From contig CAWBHS010000026.1 in the NCBI GenBank assembly GCA_963788655.1, forward strand, positions 6,262 through 70,261: 64,000 nt of DNA. Reading direction: 5' to 3'. Source of the DNA: an uncultured Verrucomicrobiae bacterium. Lineage in GTDB: Bacteria; Verrucomicrobiota; Verrucomicrobiia; Limisphaerales; JAFGQR01. Below the pieces are notes generated by a model. It had not been told where the DNA came from, searched no databases, and saw nothing but the letters and a program-made list of their open reading frames with translations. How positions within the stretch are numbered: the stretch's first letter is position 1; every line of letters starts with the position of its first letter. Shown here one piece after another: positions 1 to 64,000 of this stretch. A program made the position numbers and the translations under genes.

Positions 1-976
1 GAGCAGGAGATTCCGCCGACCGGCTTCGGGCCGGGCGTGGATTGGGAATCCTGCATGACCATGAACAACCATTGGGGCTACAACAAGCACGACCAGAATT
101 GGAAATCCGCCCGCATGCTTGATTCGCAACCTGATCGATTGCGCCAGCAAAGGCGGCAATTACCTGCTCAACATCGGGCCCACCAGCGAAGGACTCTTCC
201 CCGCGCCCAGCATCGAGCGACTGGCCGCAATCGGCGACTGGATGAAAGTGAATCACGAAGCCATCTATGGCACCACGGCGAGTGCCTTCAAGAAACTCAG
301 CTATGGCCGCTGCACCCAAAAGCCGGGCAAGCTGTACCTGCACGTGTTCGACTGGCCGGCGGATGGCAGGCTCCTGGTGCCCATTGCCAATCCGGTGCGG
401 CGGGCCTATCTGCTGGCCGCTCGCAACCAACGGCTGCGCACGGAAAAGACCGACGCCGGCCAAGTGCTGATCGTGCCCGCAACCGCACCCGATCTCAACG
501 CGACCGTGGTGGTCGTGGAACTCGAAGGCAAACCCGAAGTGCTGGCGACCGCTTCCTCCCTCAAACAAACGGCGGACGGCACGTTGGTCCTCAACGCGAG
601 CAACGCCGAGTTGGTGGGTTCCTCCATCAAACTGGAAACCAAGACGGACAACGTTCCCAACATTGGCTACTGGGTGAACCAAAATGATTTTGTCCAATGG
701 CCGGTGGTGATCACCCGGCCCGGTCTTTACGATCTGGAGGTGAGTTACGCGTGCGAACCGGACTCCGCCGGCAGCGAATGTGTGCTGGCGATTGGCAGCC
801 AGGAGTACAGCCGCGCCGTGGAAGCCACCCAGGGATGGGGCGATTTCCAAACCGCAACGCTGGGGCAACTGCAAATCGATCAGACCGGCCCGATCACCAT
901 TTCGCTCAAAGCCACGAACAAGCCCGGATTGGCCGTGGTCAACCTGCGCCATCTGACCTTTCGCCCCGTGAACTGA
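1..976 (+). CDS. alpha-L-fucosidase (GH29), 3' part of a gene starting upstream of the window, with C-terminal carbohydrate-binding-like domain; 1 frameshift near nt 116-120
   Basis: Frame 1 from nt 1 reads ...[29 protein letters not shown]. Frame 2 (ORF 119..976) continues [27 protein letters not shown]. Together these form the conserved GH29 core. The join needs a 1-nt shift within gcatgcttgattcg. Confidence 0.8.
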
Positions 977-1071
977 CGGTCAAACGCCTGTCGCCAAGCC
1001 AATCGATGGCAGCAGCTTCAGGCGTTTAATCCAATGGACTATGCCGTCGCCGTTCAAAGGCGTTGCCAAGC

Positions 1072-1728
1072 ATGAACCCGTTTCGCGCAGTGATTTTCGA
1101 CATGGACGGCGTGATCGTGAACAGCGAACCGTTGCACGAGCGGGCCTTCTTCGAAGTGATGGACGAACTCGGTTACGGTCACAATCACGGGCTTCAGTTC
1201 GCCGATTATGTGGGACGGTCCGATTACGTGCTTTGGCAGGATTTCATTGCGAAACACAAACCATCGCAATCCCTGGCGGAATTGCTGGCATTGAAGTGCA
1301 ATCGCGTCGTCGATATTGTCCGGCAGACCGAGCCCATATTTGGCGGACTCCTGGAATTGGTGGAAACGCTGACGGCCCACTGGCCGCTGGCAGTGGCCTC
1401 GGGTTCCGAACGCCCGGTCGTGAATACCGTGCTGAGTCTGCAAGGCCTCGCGCAGTTCTTCCCAGTCGTGGTGACGGGTGGCGACGTCACCCAAGGTAAA
1501 CCGGCACCGGATATCTTCCTGCGCGCGGCCCAGCAACTGGGGCATCGGCCGCAGAACTGCGTGGTCATTGAAGACTCCAAACCTGGCGTGGCCGCCGGTT
1601 TAGCGGCCGGAATGCAAGTCATCGCCATCACCAACACGCATCCGGCCACCGAACTCGCCGAGGCCACCGAAGTGGTGCGGACGTATCCGGAGATAGCCGA
1701 TCTGCTGGTCCATGCTGGACCACCTTAA
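1072..1728 (+). CDS. HAD-superfamily hydrolase, beta-phosphoglucomutase-like (subfamily IA)
   Basis: ORF 1063..1728. ATG at 1072 gives MNPFRAVIFDMDGVIVNSEPLH (DxDG motif I), followed by ASGSERP, GKPAPDIF and IEDSKPGVAAGLAAGM (later HAD motifs). Confidence 0.8.
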   Translation: MNPFRAVIFDMDGVIVNSEPLHERAFFEVMDELGYGHNHGLQFADYVGRSDYVLWQDFIAKHKPSQSLAELLALKCNRVVDIVRQTEPIFGGLLELVETLTAHWPLAVASGSERPVVNTVLSLQGLAQFFPVVVTGGDVTQGKPAPDIFLRAAQQLGHRPQNCVVIEDSKPGVAAGLAAGMQVIAITNTHPATELAEATEVVRTYPEIADLLVHAGPP

Positions 1729-1848
1729 ACCTCTCGTAGATTTGCGGAGTTCATTGACCGCAAGAGGCCCAATGGTATGTCAGGCTTCCAGCCGGCAATT
1801 TCTTGTCCGGGTCCATTGACATCGATTACAACGTAAACCAAAGAAAGC

Positions 1849-4450
1849 ATGACAAGACTCAAACTGATTACCGCCGCCGCAGTGATGCTGTTGGCCCCAA
1901 TGGCCTTCAGCGCCGATTTGACCGTTACCACCCTGGCCGACCAGGGCGCCGGTTCCCTGCGTCAGGCGATTGCTGACGCTCAATCGGGTGATCGCATCGT
2001 TTTTGCGAATGGCTTCGCTGGCCAGATTGTCCTGACGAGCGGGACCCTGCAAATCGACAAAGACCTGACTATTGCCGGACCCGGCGCGGACGAACTGTCC
2101 ATCCGTGGCGCAGCGCCAGTATTTCGCGTTAGCGGGAACGCGGTTGTGAGCATCTCCGGGCTGGCCCTTAAGGACATCTACGCGATTACCATCGATGGCG
2201 CCGGCATCCAACTCGAGGCCGGCACGCTGACGGTTAGCCGGTGTCGGTTTGAAAGTCTTATTGGCGGCAACGGTGGCGCTATCGCGGTAAGTACCGGCAC
2301 GCTGCAAGTCCGCCAATGCACCTTTCTAAGCTGCGGCGCTCAGTCGGGAGTCGGCGTGGCTGGCTCGGGCGGCTGCATCTACAACGACAGCGGAACGGTG
2401 GAAATCGCCGATAGCACCGCCGAGTTGTGCTTTGCCACGGACGGCGCCGTGGTGTACAGCCAAGGCTCGTCCGGGGTCACCTTGAGTGGCTGCTTGTTCT
2501 ATGAAAACGACGCCATCAAGGGCAGTGTCGTGTACAACCACACGGCCACGGTGGAGGCCCTGGAATGCACCTTTGGTGCGAATTTCGCGGAAGCCGGCGG
2601 CGCCATTTTCAATGACGCCGGCACGGTCAGTCTGAGCTACTGCACATATTCCGCCAACTTCACCGAGGCGGCCGGCGGAGCGATCTTCAATGATGGTGGC
2701 ACGGTCTATCTGGCCAACACCATTCTGGCGAACGATTACGGCGGTGGCCATTACGCGGGCGCCAACGATGCGGAAACCATTTCTCTCGGCTACAACCTTT
2801 GCGACAACAACGACTGCAGTGCTTTTCTAACTGCCGAAGACGACCAAAACGGCGTCCCCGCTGGTCTGGCAACAGATACTCCCGTGGACAACGGTGGCTT
2901 GACCTATACCATTGCTTTATCGGAAACCAGCCCGGCCATCAACGCCGGCGATCCCAACTTCGTTCCGCCTCCGTATTACGATCAGCGCGGAGAAGGTTAT
3001 CCGCGCGTGCGCGGCGGCCGGATCGATATCGGGGCAGTTGAGTTCCAGAGCGCGGCGTCGCCACTGGCCATGCAGTGCCCGGCTCCATTGACTGTGGAAT
3101 GCGCTTCCCCGAGCGGAACCCCCGTGACCCTCACGGCGATCGTCACCGACACCGATGGCGCGGTGTTTCACGTGACGTGGTTGGTGGACGGCCAATCCGC
3201 ACAATCCGACGACGTTCCAATCGGCGGCGCCAGCACAAGCTTAACGTTCACCGGTTCATTCGGCTTCGGTTCTCACTCGGTTGAAGTCCTGGTCATTAGT
3301 GACACTGGCAACCAAATGAGTTGCTCTACGTCCGTCACGGTCGAGGACCACACCGTTCCTGTCTTAGTATGCCCGGAGGACATCACCGCGGCCAATGCGG
3401 CTGCCGTGCCGGTGCCGGATCCCGACAATGTTCAGGCGAGCGCCGGCTGCTCAGCCGTGACGGTGACTTGGCTGGGCGACAGCGTTACTGCCAGTGCGGT
3501 GGCTTCGGGGGCACCATTCTCCGCACCTACCAAGCCACTTCCGCCGGGGGGCAAACAGCGGTTTGCGTGCAGACCATCACGGTGCTGTCCCAACTCGTTT
3601 TCAGCGACGAACACGTCACCGTACATTACGACAACAAAAACGCGCCGAATGTCACGGGGGCCAATCACGGCTACAACAAGGCCGAGTTCCGGGGCAACGT
3701 CAGCTTCTGCGATGCGGGCCTGCTGCCTCCAGGCCTATTGGCGCCCGGAGCCAAAACCGTCTCAGCCCATGTGCTGGCCATGCTGGGCGACGTGCTGATT
3801 GCAGATGTCGAACTGGCTCTGGAAGTCAAAGGCGGACATCAGGAGAAATGGGAATCGCCACACGGCCCGCACGGTGCGGTGGAAACCCTGAAACTCCATT
3901 GGAAAAACGCGGTGAAGTTCAACGCCAAAGATTCCAATCCGGAGTCGCCCAAGATGGAATCCAAGTTCATCGGCCTGGCCAACACGGATTTGCGTTACGA
4001 AGCCAAGGCTGGCTCCTACACCACTGTTTTCCCGAATAGCGTTGCGCTTACCGTCGAGGAAGGAAAAGTCGTTAGCGTCACCGGTTTGGGCAGCGGGCAC
4101 CTACGAAATCGCCAACGACGAAAAGAAAGCCGATCTGATGCTGCCTTACCGCTTGGTTCCCGGCATGGTGATCCCCATCCGCGGGCGACCTTAACGATAC
4201 GGTCGTGGTGGCGGCGGGCGTGAACTACGAAACCGTCGAAGCCAAGTTCCAATTGAAACTGCAGCCGGACATCTTGCCGGTGCTGCCGTTGTTCAGCGAG
4301 CCGGATACGCTTCGCTACGACATTTTCCTGGGCACGGGAACCGGTGAACGGATGGCCGTCGGCAATTCGGTGGTCGGCGTGGGTGCCAGAAAGTGGAACC
4401 AGAACGCCGGCAACCACAAGAAATTCAACGACGACGACACGACGGATTAA
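1849..4450 (+). CDS. secreted beta-helix repeat protein with HYR/Ig-like C-terminal modules (adhesin-like); about 3 frameshifts (~3493, ~4095, ~4185)
   Basis: Signal peptide MTRLKLITAAAVMLLAPMAFSADL. Repeated GGAI(Y/F)ND.GTV units. CPEDITAANAA...VTVTW then, after a frame change, GGTILRTYQATSAGGQTAVCVQTITV (HYR-like). Pieces: ORFs 1849..3798 and 3321..4223, a frame-1 stretch ~4096..4190, and ORF 4205..4450. Confidence 0.55.
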
Positions 4451-4453
4451 CCG

Positions 4454-5269
4454 CTACGAGTGCAAGGCGCTACTGAAAGCTCGGTGGAACTGCTCGGAGA
4501 TCGGGTGTCGAATGCCGAGGTGCTGGAAAATGGCTTTGCAGGCGGCTTTGGCGCCCTCATTGTCGTAATCGCGCTGACGTTGCAGCACCTCGATAAACGC
4601 CGCCAATGCTTTGGCGTAGTCGCCTTTCTTGGCCGCTTTCGCCCCCTCTACATAGCGGGCCCGCACGGGCGCCTCGGCCAGTTGATCCGGATGCTCCGCC
4701 ACGTCGGCAATCCGGGCCAGGGTGCGCAAGGCGGCGGCTTTGTCGGCAAACTCGGACTCAAGCCCGATGCCCGTCAGTAAATCCGCCACGCGCTGTGGTT
4801 GCGCGACCAAACAGCACTCGGCCAACAACAAGCGCGCCGGTTCGTTCGCCGGTTCGCTGGCCACCACCGGTTCCAACCGGGCCGCGGCTTCGGACGCCCG
4901 GCCTCCGGCCAACATCCCTTTGGCCTTGGCCAGCACCTCGGCGTTGGGTGAAGGCAGCGCCTGGTTGAGCCATTGGCGAACCTGGGGTTCCGGCAGGGCA
5001 CCGAGGAATTCATTGACCACCTTCCCCTGGTGAAAAAGCTTTACCGCCGGAATGCTCCGGATGTCGAACGCCATCGCCAGTTCCTCGTTTTCTTCGGTGT
5101 TGATCTTCACCAACTCCCATCGGCCCTGCGCTTCCGCCGCGAGCTTTTCGAGGATCGGCCCCAACGTTTTGCACGGTCCGCACCAGGGGGCCCAAAAATC
5201 CACCAGCACCGGGATTTGCTGGCTGCGTTTCAACACATCTTGCTCGAATGTTTTTACATCGTATTTCAT
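4454..5269 (-). CDS. thioredoxin-domain protein with C-terminal TPR-like helical domain (YbbN/CnoX-type co-chaperone)
   Basis: ORF 4454..5281; ATG at 5269 (MKYDVKTFEQDVL). Thioredoxin motif FWAPWCGPCKTLGPILEKL followed by an Ala-rich helical repeat region. Confidence 0.8.
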   Translation of the reverse strand: MKYDVKTFEQDVLKRSQQIPVLVDFWAPWCGPCKTLGPILEKLAAEAQGRWELVKINTEENEELAMAFDIRSIPAVKLFHQGKVVNEFLGALPEPQVRQWLNQALPSPNAEVLAKAKGMLAGGRASEAAARLEPVVASEPANEPARLLLAECCLVAQPQRVADLLTGIGLESEFADKAAALRTLARIADVAEHPDQLAEAPVRARYVEGAKAAKKGDYAKALAAFIEVLQRQRDYDNEGAKAACKAIFQHLGIRHPISEQFHRAFSSALHS

Positions 5270-5390
5270 GGCTAAGTCCAACTTAGGCCATCCTCGCCGC
5301 GAGAGCGAGAACTAAGGGGGGGTGTTCTCCAAACGGTTTGCCAGCAACCTTCTGACGCTCAACAGCCAGAGAAAGGATTGGGAGGAATGT

Positions 5391-5520
5391 TCAATGACCA
5401 AGGACCAATGACCAGAGAATGTCCATTACCCAATGACCAGTTAACCGGTCCCGTGCCGTCTGCATTCCGATTGGGATTTGGGACTTGGGAATTTTCTGGT
5501 GCTTGGTTCTTGGTCATTGA
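5391..5520. repeat. MITE/REP-like ~130-bp element with 10-bp terminal inverted repeats (tcaatgacca ... tggtcattga)
   Basis: Perfect 10-bp TIRs at 5391-5400 and 5511-5520. The internal caatgaccagagaatg and ggtgcttgg blocks are shared with a second copy at 26641..26773. Confidence 0.6.
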
Positions 5521-6417
5521 TCACTTACGCACGCTCACGTGGTCGGCGGTCGGAAAATCCGCCGGCACTTTGGTTTGGGTTACCCGGCCCGTGGCCGCCC
5601 ATTCGGCGCCGCGTTGCAACGTGACGATGAAGCCGACGCACTTCATTTGTTGGGCCGCATGGCCCAGCACGGTGTGGAAGACCCGTCCCTTGCCGTAATT
5701 GATCGTGAACAGAATCGGTTCGTCGCGGCCGGTGGAGCCGTATTTGGGATCCTGGTAACCAGTGGCCAGCAAGGTCATGTTTTGCGCCGGACCGCGGAGC
5801 CGGCTGTACATTTCGTCTTTCACGTGCAGCCATTTTTCCGGCAATCCCTTGGTGATCGGATGCTCGTGATTGCGAATGGTCACCAGAAAATCGGTTTGCT
5901 GCCCGTGTGAGCCGCCGCTGCCGGGAGAATTATCGCGGACGATGTGGCCGTCTTTCCAATACACGTAGGGCCCACTTTTCTCGTTGCGGCCGCCCCAGCC
6001 ACCCAGCCCGATCATTTCGTTCCATGCTTTCCAGTTAGGAAAGGCGTTGTCCGCCGCGTGAACGACGACCAGTCCCCCGCCGTTTTTCATGTAGGCGACC
6101 AGCGCGGCCTTGGTTGCCTGCGGCCATTCGTCGCCGTTGTAGTTAGACACGATAACATCGTATTTGGCCCAGTCCGGTTTGAAGTTGGCCATCGCTTGCT
6201 TGTTCTGCGGAGTAGTAGCCACGTCCACCGTCATGAGGCCGGTTGCTTCAAGGATGCGTTTGAGCTCGGGCGTGGTGCCTTTCCAATCGTGATTGTTCTG
6301 GCCATCCACGATCAGGGCTTTGAGTGAAGGTTCAGCCGCCGGGGACGAAGCGGCCCCGAGATGCAAGGTCCAGCAAGCCATCAAGCCCGCCAACAAGAAT
6401 CGAAAATTTGGTTTCAT
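5521..6417 (-). CDS. ThuA-domain protein (trehalose-utilisation-like), secreted
   Basis: ORF 5521..6780. The plausible start is ATG 6417, giving signal peptide MKPNFRFLLAGLMACWTLHLGAAS. ThuA-like blocks KALIVDGQNNHDWKGTTP and GGGLVVVHAADNAFPNWKAWNEMIGLGGWGGR. Confidence 0.8.
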   Translation of the reverse strand: MKPNFRFLLAGLMACWTLHLGAASSPAAEPSLKALIVDGQNNHDWKGTTPELKRILEATGLMTVDVATTPQNKQAMANFKPDWAKYDVIVSNYNGDEWPQATKAALVAYMKNGGGLVVVHAADNAFPNWKAWNEMIGLGGWGGRNEKSGPYVYWKDGHIVRDNSPGSGGSHGQQTDFLVTIRNHEHPITKGLPEKWLHVKDEMYSRLRGPAQNMTLLATGYQDPKYGSTGRDEPILFTINYGKGRVFHTVLGHAAQQMKCVGFIVTLQRGAEWAATGRVTQTKVPADFPTADHVSVRK

Positions 6418-6712
6418 TATGGCATGGTCGGAAAAAGTTGGAGGTTTGGAAATGCAAAATTTCTCCGTTTCACACCCCCTGCGAGACGCACGGAACAATT
6501 TGGCGCTTCCCCCAATTAGGGGCCGGTTGCACAATGGCGCCGTGAAACGCAAAGCCACTTTGAAACGTTCTGCAAAGGGAGACGCGCGGAGTTGGGAGTC
6601 ACTCTTCCGTTCAACCGGGGCGCATTGCTGCCAGAAGGCACGACTTTTAACCGGCATCTTCCAACGGGCTCGCAGTCCATTCATAACGGCACTGATAATT
6701 TCCTGGGCAACC

Positions 6713-8504
6713 ATGCTTGCCAGTTGGACGCCGACAGTGCTGGCGGCAGTTTCGCACCCGGATCCCCGCGACTTCGCCAATGGCCGACTGATTCCGGACG
6801 AAGACTATTGCGATCAACCGCGCATCGTGGTGACGCACGATGGCACGTGGGTCTGCCTAATGACTACAGGCCCCGGTCGCGAAGGTGCCGGCGGACAACA
6901 CGTCGTGGCAACGCGGAGCACCGACCAGGGAAAAACGTGGTTCCCTCGGGTCGATGTCGAACCGGGCCAGGAGCCCAAATCCGCTTATGCCCTGGCGCTG
7001 GTGACTCCCCAGGACCGGATCTATGCCTTCTATTGTTACAATGGCGACCGCATCCGCACCCTGCCCAACGGCAAACCGATCCGGGACGACATGCAAGGTT
7101 GGTTTTGCTACCGCTATTCGGATGATCAAGGCCGGACCTGGTCGCCGCGCTATCGGCTGCCCATGCGGCTTACCGCAGCGGACCGCAACAACGACTGGCA
7201 CGGCAAGCTCCAGATGTTCTGGGCGATTGGTACTCCGGCGATTTTTGGGAACACGGCCATGTTTGGCTTCACCAAACTGGGCCAATACATTCTCCAGGAT
7301 GGTGAAGGTTGGTTTTATCGTTCGGATAATATCCTCACCGAAACCGATCCCGCGAAACTGCAATGGGAATTGCTGCCGGACGGTGACCATGGCGTGCGCG
7401 CGCCGGAGTTTGGTTCGGTGCAGGAGGAATTCGACGTGGTTCATCTGGCCGGGGACGGATTGGTTTTGCGTTTATCGCACCACGCTCGGGCATGCCGCGT
7501 GTTCCTACAGTCACAACGGCGGTCATACGTGGGAAAAGCCTGAGGCCCTACGCTACACACCGGGTGGCGCCGTGGTGAAACAACCACGCGCTTGCACGAA
7601 AATTTGGAAGACTCGCAGCGGGCACTATTTGCTGTGGTATCACAACAACGGCACCCAGACCTACAACAACGGACCCAATGCCGGCAGCCGTAATCTCGCC
7701 TGGTTGAGCGGCGGCACCCTTCGCGACGGTCGCTTGCAATGGTCGCAGCCGGAACTGGTAGCCTACGTGGACGGCGGCTTGGAAGGGTGCAGTTACCCGG
7801 ACTTGATCGAAGCGGGTGGCAAGTTTTACATCTGTGCCACGCAAAAAACCGAGGCCCGCATCCTTGAAGTCGCGCCCGAACTGCTGACCGGAATTTGGAA
7901 CCAGGATGCCGCCCGCACGGTGGTGACCAACGGCCTGGTGCTGGATCTATCCGCCGAAAAACTGGCCGGCAATTCAACGGTGCCCGCCCCGCGGCTGCCC
8001 TGGCTTTGCGGCTCCAATCCGACCCGCCCGCCCGCCGGCCAAAATCGCGGAGGATTTTCCCTTGAACTGGCGGTGAGGCTGACGGATCTCTCGCCAGGGC
8101 AGGTGCTTCTGGATGCGCGCGACGACAGCGGTAAAGGCTTTGCCTTGGTGACCACCGGTCACGGGGCAGTGCGACTGGAACTGAATGATGGTTGGCGCGG
8201 CGCTTTTTGGGATTGCGATCGCGGGCTGCTCGACACGAACACGGTCCATCACCTGGTTGCCATCGTGGATGGTGGTCCCGACTTGATCACCTACGTCGTC
8301 GATGGCCGGCTTTGCGATGGCGGCTCGGCGCGGTTGTTTGGTTATGGTCGTTTCGATCCGGCAATGAAAGAAGTCAACGGCGCCCGCGCGTTGCAGCTTG
8401 CCCCGAACTTGCACGGTCGATTGGAACGGCTCCGCATCTACAACCGCGCGTTGCGCACCAGTGAGGCAATCGGGAATTATCGTGCCAACCTTTCCCCAAG
8501 GTAG
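6713..8504 (+). CDS. BNR/Asp-box sialidase-like beta-propeller fused to a LamG/concanavalin-type domain; 1 frameshift ~7465
   Basis: Asp-box motifs STDQGKTW, SDDQGRTW, SHNGGHTW. C-terminus HHLVAIVDGGPDLITYVVDGRL...LRIYNRALRTSEAIGNY. ORFs 6293..7543 and 7023..8504 join at ggattggttttgcg. Start (ATG 6713) is uncertain. Confidence 0.65.
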
Positions 8505-8560
8505 CGAACGAAGGTGTGCCAAACCACAAGGGCCACCTCAAAGCCTCCGGAACATTATTT

Positions 8561-9040
8561 GAGCGTGCCGCCGGCATCCGGCCGGCAGTGCGAACGGTGG
8601 ATGGGGCCTCGAACGGAACGCAAAGCTTGAGCGCACCCACCGCGATCGTTTCTTCCGGCGAGACGCCGGAAGCACGTTGCCAGCGTGCTGCCGGCATCTG
8701 GCCGGCAGTGCGAACGGTGGATGGGGCCTCGAACGGAACGCAAAGCTTGAGCGCACCCACCGCGATCGTTTCTTCCGGCGGGACGCCGGAAGCACGTTGC
8801 CAGCGTGCTGCCGGCATCTGGCCGGCAGTGCGAACGGTGGATGGGGCCTCGAACGGAACGCAAAACTTGAGCGCACCCACCGCGATCGTTTCTTCCGGCG
8901 GGACGCCGGAAGCACGTTGCCAGCGTGCTGCCGGCATCTGGCCGGCAGTGCGAACGGTGGATGGGGCCTCGAACGGAACGCAAAGCTTGAGCGCACCCAC
9001 CGCGATCGTTTCTTCCGGCGAGACGCCGGAAGCACGTTGC
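8561..9040. repeat. tandem array, 4 x 120 bp, near-identical units built from three GC-rich hairpins
   Basis: Units 8561-8680, 8681-8800, 8801-8920 and 8921-9040 differ at only a handful of positions. Each holds ctgccgg-catctgg-ccggcag, cttccggcg-gga-cgccggaag and agcacg-ttgccag-cgtgct (the last spans the unit junction). Confidence 0.9.
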
Positions 9041-9126
9041 TGGCGCATTCCCAGACTTCGATTGAATCGTCCGGGGCCGCCGGCAGTCTATTTACAAAAT
9101 CTGATTCGGATGGCATCAACGGTTTT

Positions 9127-10293
9127 ATGAAATCACTCGTTAAGGCTCGCATCGCCCGGTTAAGCCTCATCGGCGCCTGCTTCTGCTTCTGTATCTCACC
9201 GGTTTCCATTCATGCCCAACGCGTGCGTTCCGTGCCATTCTTCCCGAATTTGCCAGGTTACGTCACCTTGCGCGGCGACTTCCATGCGCACACGGTGTTT
9301 TCCGATGGCAACGTCTGGCCGACGGTTCGTCCCGAGGAAGCCTGGCGCGAAGGTTATGATGTCCTGGCGATCACCGATCATCTCGAATACCTGCCGCACA
9401 AAAGTGACATGATCCTGACCAACTTCAATCGTTCCTACGAGTTGGCCCGGCCCACGGCGCAAGCCCTGGGAATGGTTTTGATCCACGCCGCGGAACTGAC
9501 CCGTGGCGAACCTCCCGGCCATTGGAATCTGTTGTTTCTGACCAATGCCAACACGATTCCCACCAAGGACTATCACGACGCGTTAAAAGCCGCCCGGCAG
9601 CAGGACGCGTTTGTGTTCTGGAATCATCCGGGCTGGAAACAGCCGGAGCGCAAGTCGGTTTGGTATGCCGAGCAACAGGAAGCCCTGACCAACGGCTGGC
9701 TGCAAGGCATCGAAATCGTCAATGGCCACGAATACGATCCCATCGCCTTCGGGTGGTGCCTCGAGAAAAAGCTCACGCCGTTCGGTAACTCGGATATCCA
9801 CAATCCCGTCGCGCTGGACTATGCCTATCCACCAGGTGCGCACCGGCCCATGACGCTGGTCTTCGCTCGGGAAAAGGCCGTGGACGCCATCAAAGCCGCC
9901 TTGCGCGAGCGCCGTACCGCCGTCTATTTCGAGAACCAATTGTATGGCGAAGCGCGATTCCTCAAACCCATTTTCGAGCAGTCTCTGGAAGTGGAGACGC
10001 CCGAGTTGACCATGGCCAACAAGGGCCGTGCCGTGATGCAGGTCCACAACCGGTGTGCGGTAACGTTTGAATTGAAGGCCAACGGCAAAGTGGCCGGTCT
10101 CAGCTTTCCCAGTGAATTGACCCTGTACTCGGGCAAGACGGTGGCCTTCGATGTCCGCCGCACGGGCAAGGAACTGGAATCGGGCGCCACCATTCGTCTG
10201 CCGTACACCGTGGAGAACCTGGTCGTCGCCCCGGATACCAGCCTCCAAGCGAGTCTGGATTTCAAACTTAAGACGCCGCCCAAGAAGAAATGA
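9127..10293 (+). CDS. secreted PHP-domain metal-dependent phosphoesterase
   Basis: Tail of ORF 8677..10293. ATG 9127 gives signal peptide MKSLVKARIARLSLIGACFCFCISPVSIHA. PHP motifs RGDFHAHTVFSDG and VLAITDHLEY. The upstream part of the ORF is only read-through of the tandem repeat. Confidence 0.7.
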   Translation: MKSLVKARIARLSLIGACFCFCISPVSIHAQRVRSVPFFPNLPGYVTLRGDFHAHTVFSDGNVWPTVRPEEAWREGYDVLAITDHLEYLPHKSDMILTNFNRSYELARPTAQALGMVLIHAAELTRGEPPGHWNLLFLTNANTIPTKDYHDALKAARQQDAFVFWNHPGWKQPERKSVWYAEQQEALTNGWLQGIEIVNGHEYDPIAFGWCLEKKLTPFGNSDIHNPVALDYAYPPGAHRPMTLVFAREKAVDAIKAALRERRTAVYFENQLYGEARFLKPIFEQSLEVETPELTMANKGRAVMQVHNRCAVTFELKANGKVAGLSFPSELTLYSGKTVAFDVRRTGKELESGATIRLPYTVENLVVAPDTSLQASLDFKLKTPPKKK

Positions 10294-10333
10294 ACGTCCG
10301 GGAAAATTTCCAATTCATAAGTGACTGCGGCCA

Positions 10334-12861
10334 ATGGTGCCGCGGTGGCTTGGGATTGCCTTTTGGCTAACGGTCGCATCGGTCAGCATGGAATTCCAGG
10401 GCGGCGACTCCAGCGACCGCCACGGCATCCTGGTCGTTCGAATCAGGACTGGACCATTGGAAGCCCCGCGCCGACACCATCCACCTCACGCACGTTGCCG
10501 CCGCCGGCGCCGCGTCCAATTCCCAGGGCTTCCTTCACATTGCGGGCACAATTACTACCGGATGGAATTATGCGCTCTCCGAACCGTTTCCCTTGGAAAC
10601 CGGCAAGCTATATCGCTGCTCCGCCTGGGTGCGCGTGACGGCGCTTGGGTCCAACACGCCCGTACCGTACTTGAAATGCGAGTTCGTGGGCGAGGATTCC
10701 ACCGCCAATCCCGGCCAGGTTCACACGGACACTTACAACTCCCGAAAGCTCGACACCTGGCAGGAATTGACGGTCGAGTTTGAAGTGCCTGCCGGCACCC
10801 GCCACGGCTGGCTGGCTTTGGAAAAGGGGACCCGGCAGCCAGCCTCCATCGAGGCGGACCTGGACGAAATCACCGTTCGCCCCATCGAACGGCTGAGCGT
10901 GTTTGACCAATTCCGTCTGGCGCCTTTGCCGGCCACGTTGGAACAGGTGCGGGGCGTGCATCCGCGGCTTTACCTCGATGCCCAACAAATTGTCGCGCTA
11001 CGCGAAGCCATCACTTCGACGCATTCGAATCTCTGGCGCGAAGTGCGCGAGCAGGCGGACCGCGCCGTCAAACAAGGACCACCAGCCTACCGGGAGGACG
11101 ACGGTTGGAGCGGTGACGAGCAACTGTGGCAGCGGTCGGTGGGCAACACGATGCCCACGCTGGCGCTGGCCTACTTGCTCAGCGATAACACGAATTACCT
11201 GAATAGCGCCCGCGATTGGGCCCTGGCGTCGTGCGCCTATCCAACCTGGGGCCTGGGGCGCATTGACGGTTTGGACCTGGCGGCGGGACATCAATTGTTC
11301 GGCTTGGCGATCGTTTATGACTGGTGCTACGAGGACTTGGGCGAGGCCGCGCGGCAACGGATTCGCGAGACGCTGACCCGGCGGGGCCAGGCCATGTTTG
11401 AAGCGGCGGCAACCGGCCGGGCCTGGTGGCGGCGTGCCTATTTGCAGAATCATTTGTGGGTGAATGCCTGCGGGCTTGCGGCGGCGGGCTTGGCGATCTT
11501 CGATGAAAATGAAGAAGCCAATTTATGGATTGGTCTCAGCCTCGACAAGTTTCGCCAAGACCATGACCGCGCTCGGACCCGACGGCGCCAGCCACGAGGG
11601 CGTGGGTTATTGGGAATATGGGGTCGAGTATTTGCTGAAGTTCATGCACCTCGCGCGTCAGCGATTGGAGGTGAATTTGTTCGATAACGACTGGTGGCGG
11701 CGCACCGCCAGCTACGCGATCTACCTGGGTTTGCCCCGGCAGGCTTGGACCCGGAGCAATTGCATCGTGGATATCGCCGATTGCCCACGTGGGCATTGGT
11801 ATGGTCCGGACCATTTGCTGCGCGCCCTGGCCCGGGAGTACCGGGACGCGAACGCCCAGTGGCTGGCCCGGGAAATCGACCAGGCGGACGTCGCGGCTTC
11901 GAGCGCGCCTTGGCTCAACGTGTTGTGGTACGATCCCACCGTCCCGGCGCTCTCGCTCAACGCGCTCCCGACGCTGCACCATTTCGACGACCTGGAAATT
12001 GTGAGCGCGCGTTCGGGATGGTCCGGCAACGAATCACTGGTCGTGTTCAAGTGCGGTCCGTTTATCGGGCACAAGGGCGTCCAGGAGTTCAGCTACGATC
12101 CGGGCGGCGGGCACGTGCATCCGGACGCCAATCATTTTGTGGTGTTCGGTGCGGGCGAATGGTTGATCCGCGACGACGGTTACCGCGCCAAATGGACGGG
12201 ACAACACAACACCCTGCTGGTCGATGGCGAAGGCCAGATGGGCGAGGGAAACCAGTGGTTCGACGGCACCGTGCCGCTGGCGGCCAAAGCGCAACCGGCG
12301 ATCACCCGCGTCTTTTCGAGCCGGACTTTTGATCATATCGTTGGCGACGCGGCGGCCGCTTATCCGGCGCGTCTGGGGGTGCGGCGCTTCCAGCGGCAAT
12401 TGCTGTTCCTCAAGCCGGATGTGCTGCTGGTGGTGGATGACATACAACTGGACGAACCGCGCACCTTGGAATTGAGGTTCCACCCCGAAGCGACCGAATT
12501 CAAACGGCAAGAGCGCGCTTTTGTTTTCCAGGAGCCTCGGGCCGTCCTGCGTCTGGAATCGCTCGTTCCCGTGGCAGTGGGCATCGATGCCGCAGCCCTC
12601 CCGGCGGCGGGACGGCACGGCGAGCAGGACCAAACCATGTTCGCGGTGCGTTTGCAGACGGAAGCAGCCCAATGGCGCACGGCGGTCGCGTTATCGTGGG
12701 CGCCGACGAACCAGCCACCCAAAAAGGTCGTCCTCCAATCCGACGAAAACCTCTGGCGGTTTCAAGCCGGTACCAATACGTGCGAACTCGATTGGACCAC
12801 CGGAAAGGTGACCGTGAAGCCCTCCATTCCAGGGAACGGTACCGGCAAGCAAAAACCGTGA
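10334..12861 (+). CDS. heparinase II/III-family polysaccharide lyase with N-terminal CBM-like domain; about 2 frameshifts (~10385-10430, ~11553)
   Basis: HPRLYLDAQQIVALREAI..., LWQRSVGNTMPTLALAYLL, HQLFGLAIVYDWCY and NHLWVNACGLAAAGLA (alginate-lyase/DUF4962-like toroid), then GVGYWEYGVEYLLKF and GGGHVHPDANHFVVFGAGEWLIRDDGY (heparinase II/III C-domain). ORFs 10334.., 10593..11687 and 11464..12861. Confidence 0.7.
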
Positions 12862-12939
12862 TCGATTTGCGGTCCTGGTTATCCTTAAACACGACGGTAT
12901 CTTGCCAAAGATTTTGCGGCACGCCTCGATCATTGTGCC

Positions 12940-14043
12940 CTATCGTTGCTCCGGCACCAACCTCAGTTCGCGCGAGCCTTGGACCGTCATTTCTCGGAAA
13001 CGGCTACCGGTCCAATCGCGTTGGCGTTTGGTCCAGGCGGAAAAAGGTCCGGCGTCCATTACTGCGCGGACATACAGCGCGCGGCGGATGGCTCCTGCTT
13101 CGCCCTTCACTACACGCGCATCCGTGACCCGGCCATCTGCATAGAGACGGAATTTCAAGACCAGCTCCCCTATCGGTTCGGCGGGAGCGGCGCTTTCCGT
13201 GGGTAGCACTTGCTGCAAGACGGCATTGATCCGTTGCAACAGGAGCTGATCGTATTGGGCAAAGGGATATCGTCAGGGAATCCTTCCGCTCGCCCAGCGG
13301 CAGAGTTCCGCGGCTGGTGTGATTGGTAAAACGAGGTGACATCCCAAGCCGCCGGGACGCCGGCATTCGCGTTCTGATTGGTAGCGCTGCTGGCCGTCGT
13401 CGATGTTCGCCGTGCGCGCTGGTAATCGGCGGCCGCAAAAGCCTGCACGACATCTTCAAGGCTGGCGGTTTGCCAGTTGGTCAAGCCGTCAATCTGGCGT
13501 CGGTCGAGTCCCGCCAGCACGTTCGTGTCATAGACGAACTGCAGCGAGTTCACATACGGCGAACACGCGCCGAGAACGCAACGCGCACAGTCGGCCAATA
13601 CGCGGCGCGTTTCCAGGCTGTTGAACGCAACCACCAGATCGAATTCGGTGAACCGGTCCACGTTGACGTCCACGCGCGCGCCTTTAGGAGCGCAGGCATG
13701 AGCGACGCGGCGGATCATTTCCGGCAGCGGGTAGGTCCGGATCTTTGAGCGCCAGTTGCACCGGGTCGCCCAGCGCGGATTCCAATGCCTGGCGTTGGCG
13801 GTTCAAGGTTTCGTCCGCTTTCTGGACAAGTTGGCCTTGCGCGGTGTGAAGTTGTTCCCGCACTTCAAGGCGCGCGTTCCATTCATCATTGGTCCATTGT
13901 TCGCGCCGGGCTTGGAGTGTTGCCGCGTGGGCTTGGTCCAGCTTCAACCGCTCATGTTGGAAATGATAGTAAACCCCGGCCCCGGCCCCCAATCCGGCGG
14001 CGGCAGTCAACAGCGTAAGTAGTGCCGGGGAAGGACGGCGCAT
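12940..14043 (-). CDS. membrane-anchored coiled-coil protein with TonB-C-like C-terminal domain; about 2 frameshifts (~13245, ~13715)
   Basis: N-terminal TM MRRPSPALLTLLTAAAGLGAGAGVYY, then heptad-like region. C-terminus GELVLKFRLYADGRVTDARVVKGEAGAIRRALYVRAVMDAGPF resembles TonB_C. ORFs 13684..14043, 13170..13718 and 12940..13239 join in series. Confidence 0.45.
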
Positions 14044-14049
14044 GGGCAG

Positions 14050-15175
14050 CTAAAATTTGAGCGGTCCGGCCGGATCAAGGCGCGGACTGGCACCGGCGGG
14101 TTCGCGGTTGATCGAGAGTTTCTGAAAGCCATCGGTTTCCACCGTCATCAGGGCGGCGATTTTGTGGAGGGGCAACAAGCGCCAACTGGCGACCTGGGCG
14201 GCGGCTGCTTCGGAAATGCTGCACCGATACACCACGTCCCAATCCACCGGAGCCTCAGTCACCGGCAACGGTTGCTCCGGCCCCGCCACCTCCGGCGCTG
14301 CATCTGAATGTCGCACCGCGTGGTTGGCGGAGATTTGAATTTTGCGGATGCCACGCCAACCACAACTGTCGAACAAGTCCCGCATGACCTGCGCGCACAT
14401 CAAGACAGTTTCCTGTTTCATTTCTTCAAGGGAGGCGTGCCGCGTCCAGGCGCCTTGCTCGTGCGGCGACAGGGCCGAGATTTTGAAGGCCAGTTCAATG
14501 CTGAACTTGTCACCGTCCGCTATGATTTTGTTCGTTGATTCCGGCGGCGCCACCATGCGGATGACTTGTTCTAGCGCCTGCCGCGCGGCAATTCCTGGAT
14601 CACGTCCCACGCGCTCGACTTCCAGAAGCGTCCGCTCCAAGGGGGAGGCGGCGAACGCCGGATCGTGCCGGAGTCGGCGGTCCCATTCCTCGTTATGCCG
14701 CACGCGGGCTAATTTACCGGAAATCAAGTCGGCATTGGTGAGCAGGTTCTGGTAAAAACTGGTTTCGGTTTTCAGCCGCGCTTCAATTCTGTCTTGGACC
14801 TGCTGGAGCTCCTGCTGCTGCGTTTTCCTGATTTCGTCCAAGTCGGCCTCGTGCTGACGTTCGGCCTGCTGCAATCGGAGCTTCAAGTTGCTGACGATGT
14901 TGCTGCAAGTCCCAGGTAGCGTAATGGGCATAGGCGCCTACTGCCAGCCCAACGGGCAGGCTCATTCCGATCCAGGCCAACCGCCAATGTGCCTGTCCCC
15001 ATGACCGTAGCCGGCCTGTAAAGGTGAATGGGTTGGGCAATTGTTCGTTGCACTCGACACAGCGCAAATCATTCGGCGAGTTGGGGCGGTGAACTCGGTT
15101 TTGATAGCCGCAATGAGCGCACCGAACCACCAACGCATGGGGCTCGGCGACATCGGTTGATTGAGGGTCACTCAT
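14050..15175 (-). CDS. zinc-ribbon / single-TM / coiled-coil protein of unknown function; 1 frameshift ~14890
   Basis: ATG 15175: MSDPQSTD..VVRCAHCGYQNRV...LRCVECNEQL (CxxC..CxxC), TM WRLAWIGMSLPVGLAVGAYAHY, then Q/E/R-rich coiled coil. ORFs 14783..15199 and 14050..14931 overlap in different frames. Confidence 0.45.
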
Positions 15176-15234
15176 TTCAAAAACAAGAACACGAAACACG
15201 GTTGCATAACCGAACCGCAGCCTGTCGGTTGGCG

Positions 15235-16101
15235 CTACTTTCCGTTAAGCCCTTTCAAATACGCCAGGATCAACTCCGGCAAGTCGTCGCTGTAACCGCC
15301 TTCCAATAGATGGAAAGCGGGAATCTTCAATTGCGCAATTTGTTGGCCGAGCCAATGAAAGTCTTCCTGTTCGAGAGTTTCCTGGGCGATGGGATCGTAC
15401 AGGTAAGCGTCGAATCCGGCCGAAACAGCGATCAATTCCGGTTGGGATTCTTTCAATGCCGTGAGGGCTTTGCTCAGGATTTCGCGGTACTTTTCCCGCG
15501 GCGTGTGCGGCCGCACGGGATAATTGAAGCAGTTTTCGCCTTCATTGCTGGTGCCCGTGCCGGGAAAACACGGATATTGATGGATCGAGTAGAAGTTGAC
15601 ACCGGGTTCGTTCAGCAGAATCGCTTCGCTTCCGTTGCCGTGGTGGACGTCAAAATCAAAGACGGCCATCTGTTTCGTGCCGGTGTGCAAGGCTTCCAGC
15701 ACGGTGATGGCTAGGTTGCCCAGGTAACAGAAACCCATCGCCCGATCGCTGGTGGCATGGTGGCCGGGCGGACGCAAGAGGCTGAAAGCAATCTCGCCCG
15801 AGCGCGCCGCCTGCAACGCGCGCAAGCCGCCGCCCACCGAACGCCGGGCGTGTTCGTAAATGCCGGGATACGCCGGCGTGTCCCCGTCGAAATCATGGCT
15901 GGAAAGTTTCACCGAAGCCAGGTGCTGCCGCGTGTGCGCGCGCAGAATTACTTCTTCCGTAGCTTCCAACGGCGCGGTCCAAGTAAGCTCCAAATCCTTT
16001 TGGGACCGGAGCCGTTCGATGGTTCGGCTGACGCGTTCCGGCCGTTCCGGGTGTCCCACGGCCGAGTAGCCCGTGCAGCGTTCGTCAGTAATGATCGTCA
16101 T
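15235..16101 (-). CDS. histone deacetylase-family (acetoin utilisation/acetylpolyamine amidohydrolase-like) protein
   Basis: ORF 15235..16236; likely start ATG 16101 (MTIITDERCTGY). HDAC motifs LRPPGHHA, FDFDVHHGNGSE and GFDAY. Confidence 0.85.
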   Translation of the reverse strand: MTIITDERCTGYSAVGHPERPERVSRTIERLRSQKDLELTWTAPLEATEEVILRAHTRQHLASVKLSSHDFDGDTPAYPGIYEHARRSVGGGLRALQAARSGEIAFSLLRPPGHHATSDRAMGFCYLGNLAITVLEALHTGTKQMAVFDFDVHHGNGSEAILLNEPGVNFYSIHQYPCFPGTGTSNEGENCFNYPVRPHTPREKYREILSKALTALKESQPELIAVSAGFDAYLYDPIAQETLEQEDFHWLGQQIAQLKIPAFHLLEGGYSDDLPELILAYLKGLNGK

Positions 16102-16225
16102 GCACTCCATTATGAACAAAGCGCCGAAAATGAACAGCGGGGAATTGCGGGAGGCGAAAAGGAATCGGTCGGTTTCGATAGCGGGATGTGAATTGCAGTG
16201 GAAGGAGTGAATTTCCTTTGATACT

Positions 16226-16450
16226 ATGGGGGGCATGAGTATAGCTGAAGTTGAGAAAGAAGCGCTGGCCTTGCCGGAAAACGAACGGGCGCGTCTGGCG
16301 GCTTCGCTGCTCGAAACCTTGCCGCCACCACTAGCGGAAGTTTCCGATGAAGAGGTTTTTCAGCGCGCCAGGGACTTGGAGGATGGGCGCGCCAAAGAGA
16401 TATCCCATCAGGAGTTTGTCCGTCGGGTTGAACACGAGCGCCGACGATGA
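16226..16450 (+). CDS. type II antitoxin, putative addiction-module component (partner of ParE/RelE-type toxin)
   Basis: 74 aa. SIAEVEKEALALPENERARLAASLLETL...VSDEE...RRVEHERR pattern typical of this antitoxin class. The stop overlaps the next ATG (ATGA at 16447-16450). Alternative start ATG 16235. Confidence 0.65.
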   Translation: MGGMSIAEVEKEALALPENERARLAASLLETLPPPLAEVSDEEVFQRARDLEDGRAKEISHQEFVRRVEHERRR

Positions 16451-16812
16451 GGGTGGTTTACCACGCCGCCGTTCAGCAGGATATCAATCGGGCGTTGCAC
16501 TGTTACGACCAACTATCCGGTCGTCTCGGAGACGAGTTCTGGCAGGAACTAACGGCGTATATTGAAGCCGCCGCTGCCAATCCGCTGCGGTTTCATTCTT
16601 AATTGAAGGGTCTGCACCGTGCGAACTTGAAGCGGTTCCCTTATTCTTTTCTGTACCGAATTCTCTCTGATCGTATTCGCGTCATCGCCGTTCACCACCC
16701 AGCGATTCACATTAGGGAACAGATTGGGACGCCGGGTGAGGTCACCCGGCCTACCCGAGGGCGGGTTTGCGGCGTTGTAGGCCGGGGGCCCTCACCCGGC
16801 GAAAGCGGCTGA
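16447..16812 (+). pseudogene. ParE/RelE-family toxin interrupted by an in-frame TAA (16600-16602), with a REP element at its 3' end
   Basis: MRVVYHAAVQQDINRALHCYDQLSGRLGDEFWQELTAYIEAAAANPLRFHS-stop-LKGLHRANLKRFPYSFLYRILSDRIRVIAVHH, all in one frame (16447.. and ORF 16603..16812). KRFPYxxxYR...I.V.AV.H is the toxin core. The last ~80 nt are a 22-nt inverted-repeat REP (16731-16796). Confidence 0.65.
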
Positions 16813-16898
16813 GGAACTCCGCCATTTTTAGCCATTTTTAGCTGTTCATTTGGTCGAAGCCGTGATTCACTTGGTTGAACCAATCGGAAAGGCTCATT

Positions 16899-19383
16899 AT
16901 GAAACAAGTTGGTTATGTCGCCCTCAATACTCTGCTGCTTGCCTTGTCTTGTGCGGCTCAGCAAATCCCCATCAACTCTTCCATCGCGTACGACGCGAAT
17001 GATCCCACCCACGCCATCGTGCTCACGTGGGAAGCGATTCCGACGAAGATACTACAACGTGTTGACGACGACCGCGCTGGGACAACAGCCCTGGACATCC
17101 CTTAATCCCAACCCGATCTACGCGTCCAACAACCTGGTGCGTTTCGCGGACACCAATGACCAGTCCGCGCGGTTCTACAAGGTGGTCAAACTGGACACGG
17201 ACCCGCCGGAGGTCTGGCGGGCGGCGCCGGGGGACGGCGCGATTGCCGTGGGACGGCAAAGCCCGCTGAAGGTATATCTGCAGGACGAAACGGCGATTGA
17301 TCCCACTTCGATTGCGTTGACGGTGGGCACCAACCCGCCGGCGACGCTGGCCGATGGACGACTGGCCTACGCGAATGGCATGCTCACCTACACTCCGGGC
17401 ACCAATGAGTTCCTGGGCAACTACGCCGCGACCGTGAGTTGCGCCCTGGCCGTGTCCGATACTCTGGGTCAGCGCGGAACCAACGCGTGGTCCTTCGGGC
17501 TCGAACTGGAAACGGTTCTGGCGGACAACGTGGTGCTGATTGGCAGTCCCCCGGGATTCGCCGCCAAAACCGCCGCCTTGGCCAGTTCCTCCGGGCTGAC
17601 GCTGGTGTCCACCAATGGAGCGACCTTTGTCTTCAGCTATACCGGCGCTTCTTCCGGGCTGACCAATGGCCAAGTCCTGGTGAGCACCGACCCGGCTCAT
17701 GCCTACAAACGAAAGATCATTTCGCTGGCCGACGATCCGGGAAACCAGACCGTCACCGTGGTTACCGAACAGGCTTCCTTGGCCGAGTGTGTCCAGCAGG
17801 GCAGCATTCGCCTGACCGGAGATTTTGCCGACTTGACCGGTGGGGGCGCTGGATTCTCCTCGATTGGCGCCACCATCTCCTTGGATGGGACCGAGTTGTT
17901 CGACAACGGTACGATCCGGGTGGAAGTGGTTTCCGGGCAAATCAGCTTCACGCCCGATTTCACCGTTTCCGGTGAGTTCGACTCCGGGCGTCTGGTTTCC
18001 TTCGATTCCGAGATCTCCGGCACGGTGGGCTTGGACATGACGCTGCGAGGGAGTTTCCAGGTGACCGGTGATTGGGACGGCACCAAACCCCTCATCACTC
18101 CCATCCGCAAGGTCAATGTTCTCGCTTGGATTGCGGTTATCCCGGTTTGGACCGAAGCGGTGATGGAGTTTGATATTGGTTACGAAGCGCAGGCCGAAGC
18201 GTTTGGGGAGGCGACGGCGGGCTTTACGTCCTCGCGGACAATGACTTTTGGCGCCCGGCTGCGCGATGGGAATTGGAGCATGTTCCGCGATGAGTCCTCG
18301 TCGTTTGTTCCTGTGCCGCCCTCGTGGTCGATCAATGGCGCGGCCAAGGTGGCGGTTTATGTGGAGCCGAAACTGACGGTGTATTTGGAGAGCCTGGCGG
18401 GGCTGTCGGCGAACTTGAAGCCGTATCTGGAGGCGGACGGCAAGGCATGTGTGGTGCCGGGGCAGGCGGGAGTGGACTTTTCGTTGTATGCGGGTTTGAG
18501 CAGCACGTTGGCGGTGGATGTCAGGGGTTGGGATGAGGACTGGGGGACGTTGCCTTCGTGGGAACTGTTCAATTTGCGCAAGCAAATCTACCATAAGAAC
18601 CTGACGACACCCACGGGGCCGCCACCAAATGTTCTGCCGGGCATGGTGTGGATTCCGTGCGGGAGATTTACCATGGGCAGCCCGGAGAGCGAGCCGGCGC
18701 GTTATTCCAACGAAACCCAGCATGAGGTGACGATCAGCCGGGGGTTTTGGATGGGGAAGTATGAGGTAACTCAGGCGGAGTACCAAGCGGTGATGGGGAG
18801 CAATCCGAGCTATTTCCAGGGAGCCAACCTGCCGGTGGAAACAGTCAGTTGGCATGATGCGGTGGCGTATTGTGCGGCGTTGACGGCGCGGGAGCAGGCG
18901 GCGGGGCGGTTGCCCGCAGGGTATGTGTATCGGTTACCGACGGAGGCGCAGTGGGAGTATGCGTGCCGGGCCGGGACGACCACGCCGTTCCATTACGGGA
19001 ACGCGTTGCGTTCGGGGATGGCGAACTTTGATGGCCGTTACGAATATCCACCGTGCGGGAGTGACTACTATGGCTGCTACAACCCCGGCGGCACCTACCT
19101 GGGGCGAACGACTTCGGTGGGGAGCTATGCGCCGAACGCGTGGGGATTTTATGACATGCACGGGAATGTGTGGGAGTGGTGTGCGGACTGGTATGGGGCG
19201 TACCGATGCGGGGCCCGTGACGGATCCTGTGGGGCCTGCCACGGGCTCGCACCGCGTGGTCCGCGGCGGCTATTGGCACTCCCTCGCCAGGTACTGCCGG
19301 TCAGCGGGTCGCGGCCACGACTACCCGGACTACTGGTACGGCAACTCGGGTTCCGGGTGGTGCTGGTCCCAGGTCAGCCATGA
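16899..19383 (+). CDS. DGR target protein: secreted Ig-like/beta-rich surface protein with C-terminal FGE-sulfatase (C-type-lectin fold) domain carrying VR; about 3 frame changes (~17047, ~19205, ~19346)
   Basis: Signal peptide MKQVGYVALNTLLLALSCAAQQ (ORF 16875..). Main ORF 16909..19383. FGE-domain blocks MVWIPCGRFTMGSPE, EVTQAEYQAVMGSNPS, PVETVSWHDAVAYC, RLPTEAQWEYACRAG, YDMHGNVWEWCADWY. Frame +1 gives GSHRVVRGGYWHSLARYCRSAGRG.. and the gene ends GFRVVLVPGQP. Confidence 0.8.
19241..19353 (+). repeat. DGR variable repeat (VR)
   Basis: Aligns to 21228-21341 with one 1-nt gap. Examples TR->VR: AAC AAC AAC -> CAC TCC CTC, AAC->GGC, AAC->TAC, AGG->TGG. Flanks acgggctcg and gggttccg are identical. 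Confidence 0.75.
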
Positions 19384-19560
19384 GCTGGAAGGGGCGGCGG
19401 AGCGGCGCCGGAGCAGTCGAGGCGGGGCGAGGGACGAGCGAAGCCTGACTGCGGAGAGGCAGCGGAGCGACAATGCAAACGTAGCGGCGAAGATGAAAAA
19501 GCCCCGCGCAGCGGTCGCGATTTTTTTCCAAAATCGCGCGTGCCTTTCCGGCTCCCGCCC

Positions 19561-19624
19561 GGAGCGCGGACATTCTTGTCCGCCTTCCGCGCCGTCCGCT
19601 CGTCAGCGGACAAGAATTTTCCGC
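19561..19624. repeat. REP-like inverted repeat (ggagcgcggacattcttgtccgc family)
   Basis: Arm 19561-19583 and partner gcggacaagaattttccgc at 19606-19624. The same family recurs at 20147-20216. Confidence 0.7.
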
Positions 19625-19714
19625 ACCGATCGGCGCTCCTGTGAGTGAGGCCGCCATGCAACTGAAAGCTGTTCGTGCTCCCGATCAAGAACCTCGCCGC
19701 CGCGGAAGGGCGAG

Positions 19715-20119
19715 ATGAATGCGTTCCTGCGCGGGCACCGGGTGCTGGCGGTGAAGAAAGAATTCGTGCCGGACGGGGAGAACTCCTTCTGGACTTTTTG
19801 CGTGGAATTCCTGGACGGGGCGCCTGGGGGAGCATTACCCACGGGCAGCAAGCGGCCCAAGGTGGATTACAAGGAGGTGCTGAAGCCGGAGGAATTCGAG
19901 GTGTTCAGCCGGCTGCGCGAGTGGCGCAAGGCCGTGGCGGAGAAGGAAGGGGTGCCGGTGTATGTGGTGCTCAGCAATGAGCAACTGGCTGAAATGGTGC
20001 GGCGGCGGGCCTCCAGCAAAGCCCAACTGAAAGAGATCGAAGGCGTGGGCGACGCCCGCATCGAGAAATACGGCGCGGCGCTGCTGGAGCGGCTCGTTTT
20101 CAATCCGGTACCTGAATGA
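19715..20119 (+). CDS. HRDC-domain protein, putative DGR accessory factor
   Basis: 134 aa. C-terminal half PEEFEVFSRLREWRKAVAEKEGVPVYVVLSNEQLAEMVRRRASSKAQLKEIEGVGDARIEKYGAALLE matches the HRDC pattern of RecQ/RNase D. It sits between the VR gene and the RT. GGAAGGG lies upstream of the ATG. Confidence 0.75.
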   Translation: MNAFLRGHRVLAVKKEFVPDGENSFWTFCVEFLDGAPGGALPTGSKRPKVDYKEVLKPEEFEVFSRLREWRKAVAEKEGVPVYVVLSNEQLAEMVRRRASSKAQLKEIEGVGDARIEKYGAALLERLVFNPVPE

Positions 20120-20146
20120 GAGGAGCGCGCGAGCCGGTGCCGGCCT

Positions 20147-20216
20147 GGAGCGCGGACATTCTTGTCCGCTTGGGCGCCCCACCCGCGCCGGATGCGGACA
20201 GGAATGTCCGCGCTCC
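20147..20216. repeat. REP-like 23-nt inverted repeat filling the HRDC-RT spacer
   Basis: ggagcgcggacattcttgtccgc (20147-20169) and gcggacaggaatgtccgcgctcc (20194-20216): one mismatch, 24-nt loop. Confidence 0.8.
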
Positions 20217-20225
20217 GCCCCCGGC

Positions 20226-21370
20226 ATGAGACGCGCGGGCCAACTCCTGGCGGCCATCGCCGACCCCGCCAACCTGCGGCTGGCCTTTTGGAAAGCGGCC
20301 AAAGGGAAACGCAGCAGGGCGGACTGCCGGGCCTTTCAAGAGGAACTGGACGCGAACCTCGCGGCCCTTCGCGACGATTTGCTGGCGGGCCAGGCGCGGG
20401 CGGGAGCCTACCACTACTTCACCATTCACGATCCCAAGGAGCGCACGATTTGCGCGGCCAGCTTCCGCGAACGGGTGTTGCACCACGCGCTGATGAACGT
20501 CTGCGAGCCGGTGCTGGAGCGGGCGGCCATCTTCGATAGTTATGCCTGCCGGAAAGGCAAGGGCAACTGGCGGCGGTACGGCGCGCCGAGACCTTTTCCC
20601 GGCAATACGGCTGGTTCCTCAAAATGGATGTGCGCAAGTACTTCGATTCGGTGGCCCACGGTGTCTTGCGCGGATTGCTGGGCCGGAAGTTCAAGGACGC
20701 AGCCGTCCTGGCTTTGTTCGACCAAGTGCTGGCCAGCTACCACACGACACGCGGATGCGGCCTGCCGATCGGGAATCTGACCTCGCAGCACTTCGCCAAT
20801 TTCTACCTGGCGCCGCTGGACCGGTTCCTCAAGGAGCATCTGCGGCGCCGGGCTTACGTGCGCTACATGGATGATTTCGTGGTTTGGGGTGACAGCGGCG
20901 CCGAACTGCGCGCCGTGTGGCGGGCGGTGGGAACGTTTCTTTCGGCGGAGTTGCGGCTGGAGTTAAAACCGACCGTGGCGTTGAACAAGACCGCCTTCGG
21001 CATGGATTTTCTCGGCTACCGGCTTTTTCCGTGTGACCTCCGCCTGGCCCGCCGGAGTCAACTGCGTTTTGCCCGCAAGTTCCGCCGCTATGAGCGCGAG
21101 CATCGGGAGGGGCGCTGGACGGAGCGGCAATTGGAGCAGCGGATGCAGGCGCTGGTGGCCTTCACCCTGCCCGCCCGTAGCCGGGACTGGCGAGTCCACG
21201 TCATGCACCGATTTGGGGTGGCAACCAACGGGCTCGAACCGCGTGATCCGCGGGGGCAGTTGGAACAACAACGCGAACAACTGCCGGTCGGCGAACCGCA
21301 ACCACAACAACCCGACGAACAGGAACAACAATATCGGGTTCCGAGTTGTCCTGGCCCCAGCTCAACCTGA
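20226..21370 (+). CDS. DGR-type reverse transcriptase; 1 frameshift ~20563
   Basis: ORF 20226..20780 (…[22 protein letters not shown]…SYACRKGKG) joins ORF 20624..21370 through frame-3 text [30 protein letters not shown]. Also [16 protein letters not shown] (DGR hallmark) and [12 protein letters not shown] (catalytic YxDD). Confidence 0.85.
21228..21341 (+). repeat. DGR template repeat (TR), embedded in the RT 3' end in another frame
   Basis: ~35 A in 114 nt, 14 AAC codons. Translates (frame of ORF 21033..21446) to [38 protein letters not shown], a consensus-like FGE/CLec C-terminus. Confidence 0.75.
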
Positions 21371-21900
21371 GCGTTGGACGACGCTCCGGCTGACCCGGCT
21401 GCCATCCTGTCCGCGAGGCTCGCTGTTTCGCGGCAAAGAGCAGTGAACGAAGGCCCGGTGTGAGTAGTGGAGCGGACGCTTCGCGAAAGCTCCGGGCTTT
21501 TCACTGGCGCCCAGCGAACCCGCCGCCACACGCCCTGATGCCGGTTTAGCCGCCGGTGGACGTGAGCGGTTTCGGATGGGGGACAGTTCTTGGTATGGTA
21601 CGCGGTTCTTGATAGTGGCAAATACTTGCCAGGCTTCTTCCCTTGATCCAGCCGAGGCTTCGCATGGCGATCCGCTGCAATTCCTCCGCAAAGGGAAACA
21701 TGTAAATCTCCCATTGCTTCATGCGTCGAGGACCGGCTTGGAGCCGCGACAGATTCGTTCTTCAAAACGGGCATCATCGGGATCGGCATAGCACGAGGCA
21801 AAGTAACCCGATGGACGTATCGGATTTCCTTCGTTGTTAAACCAATCTATCCATTGATATTCGCGCTTGCGAGTGTGCAGCCGGGACGGCATGGTTGGGC

Positions 21901-22119
21901 ATGACCTGTGTTGGAAAAGTCGAGAAGGGAACCGTGGTGCTCCCACCGGAAGTCAAACTGCCGGACGGCACAGAGGTCGTGGTGAGCATTCCGGAATCGA
22001 CGGCGGGCGGTCCAACCTTTGCCGAACGGTATAAAGCGTTCATTGGCATGGCCGACGATTTGCCGGAAGATCTTGCCCTAAACCTCGACCACTATTTGCA
22101 TGGCCACCCGAAGAAATGA
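21901..22119 (+). CDS. VapB-like antitoxin (small beta-rich DNA-binding type)
   Basis: ORF 21895..22119; ATG 21901 (MTCVGKVEKGTVVLPPEVKLPDGTEVVVSIPE). The stop overlaps the vapC ATG (ATGA at 22116-22119). Confidence 0.55.
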   Translation: MTCVGKVEKGTVVLPPEVKLPDGTEVVVSIPESTAGGPTFAERYKAFIGMADDLPEDLALNLDHYLHGHPKK

Positions 22120-22517
22120 AACCCGTCTTCGTGGATTCGTTTTACTTCGTTGCCTGTCTTAACCGTCATGACCAGCATCACGAAAAGGCGATGACTTCTG
22201 CGCGCCAGCCAATGGGGCCGATGATTACGACTCGCTGGGTGTTGATGGAAGTTGCCGATGCTCTGGCTGCTTCCACTTGCCGCAAGCAAATGGCAGCCTT
22301 CATTTCCGCCTTGGAGGCAGACGCCAATGTTCGGCTTGTTGAGGCGCAGCTAAACCTTTTCCAACGCGGATTGGAACTTTACGACCAGCGGCCGGACAAG
22401 GCGTGGACATTGACCGATTGCATCTCATTTGTCGTGATGGCTGATGAAGGTTTGACGGATGCCCTCACGGGAGACCACCACTTTGAGCAGGCAGGGTTCA
22501 AGGCTTTGCTCAGATAG
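22116..22517 (+). CDS. vapC: PIN-domain ribonuclease toxin VapC
   Basis: 133 aa. MKPVFVDSFYFVA (first acidic residue), LMEVADAL, TLTDCISFVVM and TGDHHFEQAGF follow the PIN acidic-residue pattern. Confidence 0.8.
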   Translation: MKPVFVDSFYFVACLNRHDQHHEKAMTSARQPMGPMITTRWVLMEVADALAASTCRKQMAAFISALEADANVRLVEAQLNLFQRGLELYDQRPDKAWTLTDCISFVVMADEGLTDALTGDHHFEQAGFKALLR

Positions 22518-22622
22518 CCTCCAGTTCATCGTGCGCATGAACGCGTGGGACCAGCGTAGGCCCCGAGCTGTTCGTGCTGTGATAAACGTTCGCAGTTAGA
22601 GGCGGAATTTACGGGGCCAAGT

Positions 22623-25600
22623 TCACAGCACTGCCAGCAATTTCCTTATCTCATTCAACCGCGCTTTGGCGGTGGTTTTAGTCAGACGGGGGAACTTGCC
22701 GTGCAGCATGATGTAATCATTGTAGCGGGTCAGTTTGAGCTTGTCCTCCTGGGTTTCGATGGAACTGATGCCTTTGGCGCTGGCAATTAACTTCAGGGTG
22801 CTGACTTGCAATAGCAATTGCACCGGCTCGGGCAACGGACCGAACCGGTCGCGCATTTCGCCTTTCAATTGTTCCAGCGATTCGTCGTCGGTGATTTCGG
22901 CCAGCTTGCGGTAGATCTCCAGCCGGTGTTGCGGGTCAGCAATGTAATTCAGCGGGATGAACGCGCCGGCTTTCTGGACGACTGGTGCTGATCGTGGCGA
23001 CTTGTCGGAAGCAGGTTCGTCGGCCTCGCTGATATACGTTGCGGTTTCACGGGGCACGTTGATTTCAAGATCGGTATTGCGTTGGCCGCGACCTTTCTTT
23101 TGCTGCTTGCATTGGGTCGCCTGCGCTTCGGCGGCGGCGGCTTCACCGGCACTGGCGGCCAGGAAATCCAATCGCACCACCACTTCGACGCGCGGTTTGA
23201 CCTTTTCGCCTTTAAGCGTCGCCACGCTTTGCTTGAGCAACTGGCAGTAAAGCTCGAAACCCACGGCGGTGATGTGGCCGCTTTGCTCGGCGCCCAGCAG
23301 GTTGCCGGCGCCGCGGATTTCGAGGTCGCGCATGGCGATTTTGAAGCCGCTGCCGAGCGTGGAGTATTGCTTGATGGCGCTGATGCGTTTGCGCACGTCG
23401 GTCAGCAGGCTGGCGTGGCGCGGCAGCAGCAGATAGGCGTAAGCCTGATGTTTGTAGCGGCCCACGCGGCCGCGCAATTGGTAAAGGTCGCTCAGGCCGA
23501 ACCGGTCGGCGCGGTCGATGATGATGGTGTTGGCGTTCGGAATGTCGAGGCCGCTCTCGATGATGCGTCGTGGAAAGCAGCACGTCGGCTTCGCCGTTGA
23601 CAAACTTGGCCATCACTTCCTCCAGGTCGTCGCTCGTGCATCTGGCCGTGGCCGACGACAATGCGCGCCTGGGGCACCAGCGTCCGCCAGACGTGTGCGC
23701 CACAGTCATCGATCGTCGATCACGCGGTTGTGCAGGAAGAAGACCTGGCCGCCGCGGTTCAATTCGCGCTGGATGGCATCGCGGATGACGCGCTCGTCGT
23801 ATTGCGACACGATGGTTTCCACCGGCAGCCGGTCATGCGGCGGCGTCTGGATGGTGCTCATGTCGCGGGCGCCGGTGAGCGCCAGGTAAAGCGTGCGCGG
23901 AATCGGCGTGGCGCTCAGCGTGAGCACATCCACCAGCTGGCGCAGCATCTTGAACTTCTCCTTGTGCAACACGCCGAACCGCTGTTCCTCGTCGATGACC
24001 ACCAGGCCGAGGTCCTTGAACACGATGTCGCTTCTGCACCAGGCGGTGCGTGCCGATGACGATGTCCACCGCGCCGGTCGCCAGATCACGCACGACGCGC
24101 TGCCTGGTTCCGGCGGGTGCGGAAGCGGGAGAGCAGTTCGATGCGGATCGGATAATCCGCCATGCGCTCGCGGAACGTGTTGAAATGCTGCTGCGCCAGC
24201 ACGGTGGTCGGCACGAGCATGGCCACCTGTTTGCCGTCCATCACCGCTTTGAACGCGGCGCGAATGGCGACTTCGGTTTTGCCGAAGCCCACGTCGCCGC
24301 AGATCAGACGGTCCATCGGCTTGGGCCGTTCCATGTCGGACTTGGTTTCGACGATGGCGCGCATTTGGTCGGGCGTTTCCTCGTAGATGAACGCGCTTTC
24401 GAACTCGCGCTGCCAGGGCGTGTCCGCGGGAAAGGCGTGGCCGGCTGCGATTCGCGCGCGGCCTGGATGGACAGCAAGCTCAGCGGCGACATCCCGCACC
24501 GCTTTCTCCGCTTGTTCCTTGGCTTTGTTCCAGCGCGTGCCGCCGAGCGTGTTCAGCGGCGGACGCGCTTTGCCGGCGCCGACGTATTTGCTGACCAGAT
24601 GGGCTTCGGTAACGGGCACGTAGAGGTTTGGGCGCCGGCTGCGTCGGAGTCGCGCGGCGCATATTCGATCACCAGGCATTCCTGGCCTGACTCCGGCAAC
24701 GGACGCGGCGTGGCGCCTCCGGTCGCCGGCTTGTGCCGGTCGGCGGCGGCAGAAGCTTCAAGCCCAGGTAACGTCCGATGCCGTGCTGCACATGAACGAC
24801 GTAATCGCCTTCTTCCAGATCCGTGAAATCAATGTCAAGCGCCGAGCGCGTCGCCTGGGCGTGCGGCGATTTCAGCCGGCGCGGTCGCTGCACTTTGTAG
24901 CGCCCGAAGATCTCCGCGTCGGTGACCACGACCAGTTTCGCCGAGTCGCTAAGAAATCCGCGGGTTAAGGCGCCCAGGTGCAACACAGGCGGAGCGCCTC
25001 GACCGCGGCCAAGGGATGCAGTCCTTTTTGCGTCAACGGCCGATGAAGCGTTTTCCGGGAGTGAGTTGCCTGTGTCGGTACTAGGAAGTCGAGGAGCTGA
25101 ACCGGCATCACCCAACCCATATTCCTCCCAAATTTCATGGAACCGCTGACGTTCGCCGTCGTTGTTGCAAAAGACATGGACTTGGTAGCTCTGGCGCAGC
25201 CACCGGTGCAATTGGGCGAAAAACTCGCGGCGTTGTGCTTCGGCGATGGCTGGTTCCGGCGCGCGATCCACGATGGGCCGGAAGGCGTCGAGAGACGAGA
25301 AGGCGAGGTTGCCAAGCGCCGCATCCAACGGTCCCACGCTGGCTTCCGATGTATCCAATGGCGCAGCAGATGGCTCGCTGGCAGATGCCAATTCGTCGTC
25401 AGGTGGAAGTAGTGCTTCGCCTGCGAAACCAGCGACCACGGATTCCTCCGCGGACAGTTCTAATTGCGTCATTCCCCGGTCGGCCAGTTCACTCCTGAAG
25501 TCTTCCCAATCGATATGAAACGAATCCTCCTCCGGCACCAGATCGGCGTAGCTGCCCGCGGTTTCAGCCAGTGCTTCCGGTTCGCACAACAGCCAGATCG

Positions 25601-26525
25601 CCGCGCGCGGCAAGTAATCCAGTAACGTGGCGAGCGCAGGGGGATGGTTACTTGTTGAGGGTTGATGGGACGATGCTGGTGGACCGGCGGTATCAGCTTT
25701 CAAGGCCAGTTCCTTTTTCAACACGCCCAGTTCCCCGGCAGGGGAAAGCAGAACGCTCGTGATGGGCTCCCGCGACATTTGGCTGATGGGATCAAAGAAC
25801 CGCAGCGACTCGACTTCGTTGCCGAAGAATTCCAGCCGGACCGGCCAGGGACTGGTGGGCGGAAAAATGTCCAGGATGCCACCGCGCAAGGCGATTTCGC
25901 CTTTGTGGTTAACCTGCGCTTCCGGCTCGTAGCCCAAGTCTTCCAGCCACTCGATCAAGTCGAGCGGATTGATTGGATCGCCGCGTTGCACGGTACGAAT
26001 GCGCTGCCGCAATTGTTGCGGCGGGTAGGTGCGCTGGAGCAACGCGGTCACGCTGGCCACCACGATGGGTGACGCGGAAATGTCCGAGCCCGAGGTCGCA
26101 ACAGTCGCGACCGACGACAAGGCAGCCAGAGTTTCCAGGCGCTCGCTAATGACGTCCACGTGCGGGAGTTTACCTTCGTGCGGCAGCACTTCCCAGGCGG
26201 GATAGAACAGGAGTTGTGAGCTCTGGTTTGCTGGCGGGGAATCAGCGGTGTTTCCATTTTGGCTCGCTCCATACTTCAGCCACGTGGTGATGTCCTGATG
26301 ATGACTCTCCTGCGTCTTCAAGCCCTCGGCCACCACGATGACCGGACGTTGGGGAAACAACCGATGCAAGAGCACCGCCAGGAAAGGTTGCGCACCCGCG
26401 CTGACGCCACCGCAGGGCAAAACACTCCCCTGCTCCAGTCGCTGTGCCATCGCCTGCACGGTGGGAGTTTGCGCTGCCGCGGCGAACAAATCGTTTGCCA
26501 CCGTCCTGGATTTCCTGGACGCCAA
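22623..26525 (-). CDS. mfd: transcription-repair coupling factor Mfd, broken by about 9 frame changes as assembled
   Basis: Fragments 24669..26525 (N-terminal/UvrB-like, [20 protein letters not shown]), 24086..24679 ([14 protein letters not shown]; [11 protein letters not shown] Walker A), 23706..24089 ([11 protein letters not shown]; [12 protein letters not shown]), 23212..23709, 23492..23677 (VGHGQM) and 22623..23603 ([18 protein letters not shown]; YQLRGRVGR). Confidence 0.85.
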
Positions 26526-26586
26526 GTTCCCGCAACCTTGCAGTCAGGGGCCAACTCGTCAAGAATGGGCTGCTGTCCTCCAGTGG

Positions 26587-26627
26587 TTCCAACGTGCTGC
26601 CGGCATCCTGCCGGCAGCACGTTGGAA
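26587..26627. repeat. perfect 19-bp-arm palindrome (REP family ctgccggca/cacgttgg)
   Basis: ttccaacgtgctgccggca-tcc-tgccggcagcacgttggaa. Related copies at 26838-26900, 26955-26985 and 61240-61270, and in the 8561-9040 array. Confidence 0.9.
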
Positions 26628-26640
26628 CGAAGGCTTCGAA

Positions 26641-26773
26641 TCAATGACCAATGCTCAAAACCCAATGACCAGAGAATGCCCAATCCTCAAAATCCAGGGA
26701 CCGGCTAATCGGCCGGCGGTCGTTTCGTCGTTTCACCTTGGTGCTTGGACCTTGGGCCTTCATTGGTCATTGG
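26641..26773. repeat. second copy of the ~130-bp MITE/REP-like element (tcaatgacca ... tggtcattgg)
   Basis: Shares its termini and the caatgaccagagaatg(c/t)cc and ggtgcttgg blocks with 5391-5520. Confidence 0.55.
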
Positions 26774-27043
26774 CCGTTGCTGATTAATCAAACGTAACGT
26801 CCTAAACTGTCGTTCCCGCCATTGCATTCGTCTGCCCGCAGGACGCCGGCAGCACGTTGGCCCAGCGTGCTGTCGGCATCCTGCCGGCAGTTTGGAACGG
26901 GCCATTCGAATGTTAAGTCCCTCGAGTATTTGGACGCAGCTCTTGCATCCGACTCTGCCGGCGGGACGCCAGCAGCACGTTGCTGAGAGTTATCCGGTCC
27001 GCCTCCTTACGTCGGCGGCTACCACGAGTGTGAAAGGTGCGGG

Positions 27044-29143
27044 CTAAGCCGCCGGGTAGGTCTTGTAGTAGTCTTTGTAGCGGTAGTAATAATACTCGCC
27101 GGTGGAGGCGCGGACGGCGTTGAAGACCACGCCCAGCACATGAGCCTGGCGTTGATACAACAAGTCCAGCGCGGCGCGGGCCACGCGCGCCGAGGTGTGC
27201 TCCGCACGCACTACAAAGATCACTCCGTCCACGTGCGGTGCCAGACTGCTGACATCGTCCGCAGCCATAACGGGCGGTGAATCCACCAACACGTAATCGT
27301 AGGCGCCTGCTGCTTCTTTCAGGAGTTTTTCGGTCGCCTGGCTCAACAACAATTCGCTGGAGCCATACGTGCTTTCGCCCCGCGGGAGCAGCGACAAGTT
27401 GCTGACGGTGGAGCCTTTGACCGCTTCTTTCCAGGGCAGATGTCCGGCCAGTACCTCGCTGAGCCCGGGCTGACTTTCGAGGTTAAACCGCGAGTGGAGG
27501 GTGCCTTTGCGCAAGTCGCCATCGACCAGCAAGACCCGGGAACCCGCCTGCGCCATGTTGATGGCCAGGTTGGCCGTGGTAATGGATTTGCCGTCGTTGG
27601 GAATGGAACTCGTGACCAGGAGGATCCGCGGACGCTGGCCATTTTCGGACCCAAACAACAGCGAGGACCGGAGGTTGCGGTAGGATTCGAGGAACGCATG
27701 GCGCGTGTCGGCCGGCTGAAGCAATGCCAGATCGCCGTTCTTGCCCAGGGATTTTTCCCGCGGGATTTGTCCCAGAATCGTTTCATCGAACAACTCCTGC
27801 ATTTCGGTAAACGAACTCATACGGTCATCCAACCGATCGACAAACAGGAGGATAACCAACCCCAGGATCAGGCCACCGGCTGCCGCCAGGGCGAGGCTGC
27901 GGACCAAACCGGGGCGATCGAGCATGGCCGGCGAGGCCGTTTCCATAATGGTCACGTTTTCCGGATTGATGCCTTTGTTGACGTCCAGCGTCTGCATGGT
28001 GGCCAGCAGGCGATCATAAAGCTTTTGCGTCCGCTCGTAGTTGGATTGGATGTTCTTGTATTCGGCCATTGCCTTACTGCTTTGCAGCGCCTTCTTCTCC
28101 CACTCCGTGATGTCCTTTTTCAGGTTCTCGATCTGGAGCGCAATCGATTTCTTTTTGCTGTCCAGTTGTTCCACGTTTTGCTCGCGATAAATCCCCAGCA
28201 ACCGTTCACGGCGGGCGATGTCTTCACTCAGGGCGATCATCTTGGGATGCTTGGGCCGCAGAAACTCACTCAACTCCTGTTGCTCCGCCTTGAGCATGAG
28301 GATTTGCTGTTTGGCTTTGAAATAATCCGCCGTCAAGCCCACGATGCTCGCCTTGCTGGCCAGGTCCTGCAGGAGACCTTCGTTCAACGGGGTGAGGCCT
28401 TCCTTTTGCTGCTCACGTTCCAGGTTTTGCTCGAGCGTCAAGGATTTCAACAGTTCGTATTCGGACTTGAGCGCTTCGACCTGGGCGTTGAGCAGGGCCA
28501 GACGGTTGCCGGCGCTGTTGCCTTGCTCCTGCAAAAAGACGATGCTGTTGCTGCTTTGGAAATTCACGAGGTCCTGTTCGCCCTTGCGCAGGTTCCCTTC
28601 GATGCGACTGACGTCCTCGGTCAGGTTGGCCAGCGTGCTGTCGGAGGTCTGCTCGCGCATTTCCTTTTTCAGGTTGGTGTATTCCTCCATGCTGGCCTGC
28701 AGGAAAGCCCGGGCATAATCCGGATCGTCCGCGGTAACCCGCAGATTGAATATCGTGGTGCGGGGGGATACAGAAACTTTGAGATCCGGTTCCAAAGTCG
28801 CCCAATCTTGATTGCGGGCCAGGACGCGTTTTTGCGCGCGATTCAGGACCACGCTGCTTTGCATCAAAGCGGCCTGAGTGCCGAGGAAATTGCTGAGTTC
28901 CTCCGTGTACACCGAGCCTTCCGGAATCGAGAGCTTGATGCTGACAATCATGCGCCCAACAGAAAAGAAAGAGGGGGGCGCGTAATAAAGGTAAGCACCT
29001 TCCCCCGCGAGAGCCACCAGCATGCACAGCGGCAAGACCCACCAACGTTTGCGCAAGAGGTTTTTATAACGGTTGAACCGGGCGAAAAATTGCGCCGTCC
29101 GGGTGGACCGGTCCGGGACGAAGGTGTTGGGTTGATCGGTCAT
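27044..29143 (-). CDS. polysaccharide co-polymerase / tyrosine autokinase (Wzc/GumC family)
   Basis: 699 aa. Two TM segments flank a long coiled-coil periplasmic region. Walker A TSSIPNDGKSITTANLA, DGDLRKG, and Tyr-rich tail GEYYYYRYKDYYKTY. Confidence 0.85.
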   Translation of the reverse strand: MTDQPNTFVPDRSTRTAQFFARFNRYKNLLRKRWWVLPLCMLVALAGEGAYLYYAPPSFFSVGRMIVSIKLSIPEGSVYTEELSNFLGTQAALMQSSVVLNRAQKRVLARNQDWATLEPDLKVSVSPRTTIFNLRVTADDPDYARAFLQASMEEYTNLKKEMREQTSDSTLANLTEDVSRIEGNLRKGEQDLVNFQSSNSIVFLQEQGNSAGNRLALLNAQVEALKSEYELLKSLTLEQNLEREQQKEGLTPLNEGLLQDLASKASIVGLTADYFKAKQQILMLKAEQQELSEFLRPKHPKMIALSEDIARRERLLGIYREQNVEQLDSKKKSIALQIENLKKDITEWEKKALQSSKAMAEYKNIQSNYERTQKLYDRLLATMQTLDVNKGINPENVTIMETASPAMLDRPGLVRSLALAAAGGLILGLVILLFVDRLDDRMSSFTEMQELFDETILGQIPREKSLGKNGDLALLQPADTRHAFLESYRNLRSSLLFGSENGQRPRILLVTSSIPNDGKSITTANLAINMAQAGSRVLLVDGDLRKGTLHSRFNLESQPGLSEVLAGHLPWKEAVKGSTVSNLSLLPRGESTYGSSELLLSQATEKLLKEAAGAYDYVLVDSPPVMAADDVSSLAPHVDGVIFVVRAEHTSARVARAALDLLYQRQAHVLGVVFNAVRASTGEYYYYRYKDYYKTYPAA

Positions 29144-29148
29144 GGGTC

Positions 29149-29856
29149 TTACAAGTTGAAGATTCGTGCCGGCACGATAATAAAGTCATCCGGCTCCAAC
29201 ACCACGTCCTGCTCGATTTTCCCCTCTTCAAGAATTTCTTGCATGTTCAATTCAAAGATGTGTTTGGTCTCGGCCTTCGAGTCCGGATTGCGGATCAATT
29301 TCACCTTCTTCTTGTTGGCGAAATCACCGAAGCCTCCCGCGCGCAGGATAGCTTTGCCCGCCGTGAGATGTTCGTTCACCATTAACTCAATCGCCCCTTG
29401 ATTCCGCACCTGCCCCCAGACATAAACCCGCCCCAGGATTTTGTTGGCCTGATCGAGCGAGATGATCACCGTGGCGCGGTAATAATACTCCTTCTCAAGC
29501 TGGGCTTTGATTTCGTCCGCCAACTGTTTGCACGTCTTGTCGGCGGCGGCAACGCGTCCCAAATACGGAATGTCCAACTCACCTGAATCCGTCACCACCA
29601 GGCTTCGGGGCAACTCACGATCCTCGATAATCTGGAAGCTGATGCGGTCCCCTACCCGCAGCTTGTATTTGTCATCCGGCACGTAACCGCTCGGGGTGGT
29701 GGGTACCGTTAACGAGGGCAGGCCGAGGTAATTGGTTGGGCTGTAAACCACACCCGCGCTGGGATTTTGCGCGTAACCAACTCCCGTCCCCACCAGGGTA
29801 ACGGCCAGGCCTGCGAGTAGAATCATCATCCGACGCATAGATAAGTTCATGATCAT
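29149..29856 (-). CDS. polysaccharide export protein (Wza-like: Poly_export + SLBB)
   Basis: 235 aa. Signal peptide MRRMMILLAGLAVTLVG; YKLRVGDRISFQI...PYLGRVAAADKT...GRVYVWGQVRNQGAIEL. 5-nt gap to wzc. Confidence 0.8.
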   Translation of the reverse strand: MIMNLSMRRMMILLAGLAVTLVGTGVGYAQNPSAGVVYSPTNYLGLPSLTVPTTPSGYVPDDKYKLRVGDRISFQIIEDRELPRSLVVTDSGELDIPYLGRVAAADKTCKQLADEIKAQLEKEYYYRATVIISLDQANKILGRVYVWGQVRNQGAIELMVNEHLTAGKAILRAGGFGDFANKKKVKLIRNPDSKAETKHIFELNMQEILEEGKIEQDVVLEPDDFIIVPARIFNL

Positions 29857-31172
29857 CAGAAATTGTAGCCAAAGTTCAAGGAAACACTATTGACCATATA
29901 ATCGCGAAGATTCGTTTGCGAATCCTTCCAATAAAACTGGTAGCCCAAACTGGCGGACAATTTGTCCGTGAGCATCCGGCCCATCGACAATCCGGCTCCC
30001 AGCCGATAGAACGTTTCCGACCCCGACCCCGACTCGGTGCCGTACTCGAAAGCCAACGGTGTCGAAATCCGGGTGTCCCGCACCCAATTCCAATTCATAT
30101 TCAAGCGAATAAAGGTCAAATCCAAGTTCCGCAAACTGGTGCCGTACTGCAACCCCAGTTGGATGCTGCGCCCGGCGCTCAGTGAATAATTCAAAATCCG
30201 GTTCAAGCGGTGATCCAGCACCAATTGACCATAAACCGCACCCGAATTCCCCACATCCGGCGCCATTGTGGTCGGCGACTGGACGTAAAGCGTATAACCG
30301 GCCATCGCCTTTACCTGCATATATCGGCTGATTTGTCCGCCATAAAAGAGCCCGACACTGTATTGCACCCCGTCAGTGAGGATCTCATTGGCGTAATTGA
30401 CCAGTGTCGACCCGAATTCCACCCCACCCGAAGTGGTCGAGCTCAGCCGCAAACCGCCACGCGCAAAGAACATTTCCGACTGTCCATCGGAAAACTGGTA
30501 GGTCGAATTGAGCGATACATAGTCCGCGTGATCATAACCGAAGGACACCAGGATCTTGTTAAGGTCCCAATTTCCAGTGAAGCCCACCACGTTTTCGAGC
30601 CGTTGATAATCACCACGGCCGCTGACGGTGGGCACCTCATAAACACTCATGGGAATGCTGAACCGGTCATGGATGTTGAACAAAAAGTCACCCACGTAAA
30701 GGTCGAAGGCGATTTCCGAACCGGGCCGGATAAACAATCGATCCAGGTCGGAATGGCTCAAATACTTCGAATATCCCAGACCAATGGCGAGGTTCAATCG
30801 GTTGTTTTCCGTTACCGGCCACAATATCCGCGTGGTGAGTTGCGGACGAAGAATTAAGTCGCTCTCCGCATTATCGCTACGGTAGCGGACGTTGTCATTG
30901 TATGTGACGCCCATTCCACCTTGAAATCGCAAGCCCACCGGGCCGAGCTTCAAATTGTAGTAGCCAATGGACGAATTGGCTCGCCTGCGGGCTTCAGCGG
31001 CGTCTCGGCCGGTAGCCGACATTCGAATGGCCTCCTGCCCGCCGGACACGCCGGCCCAAAACAGGCACAGCAGAACCCCCCCCGCTTTTAAGGAGGACGC
31101 CCTTCCGGCCAGCCAACTGCCCGCACACTGGCGCAATACAGTCAAAGCATCAGGCAAAACTCTGAAAAACAC
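29856..31172 (-). CDS. outer-membrane beta-barrel protein of the EPS export cluster
   Basis: 438 aa with alternating Y/G/S-rich strands and C-terminal ...SVSLNFGYNF (terminal Phe). Overlaps the wza start by 1 nt. Start codon uncertain. Confidence 0.5.
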   Translation of the reverse strand: MFFRVLPDALTVLRQCAGSWLAGRASSLKAGGVLLCLFWAGVSGGQEAIRMSATGRDAAEARRRANSSIGYYNLKLGPVGLRFQGGMGVTYNDNVRYRSDNAESDLILRPQLTTRILWPVTENNRLNLAIGLGYSKYLSHSDLDRLFIRPGSEIAFDLYVGDFLFNIHDRFSIPMSVYEVPTVSGRGDYQRLENVVGFTGNWDLNKILVSFGYDHADYVSLNSTYQFSDGQSEMFFARGGLRLSSTTSGGVEFGSTLVNYANEILTDGVQYSVGLFYGGQISRYMQVKAMAGYTLYVQSPTTMAPDVGNSGAVYGQLVLDHRLNRILNYSLSAGRSIQLGLQYGTSLRNLDLTFIRLNMNWNWVRDTRISTPLAFEYGTESGSGSETFYRLGAGLSMGRMLTDKLSASLGYQFYWKDSQTNLRDYMVNSVSLNFGYNF

Positions 31173-31268
31173 GTGTCAATACTCAACGGCAGCGAAGCCG
31201 CCAATGCAATCCTCTTCGGGAAATGTAACGCGAAAGGGCCATTATTTGCCGGGCCGCGAGCGAAGGAA

Positions 31269-31345
31269 TGGCGGGAGTGGCGGGGCTCGAACCCGTAACC
31301 TCTGCCGTGACAGGGCAGCGCTCTAACCAATTGAGCTACGCCCCC
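31269..31345 (-). tRNA. tRNA-Asp (GTC), CCA encoded
   Basis: Reverse complement: GGGGGCG-TA-GCTC-AATTGGTTA-GAGC-G-CTGCC-CTGTCAC-GGCAG-AGGTT-ACGGG-TTCGAGC-CCCGC-CACTCCC-G-CCA. Cloverleaf with GTC anticodon and G73. Two non-canonical pairs (C6-A67, A49-C65). Confidence 0.85.
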
Positions 31346-31807
31346 GCTCAGTGCGGGAGGCAAAAAATAGTGGATGCCCCCACCCGCGTCAACGCCGAAT
31401 TGAAAAAGGTGCGAGTTTGTGGGCACCCGCAACTTGCTGCGGCGTCGATCCGCTGACTTCATTCTCAGGGCTGACGGGCGGAACATACGATCCATCGATC
31501 ACGTTTATCGCAAACGCATTGTCCGAGCGTGCAAGCTGGATTCATTCCATCTAAGCTCTGGCGGTCGCCCAACGGATCGGTTAATCTCGCCCTGGAGTTG
31601 GCCCGGAGCGGAGGCTGGCTAACACTACAGCGACAGTTCCGGCAAATCGCAGCAGGAGCGCGGCGTTTACGCCGCTTCACGGTGCTATCCCATAAGCCGC
31701 TGGTTGGTCTTGGGTGCTTGAAGCGGCCTAAAGGCTGCGCGCCTATCTGTGAAAGTGTCGTTGGAGTGCTAACACGGAGTTCGCACGACGGGAGACGGCC
31801 GACAAAC

Positions 31808-32134
31808 ATGAGTATTCTCAAACAAGCCAAAACGTGGGCTGCCCAGACGGCCGCCCGGAAATATCTCAACCGTTATTATTCCGATGTGGGGGTAATGACC
31901 AAATTGGAGATCGATCCGGAACAAAAAACGATTCTGGTGGAAGCGCAACTCAACGGAGAATCCCAACCTGTGTCCATCCGGGTGAATCGTTACCGGGTCA
32001 TCCAAACCGGCGGCAAAGCTTACCTCGAAGTGGCCGATGCGCTGATTTCCCGGGATTGGATGAACGCGCTGTTCCAGCGGACCGTCAAAGGGCGGCGCTT
32101 TGAAGTGCCGGAGTTGGTCCGGCTGGTTTTGTAA
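31808..32134 (+). CDS. hypothetical protein (108 aa)
   Basis: Tail of ORF 31529..32134 from ATG 31808 (MSILKQAKTWAAQTAARKYL...). Balanced composition, no overlap with other genes, no recognisable motif. Confidence 0.4.
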   Translation: MSILKQAKTWAAQTAARKYLNRYYSDVGVMTKLEIDPEQKTILVEAQLNGESQPVSIRVNRYRVIQTGGKAYLEVADALISRDWMNALFQRTVKGRRFEVPELVRLVL

Positions 32135-32185
32135 GCAATGGCATTGGCCTCCCGGGCCAGAAATCGTCTATTCGGCCACGCCCGT

Positions 32186-32825
32186 TCAATGCTCGAAGCT
32201 CATTTTCTCCGGGCGGACGGTCTCGGGCTTCACCATAAATTCCACATTTCGGGTGGTCTGCAAAGCGTTGGTGATGTCCACCGTTTTCGTCCCAACGGGA
32301 ATGGATTTCACGAAAACTTCGTAATATGAACCGGACCAACTGCGGCTCAGCACTTCGAGCGGGATGCCGTCATTGCCCACGATTTCCACGAAATCGAAGG
32401 ATTTTCCCTCGGCTATCTTCGCATACTCGACCCGAATCCACGACGCGTCGCTGCTGCTCCACGAACCGCCGGTGATGTCCGGCTTCCGCGCAAACTCCGT
32501 CAAACTGATTTCCACCCCGCCGACGCGGTTGGTGATCGTCAGGAAATTGGTCTGGCCTATGGCTGGCACCGGCACGTTGTTAAAGGTAACCAGTTCTTCC
32601 GGTGCGAATCCCCGCGTGCGCCGCAATTCCAACGTCAGCCGCCAGGCAGGCCGGTCCCACCGAATGATTGGTGCCGTAGGTTGCCGTCACGAACTGATAC
32701 TGCATGCCATTGGGCAACGTGATGGTCGGCAACGTTGCTGATCGCGTCCGTCGCCACCAAAGCCCGGCTGCCAAAACGGCGGCCAGCAAGATTGCGATCC
32801 CCAACCAGATTCTTCCGCGTTTCAT
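32186..32825 (-). CDS. membrane-anchored hypothetical protein; 1 frameshift ~32625
   Basis: ATG 32825: MKRGRIWLGIAILLAAVLAAGLWW (signal anchor) in ORF 32580..32828. Continues in ORF 32186..32632 (...LELRRTRGFAPEELVTFNN...). Confidence 0.4.
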
Positions 32826-33034
32826 CACTTCTTAACCTGCCAGTTGCGATGGGGAGTGCGCCCGCCTCGGGCGCTGTGGTTGGCGCCTCGCCAACCTCTC
32901 CAGAAGCCACGAACTGTTCACTAATCAGTGACTTCTCAGACGCCGGTCCAACCGGCTAGGGCGCCCGTTGGCAGCGTCCGGAGCAGGCGCGCTCCCCAGG
33001 TTCATTTGCATAGTCACGGTTTGGCCTGCTTTCC

Positions 33035-34510
33035 TCAACGCACCGCAGCGTCGTGGACGGTCAGTTCGCCGAGTTTATACCGCCGTTGCCCATCACTTTC
33101 TGGCAGCGGCAAGGCAATCAACGGGGTGCCATCGCGGCGGCCCACGGACACATACACGTCGTATGTTCCGGGCTTGGTAGCCGGCGCAAACGTGCCGCGC
33201 GGATCCAAGTGGCGAAATCCGACAATCAACGTGGATTTGAGCTTGCGACTGGAGGCCTGACCTGGCGCTGCGACTTTGAGTTCGCGCACGTTGAAAGATT
33301 CATCCACGTGGACGGACACGATTCCGCCCTGGTCGTCTTTCAGCGTAAAGGTCCAAAAGCCTCCATGGTAGCACGGGGCCACGCCGGCATTCGCCCATTC
33401 GGTTTCCACGTCGAAGAGCTGGCTCAACGCCACCTGCTCCGGCCAACTGATCGCGCGGAGTTGCAACCGATAGCCCAGGCGCCGGTTGATACGGTCGATG
33501 GTTTCGCGGTTTTCGTTCAACTCCACCCGCGGCCACCAGTGAATGGACATGTAACTGGCATGATAATCTTCCACGGACTTCAACAGCAGGTCGCCGCTCC
33601 AGGCGCCCCGTTGCTTCGACGAACCGTAATGCTCGTGTTCAAGAATGACCGGGAGCGTGGGCCAGAATTCCTGGGCCATCTCCGCGTGATACCACGAGTG
33701 CGGCGGCGGTTGTACCAGGATGCTGTCATCGCGCATCGTGACGCCGTGGGCCAGGGCATAGTCCATCGCGGGAAAATGGCGGCCCGGTTTGCTGCTGCCG
33801 GCTACATCGTCGCTGATGCACAGTTGCGTCCGCTGGAAATGTTTCAGGTGCAGGTCAATGTGCTTTTTAACGACGGCCAGGGTTTGTTCCTCGTTCAACC
33901 GGCTGCTGAAGCCCGTGTGGCCTTCGCCCCACATGCCGAACGAGCCAATGTCGATGAATGCCACGTTGGGATTGCCATCATACCGGCGGGCCAGCGCGGC
34001 CAGGAAATGATCCAGTTTTTCAAGAAACACCGGGTCCAGATAGTCCGGATCCCACAGGGCGCCGCCGACTCGCGGCCCTTTGCCGAAGTCGAACTCGATC
34101 CCTTTGGCCCCGGCGTCCTGCACCCATTTGGGAGTGGCGTAGCGCATCCAACTTTCCGAGCAGCTCACCCGAATGGCAATTTGTTTGCCTTGATCGATCC
34201 AGCGCTGGGCCGGGGTGTCAAACAGCGACCAATTGAACTGGCCTTCCTTCGGTTCCAGAAACGACCACGGCACCCGCAGATAAATCGCCGACAGCCCCGG
34301 CCAATCTTCGAGCGTGTCCGATGGCGCCAGGCGGGAGCCGTAGTTCTTGATGATGTTCGAGTAAAAGTGGAAGGTCCACCCCATGCCTGGATTGACCAGC
34401 GCCTCGCCGGTGTCCTCGGGATGAACAACGACTCGCTTTTCAGCGCCGGATCCAGTTGAGCCCAAAACCAACCAAACAGCGGGCAGCAGAAATAACGAAA
34501 TGGCTTTCAT
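33035..34510 (-). CDS. secreted TIM-barrel glycoside hydrolase-like protein (GH42-N/DUF4874-DUF4832-like)
   Basis: ATG 34510 gives MKAISLFLLPAVWLVLGSTGSGA. YLRVPWSFLEPKEGQFNWSLFD, VAFIDIGSFGMWGEGHT and WWPRVELNE are typical of cellulase-like barrels. Family assignment is from memory only. Confidence 0.55.
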   Translation of the reverse strand: MKAISLFLLPAVWLVLGSTGSGAEKRVVVHPEDTGEALVNPGMGWTFHFYSNIIKNYGSRLAPSDTLEDWPGLSAIYLRVPWSFLEPKEGQFNWSLFDTPAQRWIDQGKQIAIRVSCSESWMRYATPKWVQDAGAKGIEFDFGKGPRVGGALWDPDYLDPVFLEKLDHFLAALARRYDGNPNVAFIDIGSFGMWGEGHTGFSSRLNEEQTLAVVKKHIDLHLKHFQRTQLCISDDVAGSSKPGRHFPAMDYALAHGVTMRDDSILVQPPPHSWYHAEMAQEFWPTLPVILEHEHYGSSKQRGAWSGDLLLKSVEDYHASYMSIHWWPRVELNENRETIDRINRRLGYRLQLRAISWPEQVALSQLFDVETEWANAGVAPCYHGGFWTFTLKDDQGGIVSVHVDESFNVRELKVAAPGQASSRKLKSTLIVGFRHLDPRGTFAPATKPGTYDVYVSVGRRDGTPLIALPLPESDGQRRYKLGELTVHDAAVR

Positions 34511-34783
34511 GAGGCGGCACGATAGGGCAAGTCGCGGATCAGCGACAAATCTTTTCCCCGAGGTCAAGCCTCTCGCCAGAATTCCAAGTGGCGGAGGATT
34601 TCAAATTCATCCAAATCGAGCCCTGGACCAAGCCGCTGGCCGAGCTCGAAGTGCGGCCTCAGGGCGAACATACGCGAAGTCTGGTGCTGGCGCGAGTGCC
34701 CAAAGAATTGGAAGGCAAGAAAGTCACCATCAGCGTTGCCTTTGACTTGGACCCGCTAACCCCTGTCTGCAAACCAGTCGAAG

Positions 34784-35296
<513 letters not shown>

Positions 35297-35611
35297 TCAA
35301 TTCAGTCATGAATGGACAGCGCACCAACGTTCTTGAAGCGCTGAAGAGTTGAAGGGGTGAAGCGGCGGACAATTTGCGCGGCCTGCGTAAGCGGCGAGAA
35401 GTAGTGGTGCGTGTAAACACCAACGCCGACCGGCAATGCGCTGGCGAGCTGGGTGAAGACGAGCAGTCACCGAGCGGCGACTTTCGCAGTAATTCACCAC
35501 CGGCTCTTCTCGCCCAGCTATTGGTGTTCATGAGTTTCTTTGTGTCGAATTTCTGTGCGTCGAAGTCTGGTCGGCTCTTAAACCGCGAAGACTTCGAACG
35601 GAGTTATCTAA

Positions 35612-35680
35612 CCGCAAAGACACGAAGAGCGCAAAGAGTTGCTGCAATTCCGCTGCTTTGCGCGCTTCGTGCCTTTGCGG
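35612..35680. repeat. REP-like hairpin (25-nt arms, 2 mismatches)
   Basis: ccgcaaagacacgaagagcgcaaag (35612-35636) pairs with ctttgcgcgcttcgtgcctttgcgg (35656-35680). Confidence 0.8.
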
Positions 35681-35866
35681 TGAAATTAGGCCATTCGCCC
35701 ACAGCCGTAACCTTCGAAGTCGATCATTGCGTCGCTTGGGTTGCGGCTCGTTGCAATCATCGAAATTCTTCGCAAGCTGCATCCATTTTCGACCGCTTCA
35801 ATCCTTCAATGAATCAGCCGCAGTCTTGCCCTACCAGGATTTGGTTGCCGCACTGCCGCGCTGGAT

Positions 35867-36376
35867 TCATTCATGGTTCATACGGCTGAGTGCCTCTTCG
35901 ATGACCCAATCATTGCGGCCGTCAGGATGGCAATGGCAATGCGCGGAGAAAAAGCCGCCCCGACAGCGCCAGAACAACGGCCAGATTTGTTCGCGATCGG
36001 TTTGCGGCAGCGTCAAGTCTTCCAATTCACTGGTCGGGAAAAAATGAAAATTACCCTCCCGATGCGGCGGCGGGAGCGTGTGCAGGCGTGGCTTGACTTC
36101 GAAGAGAAACATCAACCAGTGGGCCTGGCCTTCGTAGCCGTGTTCGCTGATGAGCCCGGTCAGGTGCAAATCGTTCGTGGCGAGCGAGAGGCCCAATTCC
36201 TCGTGGGCTTCCCGGCAGGCGCAAGCGTACGGCGACTCGCCGGTGTCGGTGTTCAATTTGCCGCCGCACGGACTCCAGAGTCCGCGGTTTGGTTCCTGGG
36301 CACGTTCCAGCAGCAGCACTTCGTCGCGCGCGTTGAAACAATAAAGCAGCGTCGATATTTTGTAGGGCAACGCCAT
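35867..36376 (-). CDS. NUDIX hydrolase
   Basis: ATG 36376: MALPYKISTLLYCF.... Nudix box GGKLNTDTGESPYACACREAHEELGL. The longer ORF (to 36946) is a read-through extension. Confidence 0.85.
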   Translation of the reverse strand: MALPYKISTLLYCFNARDEVLLLERAQEPNRGLWSPCGGKLNTDTGESPYACACREAHEELGLSLATNDLHLTGLISEHGYEGQAHWLMFLFEVKPRLHTLPPPHREGNFHFFPTSELEDLTLPQTDREQIWPLFWRCRGGFFSAHCHCHPDGRNDWVIEEALSRMNHE

Positions 36377-36547
36377 GCGGGGAGTGAAGCAGGAGCACCG
36401 GCCGAATTCAATGCGAGCTTGGCGTTTGCGTTTTTCCAGACGTTGGGTTGCTTGCGGCGACGAAAGCAGGCAGATTTCCTTCAGTCGCAAGCCACGTTCG
36501 ATCAAGCGGCTGATGATGAACAACAAATCGCAAGAGAAAGTGACTGT

Positions 36548-36820
36548 ATGGCCCAGGCAATGATGGATCCCGCGGAGGTGCGGCGTTTCGCCGAAGAACT
36601 GAAGCGGTTCAACATTGATCTCCAAAACCGGATGGGATTGTTGCAGGCGCGGTTTGCGTCGCTGGGTGAATCCTGGCAGGACCAGGAGCACACCAAGTTT
36701 TCCGATGAGTTCAAACAAACCATGAAGGCGCTGAAGAAATTCGTCGAGATTTCCAACCAGCACGCGCCTTACCTCTTGCGCAAGGCTCAGCGCATCGAAG
36801 AATATCTGAACCAACGTTAA
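36548..36820 (+). CDS. WXG100-like helical-hairpin protein (90 aa; central W-Q-D)
   Basis: MAQAMMDPAEVRRFAEELKRFNIDLQNRMGLLQARFASLGESWQDQEHTKFSDEFKQTMKALKKFVE...: two amphipathic helices around a central Trp turn. The upstream part of ORF 35873..36820 is antisense to the NUDIX gene. Confidence 0.55.
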   Translation: MAQAMMDPAEVRRFAEELKRFNIDLQNRMGLLQARFASLGESWQDQEHTKFSDEFKQTMKALKKFVEISNQHAPYLLRKAQRIEEYLNQR

Positions 36821-36824
36821 CCGG

Positions 36825-37430
36825 ATGGCCGACAAAGCGCATGTTACCTCGGTGGAAGCGCTGCAAGCGTTCCGGACCAGCTTGGTCCTGTACCTCAGCA
36901 AGGCGCGGCCCACCCTGGACGAAGTCGGCGGCGACGTCGTCCGCACCCGTTTGTGGCTGGAGAATGACCAGCGGAGTTATTGGGAGGGACAAGTGCGCCG
37001 GCGTTCGCGAGTTCTGGAACAGGCGCAAGCAGCGCTGTTCGGATCGCGGTTGTCCACGTTTCGGGAAGCCTCGACTGCCGAGCAGGCGGCGGTGAACAAG
37101 GCACGGCGGGCGTTGGCCGAGGCGGAGGAGAAACTGCGGCTGGTGAAACGCTGGTACCGCGAGTTCGAGAACCGGGTGGAACCGCTCGCCAAAGAGTTGG
37201 GCAAATTGCAGTCGTTTCTGACCGATCAAATGCCCAAAGCGCTGGCCTATCTGGCCCAGGCCGTGAAAACCCTCGAGGACTACGCGCAACTGGCGCCCAG
37301 TCCCCCGGCGGAAGCCTCCGGATCGTCCCCCAGTGCGGCCAGTACGGATAATTCCGCATCCTCCGACGCCCCGGCCGCTGCGGCCAATCCCACTGGCGGC
37401 GAAACTGCTTCCCGGAAAGGCAGCCCGTGA
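36825..37430 (+). CDS. helical protein with literal W-x-G turn (RSYWEGQV) and Ala/Ser/Pro-rich tail (201 aa)
   Basis: VEALQAFRTSLVLYLSKARPTLDEVGGDVVRTRLWLENDQRSYWEGQVRRRSRVLEQAQ... Starts 4 nt after the previous stop. Its stop overlaps the next start (GTGA at 37427-37430). Confidence 0.5.
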   Translation: MADKAHVTSVEALQAFRTSLVLYLSKARPTLDEVGGDVVRTRLWLENDQRSYWEGQVRRRSRVLEQAQAALFGSRLSTFREASTAEQAAVNKARRALAEAEEKLRLVKRWYREFENRVEPLAKELGKLQSFLTDQMPKALAYLAQAVKTLEDYAQLAPSPPAEASGSSPSAASTDNSASSDAPAAAANPTGGETASRKGSP

Positions 37431-37639
37431 ACATCAAGGCAAACGGCAACAAGCTGACCGCCATCACGAAAGAGATTTCGAACCAGTGGCAGTTGACGCT
37501 CGACCAATGGCAGGATGCCAAAAGCCGGGAGTTTGAGCGCAAGTATTTGGAAGAACTCTTCGCCGCGGTGGATTCGGCGGTGACGGTCATTGGGCAACTG
37601 GACAAACTTGTCACAAAAATCAGGCAGGACTGTGAGTAG
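37427..37639 (+). CDS. WXG100-like small helical protein (70 aa; W-Q-D)
   Basis: ...ISNQWQLTLDQWQDAKSREFERKYLEELFAAVDSAVTVIGQLDKLVTKI. The WQD..(E/K)F motif parallels ESWQDQEHTKF of 36548..36820. GTG start. Confidence 0.5.
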   Translation: MNIKANGNKLTAITKEISNQWQLTLDQWQDAKSREFERKYLEELFAAVDSAVTVIGQLDKLVTKIRQDCE

Positions 37640-38105
37640 TCATTCGGGTGTCGCCAAAACCATCGAACTGGTGAACCGCCTCAAAGAGACGGTGCGCGAG
37701 TTCACCGTCAACGAGGAAAAACTCACGCACCAGCTTAACGCCGGCATCGGTGAAGCGCGACGTCGCCGGGACGCGGCGACTGAAGAACTGGAGAGCGAAT
37801 CTGCGCTGGCGCTGGATCAGGCGGAGGCCGCCTTTCAGACGGCCCGGCAAGCGCGGGAGTCAAAATATGCGCAGCGCCACGCACGCATTCAGAAAGGTCG
37901 CCGCACCAGCCAAAAGCAGCAACTCCAGCAAATCGACCGCACCGAGGGAGGCCGCAAACACAAGCTCCAAACCGAAACGCTGCAAGCGCAACGGGACCAC
38001 GATAACGGGCTGGCGCAAACGGAAACAACCTCGAAGAATTCAAGCGCAGCCTGGCTGGCCGAGCAGGAACTGCTGCAATCCATTGCAATCGCGAGCATGG
38101 TCTGA
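37632..38105 (+). CDS. coiled-coil protein (157 aa), possibly the frameshifted N-terminus of the downstream ATPase
   Basis: GTG 37632 overlaps the upstream stop by 8 nt. E/Q/R/A-rich heptad-like sequence. Frame 2 is open from 38006 into the next gene, so a single indel near 38020 would fuse the two. Confidence 0.4.
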   Translation: MSSHSGVAKTIELVNRLKETVREFTVNEEKLTHQLNAGIGEARRRRDAATEELESESALALDQAEAAFQTARQARESKYAQRHARIQKGRRTSQKQQLQQIDRTEGGRKHKLQTETLQAQRDHDNGLAQTETTSKNSSAAWLAEQELLQSIAIASMV

Positions 38106-38188
38106 CTTTTCGCGCTTCTAGGAAATTTCGCGACTTGATTTCCCCGACGGAACCGCAGTGGAAAGCGCACCGGTGGCGGACGACAAGG

Positions 38189-41100
38189 ATGAATATCAAT
38201 TGTTCACGTGAACTGCGCCAGCGACTCGATGCTGCCCAGGCCGACTTGGGCCGTTTCCGGAAATTGCTGGTGCCCCATCTTCTCAAATATCCCAGTCTGT
38301 GGTTGGTGATCCTGTTTTGCCTGATCCCTTTGGTTCCGCTACTGCAATACTTCAACATCACTTCCTTTACCTACGTTCATGCGGGCGCAGCAATTGGGGG
38401 ATGTCTCGTGCTGGGCTTCCTGTTGCACTACTTGGGCCGGCGGCAGGGCCAGCCGCTCGCCAAAAAGTTTGCCGCCGAAATTGCCTCGGCCGCTCGTTTG
38501 CACGATGTCTGCCTGGAAACGGCCGAGACGCGGCGCACCCAGGAAATTGCCCGGATCGAAAACGAGTTCGAAAGCCGCAATCAGACGATCGCTCAGGAAT
38601 GGCAGCAGGCCATCGAGACCGCCGCGCAGCTTCGCGAAACCGCGCCGCGAACGCTCGAGGAAAAGGCGGCGCGTGTTTCCGCCCGGAACGAAAAACAACA
38701 TCGCCTAAAGACTGAACAACTCGAACGCCACCACACCGCGGAAGTCCAGCGTTTGAAAGGCGAAGCCGAAACTCGGCAGCGGAAATTGGTGAGCGTTTGC
38801 GCAGCGTTGGAGACGAAGTACAACTCTGATTCCAGACGAACCTGCAGGCTTTGGAAGCCGAATGGAAACAGCAAATCCAGCCGATTTACAAAGTCATCCA
38901 GACCGCCAACGCGGATGCGGAAAAGCTGTTTCCGCCGTGGGACGCGGAACGGTGGGATCGCTGGACGGCTCCGAAGGAATTCGCGCACGCCGCTCAGTTC
39001 GCGCACCTGGACGTGGACGTGGTCAATCTCGCCGGCAGCCCGCCCAAAGATGAGCGACTCGCGCTTCCGGGCCCCAGCCAGTTTTCGTTGCCATTACTGC
39101 TGACGTATCCCCACGAAGGATCGATTCTCTTCGAGACGGTGGCGGCCGGGCGGGAGGAAATGATCGGCGCGCTGAACAATCTCATTTTGCGGTTGCTCTC
39201 GGTGGCGCCGCCGGGACGGTTGAGCTTCACGCTGATTGATCCCGTGGGACTGGGGCAAAGCTTTTCCGGCGTGATGCACCTGGCGGATTACGCCGAGCAC
39301 TTGATCAACAGCCGCATCTGGACCCAGACCGGGCAGATCGAGCAGCGCCTGGCCAACCTGAATGAGCACATGGAGAAGGTCATTCAGATGTATCTCCGGA
39401 ACGAGTACGCCACGATCACGGAATACAATGAACAAGCCGGCAACATCGCGGAGAAATATCACTTTCTGGCGGTCGCCGATTTCCCCTCGAACTTCACCGA
39501 GGTTGCCGCCAAACGGCTTTTGAGCATTGCCACCAGCGGCGCACGTTGTGGAGTTTATACGCTGATTCATTGGGACCGCCGGCAGCCGGTGCCGCCGGAG
39601 TTTGTTCCGGAGGAACTTCGCAAGAGCAGCGTTTGCATCAGTCTCAAAGGCAACACCCTGGTTTTGACCGGCCAACCGATGGCCGGCACGCGCGTACTGC
39701 TCGAAGCCCCGCCATCGCCGGAACGCGCGACCCAATTCATCCAAAAAGTTGGCTTGAGTAGTCGCGACTCGAATCGCATCGAAGTGCCGTTTGCCCACGT
39801 GGCACCAGCCGGAGACGAAGTGTGGAGCCTGGACTCCGCGGACGAACTGCGCGTGCCGATTGGCCGCACCGGCGCCACGAAGTTGCAGTATCTTGCCATC
39901 GGCAAGGACACCCGCCAGCACGGGTTGATCGCGGGCAAGACCGGTTCCGGCAAATCCACGTTGTTTCACGTGATCATCACCAACCTGGCGTTGTGGTGCA
40001 GTCCGGAGCAGGTCGAGTTTTACCTGGTGGATTTCAAGAAAGGCGTGGAATTCAAATGCTACGCGGCCCGACATCTGCCACATGCGCGCGTCGTCGCGAT
40101 CGAGAGCGACCGGGAGTTCGGCTTGAGCGTGCTCCAGCGCGTGGACGCCGAGTTGAAACGGCGCGGCGACTTGTTTCGCAAGCTCGGCGTGCAGAACGTT
40201 CCCGGCTACAAAAAGGCAGGCGGCACCGAAGCCATGCCGCGCTCGCTGCTGATCATTGACGAGTTCCAGGAATTTTTCGTTGAAGACGATCCCATCTCCC
40301 AGACGGCATCGGTGCTTCTGGATCGAATTGTCCGGCAAGGACGCGCGTTTGGCATTCACGTATTGCTGGGTTCCCAAACACTTGGGGGCGCGTACACCGT
40401 AGCGCGCACGACCCTCGGCCAAATGGTCATTCGTATCGCGCTCCAGTGCAACGAAGCCGATGCTTACTTGATCATGGACGACAACAATCCGGCTCCCCGG
40501 CTGCTAACCCGTCCAGGCGAGGGCATTTACAACGACCGGGCCGGGAACCTCGAAGGCAACAGCCCATTCCAGACGGTGTGGCTGCCGGACGCGGTGCGCG
40601 ACGCGTCACTCGAGCAGGTCCGCCAGGTGGCCGACCAAAGCGGGACCGCTTATCCAGGCCCAATCGTGTTTGAAGGAAACGCGCCCGCGGACATTCGGGA
40701 AAACGCCGCGCTGGGCGCGTTGCTGAAGGCCGAATCGATCCAGGTTCCACCTGCAGCGCAAATGTGGCTGGGTGCGCCCAATTCCATCAAAGGTCCGACG
40801 GAAGCGGTGTTCCATCGACAAAGCGGCAATCACCTTTTGATGGTCGGCCAACGCGACGAAGCCATCCTGGCCATTTTCTCAGTTGGCCTGGTTTCGTTGG
40901 CGACGCAATATCCGATCGGCCGGGCGCGGTTCTATTTGCTCGATGGCACGCCGCCGGGTTCGCCGCAACGCGCCTTCCTTGAGCGGGTCAGGCAAGCGAT
41001 CCCGCATGACGCGGTGAGCGTGAAACCAAACGAATTGGCGGACGTGCTGAGCGGATTGGCCGAGGAAGTGAAACGGCATACCGAAGACGTTTCGGCCGGC

Positions 41101-41532
41101 GAAGCACCGGCAACGTTCTTGTTGATTCAAGGGCTTCAGAAATTCGGCAAGCTGCGTTACGAAGAGGATTTTGGGTTTTCGACGGACGATTCCGCAACGA
41201 CGGCCAAGCCGGGCGCATTGCTCAACACACTGATTGATGAAGGCCCCAGCGCGGGCGTCCACGTGATTGCTTCGTGTGACACCTACAACAACGTCAGCCG
41301 GTTCCTCAGCCGGAAGGCCCTGAGCGAGTTTGAAATGCGGGTGCTATTCCAGATGAGCCCGAACGATTCAGCCAGCCTGATCGACAGTCCGAAAGCCAGC
41401 ACGTTGGGGTTGCACCGGGCGATTTTCTACAACGAGCAACAGGGTTACATGGAAACGTTCCGTCCGTATGCCCTGCCGCCCGGTGACTGGATTGAGCACG
41501 TAGGTGGCGAACTCGGGCGGTTGCTGAAATAG
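38189..41532 (+). CDS. FtsK/SpoIIIE-family ATPase with N-terminal 2 TM + coiled coil (EccC/EssC-like topology); 1 frameshift ~38826
   Basis: TMs SLWLVILFCLIPLVPLLQYF and AGAAIGGCLVLGFLLHYLG. Coiled coil (ORF 38135..39103), then ORF 38851..41532 with Walker A GLIAGKTGSGKSTLFH, Walker B SLLIIDEFQEF and RQGRAFGIHVLLGSQ. P-loop-less FtsK-like domains lie on both sides. Confidence 0.8.
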
Positions 41533-41546
41533 CCGTTCTCCCTACC

Positions 41547-42572
41547 CTACCGTTTCCACCAGGAGCGGTGCTGCGGTCTGGGTTCCGGGGCGAAGGACTG
41601 CTGTTGATTGATCTGTTGCACCAGTAACTGGCTGCGCGCCGCGGTCAGGGCCATGATGAAATCATCGTACGTGGGGTAGCGATCATCCGGGTTCTTGGCC
41701 ATCGCGGCGCAAATCGCGTCACTGGTTGGCTGGGTGATGTTGACATTGATGTGATTGGGCGGCGTCAGGGGGGCGTGGACATGGTCGGCCACCACTTGCT
41801 CAATCGTTTCCGCCTCGAACGGCACGTGGCCGGTCATCGCATGGTAGAGCGTGCCGCCCAGGCTGTACATGTCCGAATGAAAATCTTCGCCACGACGCTG
41901 GATCTTTTCGGGCGCCACGTAATAAGGCGTTCCCCATATCGAAGAGCCGTATTCCTCTTCTTCCTCCGCTTTGCGGGCCAGGCCAAAGTCCACCAGTTTC
42001 GGTTCGCCTTCGGCATTATAGAGGATGTTGAGGGGTTTGATGTCGCGATGGAGCAAGTCCTTTTTTAGTGCCGTTTGCAGCGCGGAGGCGACTTTGATGC
42101 CGACGTCCAACACGTCGAGTTCGGGCACGGCCCCTTCGGTTTCAATGCGATTGTCGAGGCTACCATGGTCGGCCAGTTCCATCACCAGGAAAGGTTGCCC
42201 GTCAAAATCGTCGAACGCGTAAATATGGATGATATTGGTGTGATTCAGGGCGGCCCCGGCGCGGGCTTCGCGATAGAAACTATCCATCACTTGCGGATCT
42301 TCAGTCAGTTCGCGTTTGAGGAATTTGACTGCCACCATTCGTTCGAGCGTCAGATCGAACGCCCGGTACACTGTGCCCATGCCGCCGGACGCGATCACTT
42401 CCCGTAATTCGAACTGGCGGATGCGCACCGGAACAATGACCGGGTGGCCGCACTGGTTGCAGGGAGTTGACGCCATCGGTTCACCGCCGCTTGGCAGCCA
42501 AAGCTGTTTCTTGCAGCTTCCACAAATAGATAAACGCAACGGGGCGCTGGGTTGACCGGTGGCCTCGGACAC
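41547..42572 (-). CDS. Ser/Thr protein kinase (Hanks type) with N-terminal zinc-ribbon
   Basis: CGSCKKQL...CNQCGHPV, then GGMGTVYRA, AVKFLK, HRDIKPLNILY, DFGLA and GTPYYVAPE. Confidence 0.9.
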   Translation of the reverse strand: MSEATGQPSAPLRLSICGSCKKQLWLPSGGEPMASTPCNQCGHPVIVPVRIRQFELREVIASGGMGTVYRAFDLTLERMVAVKFLKRELTEDPQVMDSFYREARAGAALNHTNIIHIYAFDDFDGQPFLVMELADHGSLDNRIETEGAVPELDVLDVGIKVASALQTALKKDLLHRDIKPLNILYNAEGEPKLVDFGLARKAEEEEEYGSSIWGTPYYVAPEKIQRRGEDFHSDMYSLGGTLYHAMTGHVPFEAETIEQVVADHVHAPLTPPNHINVNITQPTSDAICAAMAKNPDDRYPTYDDFIMALTAARSQLLVQQINQQQSFAPEPRPQHRSWWKR

Positions 42573-42903
42573 GAGAGCAAGATAACAGGTGTTGTTCGCC
42601 CGACAAGCGTGGAAATAGCCCGACCGCGCCGAGGTGGCGAACGAAGTCAGCTTTCCGCTACCGGTCCAACCCTCACGGCAACGGCACCTCTCGCTGGGAA
42701 GGATTGCCCGCCTGACTCATTGCGGTTGACAAGGACTCCGCTTTGCGGTTTCTTAAGCGCGTTCATGATGGATAAAACAATTAGCACCGATCCGCCGCAT
42801 GCTCACGGGAGCAAGCGCACGGGCGTACGGTGTCACTCCGCCCGAAAGGCTGGCGGCATCGTGGAGGGAGGGCCTTAGCCCCTGACGAAAGCAATTTTCC
42901 CCA

Positions 42904-42934
42904 CCCACGATTGTCCGGCAATCGTGGGTTTTTT
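42904..42934 (+). terminator. intrinsic terminator
   Basis: cccacgattg-tccgg-caatcgtggg (perfect 10-bp stem) followed by tttttt. Confidence 0.65.
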
Positions 42935-42982
42935 GTTTTATTCCGGGCCGTCGGGCTCATCCCGGATGCCGGAAAGTCACTA

Positions 42983-43327
42983 ATGAAATCAGACAAAAAC
43001 AGAACAAAGGATCAAGTCATGCGCGACCGGGAGTTACACCCGCCGGCCGTTGGAGCACCGGTGTTTCAAGGTGCCACCGAGAGCGAATTCGAACAATTCA
43101 AAGACCAGTTGCTACTGCGCTTGCTGCGGCAGACCAGCGACGCGGAGTTGGACGCGGCGTTGCGTCATGCCGCCAATGAAGCCGCCGCCATGGCTTGGAC
43201 GACGCCGTTTCCACTCTTGTTTCTGCCCGCGCTGGTGGAAGAGAAAGCCGAGTCCGTCCGCCGCCAGGCAAAGGATCAGGCGCCAAGCCGACCTCGCCGT
43301 TCAAAAGCGTTAAAGCCGGCGGCGTGA
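42983..43327 (+). CDS. hypothetical protein (114 aa)
   Basis: ATG 42983 within ORF 42830..43327 (MKSDKNRTKDQVMRDRELHPP...AAMAWTTPFPLLFLPALVEEKAE...). ORF evidence only. Confidence 0.3.
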   Translation: MKSDKNRTKDQVMRDRELHPPAVGAPVFQGATESEFEQFKDQLLLRLLRQTSDAELDAALRHAANEAAAMAWTTPFPLLFLPALVEEKAESVRRQAKDQAPSRPRRSKALKPAA

Positions 43328-43566
43328 GAAGGAGAGAGAGTCCTGACGCTGGATACTTGATACCGGGTGCCGGAACTGGCAGCTTGATATTGGATACCGG
43401 CCGGAATGTCCCACCCACTGCTGCGTAGTGGCGGCATTCGAATCGTCCAACGGTTCGAATGTGTGGCGCCTGAACAGCGTGGCCAACCATTGCCCGCGAC
43501 GGTTTTGGCCGCGCCTCGCCGATTCAGTTTGACCAGCTTTCCTTTGCCTCAGTAGGCTTCGCCGCC

Positions 43567-44991
43567 ATGGGTTACGAACCGAATCCCGCGATGATCGCAC
43601 CGTTCGTCGTTTTGCTCGCGACCATCGCATTGGCGCCACTGGCCTTTCCGGAATGGTGGCTGAAGCATTACCCCAAAGTGGCGCTGGCTTTGGCGGCGGT
43701 CACGCTTTCATACTACCTGCTAGTTTTACCCGGCACGGCGAAACTTACCGTGTGGCACACCACCGAGGAATACATCAGCTTCATTGTGTTGATCGGCTCA
43801 TTGTTCGTGGTGTCGGGGGGCATTCATATCAACATCAAAGGACAGGCGACGCCGCGGGCCAACGTGGTGTTTTTGCTCATCGGCGCAGTGATCGCGAACG
43901 TGCTCGGCACCACGGGCGCTTCGATGTTGATGATTCGCCCCTGGCTGCGCATGAACAAGTATCGGATCACCGCGCATCATGTGGTGTTTTTCATCTTCAT
44001 TGTTTCCAACGTCGGTGGCTGCCTGACCCCCATCGGCGATCCGCCACTGTTTCTGGGATTCCTTAAAGGAATTCCTTTCTGGTGGGTTGCCGAACATTGC
44101 TGGCCGATGTGGGCGGTGGGTATTGGGATGCTGCTGGCGACGTTTTACGTCATTGACCGACATAATTATGTCCGGGCGCCCCGCACCATCCGGGAGGAAC
44201 AAGCGGAGCCGCCGGATAGCTGGCGGTTCGACGGTTTGGGAAATCTGTTCTTCCTGGCGGTCATCCTGGTGGCCGTGTTTGTCGAGCACCCGCTGTTCCT
44301 GCGGGAAGCTATCATGGTCGGCGCGGCAGCCTGTTCGTACTTTATGACTCGCCAATCCGTGCATGAGGCCAACCACTTCAACTTTCATCCGATTCAGGAA
44401 GTGACGATCCTGTTCATTGGCATTTTTGCCACCATGATGCCGGCGCTGGATTGGTTGCAGTTGCACGCGAGTTCGATCCAGAATGCCACCCCGGGCATGT
44501 TTTATTGGGGCACGGGCGTGCTCTCCAGCGTGCTGGACAACGCGCCGACCTACCTGAGCTTTCTCAGCGCCGCCACGGGCTATTTTGTTCCCATGGATCT
44601 GCTGAACGAGTTGTTGGTCTATGTCAAAGCGCACGGGCCGGATGCGTCGGCGCTCGTGGGTCCGCACGCGGAAATGTTGCGACACGCTTTGGACACCTTG
44701 GTCAAGTACCGCGCCGCCGAAGTGAGCGCCCAGGACATTACCGCGACCCATGGGCAAGTGGCGCTGCTGCTGGGTAATCTGCAAAGCAGCCGTACGCTGG
44801 TGGCCATCAGCGTGGGCGCCGTATTCTTTGGCGCCTGCACGTACATTGGCAATGGCCCGAACTTTATGGTGAAAGCCATTGCCGAGCACCAGAAAGTCCA
44901 CGTGCCATCGTTTGTGGGATATGTGTTCAAGTTCACCCTGTTGTACCTGCTCCCCACCCTGGCGGTGGTCTGGTTGATCTTCTTCCGATAG
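43567..44991 (+). CDS. ion transporter of the ArsB/NhaD (citrate-transporter-like) permease superfamily, probable Na+/H+ antiporter
   Basis: 474 aa with ~11-12 hydrophobic segments. Blocks TGASMLMIRP, VSNVGGCLTPIGDPP, LSSVLDNAPTYL and YIGNGPNFMV are typical of this family. Confidence 0.65.
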   Translation: MGYEPNPAMIAPFVVLLATIALAPLAFPEWWLKHYPKVALALAAVTLSYYLLVLPGTAKLTVWHTTEEYISFIVLIGSLFVVSGGIHINIKGQATPRANVVFLLIGAVIANVLGTTGASMLMIRPWLRMNKYRITAHHVVFFIFIVSNVGGCLTPIGDPPLFLGFLKGIPFWWVAEHCWPMWAVGIGMLLATFYVIDRHNYVRAPRTIREEQAEPPDSWRFDGLGNLFFLAVILVAVFVEHPLFLREAIMVGAAACSYFMTRQSVHEANHFNFHPIQEVTILFIGIFATMMPALDWLQLHASSIQNATPGMFYWGTGVLSSVLDNAPTYLSFLSAATGYFVPMDLLNELLVYVKAHGPDASALVGPHAEMLRHALDTLVKYRAAEVSAQDITATHGQVALLLGNLQSSRTLVAISVGAVFFGACTYIGNGPNFMVKAIAEHQKVHVPSFVGYVFKFTLLYLLPTLAVVWLIFFR

Positions 44992-45255
44992 GCGCCACGC
45001 GGCGCAGACTAACAACCGGTCGTCCGGCCGTCACAAACGACACCGTTGCCAGCCGGTCAATTCCGAGGCGATTGCCATCGGTGGCCAGTGGGAGTTGCGA
45101 CGTGGCTTGTCTTCTGCTGCGGCAATTTGGGCAGAATCCGGACCTCGCGGAAGATACCGCCCCGGCTGGTTGGCCGTTTCCAGCGAATTAAAGAAAAATG
45201 GTTTTGCCAGACAGGCCCAAATTATGTGAGATAACGAAGCGCTTTTACCCTCGCT

Positions 45256-46604
45256 ATGCGGCGATTTTACAACATTTTATTTACACTGTCCTTTCTGCTC
45301 AGTTCGCCCTATTACTTTCTCCGGCTGCGTCGGAGGGGCAATTGGCGGGCGGATTTTTCCCAGCGGTTTGGACGTTACAGCTCCAAAGTCAAGCAAGCCG
45401 TCTCCAATCGGCACGTGCTGTGGATCCACGCCGTCAGCGTTGGGGAGGTCAATATCTGCACGCAGCTCGTCAAAGCGCTGGAGCCCCGGCTGCCCAATTT
45501 GAAGATCGTGGTTTCCACCACCACCACGACGGGTATGGGCGAATTGCAAAAGAAATTTCCTTCCCATATCCAAAAAGTCTATTACCCAATTGACCGCCGG
45601 GAGTGACGTCAACCGCGCCCTGATGACGATCCATCCGCAGATTATTGTGCTGGTGGAAGCGGAAATCTGGCCCAATTTTTTATGGCGTTCTCAGGCGCTA
45701 CGCATTCCGTTGTTCTTGGTCAACGCCCGGTTGTCCGAAAAGTCCTACCGTGGCTACAAGCGGTTTGGCTTTTTGTTTCGGCAGTTGTTCGCCGCGTTTA
45801 CCGGGGTTGGGTGCCAAAATGAAACTGACGCCCAGCGGCTGCGCGAGTTGGGTTGCCGGCCGGAGAGCATCTGCGTGGTCGGCAACATGAAGTACGACTC
45901 GGCCAAACTTGAAGAGCGCCGAGTAGTTGATGTGCCCGGGTTGCTACGCCAATTGGGGGTGCCGGACGGCGCGCGCCTGCTCATTGGCGGCAGCACCCAT
46001 GCCGGAGAGGAAGCCATTCTCGGGGAAATCTACCAGCGGTTGCGAAAGCGGTTTCCGGATTTGTTTCTGATTGTGGCACCCCGTCATTTCGAACGCGGCA
46101 AGGAAGCCGGTCGGGATCTGAGCGCGCAGGGCATCAAGTTCGCTTACCGCAGCGAAATGAGCGTGAGTTCCCGCTACGAACCCAACTCCATCGAATGCCT
46201 GTTGTTGAATACGACCGGGGAATTGAAGTACTTCTACGAACATGCCGCGGCCATCTTTGTGGGCAAGAGCCTCGTCGCCGACGGGGGCCAGAATCCGATC
46301 GAGCCGGGCGCGTTGGGCAAAGCCATGGTCTTTGGCCCCAACATGCAGAACTTCGAGGCCATCGCCCGGAGTTTTGTCGCACAGGCGCGCCGCGCTCCAA
46401 GTGCAGAACGCGGCTGAGTTGGAAACCGCGCTGGACCACATTCTGGGTGATGCCCAACTGGCCGCGGAATTGGGCCGCAACGCGGTGCAGGTAGTCAAAG
46501 AAAACTCGGGCGCCATCGAGCGCACCGTAGAGATGATCGTGGAGGCGTTGAAAGACAGTCCGATTTTTGTCGCCGGCAAACGCTTTCGCGCTCGGCAGGG
46601 TTAA
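45256..46604 (+). CDS. waaA: 3-deoxy-D-manno-octulosonic acid (Kdo) transferase; 2 frameshifts (~45598, ~46385)
   Basis: ORF 45256..45606 (LWIHAVSVGEVN), ORF 45590..46417 (EAEIWPNFL, VGNMKYD, GGSTHAGEE, GGQNPIEPGALGKAMVFGP) and ORF 46242..46604 tail (...LQVQNAAELETAL...). Confidence 0.8.
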
Positions 46605-47689
46605 GAGAGAATGCGGCCTTCGTCGAGGAAGATGCCCTTGAAGTTCATTTCCAGCGCCTGAGGATTGGTCGCCTTGGCCAAGGCTTCTTTCTTGGTGACT
46701 TTGCCTTCCTTGACCAGTTGGAACAGCGCCTGGTTGAAATTCAGCATGCCTTCTTCGCCGCCGGTTTCAATCGCCGCGGGGAATTTGTCCAGCCGGTTTT
46801 CTTCGATCATTTTCCGCACCGTGGCGGTGTTGATCAGGATCTCCAGCGCGGGCACCATGCCCGTATGGATGGCCGTGACCATGCGCTGACAAACCACCGC
46901 CCGCAGGGTTCCCGCCAGTTGCCGGCGAATTTGCTCGCGGTCATCGGCCTTGAAGAAATCCAGGATGCGCGTGACGGATTGGGAGGCCGATGGTCGTGTG
47001 GAGTGTGGAGAGCACCAGGTGCCCGGTGTCGGCTGCGCTGATGGCGGCGGTGAAGCTGATCGCGTCGCGCATTTCGCCGATCATGATGACATCCGGGATC
47101 CTGGCGCAGCACGTGCTTGAGCGCGTGGTGGAAGGACAAGGTATCCAAGCCGACTTCCCGCTGTTCGATGACCGATTGGTTGTCTTCAAAGACGTATTCG
47201 ATCGGGATCTTCCAGCGTAATGATGTGCTTCTTGAAGTTGGCGTTGATGTGCTCGATCATCGCGGCCAGCGTGGTGGATTTGCCGGAACCGGTGGAGCCG
47301 GCGACCAGAACAATGCCGCGCGGGGACTCGGCGATTTCCTGTAATACCGGCAGCAGGCCCAGTTCTTCGAAGCTGGGAACCTGCACCTTTACGTAGCGCA
47401 TGGCCAGACAGCACTGGCCGCGTTGTTGAAAGAGATTGGTGCGAAAGCGGCCAACGTCAGGCACGAAATAGGAGAAGTCCACTTCCCGTTCTTCCTTCAG
47501 ACGGTTTTTGGCGTGCGGAGGCACCATGTGCTCCACCACGTTGTTCATCCACTCCTCAGTGGGGAAGGGGCACTCGATGGCGACGAGTTGGCGATTGATG
47601 CGGAAGATCACCGGCGTTCCGATCTTGAGATGCACATCGGAAGCCCCGCCTTCAACGGCGGTTTTCAAAATGCGATTGAAGTTTTCCAT
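46601..47689 (-). CDS. pilT: type IV pilus retraction ATPase PilT/PilU family; about 3 frameshifts (~47205, ~47095, ~46985)
   Basis: [10 protein letters not shown], Walker [23 protein letters not shown](I)[18 protein letters not shown] and [11 protein letters not shown], spread over ORFs 47186..47689, 46834..47148, 46941..47414 and 46601..46897. Confidence 0.85.
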
Positions 47690-47721
47690 GCCCCGACGCT
47701 AGCAGGCTCCCTTTCGGAAGG

Positions 47722-48042
47722 CTAGCGCGAAAGCGCCAAAGCGCTGAGCCGGGTCTGCGTCTGCGGGGATACGTTGGTGAAGACCATGGACACCAAATAA
47801 CCGGCGTGCCGGTTGCCATTGCAGGCAACGACGACCCCCGTGCAGTTCAGATCACGGGGTTCTCCCGGCGTTTGCAGGGAGACGGTCATTTCCGCCCAAA
47901 CGTTAACCGGAGTGCTGCTCCGAAATTCGATCCCGTTCCTTCGGATTTGAATCGCGCTGGCGGGCAAATCCAAACGGGTTGTCTGTGACGCAACGGTCAC
48001 TGGTTGGAAATCTTGTGCGTTACCTAATTTGCTGCCGCTCAT
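47722..48042 (-). CDS. small PilZ-like beta-barrel protein (tentative)
   Basis: ATG 48042 in ORF 47722..48093. AIQIRRNGIEFRSSTPV...CTGVVVACNG..GYLVSMVFTNV is reminiscent of non-canonical PilZ domains. Sits 32 nt downstream of the pilT start region. Confidence 0.35.
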   Translation of the reverse strand: MSGSKLGNAQDFQPVTVASQTTRLDLPASAIQIRRNGIEFRSSTPVNVWAEMTVSLQTPGEPRDLNCTGVVVACNGNRHAGYLVSMVFTNVSPQTQTRLSALALSR

Positions 48043-48129
48043 ATCTGGTAGCTTAACATACGGAAGCCGAACGTCAACGAAGCGTGATAACAAATTTGCA
48101 ACGGATCAGGACGCGCCCAGCGATCCCCT

Positions 48130-49161
48130 TTACCATTCGATCACGGCAGCGGCCCACGTCAAGCCGGCGCCGAAAACTACCAACAACACCAAGTCGCCCC
48201 GTTGTATCCGGCCGGATTCCACCGCCTCATCCAGGGCAATGGCCACGGAGGCGGCCGAGGTGTTGCCGTATTTGTCGAGATTGACGAATACCTGCTCCGG
48301 TTTGGCGCCCAACCGTTCGCCCATCGCATCAATGATCCGCCGGTTGGCCTGATGGGGAATGACGCATTTGATGTGCGAAATATCGAGGTCACACCGGCGC
48401 AAAGCTTCCAAGCCCGCGGTGTACATCGCGGTGACGGCGCATTTGAACGTTTCCTTGCCATCCATTTGCAAGTAGTGCAACGAACCGGCCACCGTTTCCG
48501 CGGTTGCGGGATTGCGGCTGCCGCCAGCGGGCATGTAAATGAGTTCGCTTTTCTCGCCGTTGGCACCCATGCAGGCGGTCAACAAGCCATGCGCCGCCGG
48601 ACGATGCTGGAGAATGGCCGCCCCGGCCCCGTCGCCAAAGAGGACGCAGGTGTTGCGCTCCTTCCAGTTGACGATGGCGGACAGTTTTTCAGCCCCGATC
48701 ACCAGCACCGTTTCGTAGGTGCGCGACATGATGAACTGCTGCCCAATCTCCAAAGCATAGATGAACCCGGAACAAGCCGCTTCGATGTCAAACGCTGCCG
48801 CGCGGGTGGCGCCCAGTTTCTGTTGCACCAAACAGGCGGTGGCGGGAAACGGCATGTCCGGCGTAATGGTGGCCACAATGATCAAATCGATCTGGTCAGC
48901 CGTGATGCCGCCTTTCTTCATCGCTTTTTCAGCGGCGCGGGTGGCGATATCGGAAGTAAATTCATCCTCCGCGGCCAAGCGACGCTCCTTGATGCCAGTG
49001 CGCGTCGTGATCCAGTCGTCGGAGGTATGCACCATTTGCTCCAGTTCCTGGTTGGTTAACACACGGTCAGGCACGTACGAACCGACCGAGAGAATGGAAC
49101 AGGTACGCCCTTGGAACCCGTGCCGGGCGCGGGGATTGGTGAATGGTTTGCTCGTGGTCAT
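48130..49161 (-). CDS. fabH: 3-oxoacyl-ACP synthase III
   Basis: 343 aa. Active-site block AAFDIEAACSGFIYAL, HQANRRI and GNTSAASV. Confidence 0.9.
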   Translation of the reverse strand: MTTSKPFTNPRARHGFQGRTCSILSVGSYVPDRVLTNQELEQMVHTSDDWITTRTGIKERRLAAEDEFTSDIATRAAEKAMKKGGITADQIDLIIVATITPDMPFPATACLVQQKLGATRAAAFDIEAACSGFIYALEIGQQFIMSRTYETVLVIGAEKLSAIVNWKERNTCVLFGDGAGAAILQHRPAAHGLLTACMGANGEKSELIYMPAGGSRNPATAETVAGSLHYLQMDGKETFKCAVTAMYTAGLEALRRCDLDISHIKCVIPHQANRRIIDAMGERLGAKPEQVFVNLDKYGNTSAASVAIALDEAVESGRIQRGDLVLLVVFGAGLTWAAAVIEW

Positions 49162-50210
49162 GCGGAAATCGTTACCGCGGGAAGAGGGACAATCTGGCTT
49201 TTACTCAGGCGCTCATTGGCCTGGGCAATTTCATGGGTGATGTTTTCGGTAAGTTTGTGTTGAATGCTTTCCATGGCCACCCGAATCGCATTGGTGATCG
49301 CCTTGGCGCGGGCGGAACCATGGGCTTTGATTACCGTGCCGTTTAATCCCAGCAATGGCGCACCGCCGTAAGCGTCGGGATCCATCCGGCGCTTGATGCT
49401 GCTGAATCCGCCACTGGCCAGGGCCGCCCCAACTTTGCGCAGCGGATTGCGGTTGAGTTCGCGTTTCAAAAGTCGTCCGACCGCCTTGCCCATGCTTTCG
49501 ATGGTTTTGAGCACGATGTTGCCCGTGAAGCCATCGGCCACCACCACTTCCACGCGGTCAGCAAAGAGGTCGTGGCCTTCCACATAGCCAATAAAATTCA
49601 AGTCAACCTGCTGGCACAGCCGGGCGGCTTCACGCGTCAAGTCGTTGCCCTTGGTGTCTTCCGTCCCGTTGCTCAGCACTCCCACCCGCGGGTGTTTGTG
49701 GTGCAGCAGTTCTCGGGAGTAAACACTGCCCATGATCGCAAATTGCAGTAAGTGGGCGGGCTTGCACTCGGGATTGGCCCCGGCGTCCACGAGCACAAAC
49801 TCCCGACGATCCGCCGGGATCACGGTGGCGATGGCGGGGCGGTCCACCTGGTCCAATCGGCGCAACTTGAGGGTCGCGGCGGCCACCAGTCCTCCCGTGT
49901 TGCCGCGGGAAATGACGGCCTGGGCTTTGCCGTCCCGCACCAATTCGATGGCCCGCACCATCGAGCAATCCTTCTTCTTGCGGACAGCATCCAGGGGTTT
50001 GTCCTCCATCGTCAGCACTTCACTGGCGTGAAGAATTCGCAGGCGGGAATCCTGGCAGCGATGACGGCCCAAAGCCGCTTCAATATTCCGCTCGTCGCCC
50101 ACCAGGTAAAGCTCGGCAATATCCGGGTACGCGGCCAGAGCCAAACGGACGCCATCGATAACCACCCCGCAACCGAGGTCGCCCCCCATGACATCCACTG
50201 CAATTTGCAT
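49158..50210 (-). CDS. plsX: phosphate acyltransferase
   Basis: 350 aa. MQIAVDVMGGD..., SRGNTGGLVAA and APLLGLNGTVIKAHGSA. 4-nt overlap with fabH. Confidence 0.9.
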   Translation of the reverse strand: MQIAVDVMGGDLGCGVVIDGVRLALAAYPDIAELYLVGDERNIEAALGRHRCQDSRLRILHASEVLTMEDKPLDAVRKKKDCSMVRAIELVRDGKAQAVISRGNTGGLVAAATLKLRRLDQVDRPAIATVIPADRREFVLVDAGANPECKPAHLLQFAIMGSVYSRELLHHKHPRVGVLSNGTEDTKGNDLTREAARLCQQVDLNFIGYVEGHDLFADRVEVVVADGFTGNIVLKTIESMGKAVGRLLKRELNRNPLRKVGAALASGGFSSIKRRMDPDAYGGAPLLGLNGTVIKAHGSARAKAITNAIRVAMESIQHKLTENITHEIAQANERLSKSQIVPLPAVTISA

Positions 50211-50264
50211 AGAACAATGAAAAAGCGCAGTTAAGCTCGACAGCTTTACCGCGCTTGCAACGTT

Positions 50265-50453
50265 TTATGATCCCGCAGTGACCGTCAAAACCTGGCGCCC
50301 CTTGTAATAGCCGCAAGCCGGGCAAACCCGGTGCGGTACGTACGGCGCCGCGCATTGCGGGCAGGTGCTGAGTTGCGGCAGCTTCAGCGTACTGTTGTAG
50401 GCTCGCCGCATTCGCTGGCGACTTTTCGACGGTTTTCTCTTCGGTACACCCAT
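50265..50453 (-). CDS. rpmF: 50S ribosomal protein L32
   Basis: MGVPKRKPSKSRQRMRRA...CPQCAAPYVPHRVCPACGYYKGR. Confidence 0.9.
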   Translation of the reverse strand: MGVPKRKPSKSRQRMRRAYNSTLKLPQLSTCPQCAAPYVPHRVCPACGYYKGRQVLTVTAGS

Positions 50454-50460
50454 AATTCAA

Positions 50461-50941
50461 TCACAGTTTCAATTTGTCCAACGGCTCCCAAACGGCGGAA
50501 GCCGCCTCCGTTTCCCAGTCGTTGGAAGACTCTTCCCGATGCACATCGGCCAAGCCATTGCACTGGGGACTACACAACGGATGTTGCGGAAACGCGAGGA
50601 AAATATCGTCACGGATGTAAGGCGTCAAGTCCACGCAATCGTTAATAATCGCGGCTTTTTCCTCGCCCTCCAGCTCCAAGAGGCAATTCCAATGATCTTC
50701 CTTGATCTCCTGGACAAAGGGTTTGAGACAGCGAACACACTCGCAATCCAGACACCTGCCGCAGGTGGCCGCGCACCAAAATCCCGTTTTCCGTCTTCTC
50801 CGCCTGCAGATCGTATTGCAGCGGTTGCTGGATATGAATCATTTCGTCGCGCGTGTCCCAATCCATTTCCGCGCACGACAGTTCTCCTTGCAGGCGTACG
50901 TCGTTGGTGGCGACCTGCTGAATATTGACGAGCAATGGCAT
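50461..50941 (-). CDS. yceD: YceD/DUF177 family protein (L32 operon); 1 frameshift ~50745-50770
   Basis: ORF 50642..50941 (...ILVRGHL) continues in the frame of ORF 50461..50679 as ...CLDCECVRCLKPFVQEIKEDHWNCLLELEGEE...DLTPYIRDDIFLAFPQHPLCSPQC. Confidence 0.75.
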
Positions 50942-50956
50942 AACAGTGTTTAGCGT

Positions 50957-51463
50957 TCAAGTTTTCGAACCTTCGGGAAACAACACCGAGGCGAATTGAC
51001 GCTGCAACGCACTGACCACGTGGGCCGGCACAAAGGGCGAGACATCGCCGCCCAGCCGCGCAATTTCTTTGACGATGCGCGAACTGAGAAAGGTGTATTC
51101 GTCTTTGGGCATCATGAACACCGTCTCAATCCGCTCGTTCAACTTACGGTTCAACAAGGCCAACTGAAATTCAAATTCAAAATCAGACACCGCCCGCAAG
51201 CCCCGCATCACCGCCTGCCCCCCACGATTTTCGACATAATTGATCAGCAGGCCGTCAAAATCCTCGGCGGAAACCGTCTGATAGCGGCGAATGGAGGTTT
51301 TAACCAGTTGCAGTCGTTCCATTTGGGAAAACAGCGGGCCTTTTTCCTCACTCCGGGCCACCGCGACGATGACCCGATCAAATATCTTGGCTGCGCGCCG
51401 GACCAGATCCAAATGCCCATTGGTAATTGGATCAAACGTGCCCGGATAAATGACGATGCGCAT
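50957..51463 (-). CDS. coaD: pantetheine-phosphate adenylyltransferase
   Basis: ATG 51463: MRIVIYPGTFDPITNGHLDLVRRA...; later ISSRIVKEIARLGGDV. Confidence 0.9.
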   Translation of the reverse strand: MRIVIYPGTFDPITNGHLDLVRRAAKIFDRVIVAVARSEEKGPLFSQMERLQLVKTSIRRYQTVSAEDFDGLLINYVENRGGQAVMRGLRAVSDFEFEFQLALLNRKLNERIETVFMMPKDEYTFLSSRIVKEIARLGGDVSPFVPAHVVSALQRQFASVLFPEGSKT

Positions 51464-51566
51464 AAGGAGGTGAAGCTTAGACAACTCCGCCACCAATTCC
51501 CACTGAAAATTTCAAAATCAATGGTTGCGCACTCCGGCGGATTTGCGTTAGCAATACCCGCATTCG

Positions 51567-52793
51567 ATGAGCACCCTGCGCTCAGTCCTGTTGATCAGCG
51601 TTGCCCTGGGCAGCGCCGCCTCATCTTTGGCGCAGATTGATCCTGCCCATCGCGAGCTGATTCAATTGGGTTACAATCAACCGATTACCGGGAAAGGCCC
51701 TTTGGCGGCGTACGCCTTCTATTACCTCAACAAACCCTTCACCAATCGTTACACCAATCTGACGCTCCGTTTGGCAATTGCCCCCGTGTACGTCGATTCG
51801 GAATTGGGCATCAGCCGGGCGCTCGGCCCGCACACCGACTTGGGCCTCGGATTGGCAGGCGGGGGCTTTGCCGATGGCTACAGCGAGGTCTATCGCGGCA
51901 CATACTATCAGAACCAGTCTTTCGATGGGCACGGCGGTGAAGTGGGATTAAGCATCTATCACCTGTTTAATCCCCGTGACGTCATCCCCCTTTACGCCGT
52001 GTTACGTGGAGCCGTCCACGGAACGGTTTTTGACAAAGACAATCGCACCGCCCCTGACTTCGTCCTGCCGGAAAATCAATTCATGTTCCGGGTGCGCTCC
52101 GGATTGCGCTGGGGCGGCGTGGAACCAGTGATCATGCCGGAACTCGCGATGGAATTGTCGGGATGGTACGAAGGCAGTTTCCGAATGGCGCCGGGGCGCT
52201 ACGGCTTTAATGGCGACCGGGAGTTGATTCCGGCAGCGCACAAGCTCTGGGGACGCGCACTCCTGGCATACACCCTGCCCAAACTGGAGCACAGTTTCCG
52301 TGTGTCACTTACCGGCGGGGGCAGTTTGAACGCCGATCGTTACAGTGCTTACCGGCTGGGGGGCAACCTGCCGCTGTACTCGGAATTCCCCTTGTCATTG
52401 CCCGGGTATTACTTTCAAGAGTTGAGTGCCGAATCGTTCGTGCTGCTGGGCGCCAGCTATGACATTCCCTTGGATCATCAGCATCACTGGAAATTGGGCG
52501 TGCTAGGCACCGCCGCCTATGTTAATTTTTTGGATGAGTTGGAACAGCCCCGTCACTGGAACAAAGGGGCTGGGGCCTCTCTTAGCTACCGTTCTCCCAG
52601 TGATTCCTGGCTGGTTGCCATCGCCTACGGCTACGGCTTCGACGCAATTCGTGACGATCACCACGGTGCCCATAGCATTACTTTTCTGGTTCAATTTGAT
52701 TTGGGAAGAACCCTCCGACGAATATACAATCCCAACGTCAACTTGAACCGCTCCGGTGGCCTGCAATCAATCATGCGCAACATATTTCGCTAG
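51567..52793 (+). CDS. putative outer-membrane beta-barrel protein
   Basis: Signal peptide MSTLRSVLLISVALGSAASSLAQ, then alternating aromatic/Gly-rich strands (YAFYYLN, LGASYDIPL, AIAYGYGF). Family not recognised. Confidence 0.4.
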   Translation: MSTLRSVLLISVALGSAASSLAQIDPAHRELIQLGYNQPITGKGPLAAYAFYYLNKPFTNRYTNLTLRLAIAPVYVDSELGISRALGPHTDLGLGLAGGGFADGYSEVYRGTYYQNQSFDGHGGEVGLSIYHLFNPRDVIPLYAVLRGAVHGTVFDKDNRTAPDFVLPENQFMFRVRSGLRWGGVEPVIMPELAMELSGWYEGSFRMAPGRYGFNGDRELIPAAHKLWGRALLAYTLPKLEHSFRVSLTGGGSLNADRYSAYRLGGNLPLYSEFPLSLPGYYFQELSAESFVLLGASYDIPLDHQHHWKLGVLGTAAYVNFLDELEQPRHWNKGAGASLSYRSPSDSWLVAIAYGYGFDAIRDDHHGAHSITFLVQFDLGRTLRRIYNPNVNLNRSGGLQSIMRNIFR

Positions 52794-52814
52794 GGGTCAG
52801 ACCCGAATGGTTTA

Positions 52815-55376
52815 TTATTGTGCGATGGTATGTTCTGACCCCGTTTCAAACTGGTCTTGGGTTTTGTTGTAATGCAGTTTCGTTAGGCTCAGGCTGGAGG
52901 CGGCTTCGTCCAGCAGGGCGGCAATGGATTGCTGCATGAGCAATTGTTCGTGCTCCAATATCCAGTTGGCCAGCGGCAACGTTAGCAGCAACATCCAGAT
53001 CCAGGGTTGGATGGAAGCCAGCAGGCTGATAACCAGCAGTTCGGTGCCCAGCAACATCCAAAACAGAATCTTGGCAGACAATGACCAATGAGTCTCCAAC
53101 CGACACCGCAAATTGATCCGTCCGCGGTCGAGCTGTTCGGTAACGGTTGTTAAACGAAGACGGCTCCAGCGCGGCCCAAAGATTTCCAAATCGTGGTCCG
53201 CCCAACCCGTATCGGTTTTGGTTTGCCACTGTTCTTGATCCAGTTTGGCGACCACCACGTTCAGAAAGGTGTACCGATCCACATTCCCTTTTGACCAGTA
53301 ATACAAATGCTCAAGTTGATCGCGTTTCCAGGGACTGGTCAAAGAGCCGAGACGCTTGTCCGACGGATGATGAATCGAGCGGAGGCGCAACCGTTGGCGG
53401 TAACGCGCCAGCCCGCGCTCCAGGGGTTGGAGAAAGTATAACAACGCGATCAGGGGCCGCGACCAAAAGCGGCTTTGCTTGCGGGGCAACTCCGCTTGGG
53501 CCGCGGCAACGGCGCAGACCGTCAAGGACAAGATGAGGCTGGTGATCGCCAAGGGCCACAACGGAGGAAACGCCGCCGCCAAAACCATTAAGGGCAACGT
53601 GATCAAGGCGTGGTATTCCAGAGAAGTACCCAGCATCACCGCATAAGCGGGGCGGGACGCGTAGAGCTTTTGGAAAAAGCCGCTGCCGAAGATGCCGTGG
53701 TAAATGATCGAAGGTTCCACCACGACGCCGAATTTGGACGGCGCGTAAATCCGGCCCCGCCAAATACTGCGACCCACCGAGTTGAAATATTCCGGGTGCT
53801 TGCGGGAAAGCAGCGCCTCGGCTTCGCCATAGCCGCTTTGTTGCTGCAGATAGGCGCGCACGGTGGACCGCCGGTAGTGCCACACAAACCCAGTCGGGCT
53901 AAAGCCGATCCGGTGACCGCGTTGTTGCAGGCGCCAACAGACATCAACGTCATCACCGGCTTTACGGAACGTGGGGTCGAAGCCGCCGATCTCCGCGAGC
54001 GCCCATTTATAGAAAGCCATGTTGCAGCCGGGAATGTGTTCAGCCTCGCGGTCAGAGAGCATCACGTGCGCGGGCCCGCCGGGTGATACCATGACCGCGG
54101 AAGCAACCAACGAATCGTCTGGCGGTAAGAAATTGTGGCCCCCCATGCCCACGTAATCATCTTGTTGCCAATCAGCGACCAGGTAGTACAACCAGTCTTC
54201 ATCCGCCCGGCAGTCCGAATCGGTAAACGCCACAATTTCGCCTGAGGCCGCCGCAATGCCGGCGTTCCGGGCGGCCGACAATCCGAGATTGGCCTGATGG
54301 ATACACCGTAACGCCGGAAATCGTTTCGCAATCTGCGCCGTATCATCAGTCGAGCCGTCGTCCACCAGGATGACTTCGTAATCCGGATAATTCAGGCGGA
54401 ACAGCGACTCCAGGCAGGCCAGCAACGTGCGCCCGCCGTTGTAACTGGCCACCACCACGGAAACCTTGGGTTGCCGGCGTACCGGGAAGTACGGGGCCTG
54501 CCGGTAAACTTTTTGAACGGCGCCGAACGCTGGTTTGGGTTGCCGGTCGCGCTTGGTCAAGCCAAACGCCCAGTCGTCGATCGGCACGCCTCCGCGCCAC
54601 CAGTCATCCGTGAAACTGAATACAACGGCACCGGCGACTCCGTTGCAAAAAGCGGATTCAATTTGCCACGAAAGGAAGTCGGCTTGCTGTTCTTCCCCTT
54701 GCCGCAGCGAGTCCATACCGAATTCAGCCAGTACCAGAGGTTTGGTGTCGGCGATCATCTGCAGCCGCGCCAGGTAACTCTCGAAGGCCGGGCGCTCGTG
54801 CAGATAGACGTTCATGCTGATGAAATCCACGGTTTGCGGACGCAGAAACTCCGTGGGCGGAAAACTGGTGTAGGTACAAAGCACGTCGGGATCGATGGCT
54901 TTGGCTTCATCGACCAGTTCATCGATGAAGGCCTCCACCCGGCGCACCCCGCTCCAGCGCACGATCTCGGCCGGGATTTCGTTGGCGAGGCTGAAAGCCA
55001 GGATTGCCGGGTGTCGCGCGCAAGTGCTTGCTGCCTGTCGTACCGCCGCGCGGGTTTCACGCTGCAACTTCGGCGAATCTAAAAAGCACAGGTGCTTGGG
55101 CCAGGGAACGTCAACGAGTACCTTGAGGTCAAACTCGTGCGCCAAATCCAGAAACCATTGGGGAGGGACGTAATACACGCGAACCGTGTTGGCCCCCAGC
55201 GTGCGAAGCTGCGCAAAATCCTGCCGCACCGGTTCCGTCCCAAGGAACGTCTCGTTGCGCTCATTCGGCGCAAACGGACCGTAGGTCACTCCTTTGATGT
55301 AGAACTTGCGCTGCCCGAGCCGCAAAAACTTCCCGCCCACAGTGACGCGAATCGACGATGGGGCGGTGGCGGCCAT
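52815..55376 (-). CDS. fusion of glycoside-hydrolase-like TIM barrel, family-2 glycosyltransferase and multi-TM C-terminal domain (processive polysaccharide synthase-like)
   Basis: N-terminus FYIKGVTYGPFAPNE...GANTVRVYY...FSLANEIP. GT2: VSVVVASYNGGRTL, VILVDDGSTDDT, AFTDSDCRADEDW. YLQQQSGYGEAEA resembles the Q(Q/R)xRW box. More than 4 TM helices at the C-terminus. Confidence 0.7.
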   Translation of the reverse strand: MAATAPSSIRVTVGGKFLRLGQRKFYIKGVTYGPFAPNERNETFLGTEPVRQDFAQLRTLGANTVRVYYVPPQWFLDLAHEFDLKVLVDVPWPKHLCFLDSPKLQRETRAAVRQAASTCARHPAILAFSLANEIPAEIVRWSGVRRVEAFIDELVDEAKAIDPDVLCTYTSFPPTEFLRPQTVDFISMNVYLHERPAFESYLARLQMIADTKPLVLAEFGMDSLRQGEEQQADFLSWQIESAFCNGVAGAVVFSFTDDWWRGGVPIDDWAFGLTKRDRQPKPAFGAVQKVYRQAPYFPVRRQPKVSVVVASYNGGRTLLACLESLFRLNYPDYEVILVDDGSTDDTAQIAKRFPALRCIHQANLGLSAARNAGIAAASGEIVAFTDSDCRADEDWLYYLVADWQQDDYVGMGGHNFLPPDDSLVASAVMVSPGGPAHVMLSDREAEHIPGCNMAFYKWALAEIGGFDPTFRKAGDDVDVCWRLQQRGHRIGFSPTGFVWHYRRSTVRAYLQQQSGYGEAEALLSRKHPEYFNSVGRSIWRGRIYAPSKFGVVVEPSIIYHGIFGSGFFQKLYASRPAYAVMLGTSLEYHALITLPLMVLAAAFPPLWPLAITSLILSLTVCAVAAAQAELPRKQSRFWSRPLIALLYFLQPLERGLARYRQRLRLRSIHHPSDKRLGSLTSPWKRDQLEHLYYWSKGNVDRYTFLNVVVAKLDQEQWQTKTDTGWADHDLEIFGPRWSRLRLTTVTEQLDRGRINLRCRLETHWSLSAKILFWMLLGTELLVISLLASIQPWIWMLLLTLPLANWILEHEQLLMQQSIAALLDEAASSLSLTKLHYNKTQDQFETGSEHTIAQ

Positions 55377-55377
55377 G

Positions 55378-55752
55378 TCATTCTTGTTCGGCCAGCTTGA
55401 GTGCCCTTTCGAGCGTGGTCCAGGATCGTCGTTCGAGCTCGTTACTGACGGTCCAGTGGTACTTCCAAATCAGATTGTCAGTGTCAGGTTTTTGTGGATT
55501 GACCAGCGTCAGCGTCCGTTGGAAGTCGTCGATCACTTGTTTGTTTGAAATGTTTTCCAGATCGACGATGAGCCGGTTGTATAAATGTTCGGCCTGCTTT
55601 TGATACCCTTTGGTGTACAGCAGGATAAACGCCTCCCGTAGCTCCACGTGCTTGGACTGATTGGCGTTGATTTGGTGAATCACCATCACGCTGCAAACCA
55701 CGAGGAACACCGCAAACACCAGCATTGATCGATAACGACGAACAAATCGCAT
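55378..55752 (-). CDS. small membrane-anchored hypothetical protein, co-transcribed with the GT2 fusion
   Basis: MRFVRRYRSMLVFAVFLVVCSVMVIH (signal anchor). 1-nt gap to the start of 52815..55376. Confidence 0.45.
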   Translation of the reverse strand: MRFVRRYRSMLVFAVFLVVCSVMVIHQINANQSKHVELREAFILLYTKGYQKQAEHLYNRLIVDLENISNKQVIDDFQRTLTLVNPQKPDTDNLIWKYHWTVSNELERRSWTTLERALKLAEQE

Positions 55753-56196
55753 GACATCATTGGACTGTGGCCCGCCACAACGAATTCAGAGGCCCGTTCA
55801 CTCCACTCGAAGAACGAACGCCACGGTGTTGTTGCGCCAGTGCCAGCAAGGCCCGTTGGACGAAGTCCCATGAAATAACATTTTGAAGCCGAGAATTCAA
55901 CTGCTCGGTGATTCTGCAAAGATGCTCAACCTCTAAAAAGTGTGTGCCGACAGCATGCCTTTGTTTTAACGGAACCAGAGGGAACTGAATTTGGTTATGC
56001 CGCTGATTGCTCACCGGAACCAAGCAACGGAACTGGTGTTGACGGCTGTCTTTTGTCGGGAACGAATCACCGATTGGCGCAGACGCGTCGGAATTCGTGG
56101 CTGGGTTTCGTTACCACGCGGCTCCCAAAATCCGGTCGGTGCAGCAACGCCGCCCTGCCCTGTTCTTGTCAAACCCGACTTCGTCGTCCCAAGTTT

Positions 56197-57915
56197 TCAC
56201 GCTCTACTGCGTCCACTCGAACACCAGCAATGACACGGCTTGTCGCGGAAGGCTGAAATGCAGCGATTGTCCTGCCGATTTTCCGCGCGCACAGTTTCCG
56301 GTGCGTCCAACGTTGCGAGTTGGCCGGCTTGTTCGAGACGCTCGTATTGTTCGGGGGTGGGCGCTTGGGGCGAACCCATCTTTTGCCAAAGAGCAAAGGC
56401 GTTACTGTGTTCGCCATCGATCCGAAAATGCCGGAGGCGTAGCGCGTCGGCCGGGTGAGGCAGGCCAGCGACGACCAGTTCAACCTCCGCATCCGGGCCG
56501 GGCACATCGTCATCATGATAGTGCCAGGTCATCACGCATAGGCGGTTTCTCTCGCGGGAGGCCAATGCCGAAACATCGGGCCGGTTGCGCACCCCTGATT
56601 TCAGGATGGTGGCAAGTGGCACCGCGCCGTCGCTGTCGGCGGCCACTCGTTCGCCGCTCATTTGACTGAACATGCGAAAGACGTTGAGCACGGGTTTGTC
56701 AACGCCATGGGTGGCGAGTGCGCGAAAGCCGGCAAAGAACGGTTGGTTCTCGAACTCGAACGCCCAGGTCAGCGCGCCGGCGAAGTTGACGCCGTGCCGG
56801 TCGGCCAGGTCCTGCTTGCGCGCAAAACTCGCCGCAGTGTAGCTCGAATACATGGTGCCGTTGCGATAGGCGAGTTGCGGTCCCTGACAGGCAGCGCAAC
56901 CTTCGGGATCGGATTCGCCAATGACAATGGGCGTATTCCTCAGTTCCGGATACGACGCAATCATGCCAAAGCCCTCATCGATGGTGCGCAATTGATTGGC
57001 AATGCCCATGCGCACGTGGCCGGCAAGGAAGCGCGGGGAACCTTTGGCGTGGAAGGATACAAAGTCCAGGGGCGTGCCCCGGTGGCCCGTGGCGTAGTTG
57101 GTGCCGCGCAGGCAGTGCTCAAGGAAATCCCGCATGAACTGTCCGCCGCTACCCGCCGTGTCGGGACCGCCCACGCGGGCGTTCGGTAGCGCGCGGCGCA
57201 CGGCGGCTACGGCGTAGTCGTGCAGCCTGCGAAATTCCGCCGGCGTGCCGCGCCAATAACCGATGTTCGCTTCATTCCAGGTTTCCCAATACCACGAGGC
57301 CACTTCGGCGGCACCGTAACGATCGACGCAATGCTTGGCCCACTGGTAAACCAATTCGGACCAGCGCTGGTAGTCCTTCGGCGGATAAGCCCAACCGGTA
57401 TAGATCTCGTCGTATTTGGCGCCGGGCCGCCAGTGATGTTGATACGGCTCCGGCTTGATCGAGAGATCCTTGGGCATAAAACCAATCTCGACGTACGGCC
57501 GCACACCCCGTTCCAGGTAGGTGTCGAAAATGCCATCCATCAGGACCCAGTTGTAAATCGGTTGCCCGGCTTCGTTTTCGTGGTAAACGCCGGTCGAGCC
57601 CCATTTCAGCGCGGGCGTGCCGTCGCCGGAACACAGGAGGCTATGCGCGCGAAAATAGACTTGCTGCAGCGCCAACTCGCCCAGTTCGGCGATCAGTTTG
57701 CGACCGTAAGGCATGGTGGCGTAGTTGGGTTCGTCCGCTCCAAAGAAACGCCAGATCGGTCGCAACTGCCCGAGCGAGCGGCCGGCGTCCACGCGAATGT
57801 GAACGGGAAAACTGGCAGCAGATGACGAGGCGGATTGCTCGGTGTCTGGTGCTGCCGGAATCTGCGTGCCGCCGAGCAACAGTAAGATCGAAGTTAGCGT
57901 AAACTGGGTGCGCAT
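56197..57915 (-). CDS. secreted GH39-like glycoside hydrolase (beta-xylosidase-like)
   Basis: Signal peptide MRTQFTLTSILLLLGGTQIPAAP. YVEIGFMPKDLS and WYWETWNEANIGYW (acid/base NE). C-terminal beta-sandwich. Confidence 0.6.
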   Translation of the reverse strand: MRTQFTLTSILLLLGGTQIPAAPDTEQSASSSAASFPVHIRVDAGRSLGQLRPIWRFFGADEPNYATMPYGRKLIAELGELALQQVYFRAHSLLCSGDGTPALKWGSTGVYHENEAGQPIYNWVLMDGIFDTYLERGVRPYVEIGFMPKDLSIKPEPYQHHWRPGAKYDEIYTGWAYPPKDYQRWSELVYQWAKHCVDRYGAAEVASWYWETWNEANIGYWRGTPAEFRRLHDYAVAAVRRALPNARVGGPDTAGSGGQFMRDFLEHCLRGTNYATGHRGTPLDFVSFHAKGSPRFLAGHVRMGIANQLRTIDEGFGMIASYPELRNTPIVIGESDPEGCAACQGPQLAYRNGTMYSSYTAASFARKQDLADRHGVNFAGALTWAFEFENQPFFAGFRALATHGVDKPVLNVFRMFSQMSGERVAADSDGAVPLATILKSGVRNRPDVSALASRERNRLCVMTWHYHDDDVPGPDAEVELVVAGLPHPADALRLRHFRIDGEHSNAFALWQKMGSPQAPTPEQYERLEQAGQLATLDAPETVRAENRQDNRCISAFRDKPCHCWCSSGRSRA

Positions 57916-58173
57916 TGCAGGGCACAGTATCCGCCTCCGCGCTAAGTTAGGTCAAAATGAAACGGTAATGAAACGGTAAGGTGTTCTGTGCTGAGATTCC
58001 CTTTAGATGTAGCGCAGAATTGAATTCTGCTGTATCGCTGAGTTGCACTCGGCGGGGCATGAGCAATACGGGCGGCATTGGGAAGTGTGAACGCCAGGCG
58101 GTCTGAAAGTCCGCGATCCGGAAGATTGGAAATCTGCTCTGCGCCTGACGGCGGTCTCGGCGCCGATCAAAGG

Positions 58174-58320
58174 TCGCGCCAGCGCATGGAGTGCGTCCGG
58201 CTTGCCGGCGCTTTCGAATGCGGAGGGTTTGGATGATACCCATGCAGGTTGGTTCTTTCTTTGTGACCTGCGTGAAATGAACGCGGGAGCAAGCTCCACG
58301 CACTCCAAACGCTGGCGCGA
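58174..58320. repeat. REP pair: ~38-nt imperfect inverted repeats (tcgcgccagcg.atggagtgcgt... family)
   Basis: Left arm starts at 58174, right arm is 58283-58320 (gcgggagcaagctccacgcactccaaacgctggcgcga). The same family recurs at 60823-60857 and 61042-61076. Confidence 0.7.
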
Positions 58321-58365
58321 TTCACTAGCCGCAAGCAGAAATGACGCGGTCACATAATCCGATGA

Positions 58366-60745
58366 TTACTTCGTCACCGCCGCCAGGTATCCCCAAGTAT
58401 AGGCGTTGGCGGCCATCGGGTGTTGCACGGTGAATTCGCAAACAATCGGATACCAAAATACGTCCCAGTAGGCTTCCATGACGGGCCATTGCGCGGGCGG
58501 AGGATAACAGAATGGCGCGACGACGGTTTTGATAAACAAGTCGTTTTTCGCCGTCGGATCGGCGGGGCCAAAAACTGTCAGACCTTCCGGAGGCAACTGG
58601 CCGGTGTGACGCGAATCCAGGTGCAACGGATGCCGCGGCCATCGCCGGCCAACGCCGGTGGTGTAGCAGAGGTTCAACGGATTGGCGCCCAAACCCGCCT
58701 GGCAGGCGAGTTCAATGGCGCGCAAATACTTTTCGTCCTTGGTCAGGCGATGCGCTCGAATCACACTGATCACGTCAGAGACGCTCAAGGTCGTGGTCGG
58801 CGGCGCCCAATCATTTTTGGTCCAGCCAAAACCGGTTCGGGTTTGGGTGCGCAATCGTTCCTCGGCTTCGCGGACCGTTGCCTTGCGGCAGAATTCCTGG
58901 AGATCTCGGTTTACCGCCGGCCGATGCGTGTTGAGATAGGCCCAGGCGGCTTCCCGTTGTTCGTGGCTTTGCCAGACATAAAGTTGGGCGCCGGCCTCAT
59001 TGAGATATGGTGGTCTCCAGGAAGACACGGTGCCAGCGTTCGTCCCCGGTCAAACGGAACAGTTCGGCCGCGGCATAGTTGCGCTTGTTCCGGACGTCGA
59101 TATGGTTGTCCATGCGCTCGATCTTCACCCCGCCGGTTTCGTAGGTGGCCGGTCGCGACTGGCGTTGGGCGTAGTCTTGTTCGGCCCATTCCATGGCGCG
59201 CAGGGCGCTGGTTTGATAGATCGCAGCCAGGCCGGGTTTGCCCAATGCTTTCAACACTCCGGCCGCTTTGGCCGCCACGCCGGCGTAATAGTAACTTGAC
59301 CAACTGCCCGGCGCATAAGCCATGACGGTGAGCGACTCCTGCCAACTGGTTTCCCCGAGGTTGGGATGTTCGGCGGACTCGATGCCGCCACGAATCCCGC
59401 CCGCCGGGGTTTGCAAACGTCGGTAGCAGTCGAGATTGAAGAGTGCCTCGTCCACCACGTCGGGCAGAGCGTTGGTGGATTCTGGAATGTTCAAAGACAC
59501 GCTGGTGGTGAAATCAGGAAACATGGCGCCCAAATCTAGCAAATAGAGCGAGGCGATCAGATGCTGAATGCGCCGATCCCAGTCACCGGCGTCCATATAT
59601 CCACCCCAGGCGTTGGTCACCAATTCGTCGGTCTTGCCGGCGACCAGGTTGCGGAAGTTATTAGGATCGGATCGACTCAGACCATTCCGGGTGTCCATCA
59701 GGCGTGTCGAAGAGGCATACACCTTGACGCCGTCTGCCGGATGAAACGAACGCGGACGGCGGAAGGAAGTAAACGGCGGTCCCAGGTCGATGCCACTGCG
59801 TTGGTGATAAAAACCGCGCGCGGAAGTGATGAAGGCCTCCTTCCAAACCTGGGGGCTGATGCGAAACGGATACGAGCACCCGATGCCCTCCACATAAACC
59901 TGATAAAGTCCTTGCTCCCGTACGGCGGAGAAGTCCATTTCATAAACGTTGGCCAAGGTGAAATTGCGGTGATAAGCATCTTCATCCGTTGCTTTCTTCG
60001 GCTTGGTCAAACGGCAAAGCCCGGAATAAACGCGGGTGCGGTTGCTGGCTTTGATCAGGTGGAATTGAAGGTCGGACGGATAGACAACCCCGCCGCCATC
60101 CCCCAGCCAACAGGACAGGAAAGCTCGCTTGACCGGATCGTTGGGACAAAAGCCGATTTGCGAAACGTGAATCGCTTCGCTGCGCAGTTCCATGGGCTTA
60201 TAGTCAAACGTCTGGTCGGGGATCGGGAGGCCGTTGAAGGCAACAGTGTAGCTCGCGTTTTCCTGCAAAGAATGAGGCAGTTTGAGATACAGATGATATT
60301 GCACCGGCGCTTTGAACTTCCAATCGTCGGTCCGCGCCACCCCGATTGGTTTGTGTTTGCGGCAGACGGCAACCGGATGCTGGTCCGCCTGGTAATTCGG
60401 ATCGCTGGCCGAGGTGATCCGATAGCTGTTTTGCTCGCCCAGATTTTCGGTCTCGAGCAAATCGTCGGTGAAGACATCGAAGGGGCAAAGGATATCGCGA
60501 TCATGGCCGACGAGGACTCCCAGTTCCTTGCCGTTACGAACAAGGTAGTGGTTCCGGCCGCCCTCCTGGATGACGTCACCCGTTTGTTTTCGGTAAGGTT
60601 GTTGGGTTCCGATACGGACTTCGCCGGCCCGGACGATTACCTCCAAAATGTCCGGGGCCACCAAGCCGACATGTTCCACTGTGACGGCCGCGTGCCCCAG
60701 CCAAGTGGTTAGGAAGGCCACGGAGAAGGCGATCAGGTTTTTCAT
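58366..60745 (-). CDS. GH9 endoglucanase-like glycoside hydrolase with N-terminal Ig-like domain; 1 frameshift ~59015
   Basis: ATG 60745: MKNLIAFSVAFLTTWLGHAA. GGYMDAGDWDRRIQH (GH9 DAGD box). C-terminal fragment ORF 58366..59028 has YTTGVGRRWPRHPLHLDS and GLTVFGPADP. Confidence 0.75.
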
Positions 60746-60822
60746 GAGCTGAAGTATTTCAGGCTTGGCTGCGGCTGTCGATGGGGATGAGCGGTTACTG
60801 CGGAAGGGCATACGGTTGGTCA

Positions 60823-61078
60823 CGCCAGCGTTTGGAGTGCGACCGGCTTGCCGGCGCTTTTAATATGGTTGCGGCCTTTGACTTGGCTACTTACTCACAA
60901 TTACCGTAGCGGCCGACGTAAGGAGGCGAATCCGAGATAACTGATCGTGTTCTGCTTCCTTACGTCGGCGGCTACCGCAATTCGGCTGTTGAAACCGCGT
61001 GTGAAATTTCCAGATTAAAGCTCATGCGCAACGCAACAAAAGCGGGAGCAAGCTCCCCGCACTCCAAACGCTGGCGCG
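60823..61078. repeat. nested palindromic REP composite
   Basis: Outer arms 60823-60857 / 61042-61076. Inner arms gtagcggccgacgtaaggaggcg (60906-60928) / cttccttacgtcggcggctac (60955-60975). The inner family also occurs at 27000-27022. Confidence 0.75.
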
Positions 61079-61367
61079 CTTTTTCGAGGTGCCCATTGCC
61101 AGAGACGCGGTTCGTTCAGGAACAAGCGGCCGCTGAGATTTCGGGACAGGCGAGACGCCCTGTCCTACGCGTCTTCGCATCCGCACGCCAGTTTATGCGC
61201 GGCGAGTCTGTTCCAATCCGCGGCCGGCAAGCTGGCGTAGCGTGCTGCCGGCGTCTCGCCGGCAGAAACGATTGGAGAGGGGCGTTCTGCAATTCAACAT
61301 CCGCCAATCTTTGAGAGGCTTGTGCCAATCCGCGGCCGGCAAGATGCCGGCAGCCCGTTGGGGTGGA

Positions 61368-64000: not shown

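Follow-up and report, generated by a model that had tools for sequence, protein, structure and literature searches.

A chromosomal diversity-generating retroelement of an HRDC-accessory clade predicted in a Verrucomicrobiota metagenome-assembled genome

The question raised by this locus is whether a 4.5-kb gene cassette in a 64-kb stretch of DNA, the whole of which is called the window below, is a diversity-generating retroelement (DGR), and whether the template repeat (TR) now present in it has written the variable repeat (VR) nearby. Judged from its sequence, the cassette is a DGR of ordinary type in a Verrucomicrobiota genome, and we give a probability of about 0.8 to the reading that it is a chromosomal element of a clade with an HRDC accessory gene, hosted by a Limisphaerales-like Verrucomicrobiota metagenome-assembled genome (MAG) and operating by homing through a TR RNA. 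This kind of DGR is already known, and the clade counts thousands of public relatives. From 5' to 3', all on the + strand, the cassette comprises a target gene with a C-terminal VR, an HRDC gene, a reverse transcriptase (RT) gene, the TR at the 3' end of the RT gene, and a structured RNA. Four of these parts (target, HRDC, RT, and TR) and their order had been proposed in a preliminary description of the DNA, and each was upheld by an independent test (Pfam, PDB, or TR/VR alignment); nothing that this description had named as evidence against a DGR was observed. The flanks of the cassette, mfd and TA modules, give it a cellular context; no relatives were found in IMG/VR, and a metagenome scan with the IMH of the window copy gave no match.

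Protein genes of the cassette

With its frame corrected once, near 20558, the RT gene (20226..21370, +) encodes 381 aa and matches RVT_1. Among PDB sequences its best match is the DGR RT of Bordetella phage (8ub7_A, E 6.4e-48, residues 6-295), whereas group II RTs reach 3e-15, 33 orders of magnitude weaker. The catalytic and template-contacting residues listed for the Bordetella RT, bRT (10.1101/2023.10.23.563531), namely K29, F66, R74, I76, D138, I181, G182, Q187, D215, and D216, are all kept, PIGNLTSQ and YMDD being aligned with I181, G182, and Q187 and with D215/D216, and the motifs quoted earlier for this protein, including the IGxxxSQ box, were all found. By these sequence features the RT belongs to the DGR RT clade. 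The one frameshift noticed in the ORF proved, on comparison with the related cassette L001, to be the loss of 1 nt from a run of A near 20558 (GGCAAAGGGC in L001 vs. GGC-AAGGGC in the window). The nearest RT relatives are likewise 381 aa long, with a coverage of 100%. The TR begins at RT residue ~335, the end of the RT domain, and the last ~45 RT codons run through it in another frame.

A group II intron or retron-type RT beside a chance repeat might be suggested by the best-named NCBIfam match, the group II RT/maturase model TIGR04416. That match has 107 bits, far under the cut-off of 300 bits, and the group II, retron, and DRT models of NCBIfam all stay far under their cut-offs. The palm and fingers fold of RVT_1 is common to group II intron and retron RTs and the window RT, but the similarity is much weaker (1e-15 or worse), the window RT is without the maturase or endonuclease domains of group II intron RTs, and its template-binding box has SQ instead of the group II motif. 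Rfam scans found no group II intron RNA, and there was no Rfam match to intron RNA or msr/msd. On the bit score, the 8ub7_A match, the adenine bias of the repeats described below (p = 4e-9), and an architecture kept in ~80 loci, the group II or retron identity was rejected, and we consider its chance negligible.

Once its reading frame is mended at three points, the target gene (16899..19383, +) encodes ~830 aa; the first point lies near 17040, a surplus C near 19205 accounts for the second, and at 19345 one base is missing. The 824-aa upstream gene given earlier (16909-19383) is a mechanical ORF only, in which the VR is read out of frame. The N-terminal region of the target consists of a signal-like segment followed by Ig-like and all-beta modules, with a weak Pfam match to Big_5, and an AF2 model of 17050-18627 is all-beta (pLDDT 84.6) with Ig/CopC-like matches only in PDB. 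The former label of a surface protein agrees with the signal-like segment and the Ig-like domains and has no further basis. The C-terminal FGE-sulfatase/C-type-lectin domain contains the VR: Pfam FGE-sulfatase covers residues 580-821 of the reconstruction, up to the last residues (E 1.3e-52), and the PDB comparison gave FGE matches and the Treponema variable protein TvpA (2y3c, E 5e-25), which supports a VR at the C-terminus of a target with a C-type-lectin fold. From end to end the target can be aligned with its orthologue in L001, MK..LLL..AAA and LTWEAIPTK being among the aligned stretches.

The accessory gene (19657..20119, +) is confirmed as HRDC by Pfam (E 8.8e-21), and in 77 of 82 related loci the RT gene is immediately preceded by an HRDC gene. 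The intact HRDC ORF starts at ATG 19715 and has 134 aa, against 153 aa in the L001 gene with which it was compared. Two 1-nt insertions (19668 and 19711) interrupt the reading frame within the gene's first 19 codons, which are conserved (MQLK / VLPIKNLAAAEG / EMNAF...). No coding signal for an Avd-sized gene was detected in 19381-19735 or 21298-21925. Palindromic repeat elements occupy the gaps on both sides of this gene. Copy 1 in the target-HRDC gap (19548..19625, +; MFE -39 kcal/mol, z -4.3) is degenerate, and L001 has at the same place a perfect palindromic copy with a 23-bp stem. Copy 2 in the HRDC-RT gap (20120..20225, +; MFE -74 kcal/mol, z -7.8), with arms of 23 nt complementary at 96%, appears in the window/L001 alignment as a 110-nt insertion, HRDC and RT genes overlapping in L001.

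Template repeat, variable repeat, and related loci

The TR (21226..21367, +) is composed of a variable part (21229-21333) and IMH* (21334-21367, ending in CAGCTCA), and the VR (19239..19379, +) of a variable part (~19242-19345) and an IMH-like constant part (19346-19379, ending in CAGGTCA). The VR translation is GSHRVVRGGYWHSLARYCRSAGRGHDYPDYWYGN, in frame +1 relative to the flanking ORF, and the TR and VR translations in the preliminary description were reproduced exactly. In a formal local alignment of TR 21229-21341 with VR 19242-19353, containing one 1-nt gap, mismatches fall on 23 of 34 TR adenines and on 9 of 79 non-adenine positions (8 substitutions and the gap; Fisher p = 4.3e-9). This agrees with the earlier hand count (~22 of ~35 and ~9 of ~79) and bears out a TR at the RT 3' end diverging adenine-specifically from the VR. 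The 34 TR adenines are at positions 1, 2, and 3 of the VR-frame codons in 19, 15, and 0 cases, respectively, and 13 AAC codons are present in the TR. When both strands of the 64-kb window were scanned with the TR non-A positions, a single VR was found (68/87 matches), the runner-up having 44/87 and the background being 24 +/- 4.4.

The HRDC-type DGR clade (target - HRDC - RT - TR - 3' RNA) was defined here from ~80 loci. It is large and cross-phylum with a fixed order of target - HRDC - RT - TR, and RT relatives with 84-38% identity were found in Verrucomicrobiota, Planctomycetota, Bacteroidota, Desulfobacterota, and Acidobacteriota MAGs. In related loci the VR lies ~1.2-3.2 kb (typically 1.7-1.8 kb) upstream of the TR, and the TR starts at the RT-domain end. 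Unannotated public cassettes of Verrucomicrobiota/PVC (e.g., L001 on soil contig k127_1712038, L022, and L060) have the same gene order as the window cassette, with 79-84, 85-88, and ~60-68% identity for RT, HRDC, and target, respectively, and share the TR codon layout, the IMH discriminator, and the 3' RNA. These relatives have mostly intact genes and 0-2 non-A TR/VR differences, whereas the window cassette has six frameshifts, 11 non-A differences, and the extra 110-nt palindromic insertion. Accordingly placed at the RT-domain end and followed by the RNA element of model R1, the window TR follows the clade; the window cassette departs from it in the VR, the non-A scaffold of which is near-identical to the own TR (0-2 differences) in the clade.

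The full TR and VR of the window have 11 non-A differences and a 1-nt gap, in the range of non-cognate TR/VR comparisons, while 14 of 17 relatives have 0-2. The share of TR/VR differences facing TR adenines is ~72% in the variable part and 65% including the IMH part, below the 75% or more reported for nearly all DGRs (PMC8144416), and four of the differences sit in ~30 nt that are usually identical between the repeats. Comparison of TR and VR ends in the family revealed that these ~30 nt after GG(G/T)TTCCG are the same in TR and VR (20+ relatives) and that the repeat ends are discriminated family-wide, and also in the window, by CAGGTCA in VR vs. CAGCTCA in TR. Distinct VR and TR ends, as expected of the IMH/IMH* pair suggested earlier, do exist, but the divergence right after gggttccg, which had been taken for the pair, is an anomaly of the window copy, since the sequence there is identical in those relatives. 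The non-A differences, at least 9, are not noise, and they make the VR look non-cognate to its own TR. Because relatives have 0-2 such differences, the window VR is, on sequence comparison, no direct copy of the present TR; it would have been rewritten last from a different TR allele, or long ago. Ongoing activity on this VR is unproven.

An active cassette whose TR does not belong to the adjacent VR, a paralogous TR elsewhere in the genome servicing this VR or having written it last and/or the present TR serving a remote VR, would fit the finding that the TRs of L029 and L060 match the window VR better than its own TR does (7 vs. 11 non-A differences overall, 3 vs. 9 in the variable part). 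Related genomes carry several cassettes (at least five loci in MFD01231.bin.2.30 and two in MFD03726.bin.2.4), and DGRs with remote targets are documented (PMC5758913). However, 7 mismatches remain even with the best foreign TR, and a second TR, VR, or TR-adjacent RNA is absent from the 64-kb window, so that we regard such a separation of the two repeats as unlikely.

Structured RNA, VR hairpin, and predicted homing

Two clade elements absent from the preliminary description are a covarying structured RNA of ~150 nt and a hairpin near the VR. The conserved RNA (21347..21510, +; model R1, 153.2 bits, E 6e-46) lies directly 3' of the TR and overlaps its end. In helix 1, the TR end (CCAGCTCAACC) pairs with the near-invariant GGCTGACCCGG, enclosing a covarying hairpin, and other helices surround conserved GGCAAA, GTGnGAGTAG, and CGAAAGCT. 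RNAalifold of the alignment gave 28 pairs, with compensatory changes in 19; the pairing of 93.3% compares with 27-54% in slid controls, and the observed values were reached by 0 of 500 shuffles. Model R1 matches nearly all related loci just 3' of the TR (~65 loci), the window copy having the second best score among all loci, and the RNA has no Rfam match at E <= 1.

The stem-loop (19413..19452, +), found in a fold of 19340-19480, starts 34 nt 3' of the end of the VR homology and is kept in relatives, with arms GCAGTCGAGGC...GCCTGACTGC and a conserved loop GGAGCGAGGGACGAGCG. In total, 77% of cells are paired vs. 30-46% in slid controls, and compensatory changes are observed in 9 of 10 pairs; as the window sequence itself supplied the structure, the support is moderate. 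In studied DGRs an inverted repeat follows the IMH, and the stem-loop is a candidate for its counterpart.

The DGR of Bordetella phage BPP-1 is arranged as mtd - avd - TR - brt, and the structure of its RT is 8ub7. This RT falls into one clade with the window RT (E 6.4e-48) and agrees with it in the catalytic and fingertip residues and in those of IGxxxSQ. Both systems also show TR-to-VR differences specific to adenines and a target of C-type-lectin fold with the VR at its 3' end; in both, the IMH is GC-rich, the TR is followed at once by a structured RNA with one strand pairing the TR end, and a hairpin stands after the VR and none after the TR. The window cassette differs from the BPP-1 DGR in having HRDC in place of Avd, a TR after and overlapping the RT ORF rather than preceding it, a target of FGE-sulfatase subtype with an N-terminal extension of ~570 aa instead of the Mtd tail fibre, a chromosomal rather than phage-borne location, and a hairpin at a distance of 34 nt from the IMH, where that of BPP-1 is adjacent. 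The Treponema denticola DGR and other 'Architecture C' HRDC DGRs (Wu et al., 2018; PMC5758913) resemble the window cassette in the HRDC accessory, the FGE-sulfatase-type C-type-lectin target (TvpA 2y3c, E 5e-25), and the non-phage setting, T. denticola belonging to another phylum. The 2018 survey contained only 14 HRDC DGRs, in 11 different layouts (PMC5758913), unlike the clade of the window, which has a single adjacent target and one fixed order in ~80 loci.

By homology with the Bordetella phage system, we infer priming, the role of HRDC, and homing as follows. The RT, presumably with the HRDC protein replacing Avd, would bind a transcript that reaches from the 3' end of the RT gene through the TR and the structured RNA that follows. 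The RNA fold would pair the TR end with the downstream segment, so that cDNA starts at the TR/IMH* boundary, and adenines would be copied unfaithfully. The cDNA would then replace the VR, guided by the shared GC-rich IMH of ~30 nt and probably also by the hairpin 3' of it, and in this way 14 Asn codons and 6 further codons with adenines would be recoded, at the face by which the C-type-lectin/FGE fold binds its ligand.

Frameshifts and the state of the window copy

In the sequence as it stands, each of the three protein genes is interrupted somewhere within its conserved length: six frameshifts (three in target, two in HRDC, and one in RT) are found in 4.5 kb, and the sequence beyond each remains conserved. 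The mfd gene is in at least four fragments, which match consecutive positions of its profile; two further genes, one heparinase-like and one BNR-like, are split as well, and frame switches occur throughout the window. Because housekeeping genes elsewhere in the window show the same kind of splitting, indel errors of the assembly are the most likely cause of the six frameshifts.

Taken as real, the same six frameshifts would point to a decaying, inactive relic: homing would have ceased in the distant past, the two repeats would since have drifted apart, and the target would survive with a frozen VR. Six of the 11 non-A TR/VR differences are synonymous in the VR frame, as independent evolution under protein-level selection would give, HRDC and RT are separated by the inserted 110-nt repeat element, like erosion is seen in two relatives (L029 and L010), and the L001 target has an in-frame stop just before the VR. 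On the other hand, frameshifts are as dense elsewhere in the window, in mfd as well as in further genes, and the frames downstream of each shift stay open and highly conserved. The TR-adjacent RNA (153 bits), the 13 AAC codons, and every catalytic residue of the RT are intact, which is unexpected after a long period without selection. We give decay a minor but appreciable chance. A consensus of two co-occurring strains, each with a canonical pair and contributing either TR or VR, is improbable: the indel-rich consensus across the window does suggest a noisy or mixed long-read assembly, and L060 and L081 from similar MAG collections also have broken RT matches, but the non-A differences, including synonymous changes, are spread along the whole repeat with no block switch. 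Returning to the chromosomal DGR, its machinery looks maintained in the window copy, because all key RT residues are kept and the match of the TR-adjacent RNA is among the top scores.

We put forward tentatively, with less than even confidence, that HRDC-type DGRs without Avd may own nucleic-acid signals of an uncatalogued type, i.e., the TR-end RNA and the VR hairpin, and may record TR exchange or trans-use among paralogues. If this is true, the ~150-nt RNA fused to the 3' end of the TR could be a platform for priming and for binding of RT and HRDC, by which reverse transcription becomes independent of Avd, and a VR better fitted to other TR alleles could be a record of exchange or trans-use among paralogous DGRs.

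Cassette and reverse transcriptase

All the RT motifs and ORFs quoted in the preliminary description are present in the window. The reverse transcriptase (RT) is read as MRRAGQ...SYACRKGKG in one frame from 20226 and then, as far as 21370, in the -1 frame, and the frame break relative to L001, a soil-metagenome contig carrying the closest intact relative, is one A missing in GGCAAAGGGC near 20558. It contains the RVT_1 domain of Pfam. When compared with all PDB sequences, it gave 8ub7_A as the top match (6.4e-48, residues 6-295), with group II intron RTs ranking next at 3e-15 and retron-type entries weaker, in agreement with its earlier assignment to the type found in diversity-generating retroelements (DGRs). 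The NCBIfam models of group II, retron and DRT enzymes were all far under their cut-offs. The residue numbering of 8ub7_A fits the residue list for the Bordetella enzyme bRT (10.1101/2023.10.23.563531), and the residues named there (K29, F66, R74, I76, D138, I181, G182, Q187, and D215/D216) are kept in the window RT. More than 5,000 relatives are found in databases at E <= 1e-20, the nearest having 84% identity and an equal length of 381 aa.

The template repeat (TR, 21226-21367) lies at the 3' end of the RT gene and the variable repeat (VR, 19239-19379) at the 3' end of the target gene. A formal local alignment paired TR 21229-21341 with VR 19242-19353 with one 1-nt gap, and mismatches occupied 23 of the 34 TR adenines versus 9 of the 79 other positions (Fisher p = 4.3e-9); the counts previously made by hand were nearly exact, and the translations of both repeats were reproduced. 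In the VR frame, every TR adenine (34/34) falls on the first or second base of a codon, and AAC codons number 13. The window yielded neither a second VR nor a second TR, and outside the VR nothing in the 64 kb was similar to the non-adenine positions of the TR. A metagenome scan for the 32-nt IMH (the end segment of the VR) of the window gave no match, a scan for the non-adenine scaffold of the TR returned two unrelated VRs only, and a sigma-70 scan detected no promoter.

The RT clade, an adenine-biased TR/VR pair, a C-type-lectin target, an IMH pair and an accessory gene have all been found, and the call of a DGR stands. The locus has been likened to the DGRs of Bordetella, Legionella and Treponema, with which it shares the defining features tested, falling short only of the customary 75% adenine share, but it differs from the prototype in that the accessory gene is HRDC instead of Avd, the TR follows and overlaps the RT ORF, the target is of another subtype, and the context is chromosomal. 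All four differences are common to dozens of unannotated relatives.

Target protein and frame errors

The C-terminus of the target had been described as an FGE/C-type-lectin fold, and the Pfam FGE-sulfatase family was indeed matched by the last ~240 residues (E 1.3e-52), which also match formylglycine-generating enzymes and the variable protein TvpA of Treponema denticola (2y3c, 5e-25). The N-terminal ~570 residues are found in only about 60 Verrucomicrobiota/Limisphaerales proteins, and AlphaFold models them as all-beta (pLDDT 84.6), with Ig-like domains plus a beta module of long strands. This module (window 17900-18620, residues about 340-570) was predicted by AF2 with high confidence to have about ten beta strands of 15-23 residues; it is confined to about 60 Verrucomicrobiota DGR targets, and a fold search with the AF2 model gave no significant PDB counterpart. 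For the N-terminal model, the fold search gave generic Ig/CopC-like matches only (CopC/NCAM-type). The signal-like N-terminus and the Ig-like model are consistent with, though short of proof of, an exported protein.

The 824-aa gene previously reported for the target exists as an ORF, but only mechanically: the VR frame is offset +1 from the ORF on either side, being entered by a surplus C that follows TAC near 19205 and left by a missing base at 19345. The start codon (ATG at 16899), with a signal-peptide-like sequence, is in yet another frame, which joins the main frame near 17040. The small middle gene was confirmed as HRDC by Pfam (8.8e-21) and contains two 1-nt insertions within its first 19 conserved codons (19668 and 19711). 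Frame errors in the cassette thus number six per 4.5 kb. The mfd gene (22623-26525, minus strand) is in at least four pieces matching consecutive positions of the mfd model, a heparinase II/III-like gene (10593-12861, plus strand) and a BNR/sialidase-like gene (6293-8504, plus strand) are likewise split, and in a frame plot based on codon usage, the frame switches within a strand at many sites of the window. Since other genes are equally split and the sequence beyond each shift in the cassette is open and conserved throughout, the six frameshifts are probably indel errors of the assembly rather than decay of the element. The window as a whole looks like an indel-rich, noisy-long-read MAG assembly, or else the genome is unusually pseudogene-rich; a ParE/RelE-like toxin gene (16447-16812, plus strand) is also split by a frameshift. 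For annotation, this locus is a warning that the source assembly is probably rich in indel errors.

Uncoupling of the TR from the VR

In related loci, ~30 nt from GG(G/T)TTCCG to CCCCAG are the same in TR and VR, and the first fixed difference is CAGGTCA in the VR versus CAGCTCA in the TR, with divergence beyond. The window has this discriminator plus four mismatches within the normally identical stretch. An IMH/IMH* pair had been proposed from divergence right after gggttccg; because this stretch is identical in the TR and VR of relatives, that proposal is wrong, and the divergence is an anomaly of the window copy.

Non-adenine differences were counted for each VR against each TR of 17 loci. 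Cognate pairs have 0-2 such differences in 14 of the 17 loci and non-cognate pairs 4-36, while the own pair of the window has 11 and a 1-nt gap. Against the TRs of L029 and L060, loci of two other organisms, the window VR has 7; when only the variable part is counted, it has 3 against these TRs and 9 against its own. Site by site, some of the differences reflect a TR base that departs from the family and others a changed VR base, and six of the 11 are silent when read in the VR frame (GGG/GGC, GCG/GCC, TCG/TCA, the third position of AAC/GGT, GTT/GTG, and GTC/GTG). The adenine-facing share is >=75% in nearly all DGRs (PMC8144416) and the maximum of non-adenine differences in a survey of 372 DGRs was 11 (PMC5758913); the window pair misses the customary share and equals this maximum. 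Only about 72% of the differences are at adenines, and the overall pattern rules out both adenine mutagenesis of the present TR and indel-type sequencing errors as its source.

Judged by sequence comparison, the TR and VR of the window copy are uncoupled. The VR may have been long disused, or it may be served by a paralogous TR, related genomes holding up to five such cassettes; other possible explanations are that the RT-TR module has been replaced and that the consensus is a chimera of strains. Since the TR, its 3' RNA and the RT appear fully maintained, we favor the reading that the machinery would be working but no longer writes the adjacent VR, or does not do so at present. Eroded pairs are also seen in L029 (10 non-adenine differences and 3 gaps), whose VR is fitted best by the TR of L060 and not by its own, and in L010 (6 differences), and uncoupling may be recurrent in the clade. 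In L001, an in-frame stop at 5109-5111 (WEWC*DWYG) lies ~50 nt ahead of the VR, and the called target gene therefore ends short of it; the TR/VR pair is canonical despite this stop (1-2 non-adenine differences).

Structured elements, repeats and the HRDC clade

The ~150 nt following the TR are conserved across phyla. A MAFFT alignment of 23 loci, made blind to structure, led RNAalifold to predict 28 pairs in five helices with compensatory changes at 19 of the 28 pairs; 93.3% of cells pair versus 27-54% with slid partners, and none of 500 shuffles matched the observed values. In helix 1, the last bases of the TR (CCAGCTCAACC) pair with the near-invariant GGCTGACCCGG across a covarying hairpin, and the conserved GTGnGAGTAG and CGAAAGCT are enclosed by helix 4 (GGCCCGG/CCGGGCC). 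A covariance model built on this alignment, R1, matches about 65 of 79 loci, in every case on the strand of the RT and immediately beyond the TR, and it matches the window once (21347-21510, 153 bits). In the cassette, Rfam searches returned no family, whether with gathering thresholds or with a cut-off of E <= 1. In L037, two convergent copies are present 1.5 kb apart, at 7116-7279 (plus strand) and 8738-8901 (minus strand). In Bordetella, the primer is supplied by the RNA immediately downstream of the TR, which pairs with the end of the TR, and the published survey of such elements is limited to Avd-containing DGRs (10.1101/2023.10.23.563531). By analogy, we infer that, in the HRDC clade, the RNA described here would serve as the platform for priming and for protein binding.

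A stem-loop with covarying stems and a conserved loop (GGAGCGAGGGACGAGCG) lies at 19413-19452, 34 nt beyond the end of VR homology, and 77% of alignment cells are paired versus 30-46% in slid controls; because the structure was drawn from the window sequence itself, its support is only moderate. The comparative analysis overturned a bulk fold (z -0.9) by which the region directly after the VR had seemed unstructured. An inverted repeat follows IMH, not IMH* (the TR end segment), in studied DGRs, and this hairpin is likely its counterpart. Between target and HRDC, a motif at 19495-19529 (GAAAAAGCCCCGCGCAGCGGTCGCGATTTTTTTCC), whose sequence is conserved in many relatives (L001, L005, L009, L012 and L013), resembles a weak bidirectional terminator with an A run, a short GC stem and a T run, and its conservation exceeds what a terminator requires.

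The GCGGACAnnnnTGTCCGC palindromes were considered as a DGR cruciform and rejected because their positions vary among loci. The repeat is ~80-110 nt long with the core GGAGCGCGGACATTCTTGTCCGC ... GCGGACA(A/G)GAATGTCCGCGCTCC and a 23-bp stem (-74 kcal/mol), and the DGR is its sole site within the 64 kb, with copies at 19548-19625 and 20120-20225, one of which was inserted between HRDC and RT (110 nt). Copies in relatives lie at L001 5460-5530, L007 1415-1505, L009 4530-4595, L016 195-225, L018 95-125 and L081 8940-8970, that of L007 being a 90-nt copy in frame within the RT gene just ahead of YVRYMDD. In its behavior the repeat resembles a small mobile element (REP/MITE-like) that favors these cassettes.

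Scanning one genome for each species gave 78 loci, mostly of Verrucomicrobiota and also of Planctomycetota, Bacteroidota, Desulfobacterota, Acidobacteriota and others. Where a TR/VR pair was found, the TR starts where the RT domain ends (about residue 335), with the VR about 1.2-3.2 kb upstream, typically 1.7-1.8 kb. HRDC is directly upstream of RT in 77 of 82 loci, and L001 has the order FGE target, HRDC and RT. A search of IMG/VR with the RT found no close relative, and the window neighbors are chromosomal genes and toxin-antitoxin pairs. These pairs lie on both sides of the cassette, the upstream one (16226-16812) with an addiction-module antitoxin and a ParE/RelE-like toxin, and the downstream one (21895-22517) with a small AbrB-like ORF and a PIN-domain-like ORF, named by sequence appearance only. 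L001 has HicA/HicB on the same side of the target; its other neighbors differ (UvrA and ThiC), and the cassette therefore occupies varied chromosomal contexts. At least five cassettes of the clade (L035, L036, L037, L073 and L077) are found in the Planctomycetia MAG MFD01231.bin.2.30 with identical scores for the TR-3' RNA, which suggests that whole DGR modules were recently duplicated in one genome.

Because the DGR family already has tens of thousands of known examples, the window DGR is of little weight by itself. The call is routine, and specialist interest might attach only to the TR-3' RNA found throughout the clade and to the uncoupling of TR and VR. The window cassette belongs to Architecture C of Wu et al. 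(2018), the HRDC-containing one, known there from only 14 examples in 11 layouts (PMC5758913). In the 2018 survey this clade was rare and its architecture confusing; it now proves large and cross-phylum with one stable layout, and its extent together with its RNA, as well as the scaffold matrix, has some value for specialists. The matrix of non-adenine differences between VRs and TRs is a simple test separating coupled from uncoupled cassettes, by which the window copy is clearly uncoupled, and the strongly covarying RNA adjacent to the TR is a concrete candidate for testing Avd-independent priming.

Follow-up and report, generated by a model that had tools for sequence, protein, structure and literature searches.

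The locus at positions 36548-42572 of the 64,000-nucleotide stretch of DNA analyzed here (the window), from an uncultured Verrucomicrobiae bacterium, raises the question of whether a type VII-like protein export module exists in a bacterium with an LPS outer membrane. In current reviews and surveys, type VII secretion is presented as a trait of Gram-positive bacteria and mycobacteria, and the variants T7SSc-j are, as published, confined to Gram-positive phyla (Garrett et al. 2024). The first-pass annotation had proposed such a module in a diderm host, and the window does contain waaA, supported by a Pfam Kdo-transferase match. The results presented here reveal that the locus is a tightly coupled operon of four genes, g1-g2-g3-ATPase. 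By gene content, the operon appears to encode both parts of the minimal type VII signature, a WXG100 protein and a membrane ATPase of the EccC/EssC type.

All four genes lie on the plus strand. The three small ORFs and their quoted motifs are present as first annotated: g1 (36548..36820, 90 aa) encodes a helical hairpin of the WXG100 family with a W-x-D turn (SWQDQEH), g2 (36825..37430, 201 aa) a two-helix hairpin with a disordered tail, and g3 (37427..37639, 70 aa) a helical W-x-D protein. The junctions are likewise a 4-nt gap, a GTGA overlap, and an 8-nt overlap at 37632-37639. The count of five genes does not stand. The supposed fourth gene, a 157-aa coiled-coil protein (ORF 37632-38105), is the N-terminus of the ATPase, as revealed by tblastn and frameshift-aware alignment; homologous ATPases are single ORFs of about 1290-1300 aa beginning MSSHLGV..., the same start as in the 37632 ORF. 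An intact ATPase ORF of ~1100 aa is also absent, and the gene (37632-41532) is spread over three reading frames. Segment 1 (37632..38030) encodes the N-terminal cytoplasmic coiled-coil region, in the frame of the supposed fourth gene until a 1-nt deletion; segment 2 (38030..38830) encodes the remaining N-terminal region, the transmembrane hairpin and a post-membrane coiled coil; segment 3 (38830..41532) encodes three tandem FtsK/SpoIIIE-like domains. The -1 shifts near 38030 (in a C-run) and 38830 (in a T-run, GATT^CCAG) are each 1-nt deletions. Two further shifts that compensate each other may lie near 38155-38210, which gives at least two and possibly four shifts within 37632-38850.

Three WXG100-like proteins had been proposed, yet only g1 is a demonstrable WXG100 protein of the cassette by sequence comparison. 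The relationship of g1 to this family holds: g1 scores 39.6 bits against Pfam WXG100 (PF06013; cut-off 27.3), and the model is matched by all 37 members of the g1 family. Against NCBIfam TIGR03930, g1 scores 30.9 bits, under the cut-off of 44.85. The g1 family profile matches Helicobacter pylori HP0062 (3fx7) over its full length with an E value of 9e-11, and the EsxB/EsxA structures are weaker matches than HP0062. A W-x-G motif was not found at the hairpin turn of either g1 or g2, the g1 turn having W-x-D and the W-E-G of g2 being mid-helix. In g1, W43-x-D45 is invariant, the length is 90 aa in every member, and the mean pairwise identity of 0.72 makes it the most conserved protein of the cassette (0.49 for the ATPase). 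Such conservation is high for a secreted protein and fits a core component of the machinery no worse than it fits cargo. Among proteins of solved structure, HP0062 (3fx7, 2gts) is the closest to g1. It forms a hairpin dimer and, like g1, has a W-x-D turn (W-R-D in HP0062), is about 86-90 aa long, carries no signal peptide, and is genomically linked to an FtsK/SpoIIIE ATPase (HP0066 in H. pylori). The HP0062 cluster differs in that a DnaK homologue and an HNH/EndoVII nuclease are reported there; none is present at the window locus.

The product of g2 is predicted by AlphaFold2 (pLDDT 82.7) to be an antiparallel hairpin of two long helices, residues 5-77 and 84-156, followed by a disordered Ala/Ser/Pro-rich tail (residues 157-201). 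The protein is helical and has a literal WXG, as noted in the first-pass annotation, but the W-E-G is within the middle of predicted helix 1 and not at the turn. Searches of Pfam and of PDB sequences gave no significant match, no WXG100 signal was found, and none of the 40 g2 family members matches LXG (PF04740). Foldseek returned only generic coiled-coil hairpins (best E 0.039). Thus, g2 represents an uncharacterized family. It is located directly 3' of g1 in 73 of 83 loci, and relatives carry other C-terminal domains, Imm33-like in locus L090 and GNAT in locus L091. Since the hairpin is fused to differing C-terminal domains, it may be a carrier or trafficking domain, for which the LXG-Lap tripartite complex of T7SSb offers a parallel (PMC10801868). 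The likeness to LXG proteins is limited to gene neighborhood and to topology, in which a long hairpin precedes a C-terminal part that varies. The g3 gene is present in 76 of the 83 loci, and its stop overlaps the GTG start of the ATPase gene by 8 nt in 54 of those 76. The g3 alignment has invariant W21, W28-x-D30 and F36, and D-C-E at the C-terminus. The WXG100 model is matched by four of 38 g3 members (best E 8.7e-4), with one match to WXG100_2 (5.9e-5), and hhalign aligns the W-x-D motifs of g3 and g1, but only with an E value of 0.016. At best, g3 is a weak WXG100 relative, short of a firm assignment, that may serve as a divergent WXG100-like partner.

The ATPase has the two transmembrane helices first proposed, as hydrophobic helices at 38294-38353 and 38381-38437 separated by a periplasmic loop of ~9 aa. 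The hairpin is kept in the ATPases of PVC (Verrucomicrobiota/Planctomycetota) bacteria, and the ATPase of the distant variant L091 lacks transmembrane helices. Three tandem domains follow: the degenerate domain A (~38962-39780); domain B (~39835-40650), active by motif, with the Walker A GKTGSGKST (39934-39960) and Walker B LLIIDEFQ (40246-40269) already recognized; and the degenerate domain C (~40732-41529), in which VGQRDEA replaces the P-loop. The Walker residues are invariant in 27 ATPase sequences, in domain B only. Domain C is homologous to B (hhalign probability 97%, E 4e-11), and A aligns with C with motifs in the same register but with weaker homology (E 1.4e-3). The protein stops right after domain C and thus has no room for a C-terminal gamma-type domain. 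No FHA or other N-terminal Pfam domain was found in full-length homologues. Beyond a match to Pfam FtsK_SpoIIIE (3.6e-33), three comparisons agree with the EccC/EssC-like assignment of the first-pass annotation. A PDB sequence search ranked EccC (1.6e-32), EccC5 (3e-27) and YukB (5e-24) ahead of FtsK (8.5e-9); NCBIfam models for EccCa, EccCb and EssC scored above FtsK (118 bits for EccCa versus 27 for FtsK); and Foldseek ranked EccC (4nh0, 1e-21) and EssC (7e-15) ahead of FtsK (2e-6), with a query model whose mean pLDDT is just 58.6. The scores are under the equivalog cut-offs, at 118.3 of 509 bits for TIGR03924, 88.2 of 347 for TIGR03925 and 86.2 of 778 for TIGR03928, and at 27.4 of 1566 for FtsK (NF007615). 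Sequence and fold both place the ATPase with EccC/EssC and apart from the FtsK DNA translocases.

The order g1-g2-g3-ATPase is found in ~70 of 83 fetched loci from several orders of Verrucomicrobiota, with translational coupling conserved. It also occurs in two further contigs, one Humisphaera-like and the other a TARA marine contig without an assigned taxon. Synteny in ~70 independent genomes places the block far beyond a chance arrangement. What is conserved across Verrucomicrobiota and in Planctomycetota-type contigs is a block of four genes, not of five, and without the adjoining kinase. ATPase identity declines with taxonomic distance from Limisphaerales to Chthoniobacterales to Verrucomicrobiales/Akkermansiaceae. 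The G+C content is unremarkable over 36-42 kb of the window and gives no sign of recent transfer. The cassette appears to be fixed in the phylum and vertically retained. The flanks of 82 loci contain no other conserved neighbor family and no toxin or immunity genes beside the block. As first noted, EssA/EssB/EccB/EccD/MycP-type genes do not accompany it: the neighbors in loci L001 and L003 (by Pfam) and the flanks of the 82 loci lack the T7SSa set EccB, EccD, EccE and MycP, and the T7SSb set EssA, EssB/YukC, EsaA and EsaB/YukD is not found there as conserved neighbors.

The locus is probably the PVC form of a class of type VII-like systems in Gram-negative lineages that combines a solo WXG protein with a distinct YueA/EccC-like ATPase. 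In the passage that describes this class, Zhang et al. 2012 (PMC3482391) report, from comparative genomics, this ATPase type with solo WXG proteins in verrucomicrobia and planctomycetes, and term such systems "mobile versions of T7SS". The window locus agrees with that description in its lineage, its stand-alone WXG100 gene, and an ATPase with three FtsK-like domains and Walker A/B motifs in the middle one only. It differs in that those systems are described as mobile, whereas the cassette looks fixed in its phylum and has ordinary G+C. The conserved partners g2 and g3, the coiled coil at the N-terminus and the start codon overlaps go unmentioned in the same passage. WXG100 proteins in Verrucomicrobia have also been attributed to Sutcliffe 2011, as cited in PMC6471051. 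Thus, the type VII-like idea is not new for these lineages, and the window provides a new member of an uncharacterized class; no experimental study of the Verrucomicrobia or Planctomycetes cassette was found in the literature searched.

Like T7SSa (ESX; EccC, EsxA/EsxB), the locus encodes a WXG100 protein alongside an FtsK-like ATPase of several domains that is held in the membrane by a hairpin of two transmembrane helices, and by sequence and fold the best matches are to EccC (4nh0, 7np7). The structure of EccC has a degenerate ATPase-like domain before the main catalytic domain, as does the window ATPase. Unlike T7SSa, the window lacks EccB, EccD, EccE and MycP, and its ATPase has a single competent P-loop domain, a long N-terminal coiled coil, and scores below the EccCa and EccCb cut-offs (118 versus 509 and 88 versus 347 bits). 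The turn is W-x-D instead of W-x-G, and the host has an LPS outer membrane instead of a mycomembrane. T7SSb (Ess) has in common with the locus an EsxA-like core protein, an EssC-like ATPase, and small helical partners beside a longer helical protein, and kinases often lie near T7SS variants (Garrett et al. 2024). Unlike T7SSb, the locus has no FHA domain in the ATPase, no EssA-, EssB-, EsaA- or EsaB/YukD-like gene, no LXG Pfam signal in g2, and no toxin or immunity genes.

The broken ATPase frame counts against a functional module, and the number of shifts, together with the public entry of the contig, where the identical broken product of 893 aa (P0001) is listed, could indicate a real pseudogene in a module that is decaying in this genome. 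However, both clear shifts are deletions of one nucleotide within homopolymer runs, the 2.7-kb catalytic part is unbroken and 70-76% identical to homologues, and g1-g3 are unbroken. Moreover, waaA and a pilT-like ATPase gene, which are essential or housekeeping genes, are split in the same way 4-6 kb away, indicating the ATPase frameshifts are probably assembly errors. Decay of the module is quite unlikely, and assembly indels are the most likely source of the shifts. The consequence for annotation is that homopolymer indels led to one ATPase gene being mis-called as three ORFs. An ATPase that instead translocates DNA, as an FtsK paralogue of the chromosomal kind or as a coupling protein of conjugation, with the small genes as unrelated passengers in both cases, would account for the Pfam FtsK_SpoIIIE domain and for weak matches to FtsK and the TcpA coupling protein. 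Those matches are at least 20 orders of magnitude worse than the match to EccC, two of the three domains lack P-loops, and relaxase, integrase and T4SS genes are missing from its flanks. Passenger status of g1-g3 is inconsistent with the strictly kept gene order and the overlapping start and stop codons seen in ~70 genomes, and the DNA translocase reading is close to refuted. The neighboring kinase might suggest another function. A zinc-ribbon Ser/Thr (Hanks-type) kinase (41547..42572, minus strand; Pfam Pkinase 7.8e-46) with a CxxC...CxxC N-terminus is convergent on the ATPase and 14 nt from its stop, as the first-pass annotation described. The module could be a kinase-regulated conflict or anti-phage system, similar to the TerY-P triad or of MADS type, in which the FtsK-like ATPase acts with the adjacent kinase. 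The PADLOC models SspH (2e-27) and mad8 (2.9e-21) match the P-loop domain of the ATPase, PD-T4-6 and mad6 match the kinase, and some strains of H. pylori, as well as other bacteria, have WxG and FtsK genes next to a kinase/phosphatase triad of the TerY-P type (PMC4978471). Beyond the window, however, a convergent kinase directly follows the ATPase in only three of the 82 fetched loci (L008, L016 and L033), which are not the closest relatives of the window locus, and identity between the kinases is 26%. The kinase scores 114 bits versus the cut-off of 460 for MAD6, the PADLOC matches to the ATPase are confined to the generic FtsK P-loop domain, and the ATPase has no FHA domain. Methyltransferase, nuclease, TerY/vWA, PP2C and FHA genes are not conserved with the block; the scores are below the thresholds for MADS and other PADLOC defense systems, and the partner genes are absent. 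The kinase is a neighbor, not a conserved part of the cassette, and a role in conflict is very unlikely.

It is also possible, although unlikely, that the module does not secrete and that the membrane-tethered ATPase and WXG100-like proteins form a cytoplasmic-face machine or an adaptor/chaperone complex, for example in envelope assembly or signaling. A chaperone or adaptor role has been considered for HP0062 (PMC3397514), and g1, with its fixed length, is as conserved as the catalytic domain (0.72 versus 0.79). The phylum-wide, seemingly vertical retention of the cassette away from toxin and immunity genes, the soluble ATPase of L091, and the lack of an encoded channel partner or outer-membrane component are also consistent with this explanation. 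However, the characterized relatives in the ATPase clade (EccC, EssC/YukB) are all protein exporters with WXG100 partners, the transmembrane hairpin is conserved in PVC forms, and EsxA of T7SSb is both highly conserved and secreted (PMC10801868).

Protein export by the PVC cassette is what we infer by analogy with EccC/EssC, and the same applies to its oligomeric state, cargo, direction of transport and any outer-membrane route. The ATPase, the sole membrane protein of the module, would oligomerize in the inner membrane, probably as a hexamer. Helical cargo would be bound by the degenerate flanking domains, and the central domain would drive the passage of helical bundles, already folded, through the cytoplasmic membrane to the periplasm. 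Either dimers of g1 would be transported, or g1/g3 along with g2, the latter serving as an LXG-like carrier with a C-terminal part that differs among lineages. Several findings count against export. The ATPase is far under the EccC/EssC equivalog cut-offs, and one catalytic domain is not the usual arrangement. The block encodes no partner membrane, periplasm-spanning or outer-membrane component, the periplasmic loop of the ATPase has only ~9 residues, and the ATPase of the more distant variant L091 is without a membrane anchor. Sequence and structure comparison gave g2 and g3 no significant tie to WXG100 or LXG. To our knowledge, secretion has not been demonstrated for any member of the class, including HP0062. 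A more speculative proposal, which we regard as doubtful, is that PVC bacteria have inherited the cassette vertically as a minimal type VII-like translocon that needs no further parts. A hexamer of the ATPase, with 12 transmembrane helices, would alone form the inner-membrane channel and export g1, g2 and g3 as a tripartite helical complex. In Verrucomicrobiota, the LXG-analogous carrier g2 would end in a disordered tail; in the Humisphaera-like contig and in another lineage, it would instead carry an Imm33-like and a GNAT domain, respectively. Such an ancestral-looking or streamlined T7SS under an LPS outer membrane may serve a housekeeping envelope role, not warfare.

Finally, the cassette is carried by metagenome-assembled genomes of Prosthecobacter, Luteolibacter and Chthoniobacter. 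Cultured strains exist for these genera, making the question tractable if those strains carry the cassette. If export is true, the irreducible core of T7SS would be one ATPase plus helical substrates. It would also reveal how a T7SS operates in a cell that has a periplasm and an LPS outer membrane, and what role WXG100 proteins have without attached toxins.

The first-pass annotation described a type VII-like module of five genes, three of them encoding WXG100-like proteins, linked to a kinase. The module is real and is rightly placed in the neighbourhood of type VII secretion systems (T7SSs), but the five-gene, three-WXG100 parse was wrong and the kinase link is incidental. The block consists of four genes on the plus strand: g1 (36548-36820, 90 aa), g2 (36825-37430, 201 aa), g3 (37427-37639, 70 aa) and a gene for an EccC/EssC-like FtsK/SpoIIIE membrane ATPase (37632-41532). 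The ORFs proposed for g1, g2, g3 and a 157-aa protein were all recovered on the plus strand within 36548-41532, as was every motif quoted, including Walker A (GKTGSGKST, 39934-39960) and Walker B (LLIIDEFQ, 40246-40269) of the ATPase. The 157-aa ORF, which starts with GTG at 37632, had been counted as a fourth gene. It matches the N-termini of ATPase homologues (MSSHLGVEQTLELL...) that are single ORFs. Paralogues of g1, g2 and g3 were not found elsewhere in the window, and a promoter and terminator scan gave no signal exceeding shuffle expectation. A NUDIX hydrolase gene (35867-36340, minus strand) lies upstream of g1 and divergent from it; the long ORFs listed at 35867-36946 (minus) and 35873-36820 (plus) are stop-to-stop artefacts overlapping these two genes. 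Spurious long ORFs likewise overlie, on both strands, a tRNA-Asp (GTC) gene predicted by ARAGORN at 31269-31345 (minus).

The intact ATPase ORF of about 1100 aa described earlier is absent; the TM-bearing ORF (38135-39103) and the catalytic ORF (38851-41532) are in different frames. In homologues, the catalytic part belongs to one protein of about 1290-1320 aa, and tblastn with two homologues gave three collinear segments, each in a different frame (37632-38084, 37889-38860 and 38851-41529). Frameshift-aware protein-to-DNA alignment with four homologues placed -1 shifts at 38030 and 38830-38848, and the two closest homologues suggest a further, compensated pair of shifts near 38155-38210. Both clear sites are one-base deletions within homopolymer runs (AACC^TCG and GATT^CCAG). 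Two other genes in the window (at 45256-46604, plus, and 46601-47689, minus) are also split. The Kdo transferase gene waaA is broken between frames, one ORF covering Pfam profile positions 3-78 and its successor 82-178, and a gene for a pilT-like T2SSE ATPase is divided into at least two ORFs. The assembly is therefore indel-prone, and the broken ATPase frame is in all likelihood an artefact; a true pseudogene in this genome is the less likely alternative. Programmed frameshifting was rejected because the homologues are single ORFs, a slippery heptamer is lacking and breaks also affect other genes of the window.

The block is conserved well beyond this genome. A scan of GTDB species representatives returned at least 513 loci with relatives of the ATPase, of which 80 were fetched, with 43-69% identity to P0003, the ATPase homologue used as query. 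Their labels include Limisphaerales/Pedosphaera, Chthoniobacterales, Verrucomicrobiales (Prosthecobacter, Luteolibacter, Roseibacillus), Akkermansiaceae and Methylacidiphilales. Immediately 5' of the ATPase gene, on the same strand and in the same order, g1 was present in 72, g2 in 73 and g3 in 76 of 83 loci, and the loci lacking one of them mostly lie at contig ends. Clustering of all flanking ORFs revealed no further conserved neighbour; the genes flanking the block in two of the fetched loci, L001 and L003, are mutually unrelated. Mean pairwise identity over 69 loci was 0.72 for g1, 0.40 for g2, 0.42 for g3 and 0.49 for the whole ATPase, ranging within the latter from 0.22-0.25 in the N-terminal third to 0.79 in the active domain. 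The typical Verrucomicrobia-type cassette was also found on contigs L036, L043, L013, L015, L020 and L051, from MAGs with labels such as Klebsiella, Bifidobacterium, Acidoferrum, Sulfopaludibacter and Bacteroidetes; these are probably wrong taxonomy labels or mis-binned contigs.

From N- to C-terminus, the ATPase has a ~190-aa coiled-coil region, a TM hairpin whose loop spans ~9 residues, a second coiled coil and three alpha/beta domains. Walker A and B occur only in the middle domain, where they are invariant in 27 sequences. Homology of the last domain to its middle neighbour is clear (hhalign probability 97%, E 4e-11), with VGQ(R)(D/E)EA at the P-loop position; the first domain gives a weaker alignment (E 1.4e-3), in which the motifs keep their register. 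Neither outer domain had a significant match in a sequence-profile search of the PDB, the best for the last domain being EccC5 D2 (E 0.22), with no match for the first. As a whole, the ATPase matched T. curvata EccC (1.6e-32), EccC5 (3e-27) and B. subtilis YukB (5e-24) ahead of FtsK (8.5e-9) and the TcpA coupling protein (1.2e-8) in the PDB sequence search. NCBIfam models ranked in the same way (EccCa 118 bits, EccCb 88 and EssC 86, above FtsK at 27), all far under the equivalog cut-offs. An AF2 model of the C-terminal 900 aa was of low confidence (pLDDT 58.6), and its Foldseek ranking serves as support only: EccC 4nh0 came first (E 1e-21) with an alignment spanning all three domains, followed by EssC and EccC D2-D3 at about 1e-14, and FtsK at 2e-6. 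These three rankings place the protein with the T7SS ATPases and not with DNA translocases; a role as a DNA translocase is poorly supported. The ATPase is a distinct branch among T7SS ATPases, not an EccC or EssC orthologue.

Only one of the three small proteins is clearly WXG100-like. The g1 protein scored 39.6 bits against Pfam WXG100 (gathering threshold 27.3), and all 37 relatives tested also passed the threshold. Its profile matched Helicobacter pylori HP0062 (3fx7, 2gts) over the full length (E 9e-11) and, with lower significance, EsxB structures (about 1e-6) and S. aureus EsxA (4e-3). The turn motif in the g1 family is an invariant W-x-D, like the W-R-D turn of HP0062. As had been noted from the sequence, W-x-D replaces W-x-G in g3 as well, where W21, W28-x-D30 and F36 are invariant. 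The relation of g3 to WXG100 is weak, however. Its comparison with g1 gave an hhalign E of 0.016 and HMM cross-matches of 1e-4 to 1e-5 in tiny databases, values similar to those of g1 with g2 and therefore not discriminating, and its profile had no match in the PDB. In 54 of 76 loci there is an 8-nt overlap between the g3 stop and a GTG start of the ATPase, which lies within the conserved Cys-Glu-stop of g3 (TGT GAG TAG; 37625-37639 in the window). Dual coding therefore accounts for part of the apparent conservation of the D-C-E tail.

The g2 protein received no family assignment from Pfam (40 members) or from the PDB sequence search. It does contain the literal WXG reported for it (W-E-G), but inside helix 1 of an AF2 model (pLDDT 82.7) in which two helices of ~73 residues form a single long hairpin ahead of a disordered tail. 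Foldseek with this model retrieved only generic coiled-coil hairpins, none significant (best E 0.039), and assignment of g2 as WXG100, LXG or EspA-like was rejected. For weak matches to YscO (8 of 40 members) and to FliH, coiled-coil composition is the simplest explanation. Two homologues share the N-terminal hairpin of ~165 aa and differ in their C-terminal domains. On the Humisphaera-like contig L090 (2970-3974) the fusion partner of the hairpin is an Imm33-like domain (42.7 bits vs 27), and on L091 (6712-8133), a contig with a Thermodesulfobacteriota-labelled MAG in its g1 cluster, it is a GNAT acetyltransferase domain (32.5 bits vs 20.7). This modularity resembles a trafficking domain on variable cargo and suggests a carrier-plus-cargo organisation.

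Relatives of g1 extend beyond Verrucomicrobiota. An exhaustive search gave 867 clusters at 50% identity (E ≤ 1e-3), including 90-aa proteins with 47-53% identity under the NCBI names Planctomycetia, Phycisphaerales, Humisphaera and a Thermodesulfobacteriota MAG. A TARA contig and the Humisphaera-like contig carry the same four-gene block, with all four genes detectably homologous to those of the window. A second contig, L089, encodes a g1 protein (P0446) identical to that of L090 and has the block with an ISAZ013-type DDE transposase gene (7332-8488) between g1 and g2 and the ATPase in two ORFs of 345 and 808 aa (10086-13623); either the block is genuinely disrupted there or that assembly contains nanopore indels. 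In the Planctomycetia loci L084 and L085 the 90-aa g1 homologue (8001-8273 in each) is solitary, and none of g2, g3 and the ATPase gene lies within 8 kb. About 2.5 kb downstream, the opposite strand encodes a PP2C phosphatase. The more distant variant L091 has the order ATPase-g1-g2-g3: in its 1152-9269 region, a gene for a TPR protein (two TM-like segments), an ORF of 44 aa and the gene for an FtsK-like ATPase of 956 aa, which lacks TM helices, precede g1, the g2-GNAT fusion and a g3-like gene. A membrane anchor for this ATPase may be supplied in trans.

A zinc-ribbon Hanks-type Ser/Thr kinase gene (41547-42572, minus) does converge on the ATPase gene, 14 nt beyond its stop, as annotated. The link is incidental, and the kinase was rejected as a conserved part of the system. 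Besides the window, a kinase gene lies directly 3' of the ATPase, on the minus strand, only in three Verrucomicrobiae MAGs (L008:10105-11043, L016:10110-11297 and L033:10155-11336). These kinases are 26-27% identical to that of the window, and their loci are not among its closest relatives; the adjacency is either recurrent, or ancient and mostly lost.

The locus is a member of a class already noted by comparative genomics and experimentally unexplored. A passage of PMC6471051 attributes WXG100 proteins in Verrucomicrobia, Lentisphaerae, Cyanobacteria and Proteobacteria to Sutcliffe 2011. HP0062 and HP0066 have been termed a minimal T7SS set, and such pairs adjoin TerY-P kinase/phosphatase triads (PMC4978471). 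Most directly, the same ATPase architecture, derived independently here, is described by Zhang et al. 2012 (PMC3482391), who call such systems "mobile". A 2024 survey of T7SS variants covers Gram-positive phyla only, and the literature searched yielded no experimental work on the PVC system or on WXG100/T7SS in Verrucomicrobia or Akkermansia.

Gene content, homology, architecture and conservation of the block are direct observations; its function can be read in more than one way. A non-secretory function is a live alternative. It is favoured by the very strong conservation of g1, by a block without accompanying toxin or immunity genes and without any encoded periplasmic or outer-membrane component, and by the soluble ATPase of one distant variant. 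Long proteins with g1-like N-termini were considered as WXG-toxin fusions, but most resemble chimeric or frameshifted gene calls; P0391 is the only one with a Peptidase_C39-like C-terminus, a sub-threshold match. A defence system is poorly supported. Of the readings considered, a minimal T7SS-like exporter has the most support. In this model, in which oligomeric state, cargo, transport direction and outer-membrane passage are all hypothetical, and by analogy with EccC/EssC, the ATPase, as the sole membrane protein of the module, would oligomerise in the inner membrane. Its degenerate domains would recognise the helical-bundle cargo of g1, g3 and g2, and its single competent domain would power translocation into the periplasm.
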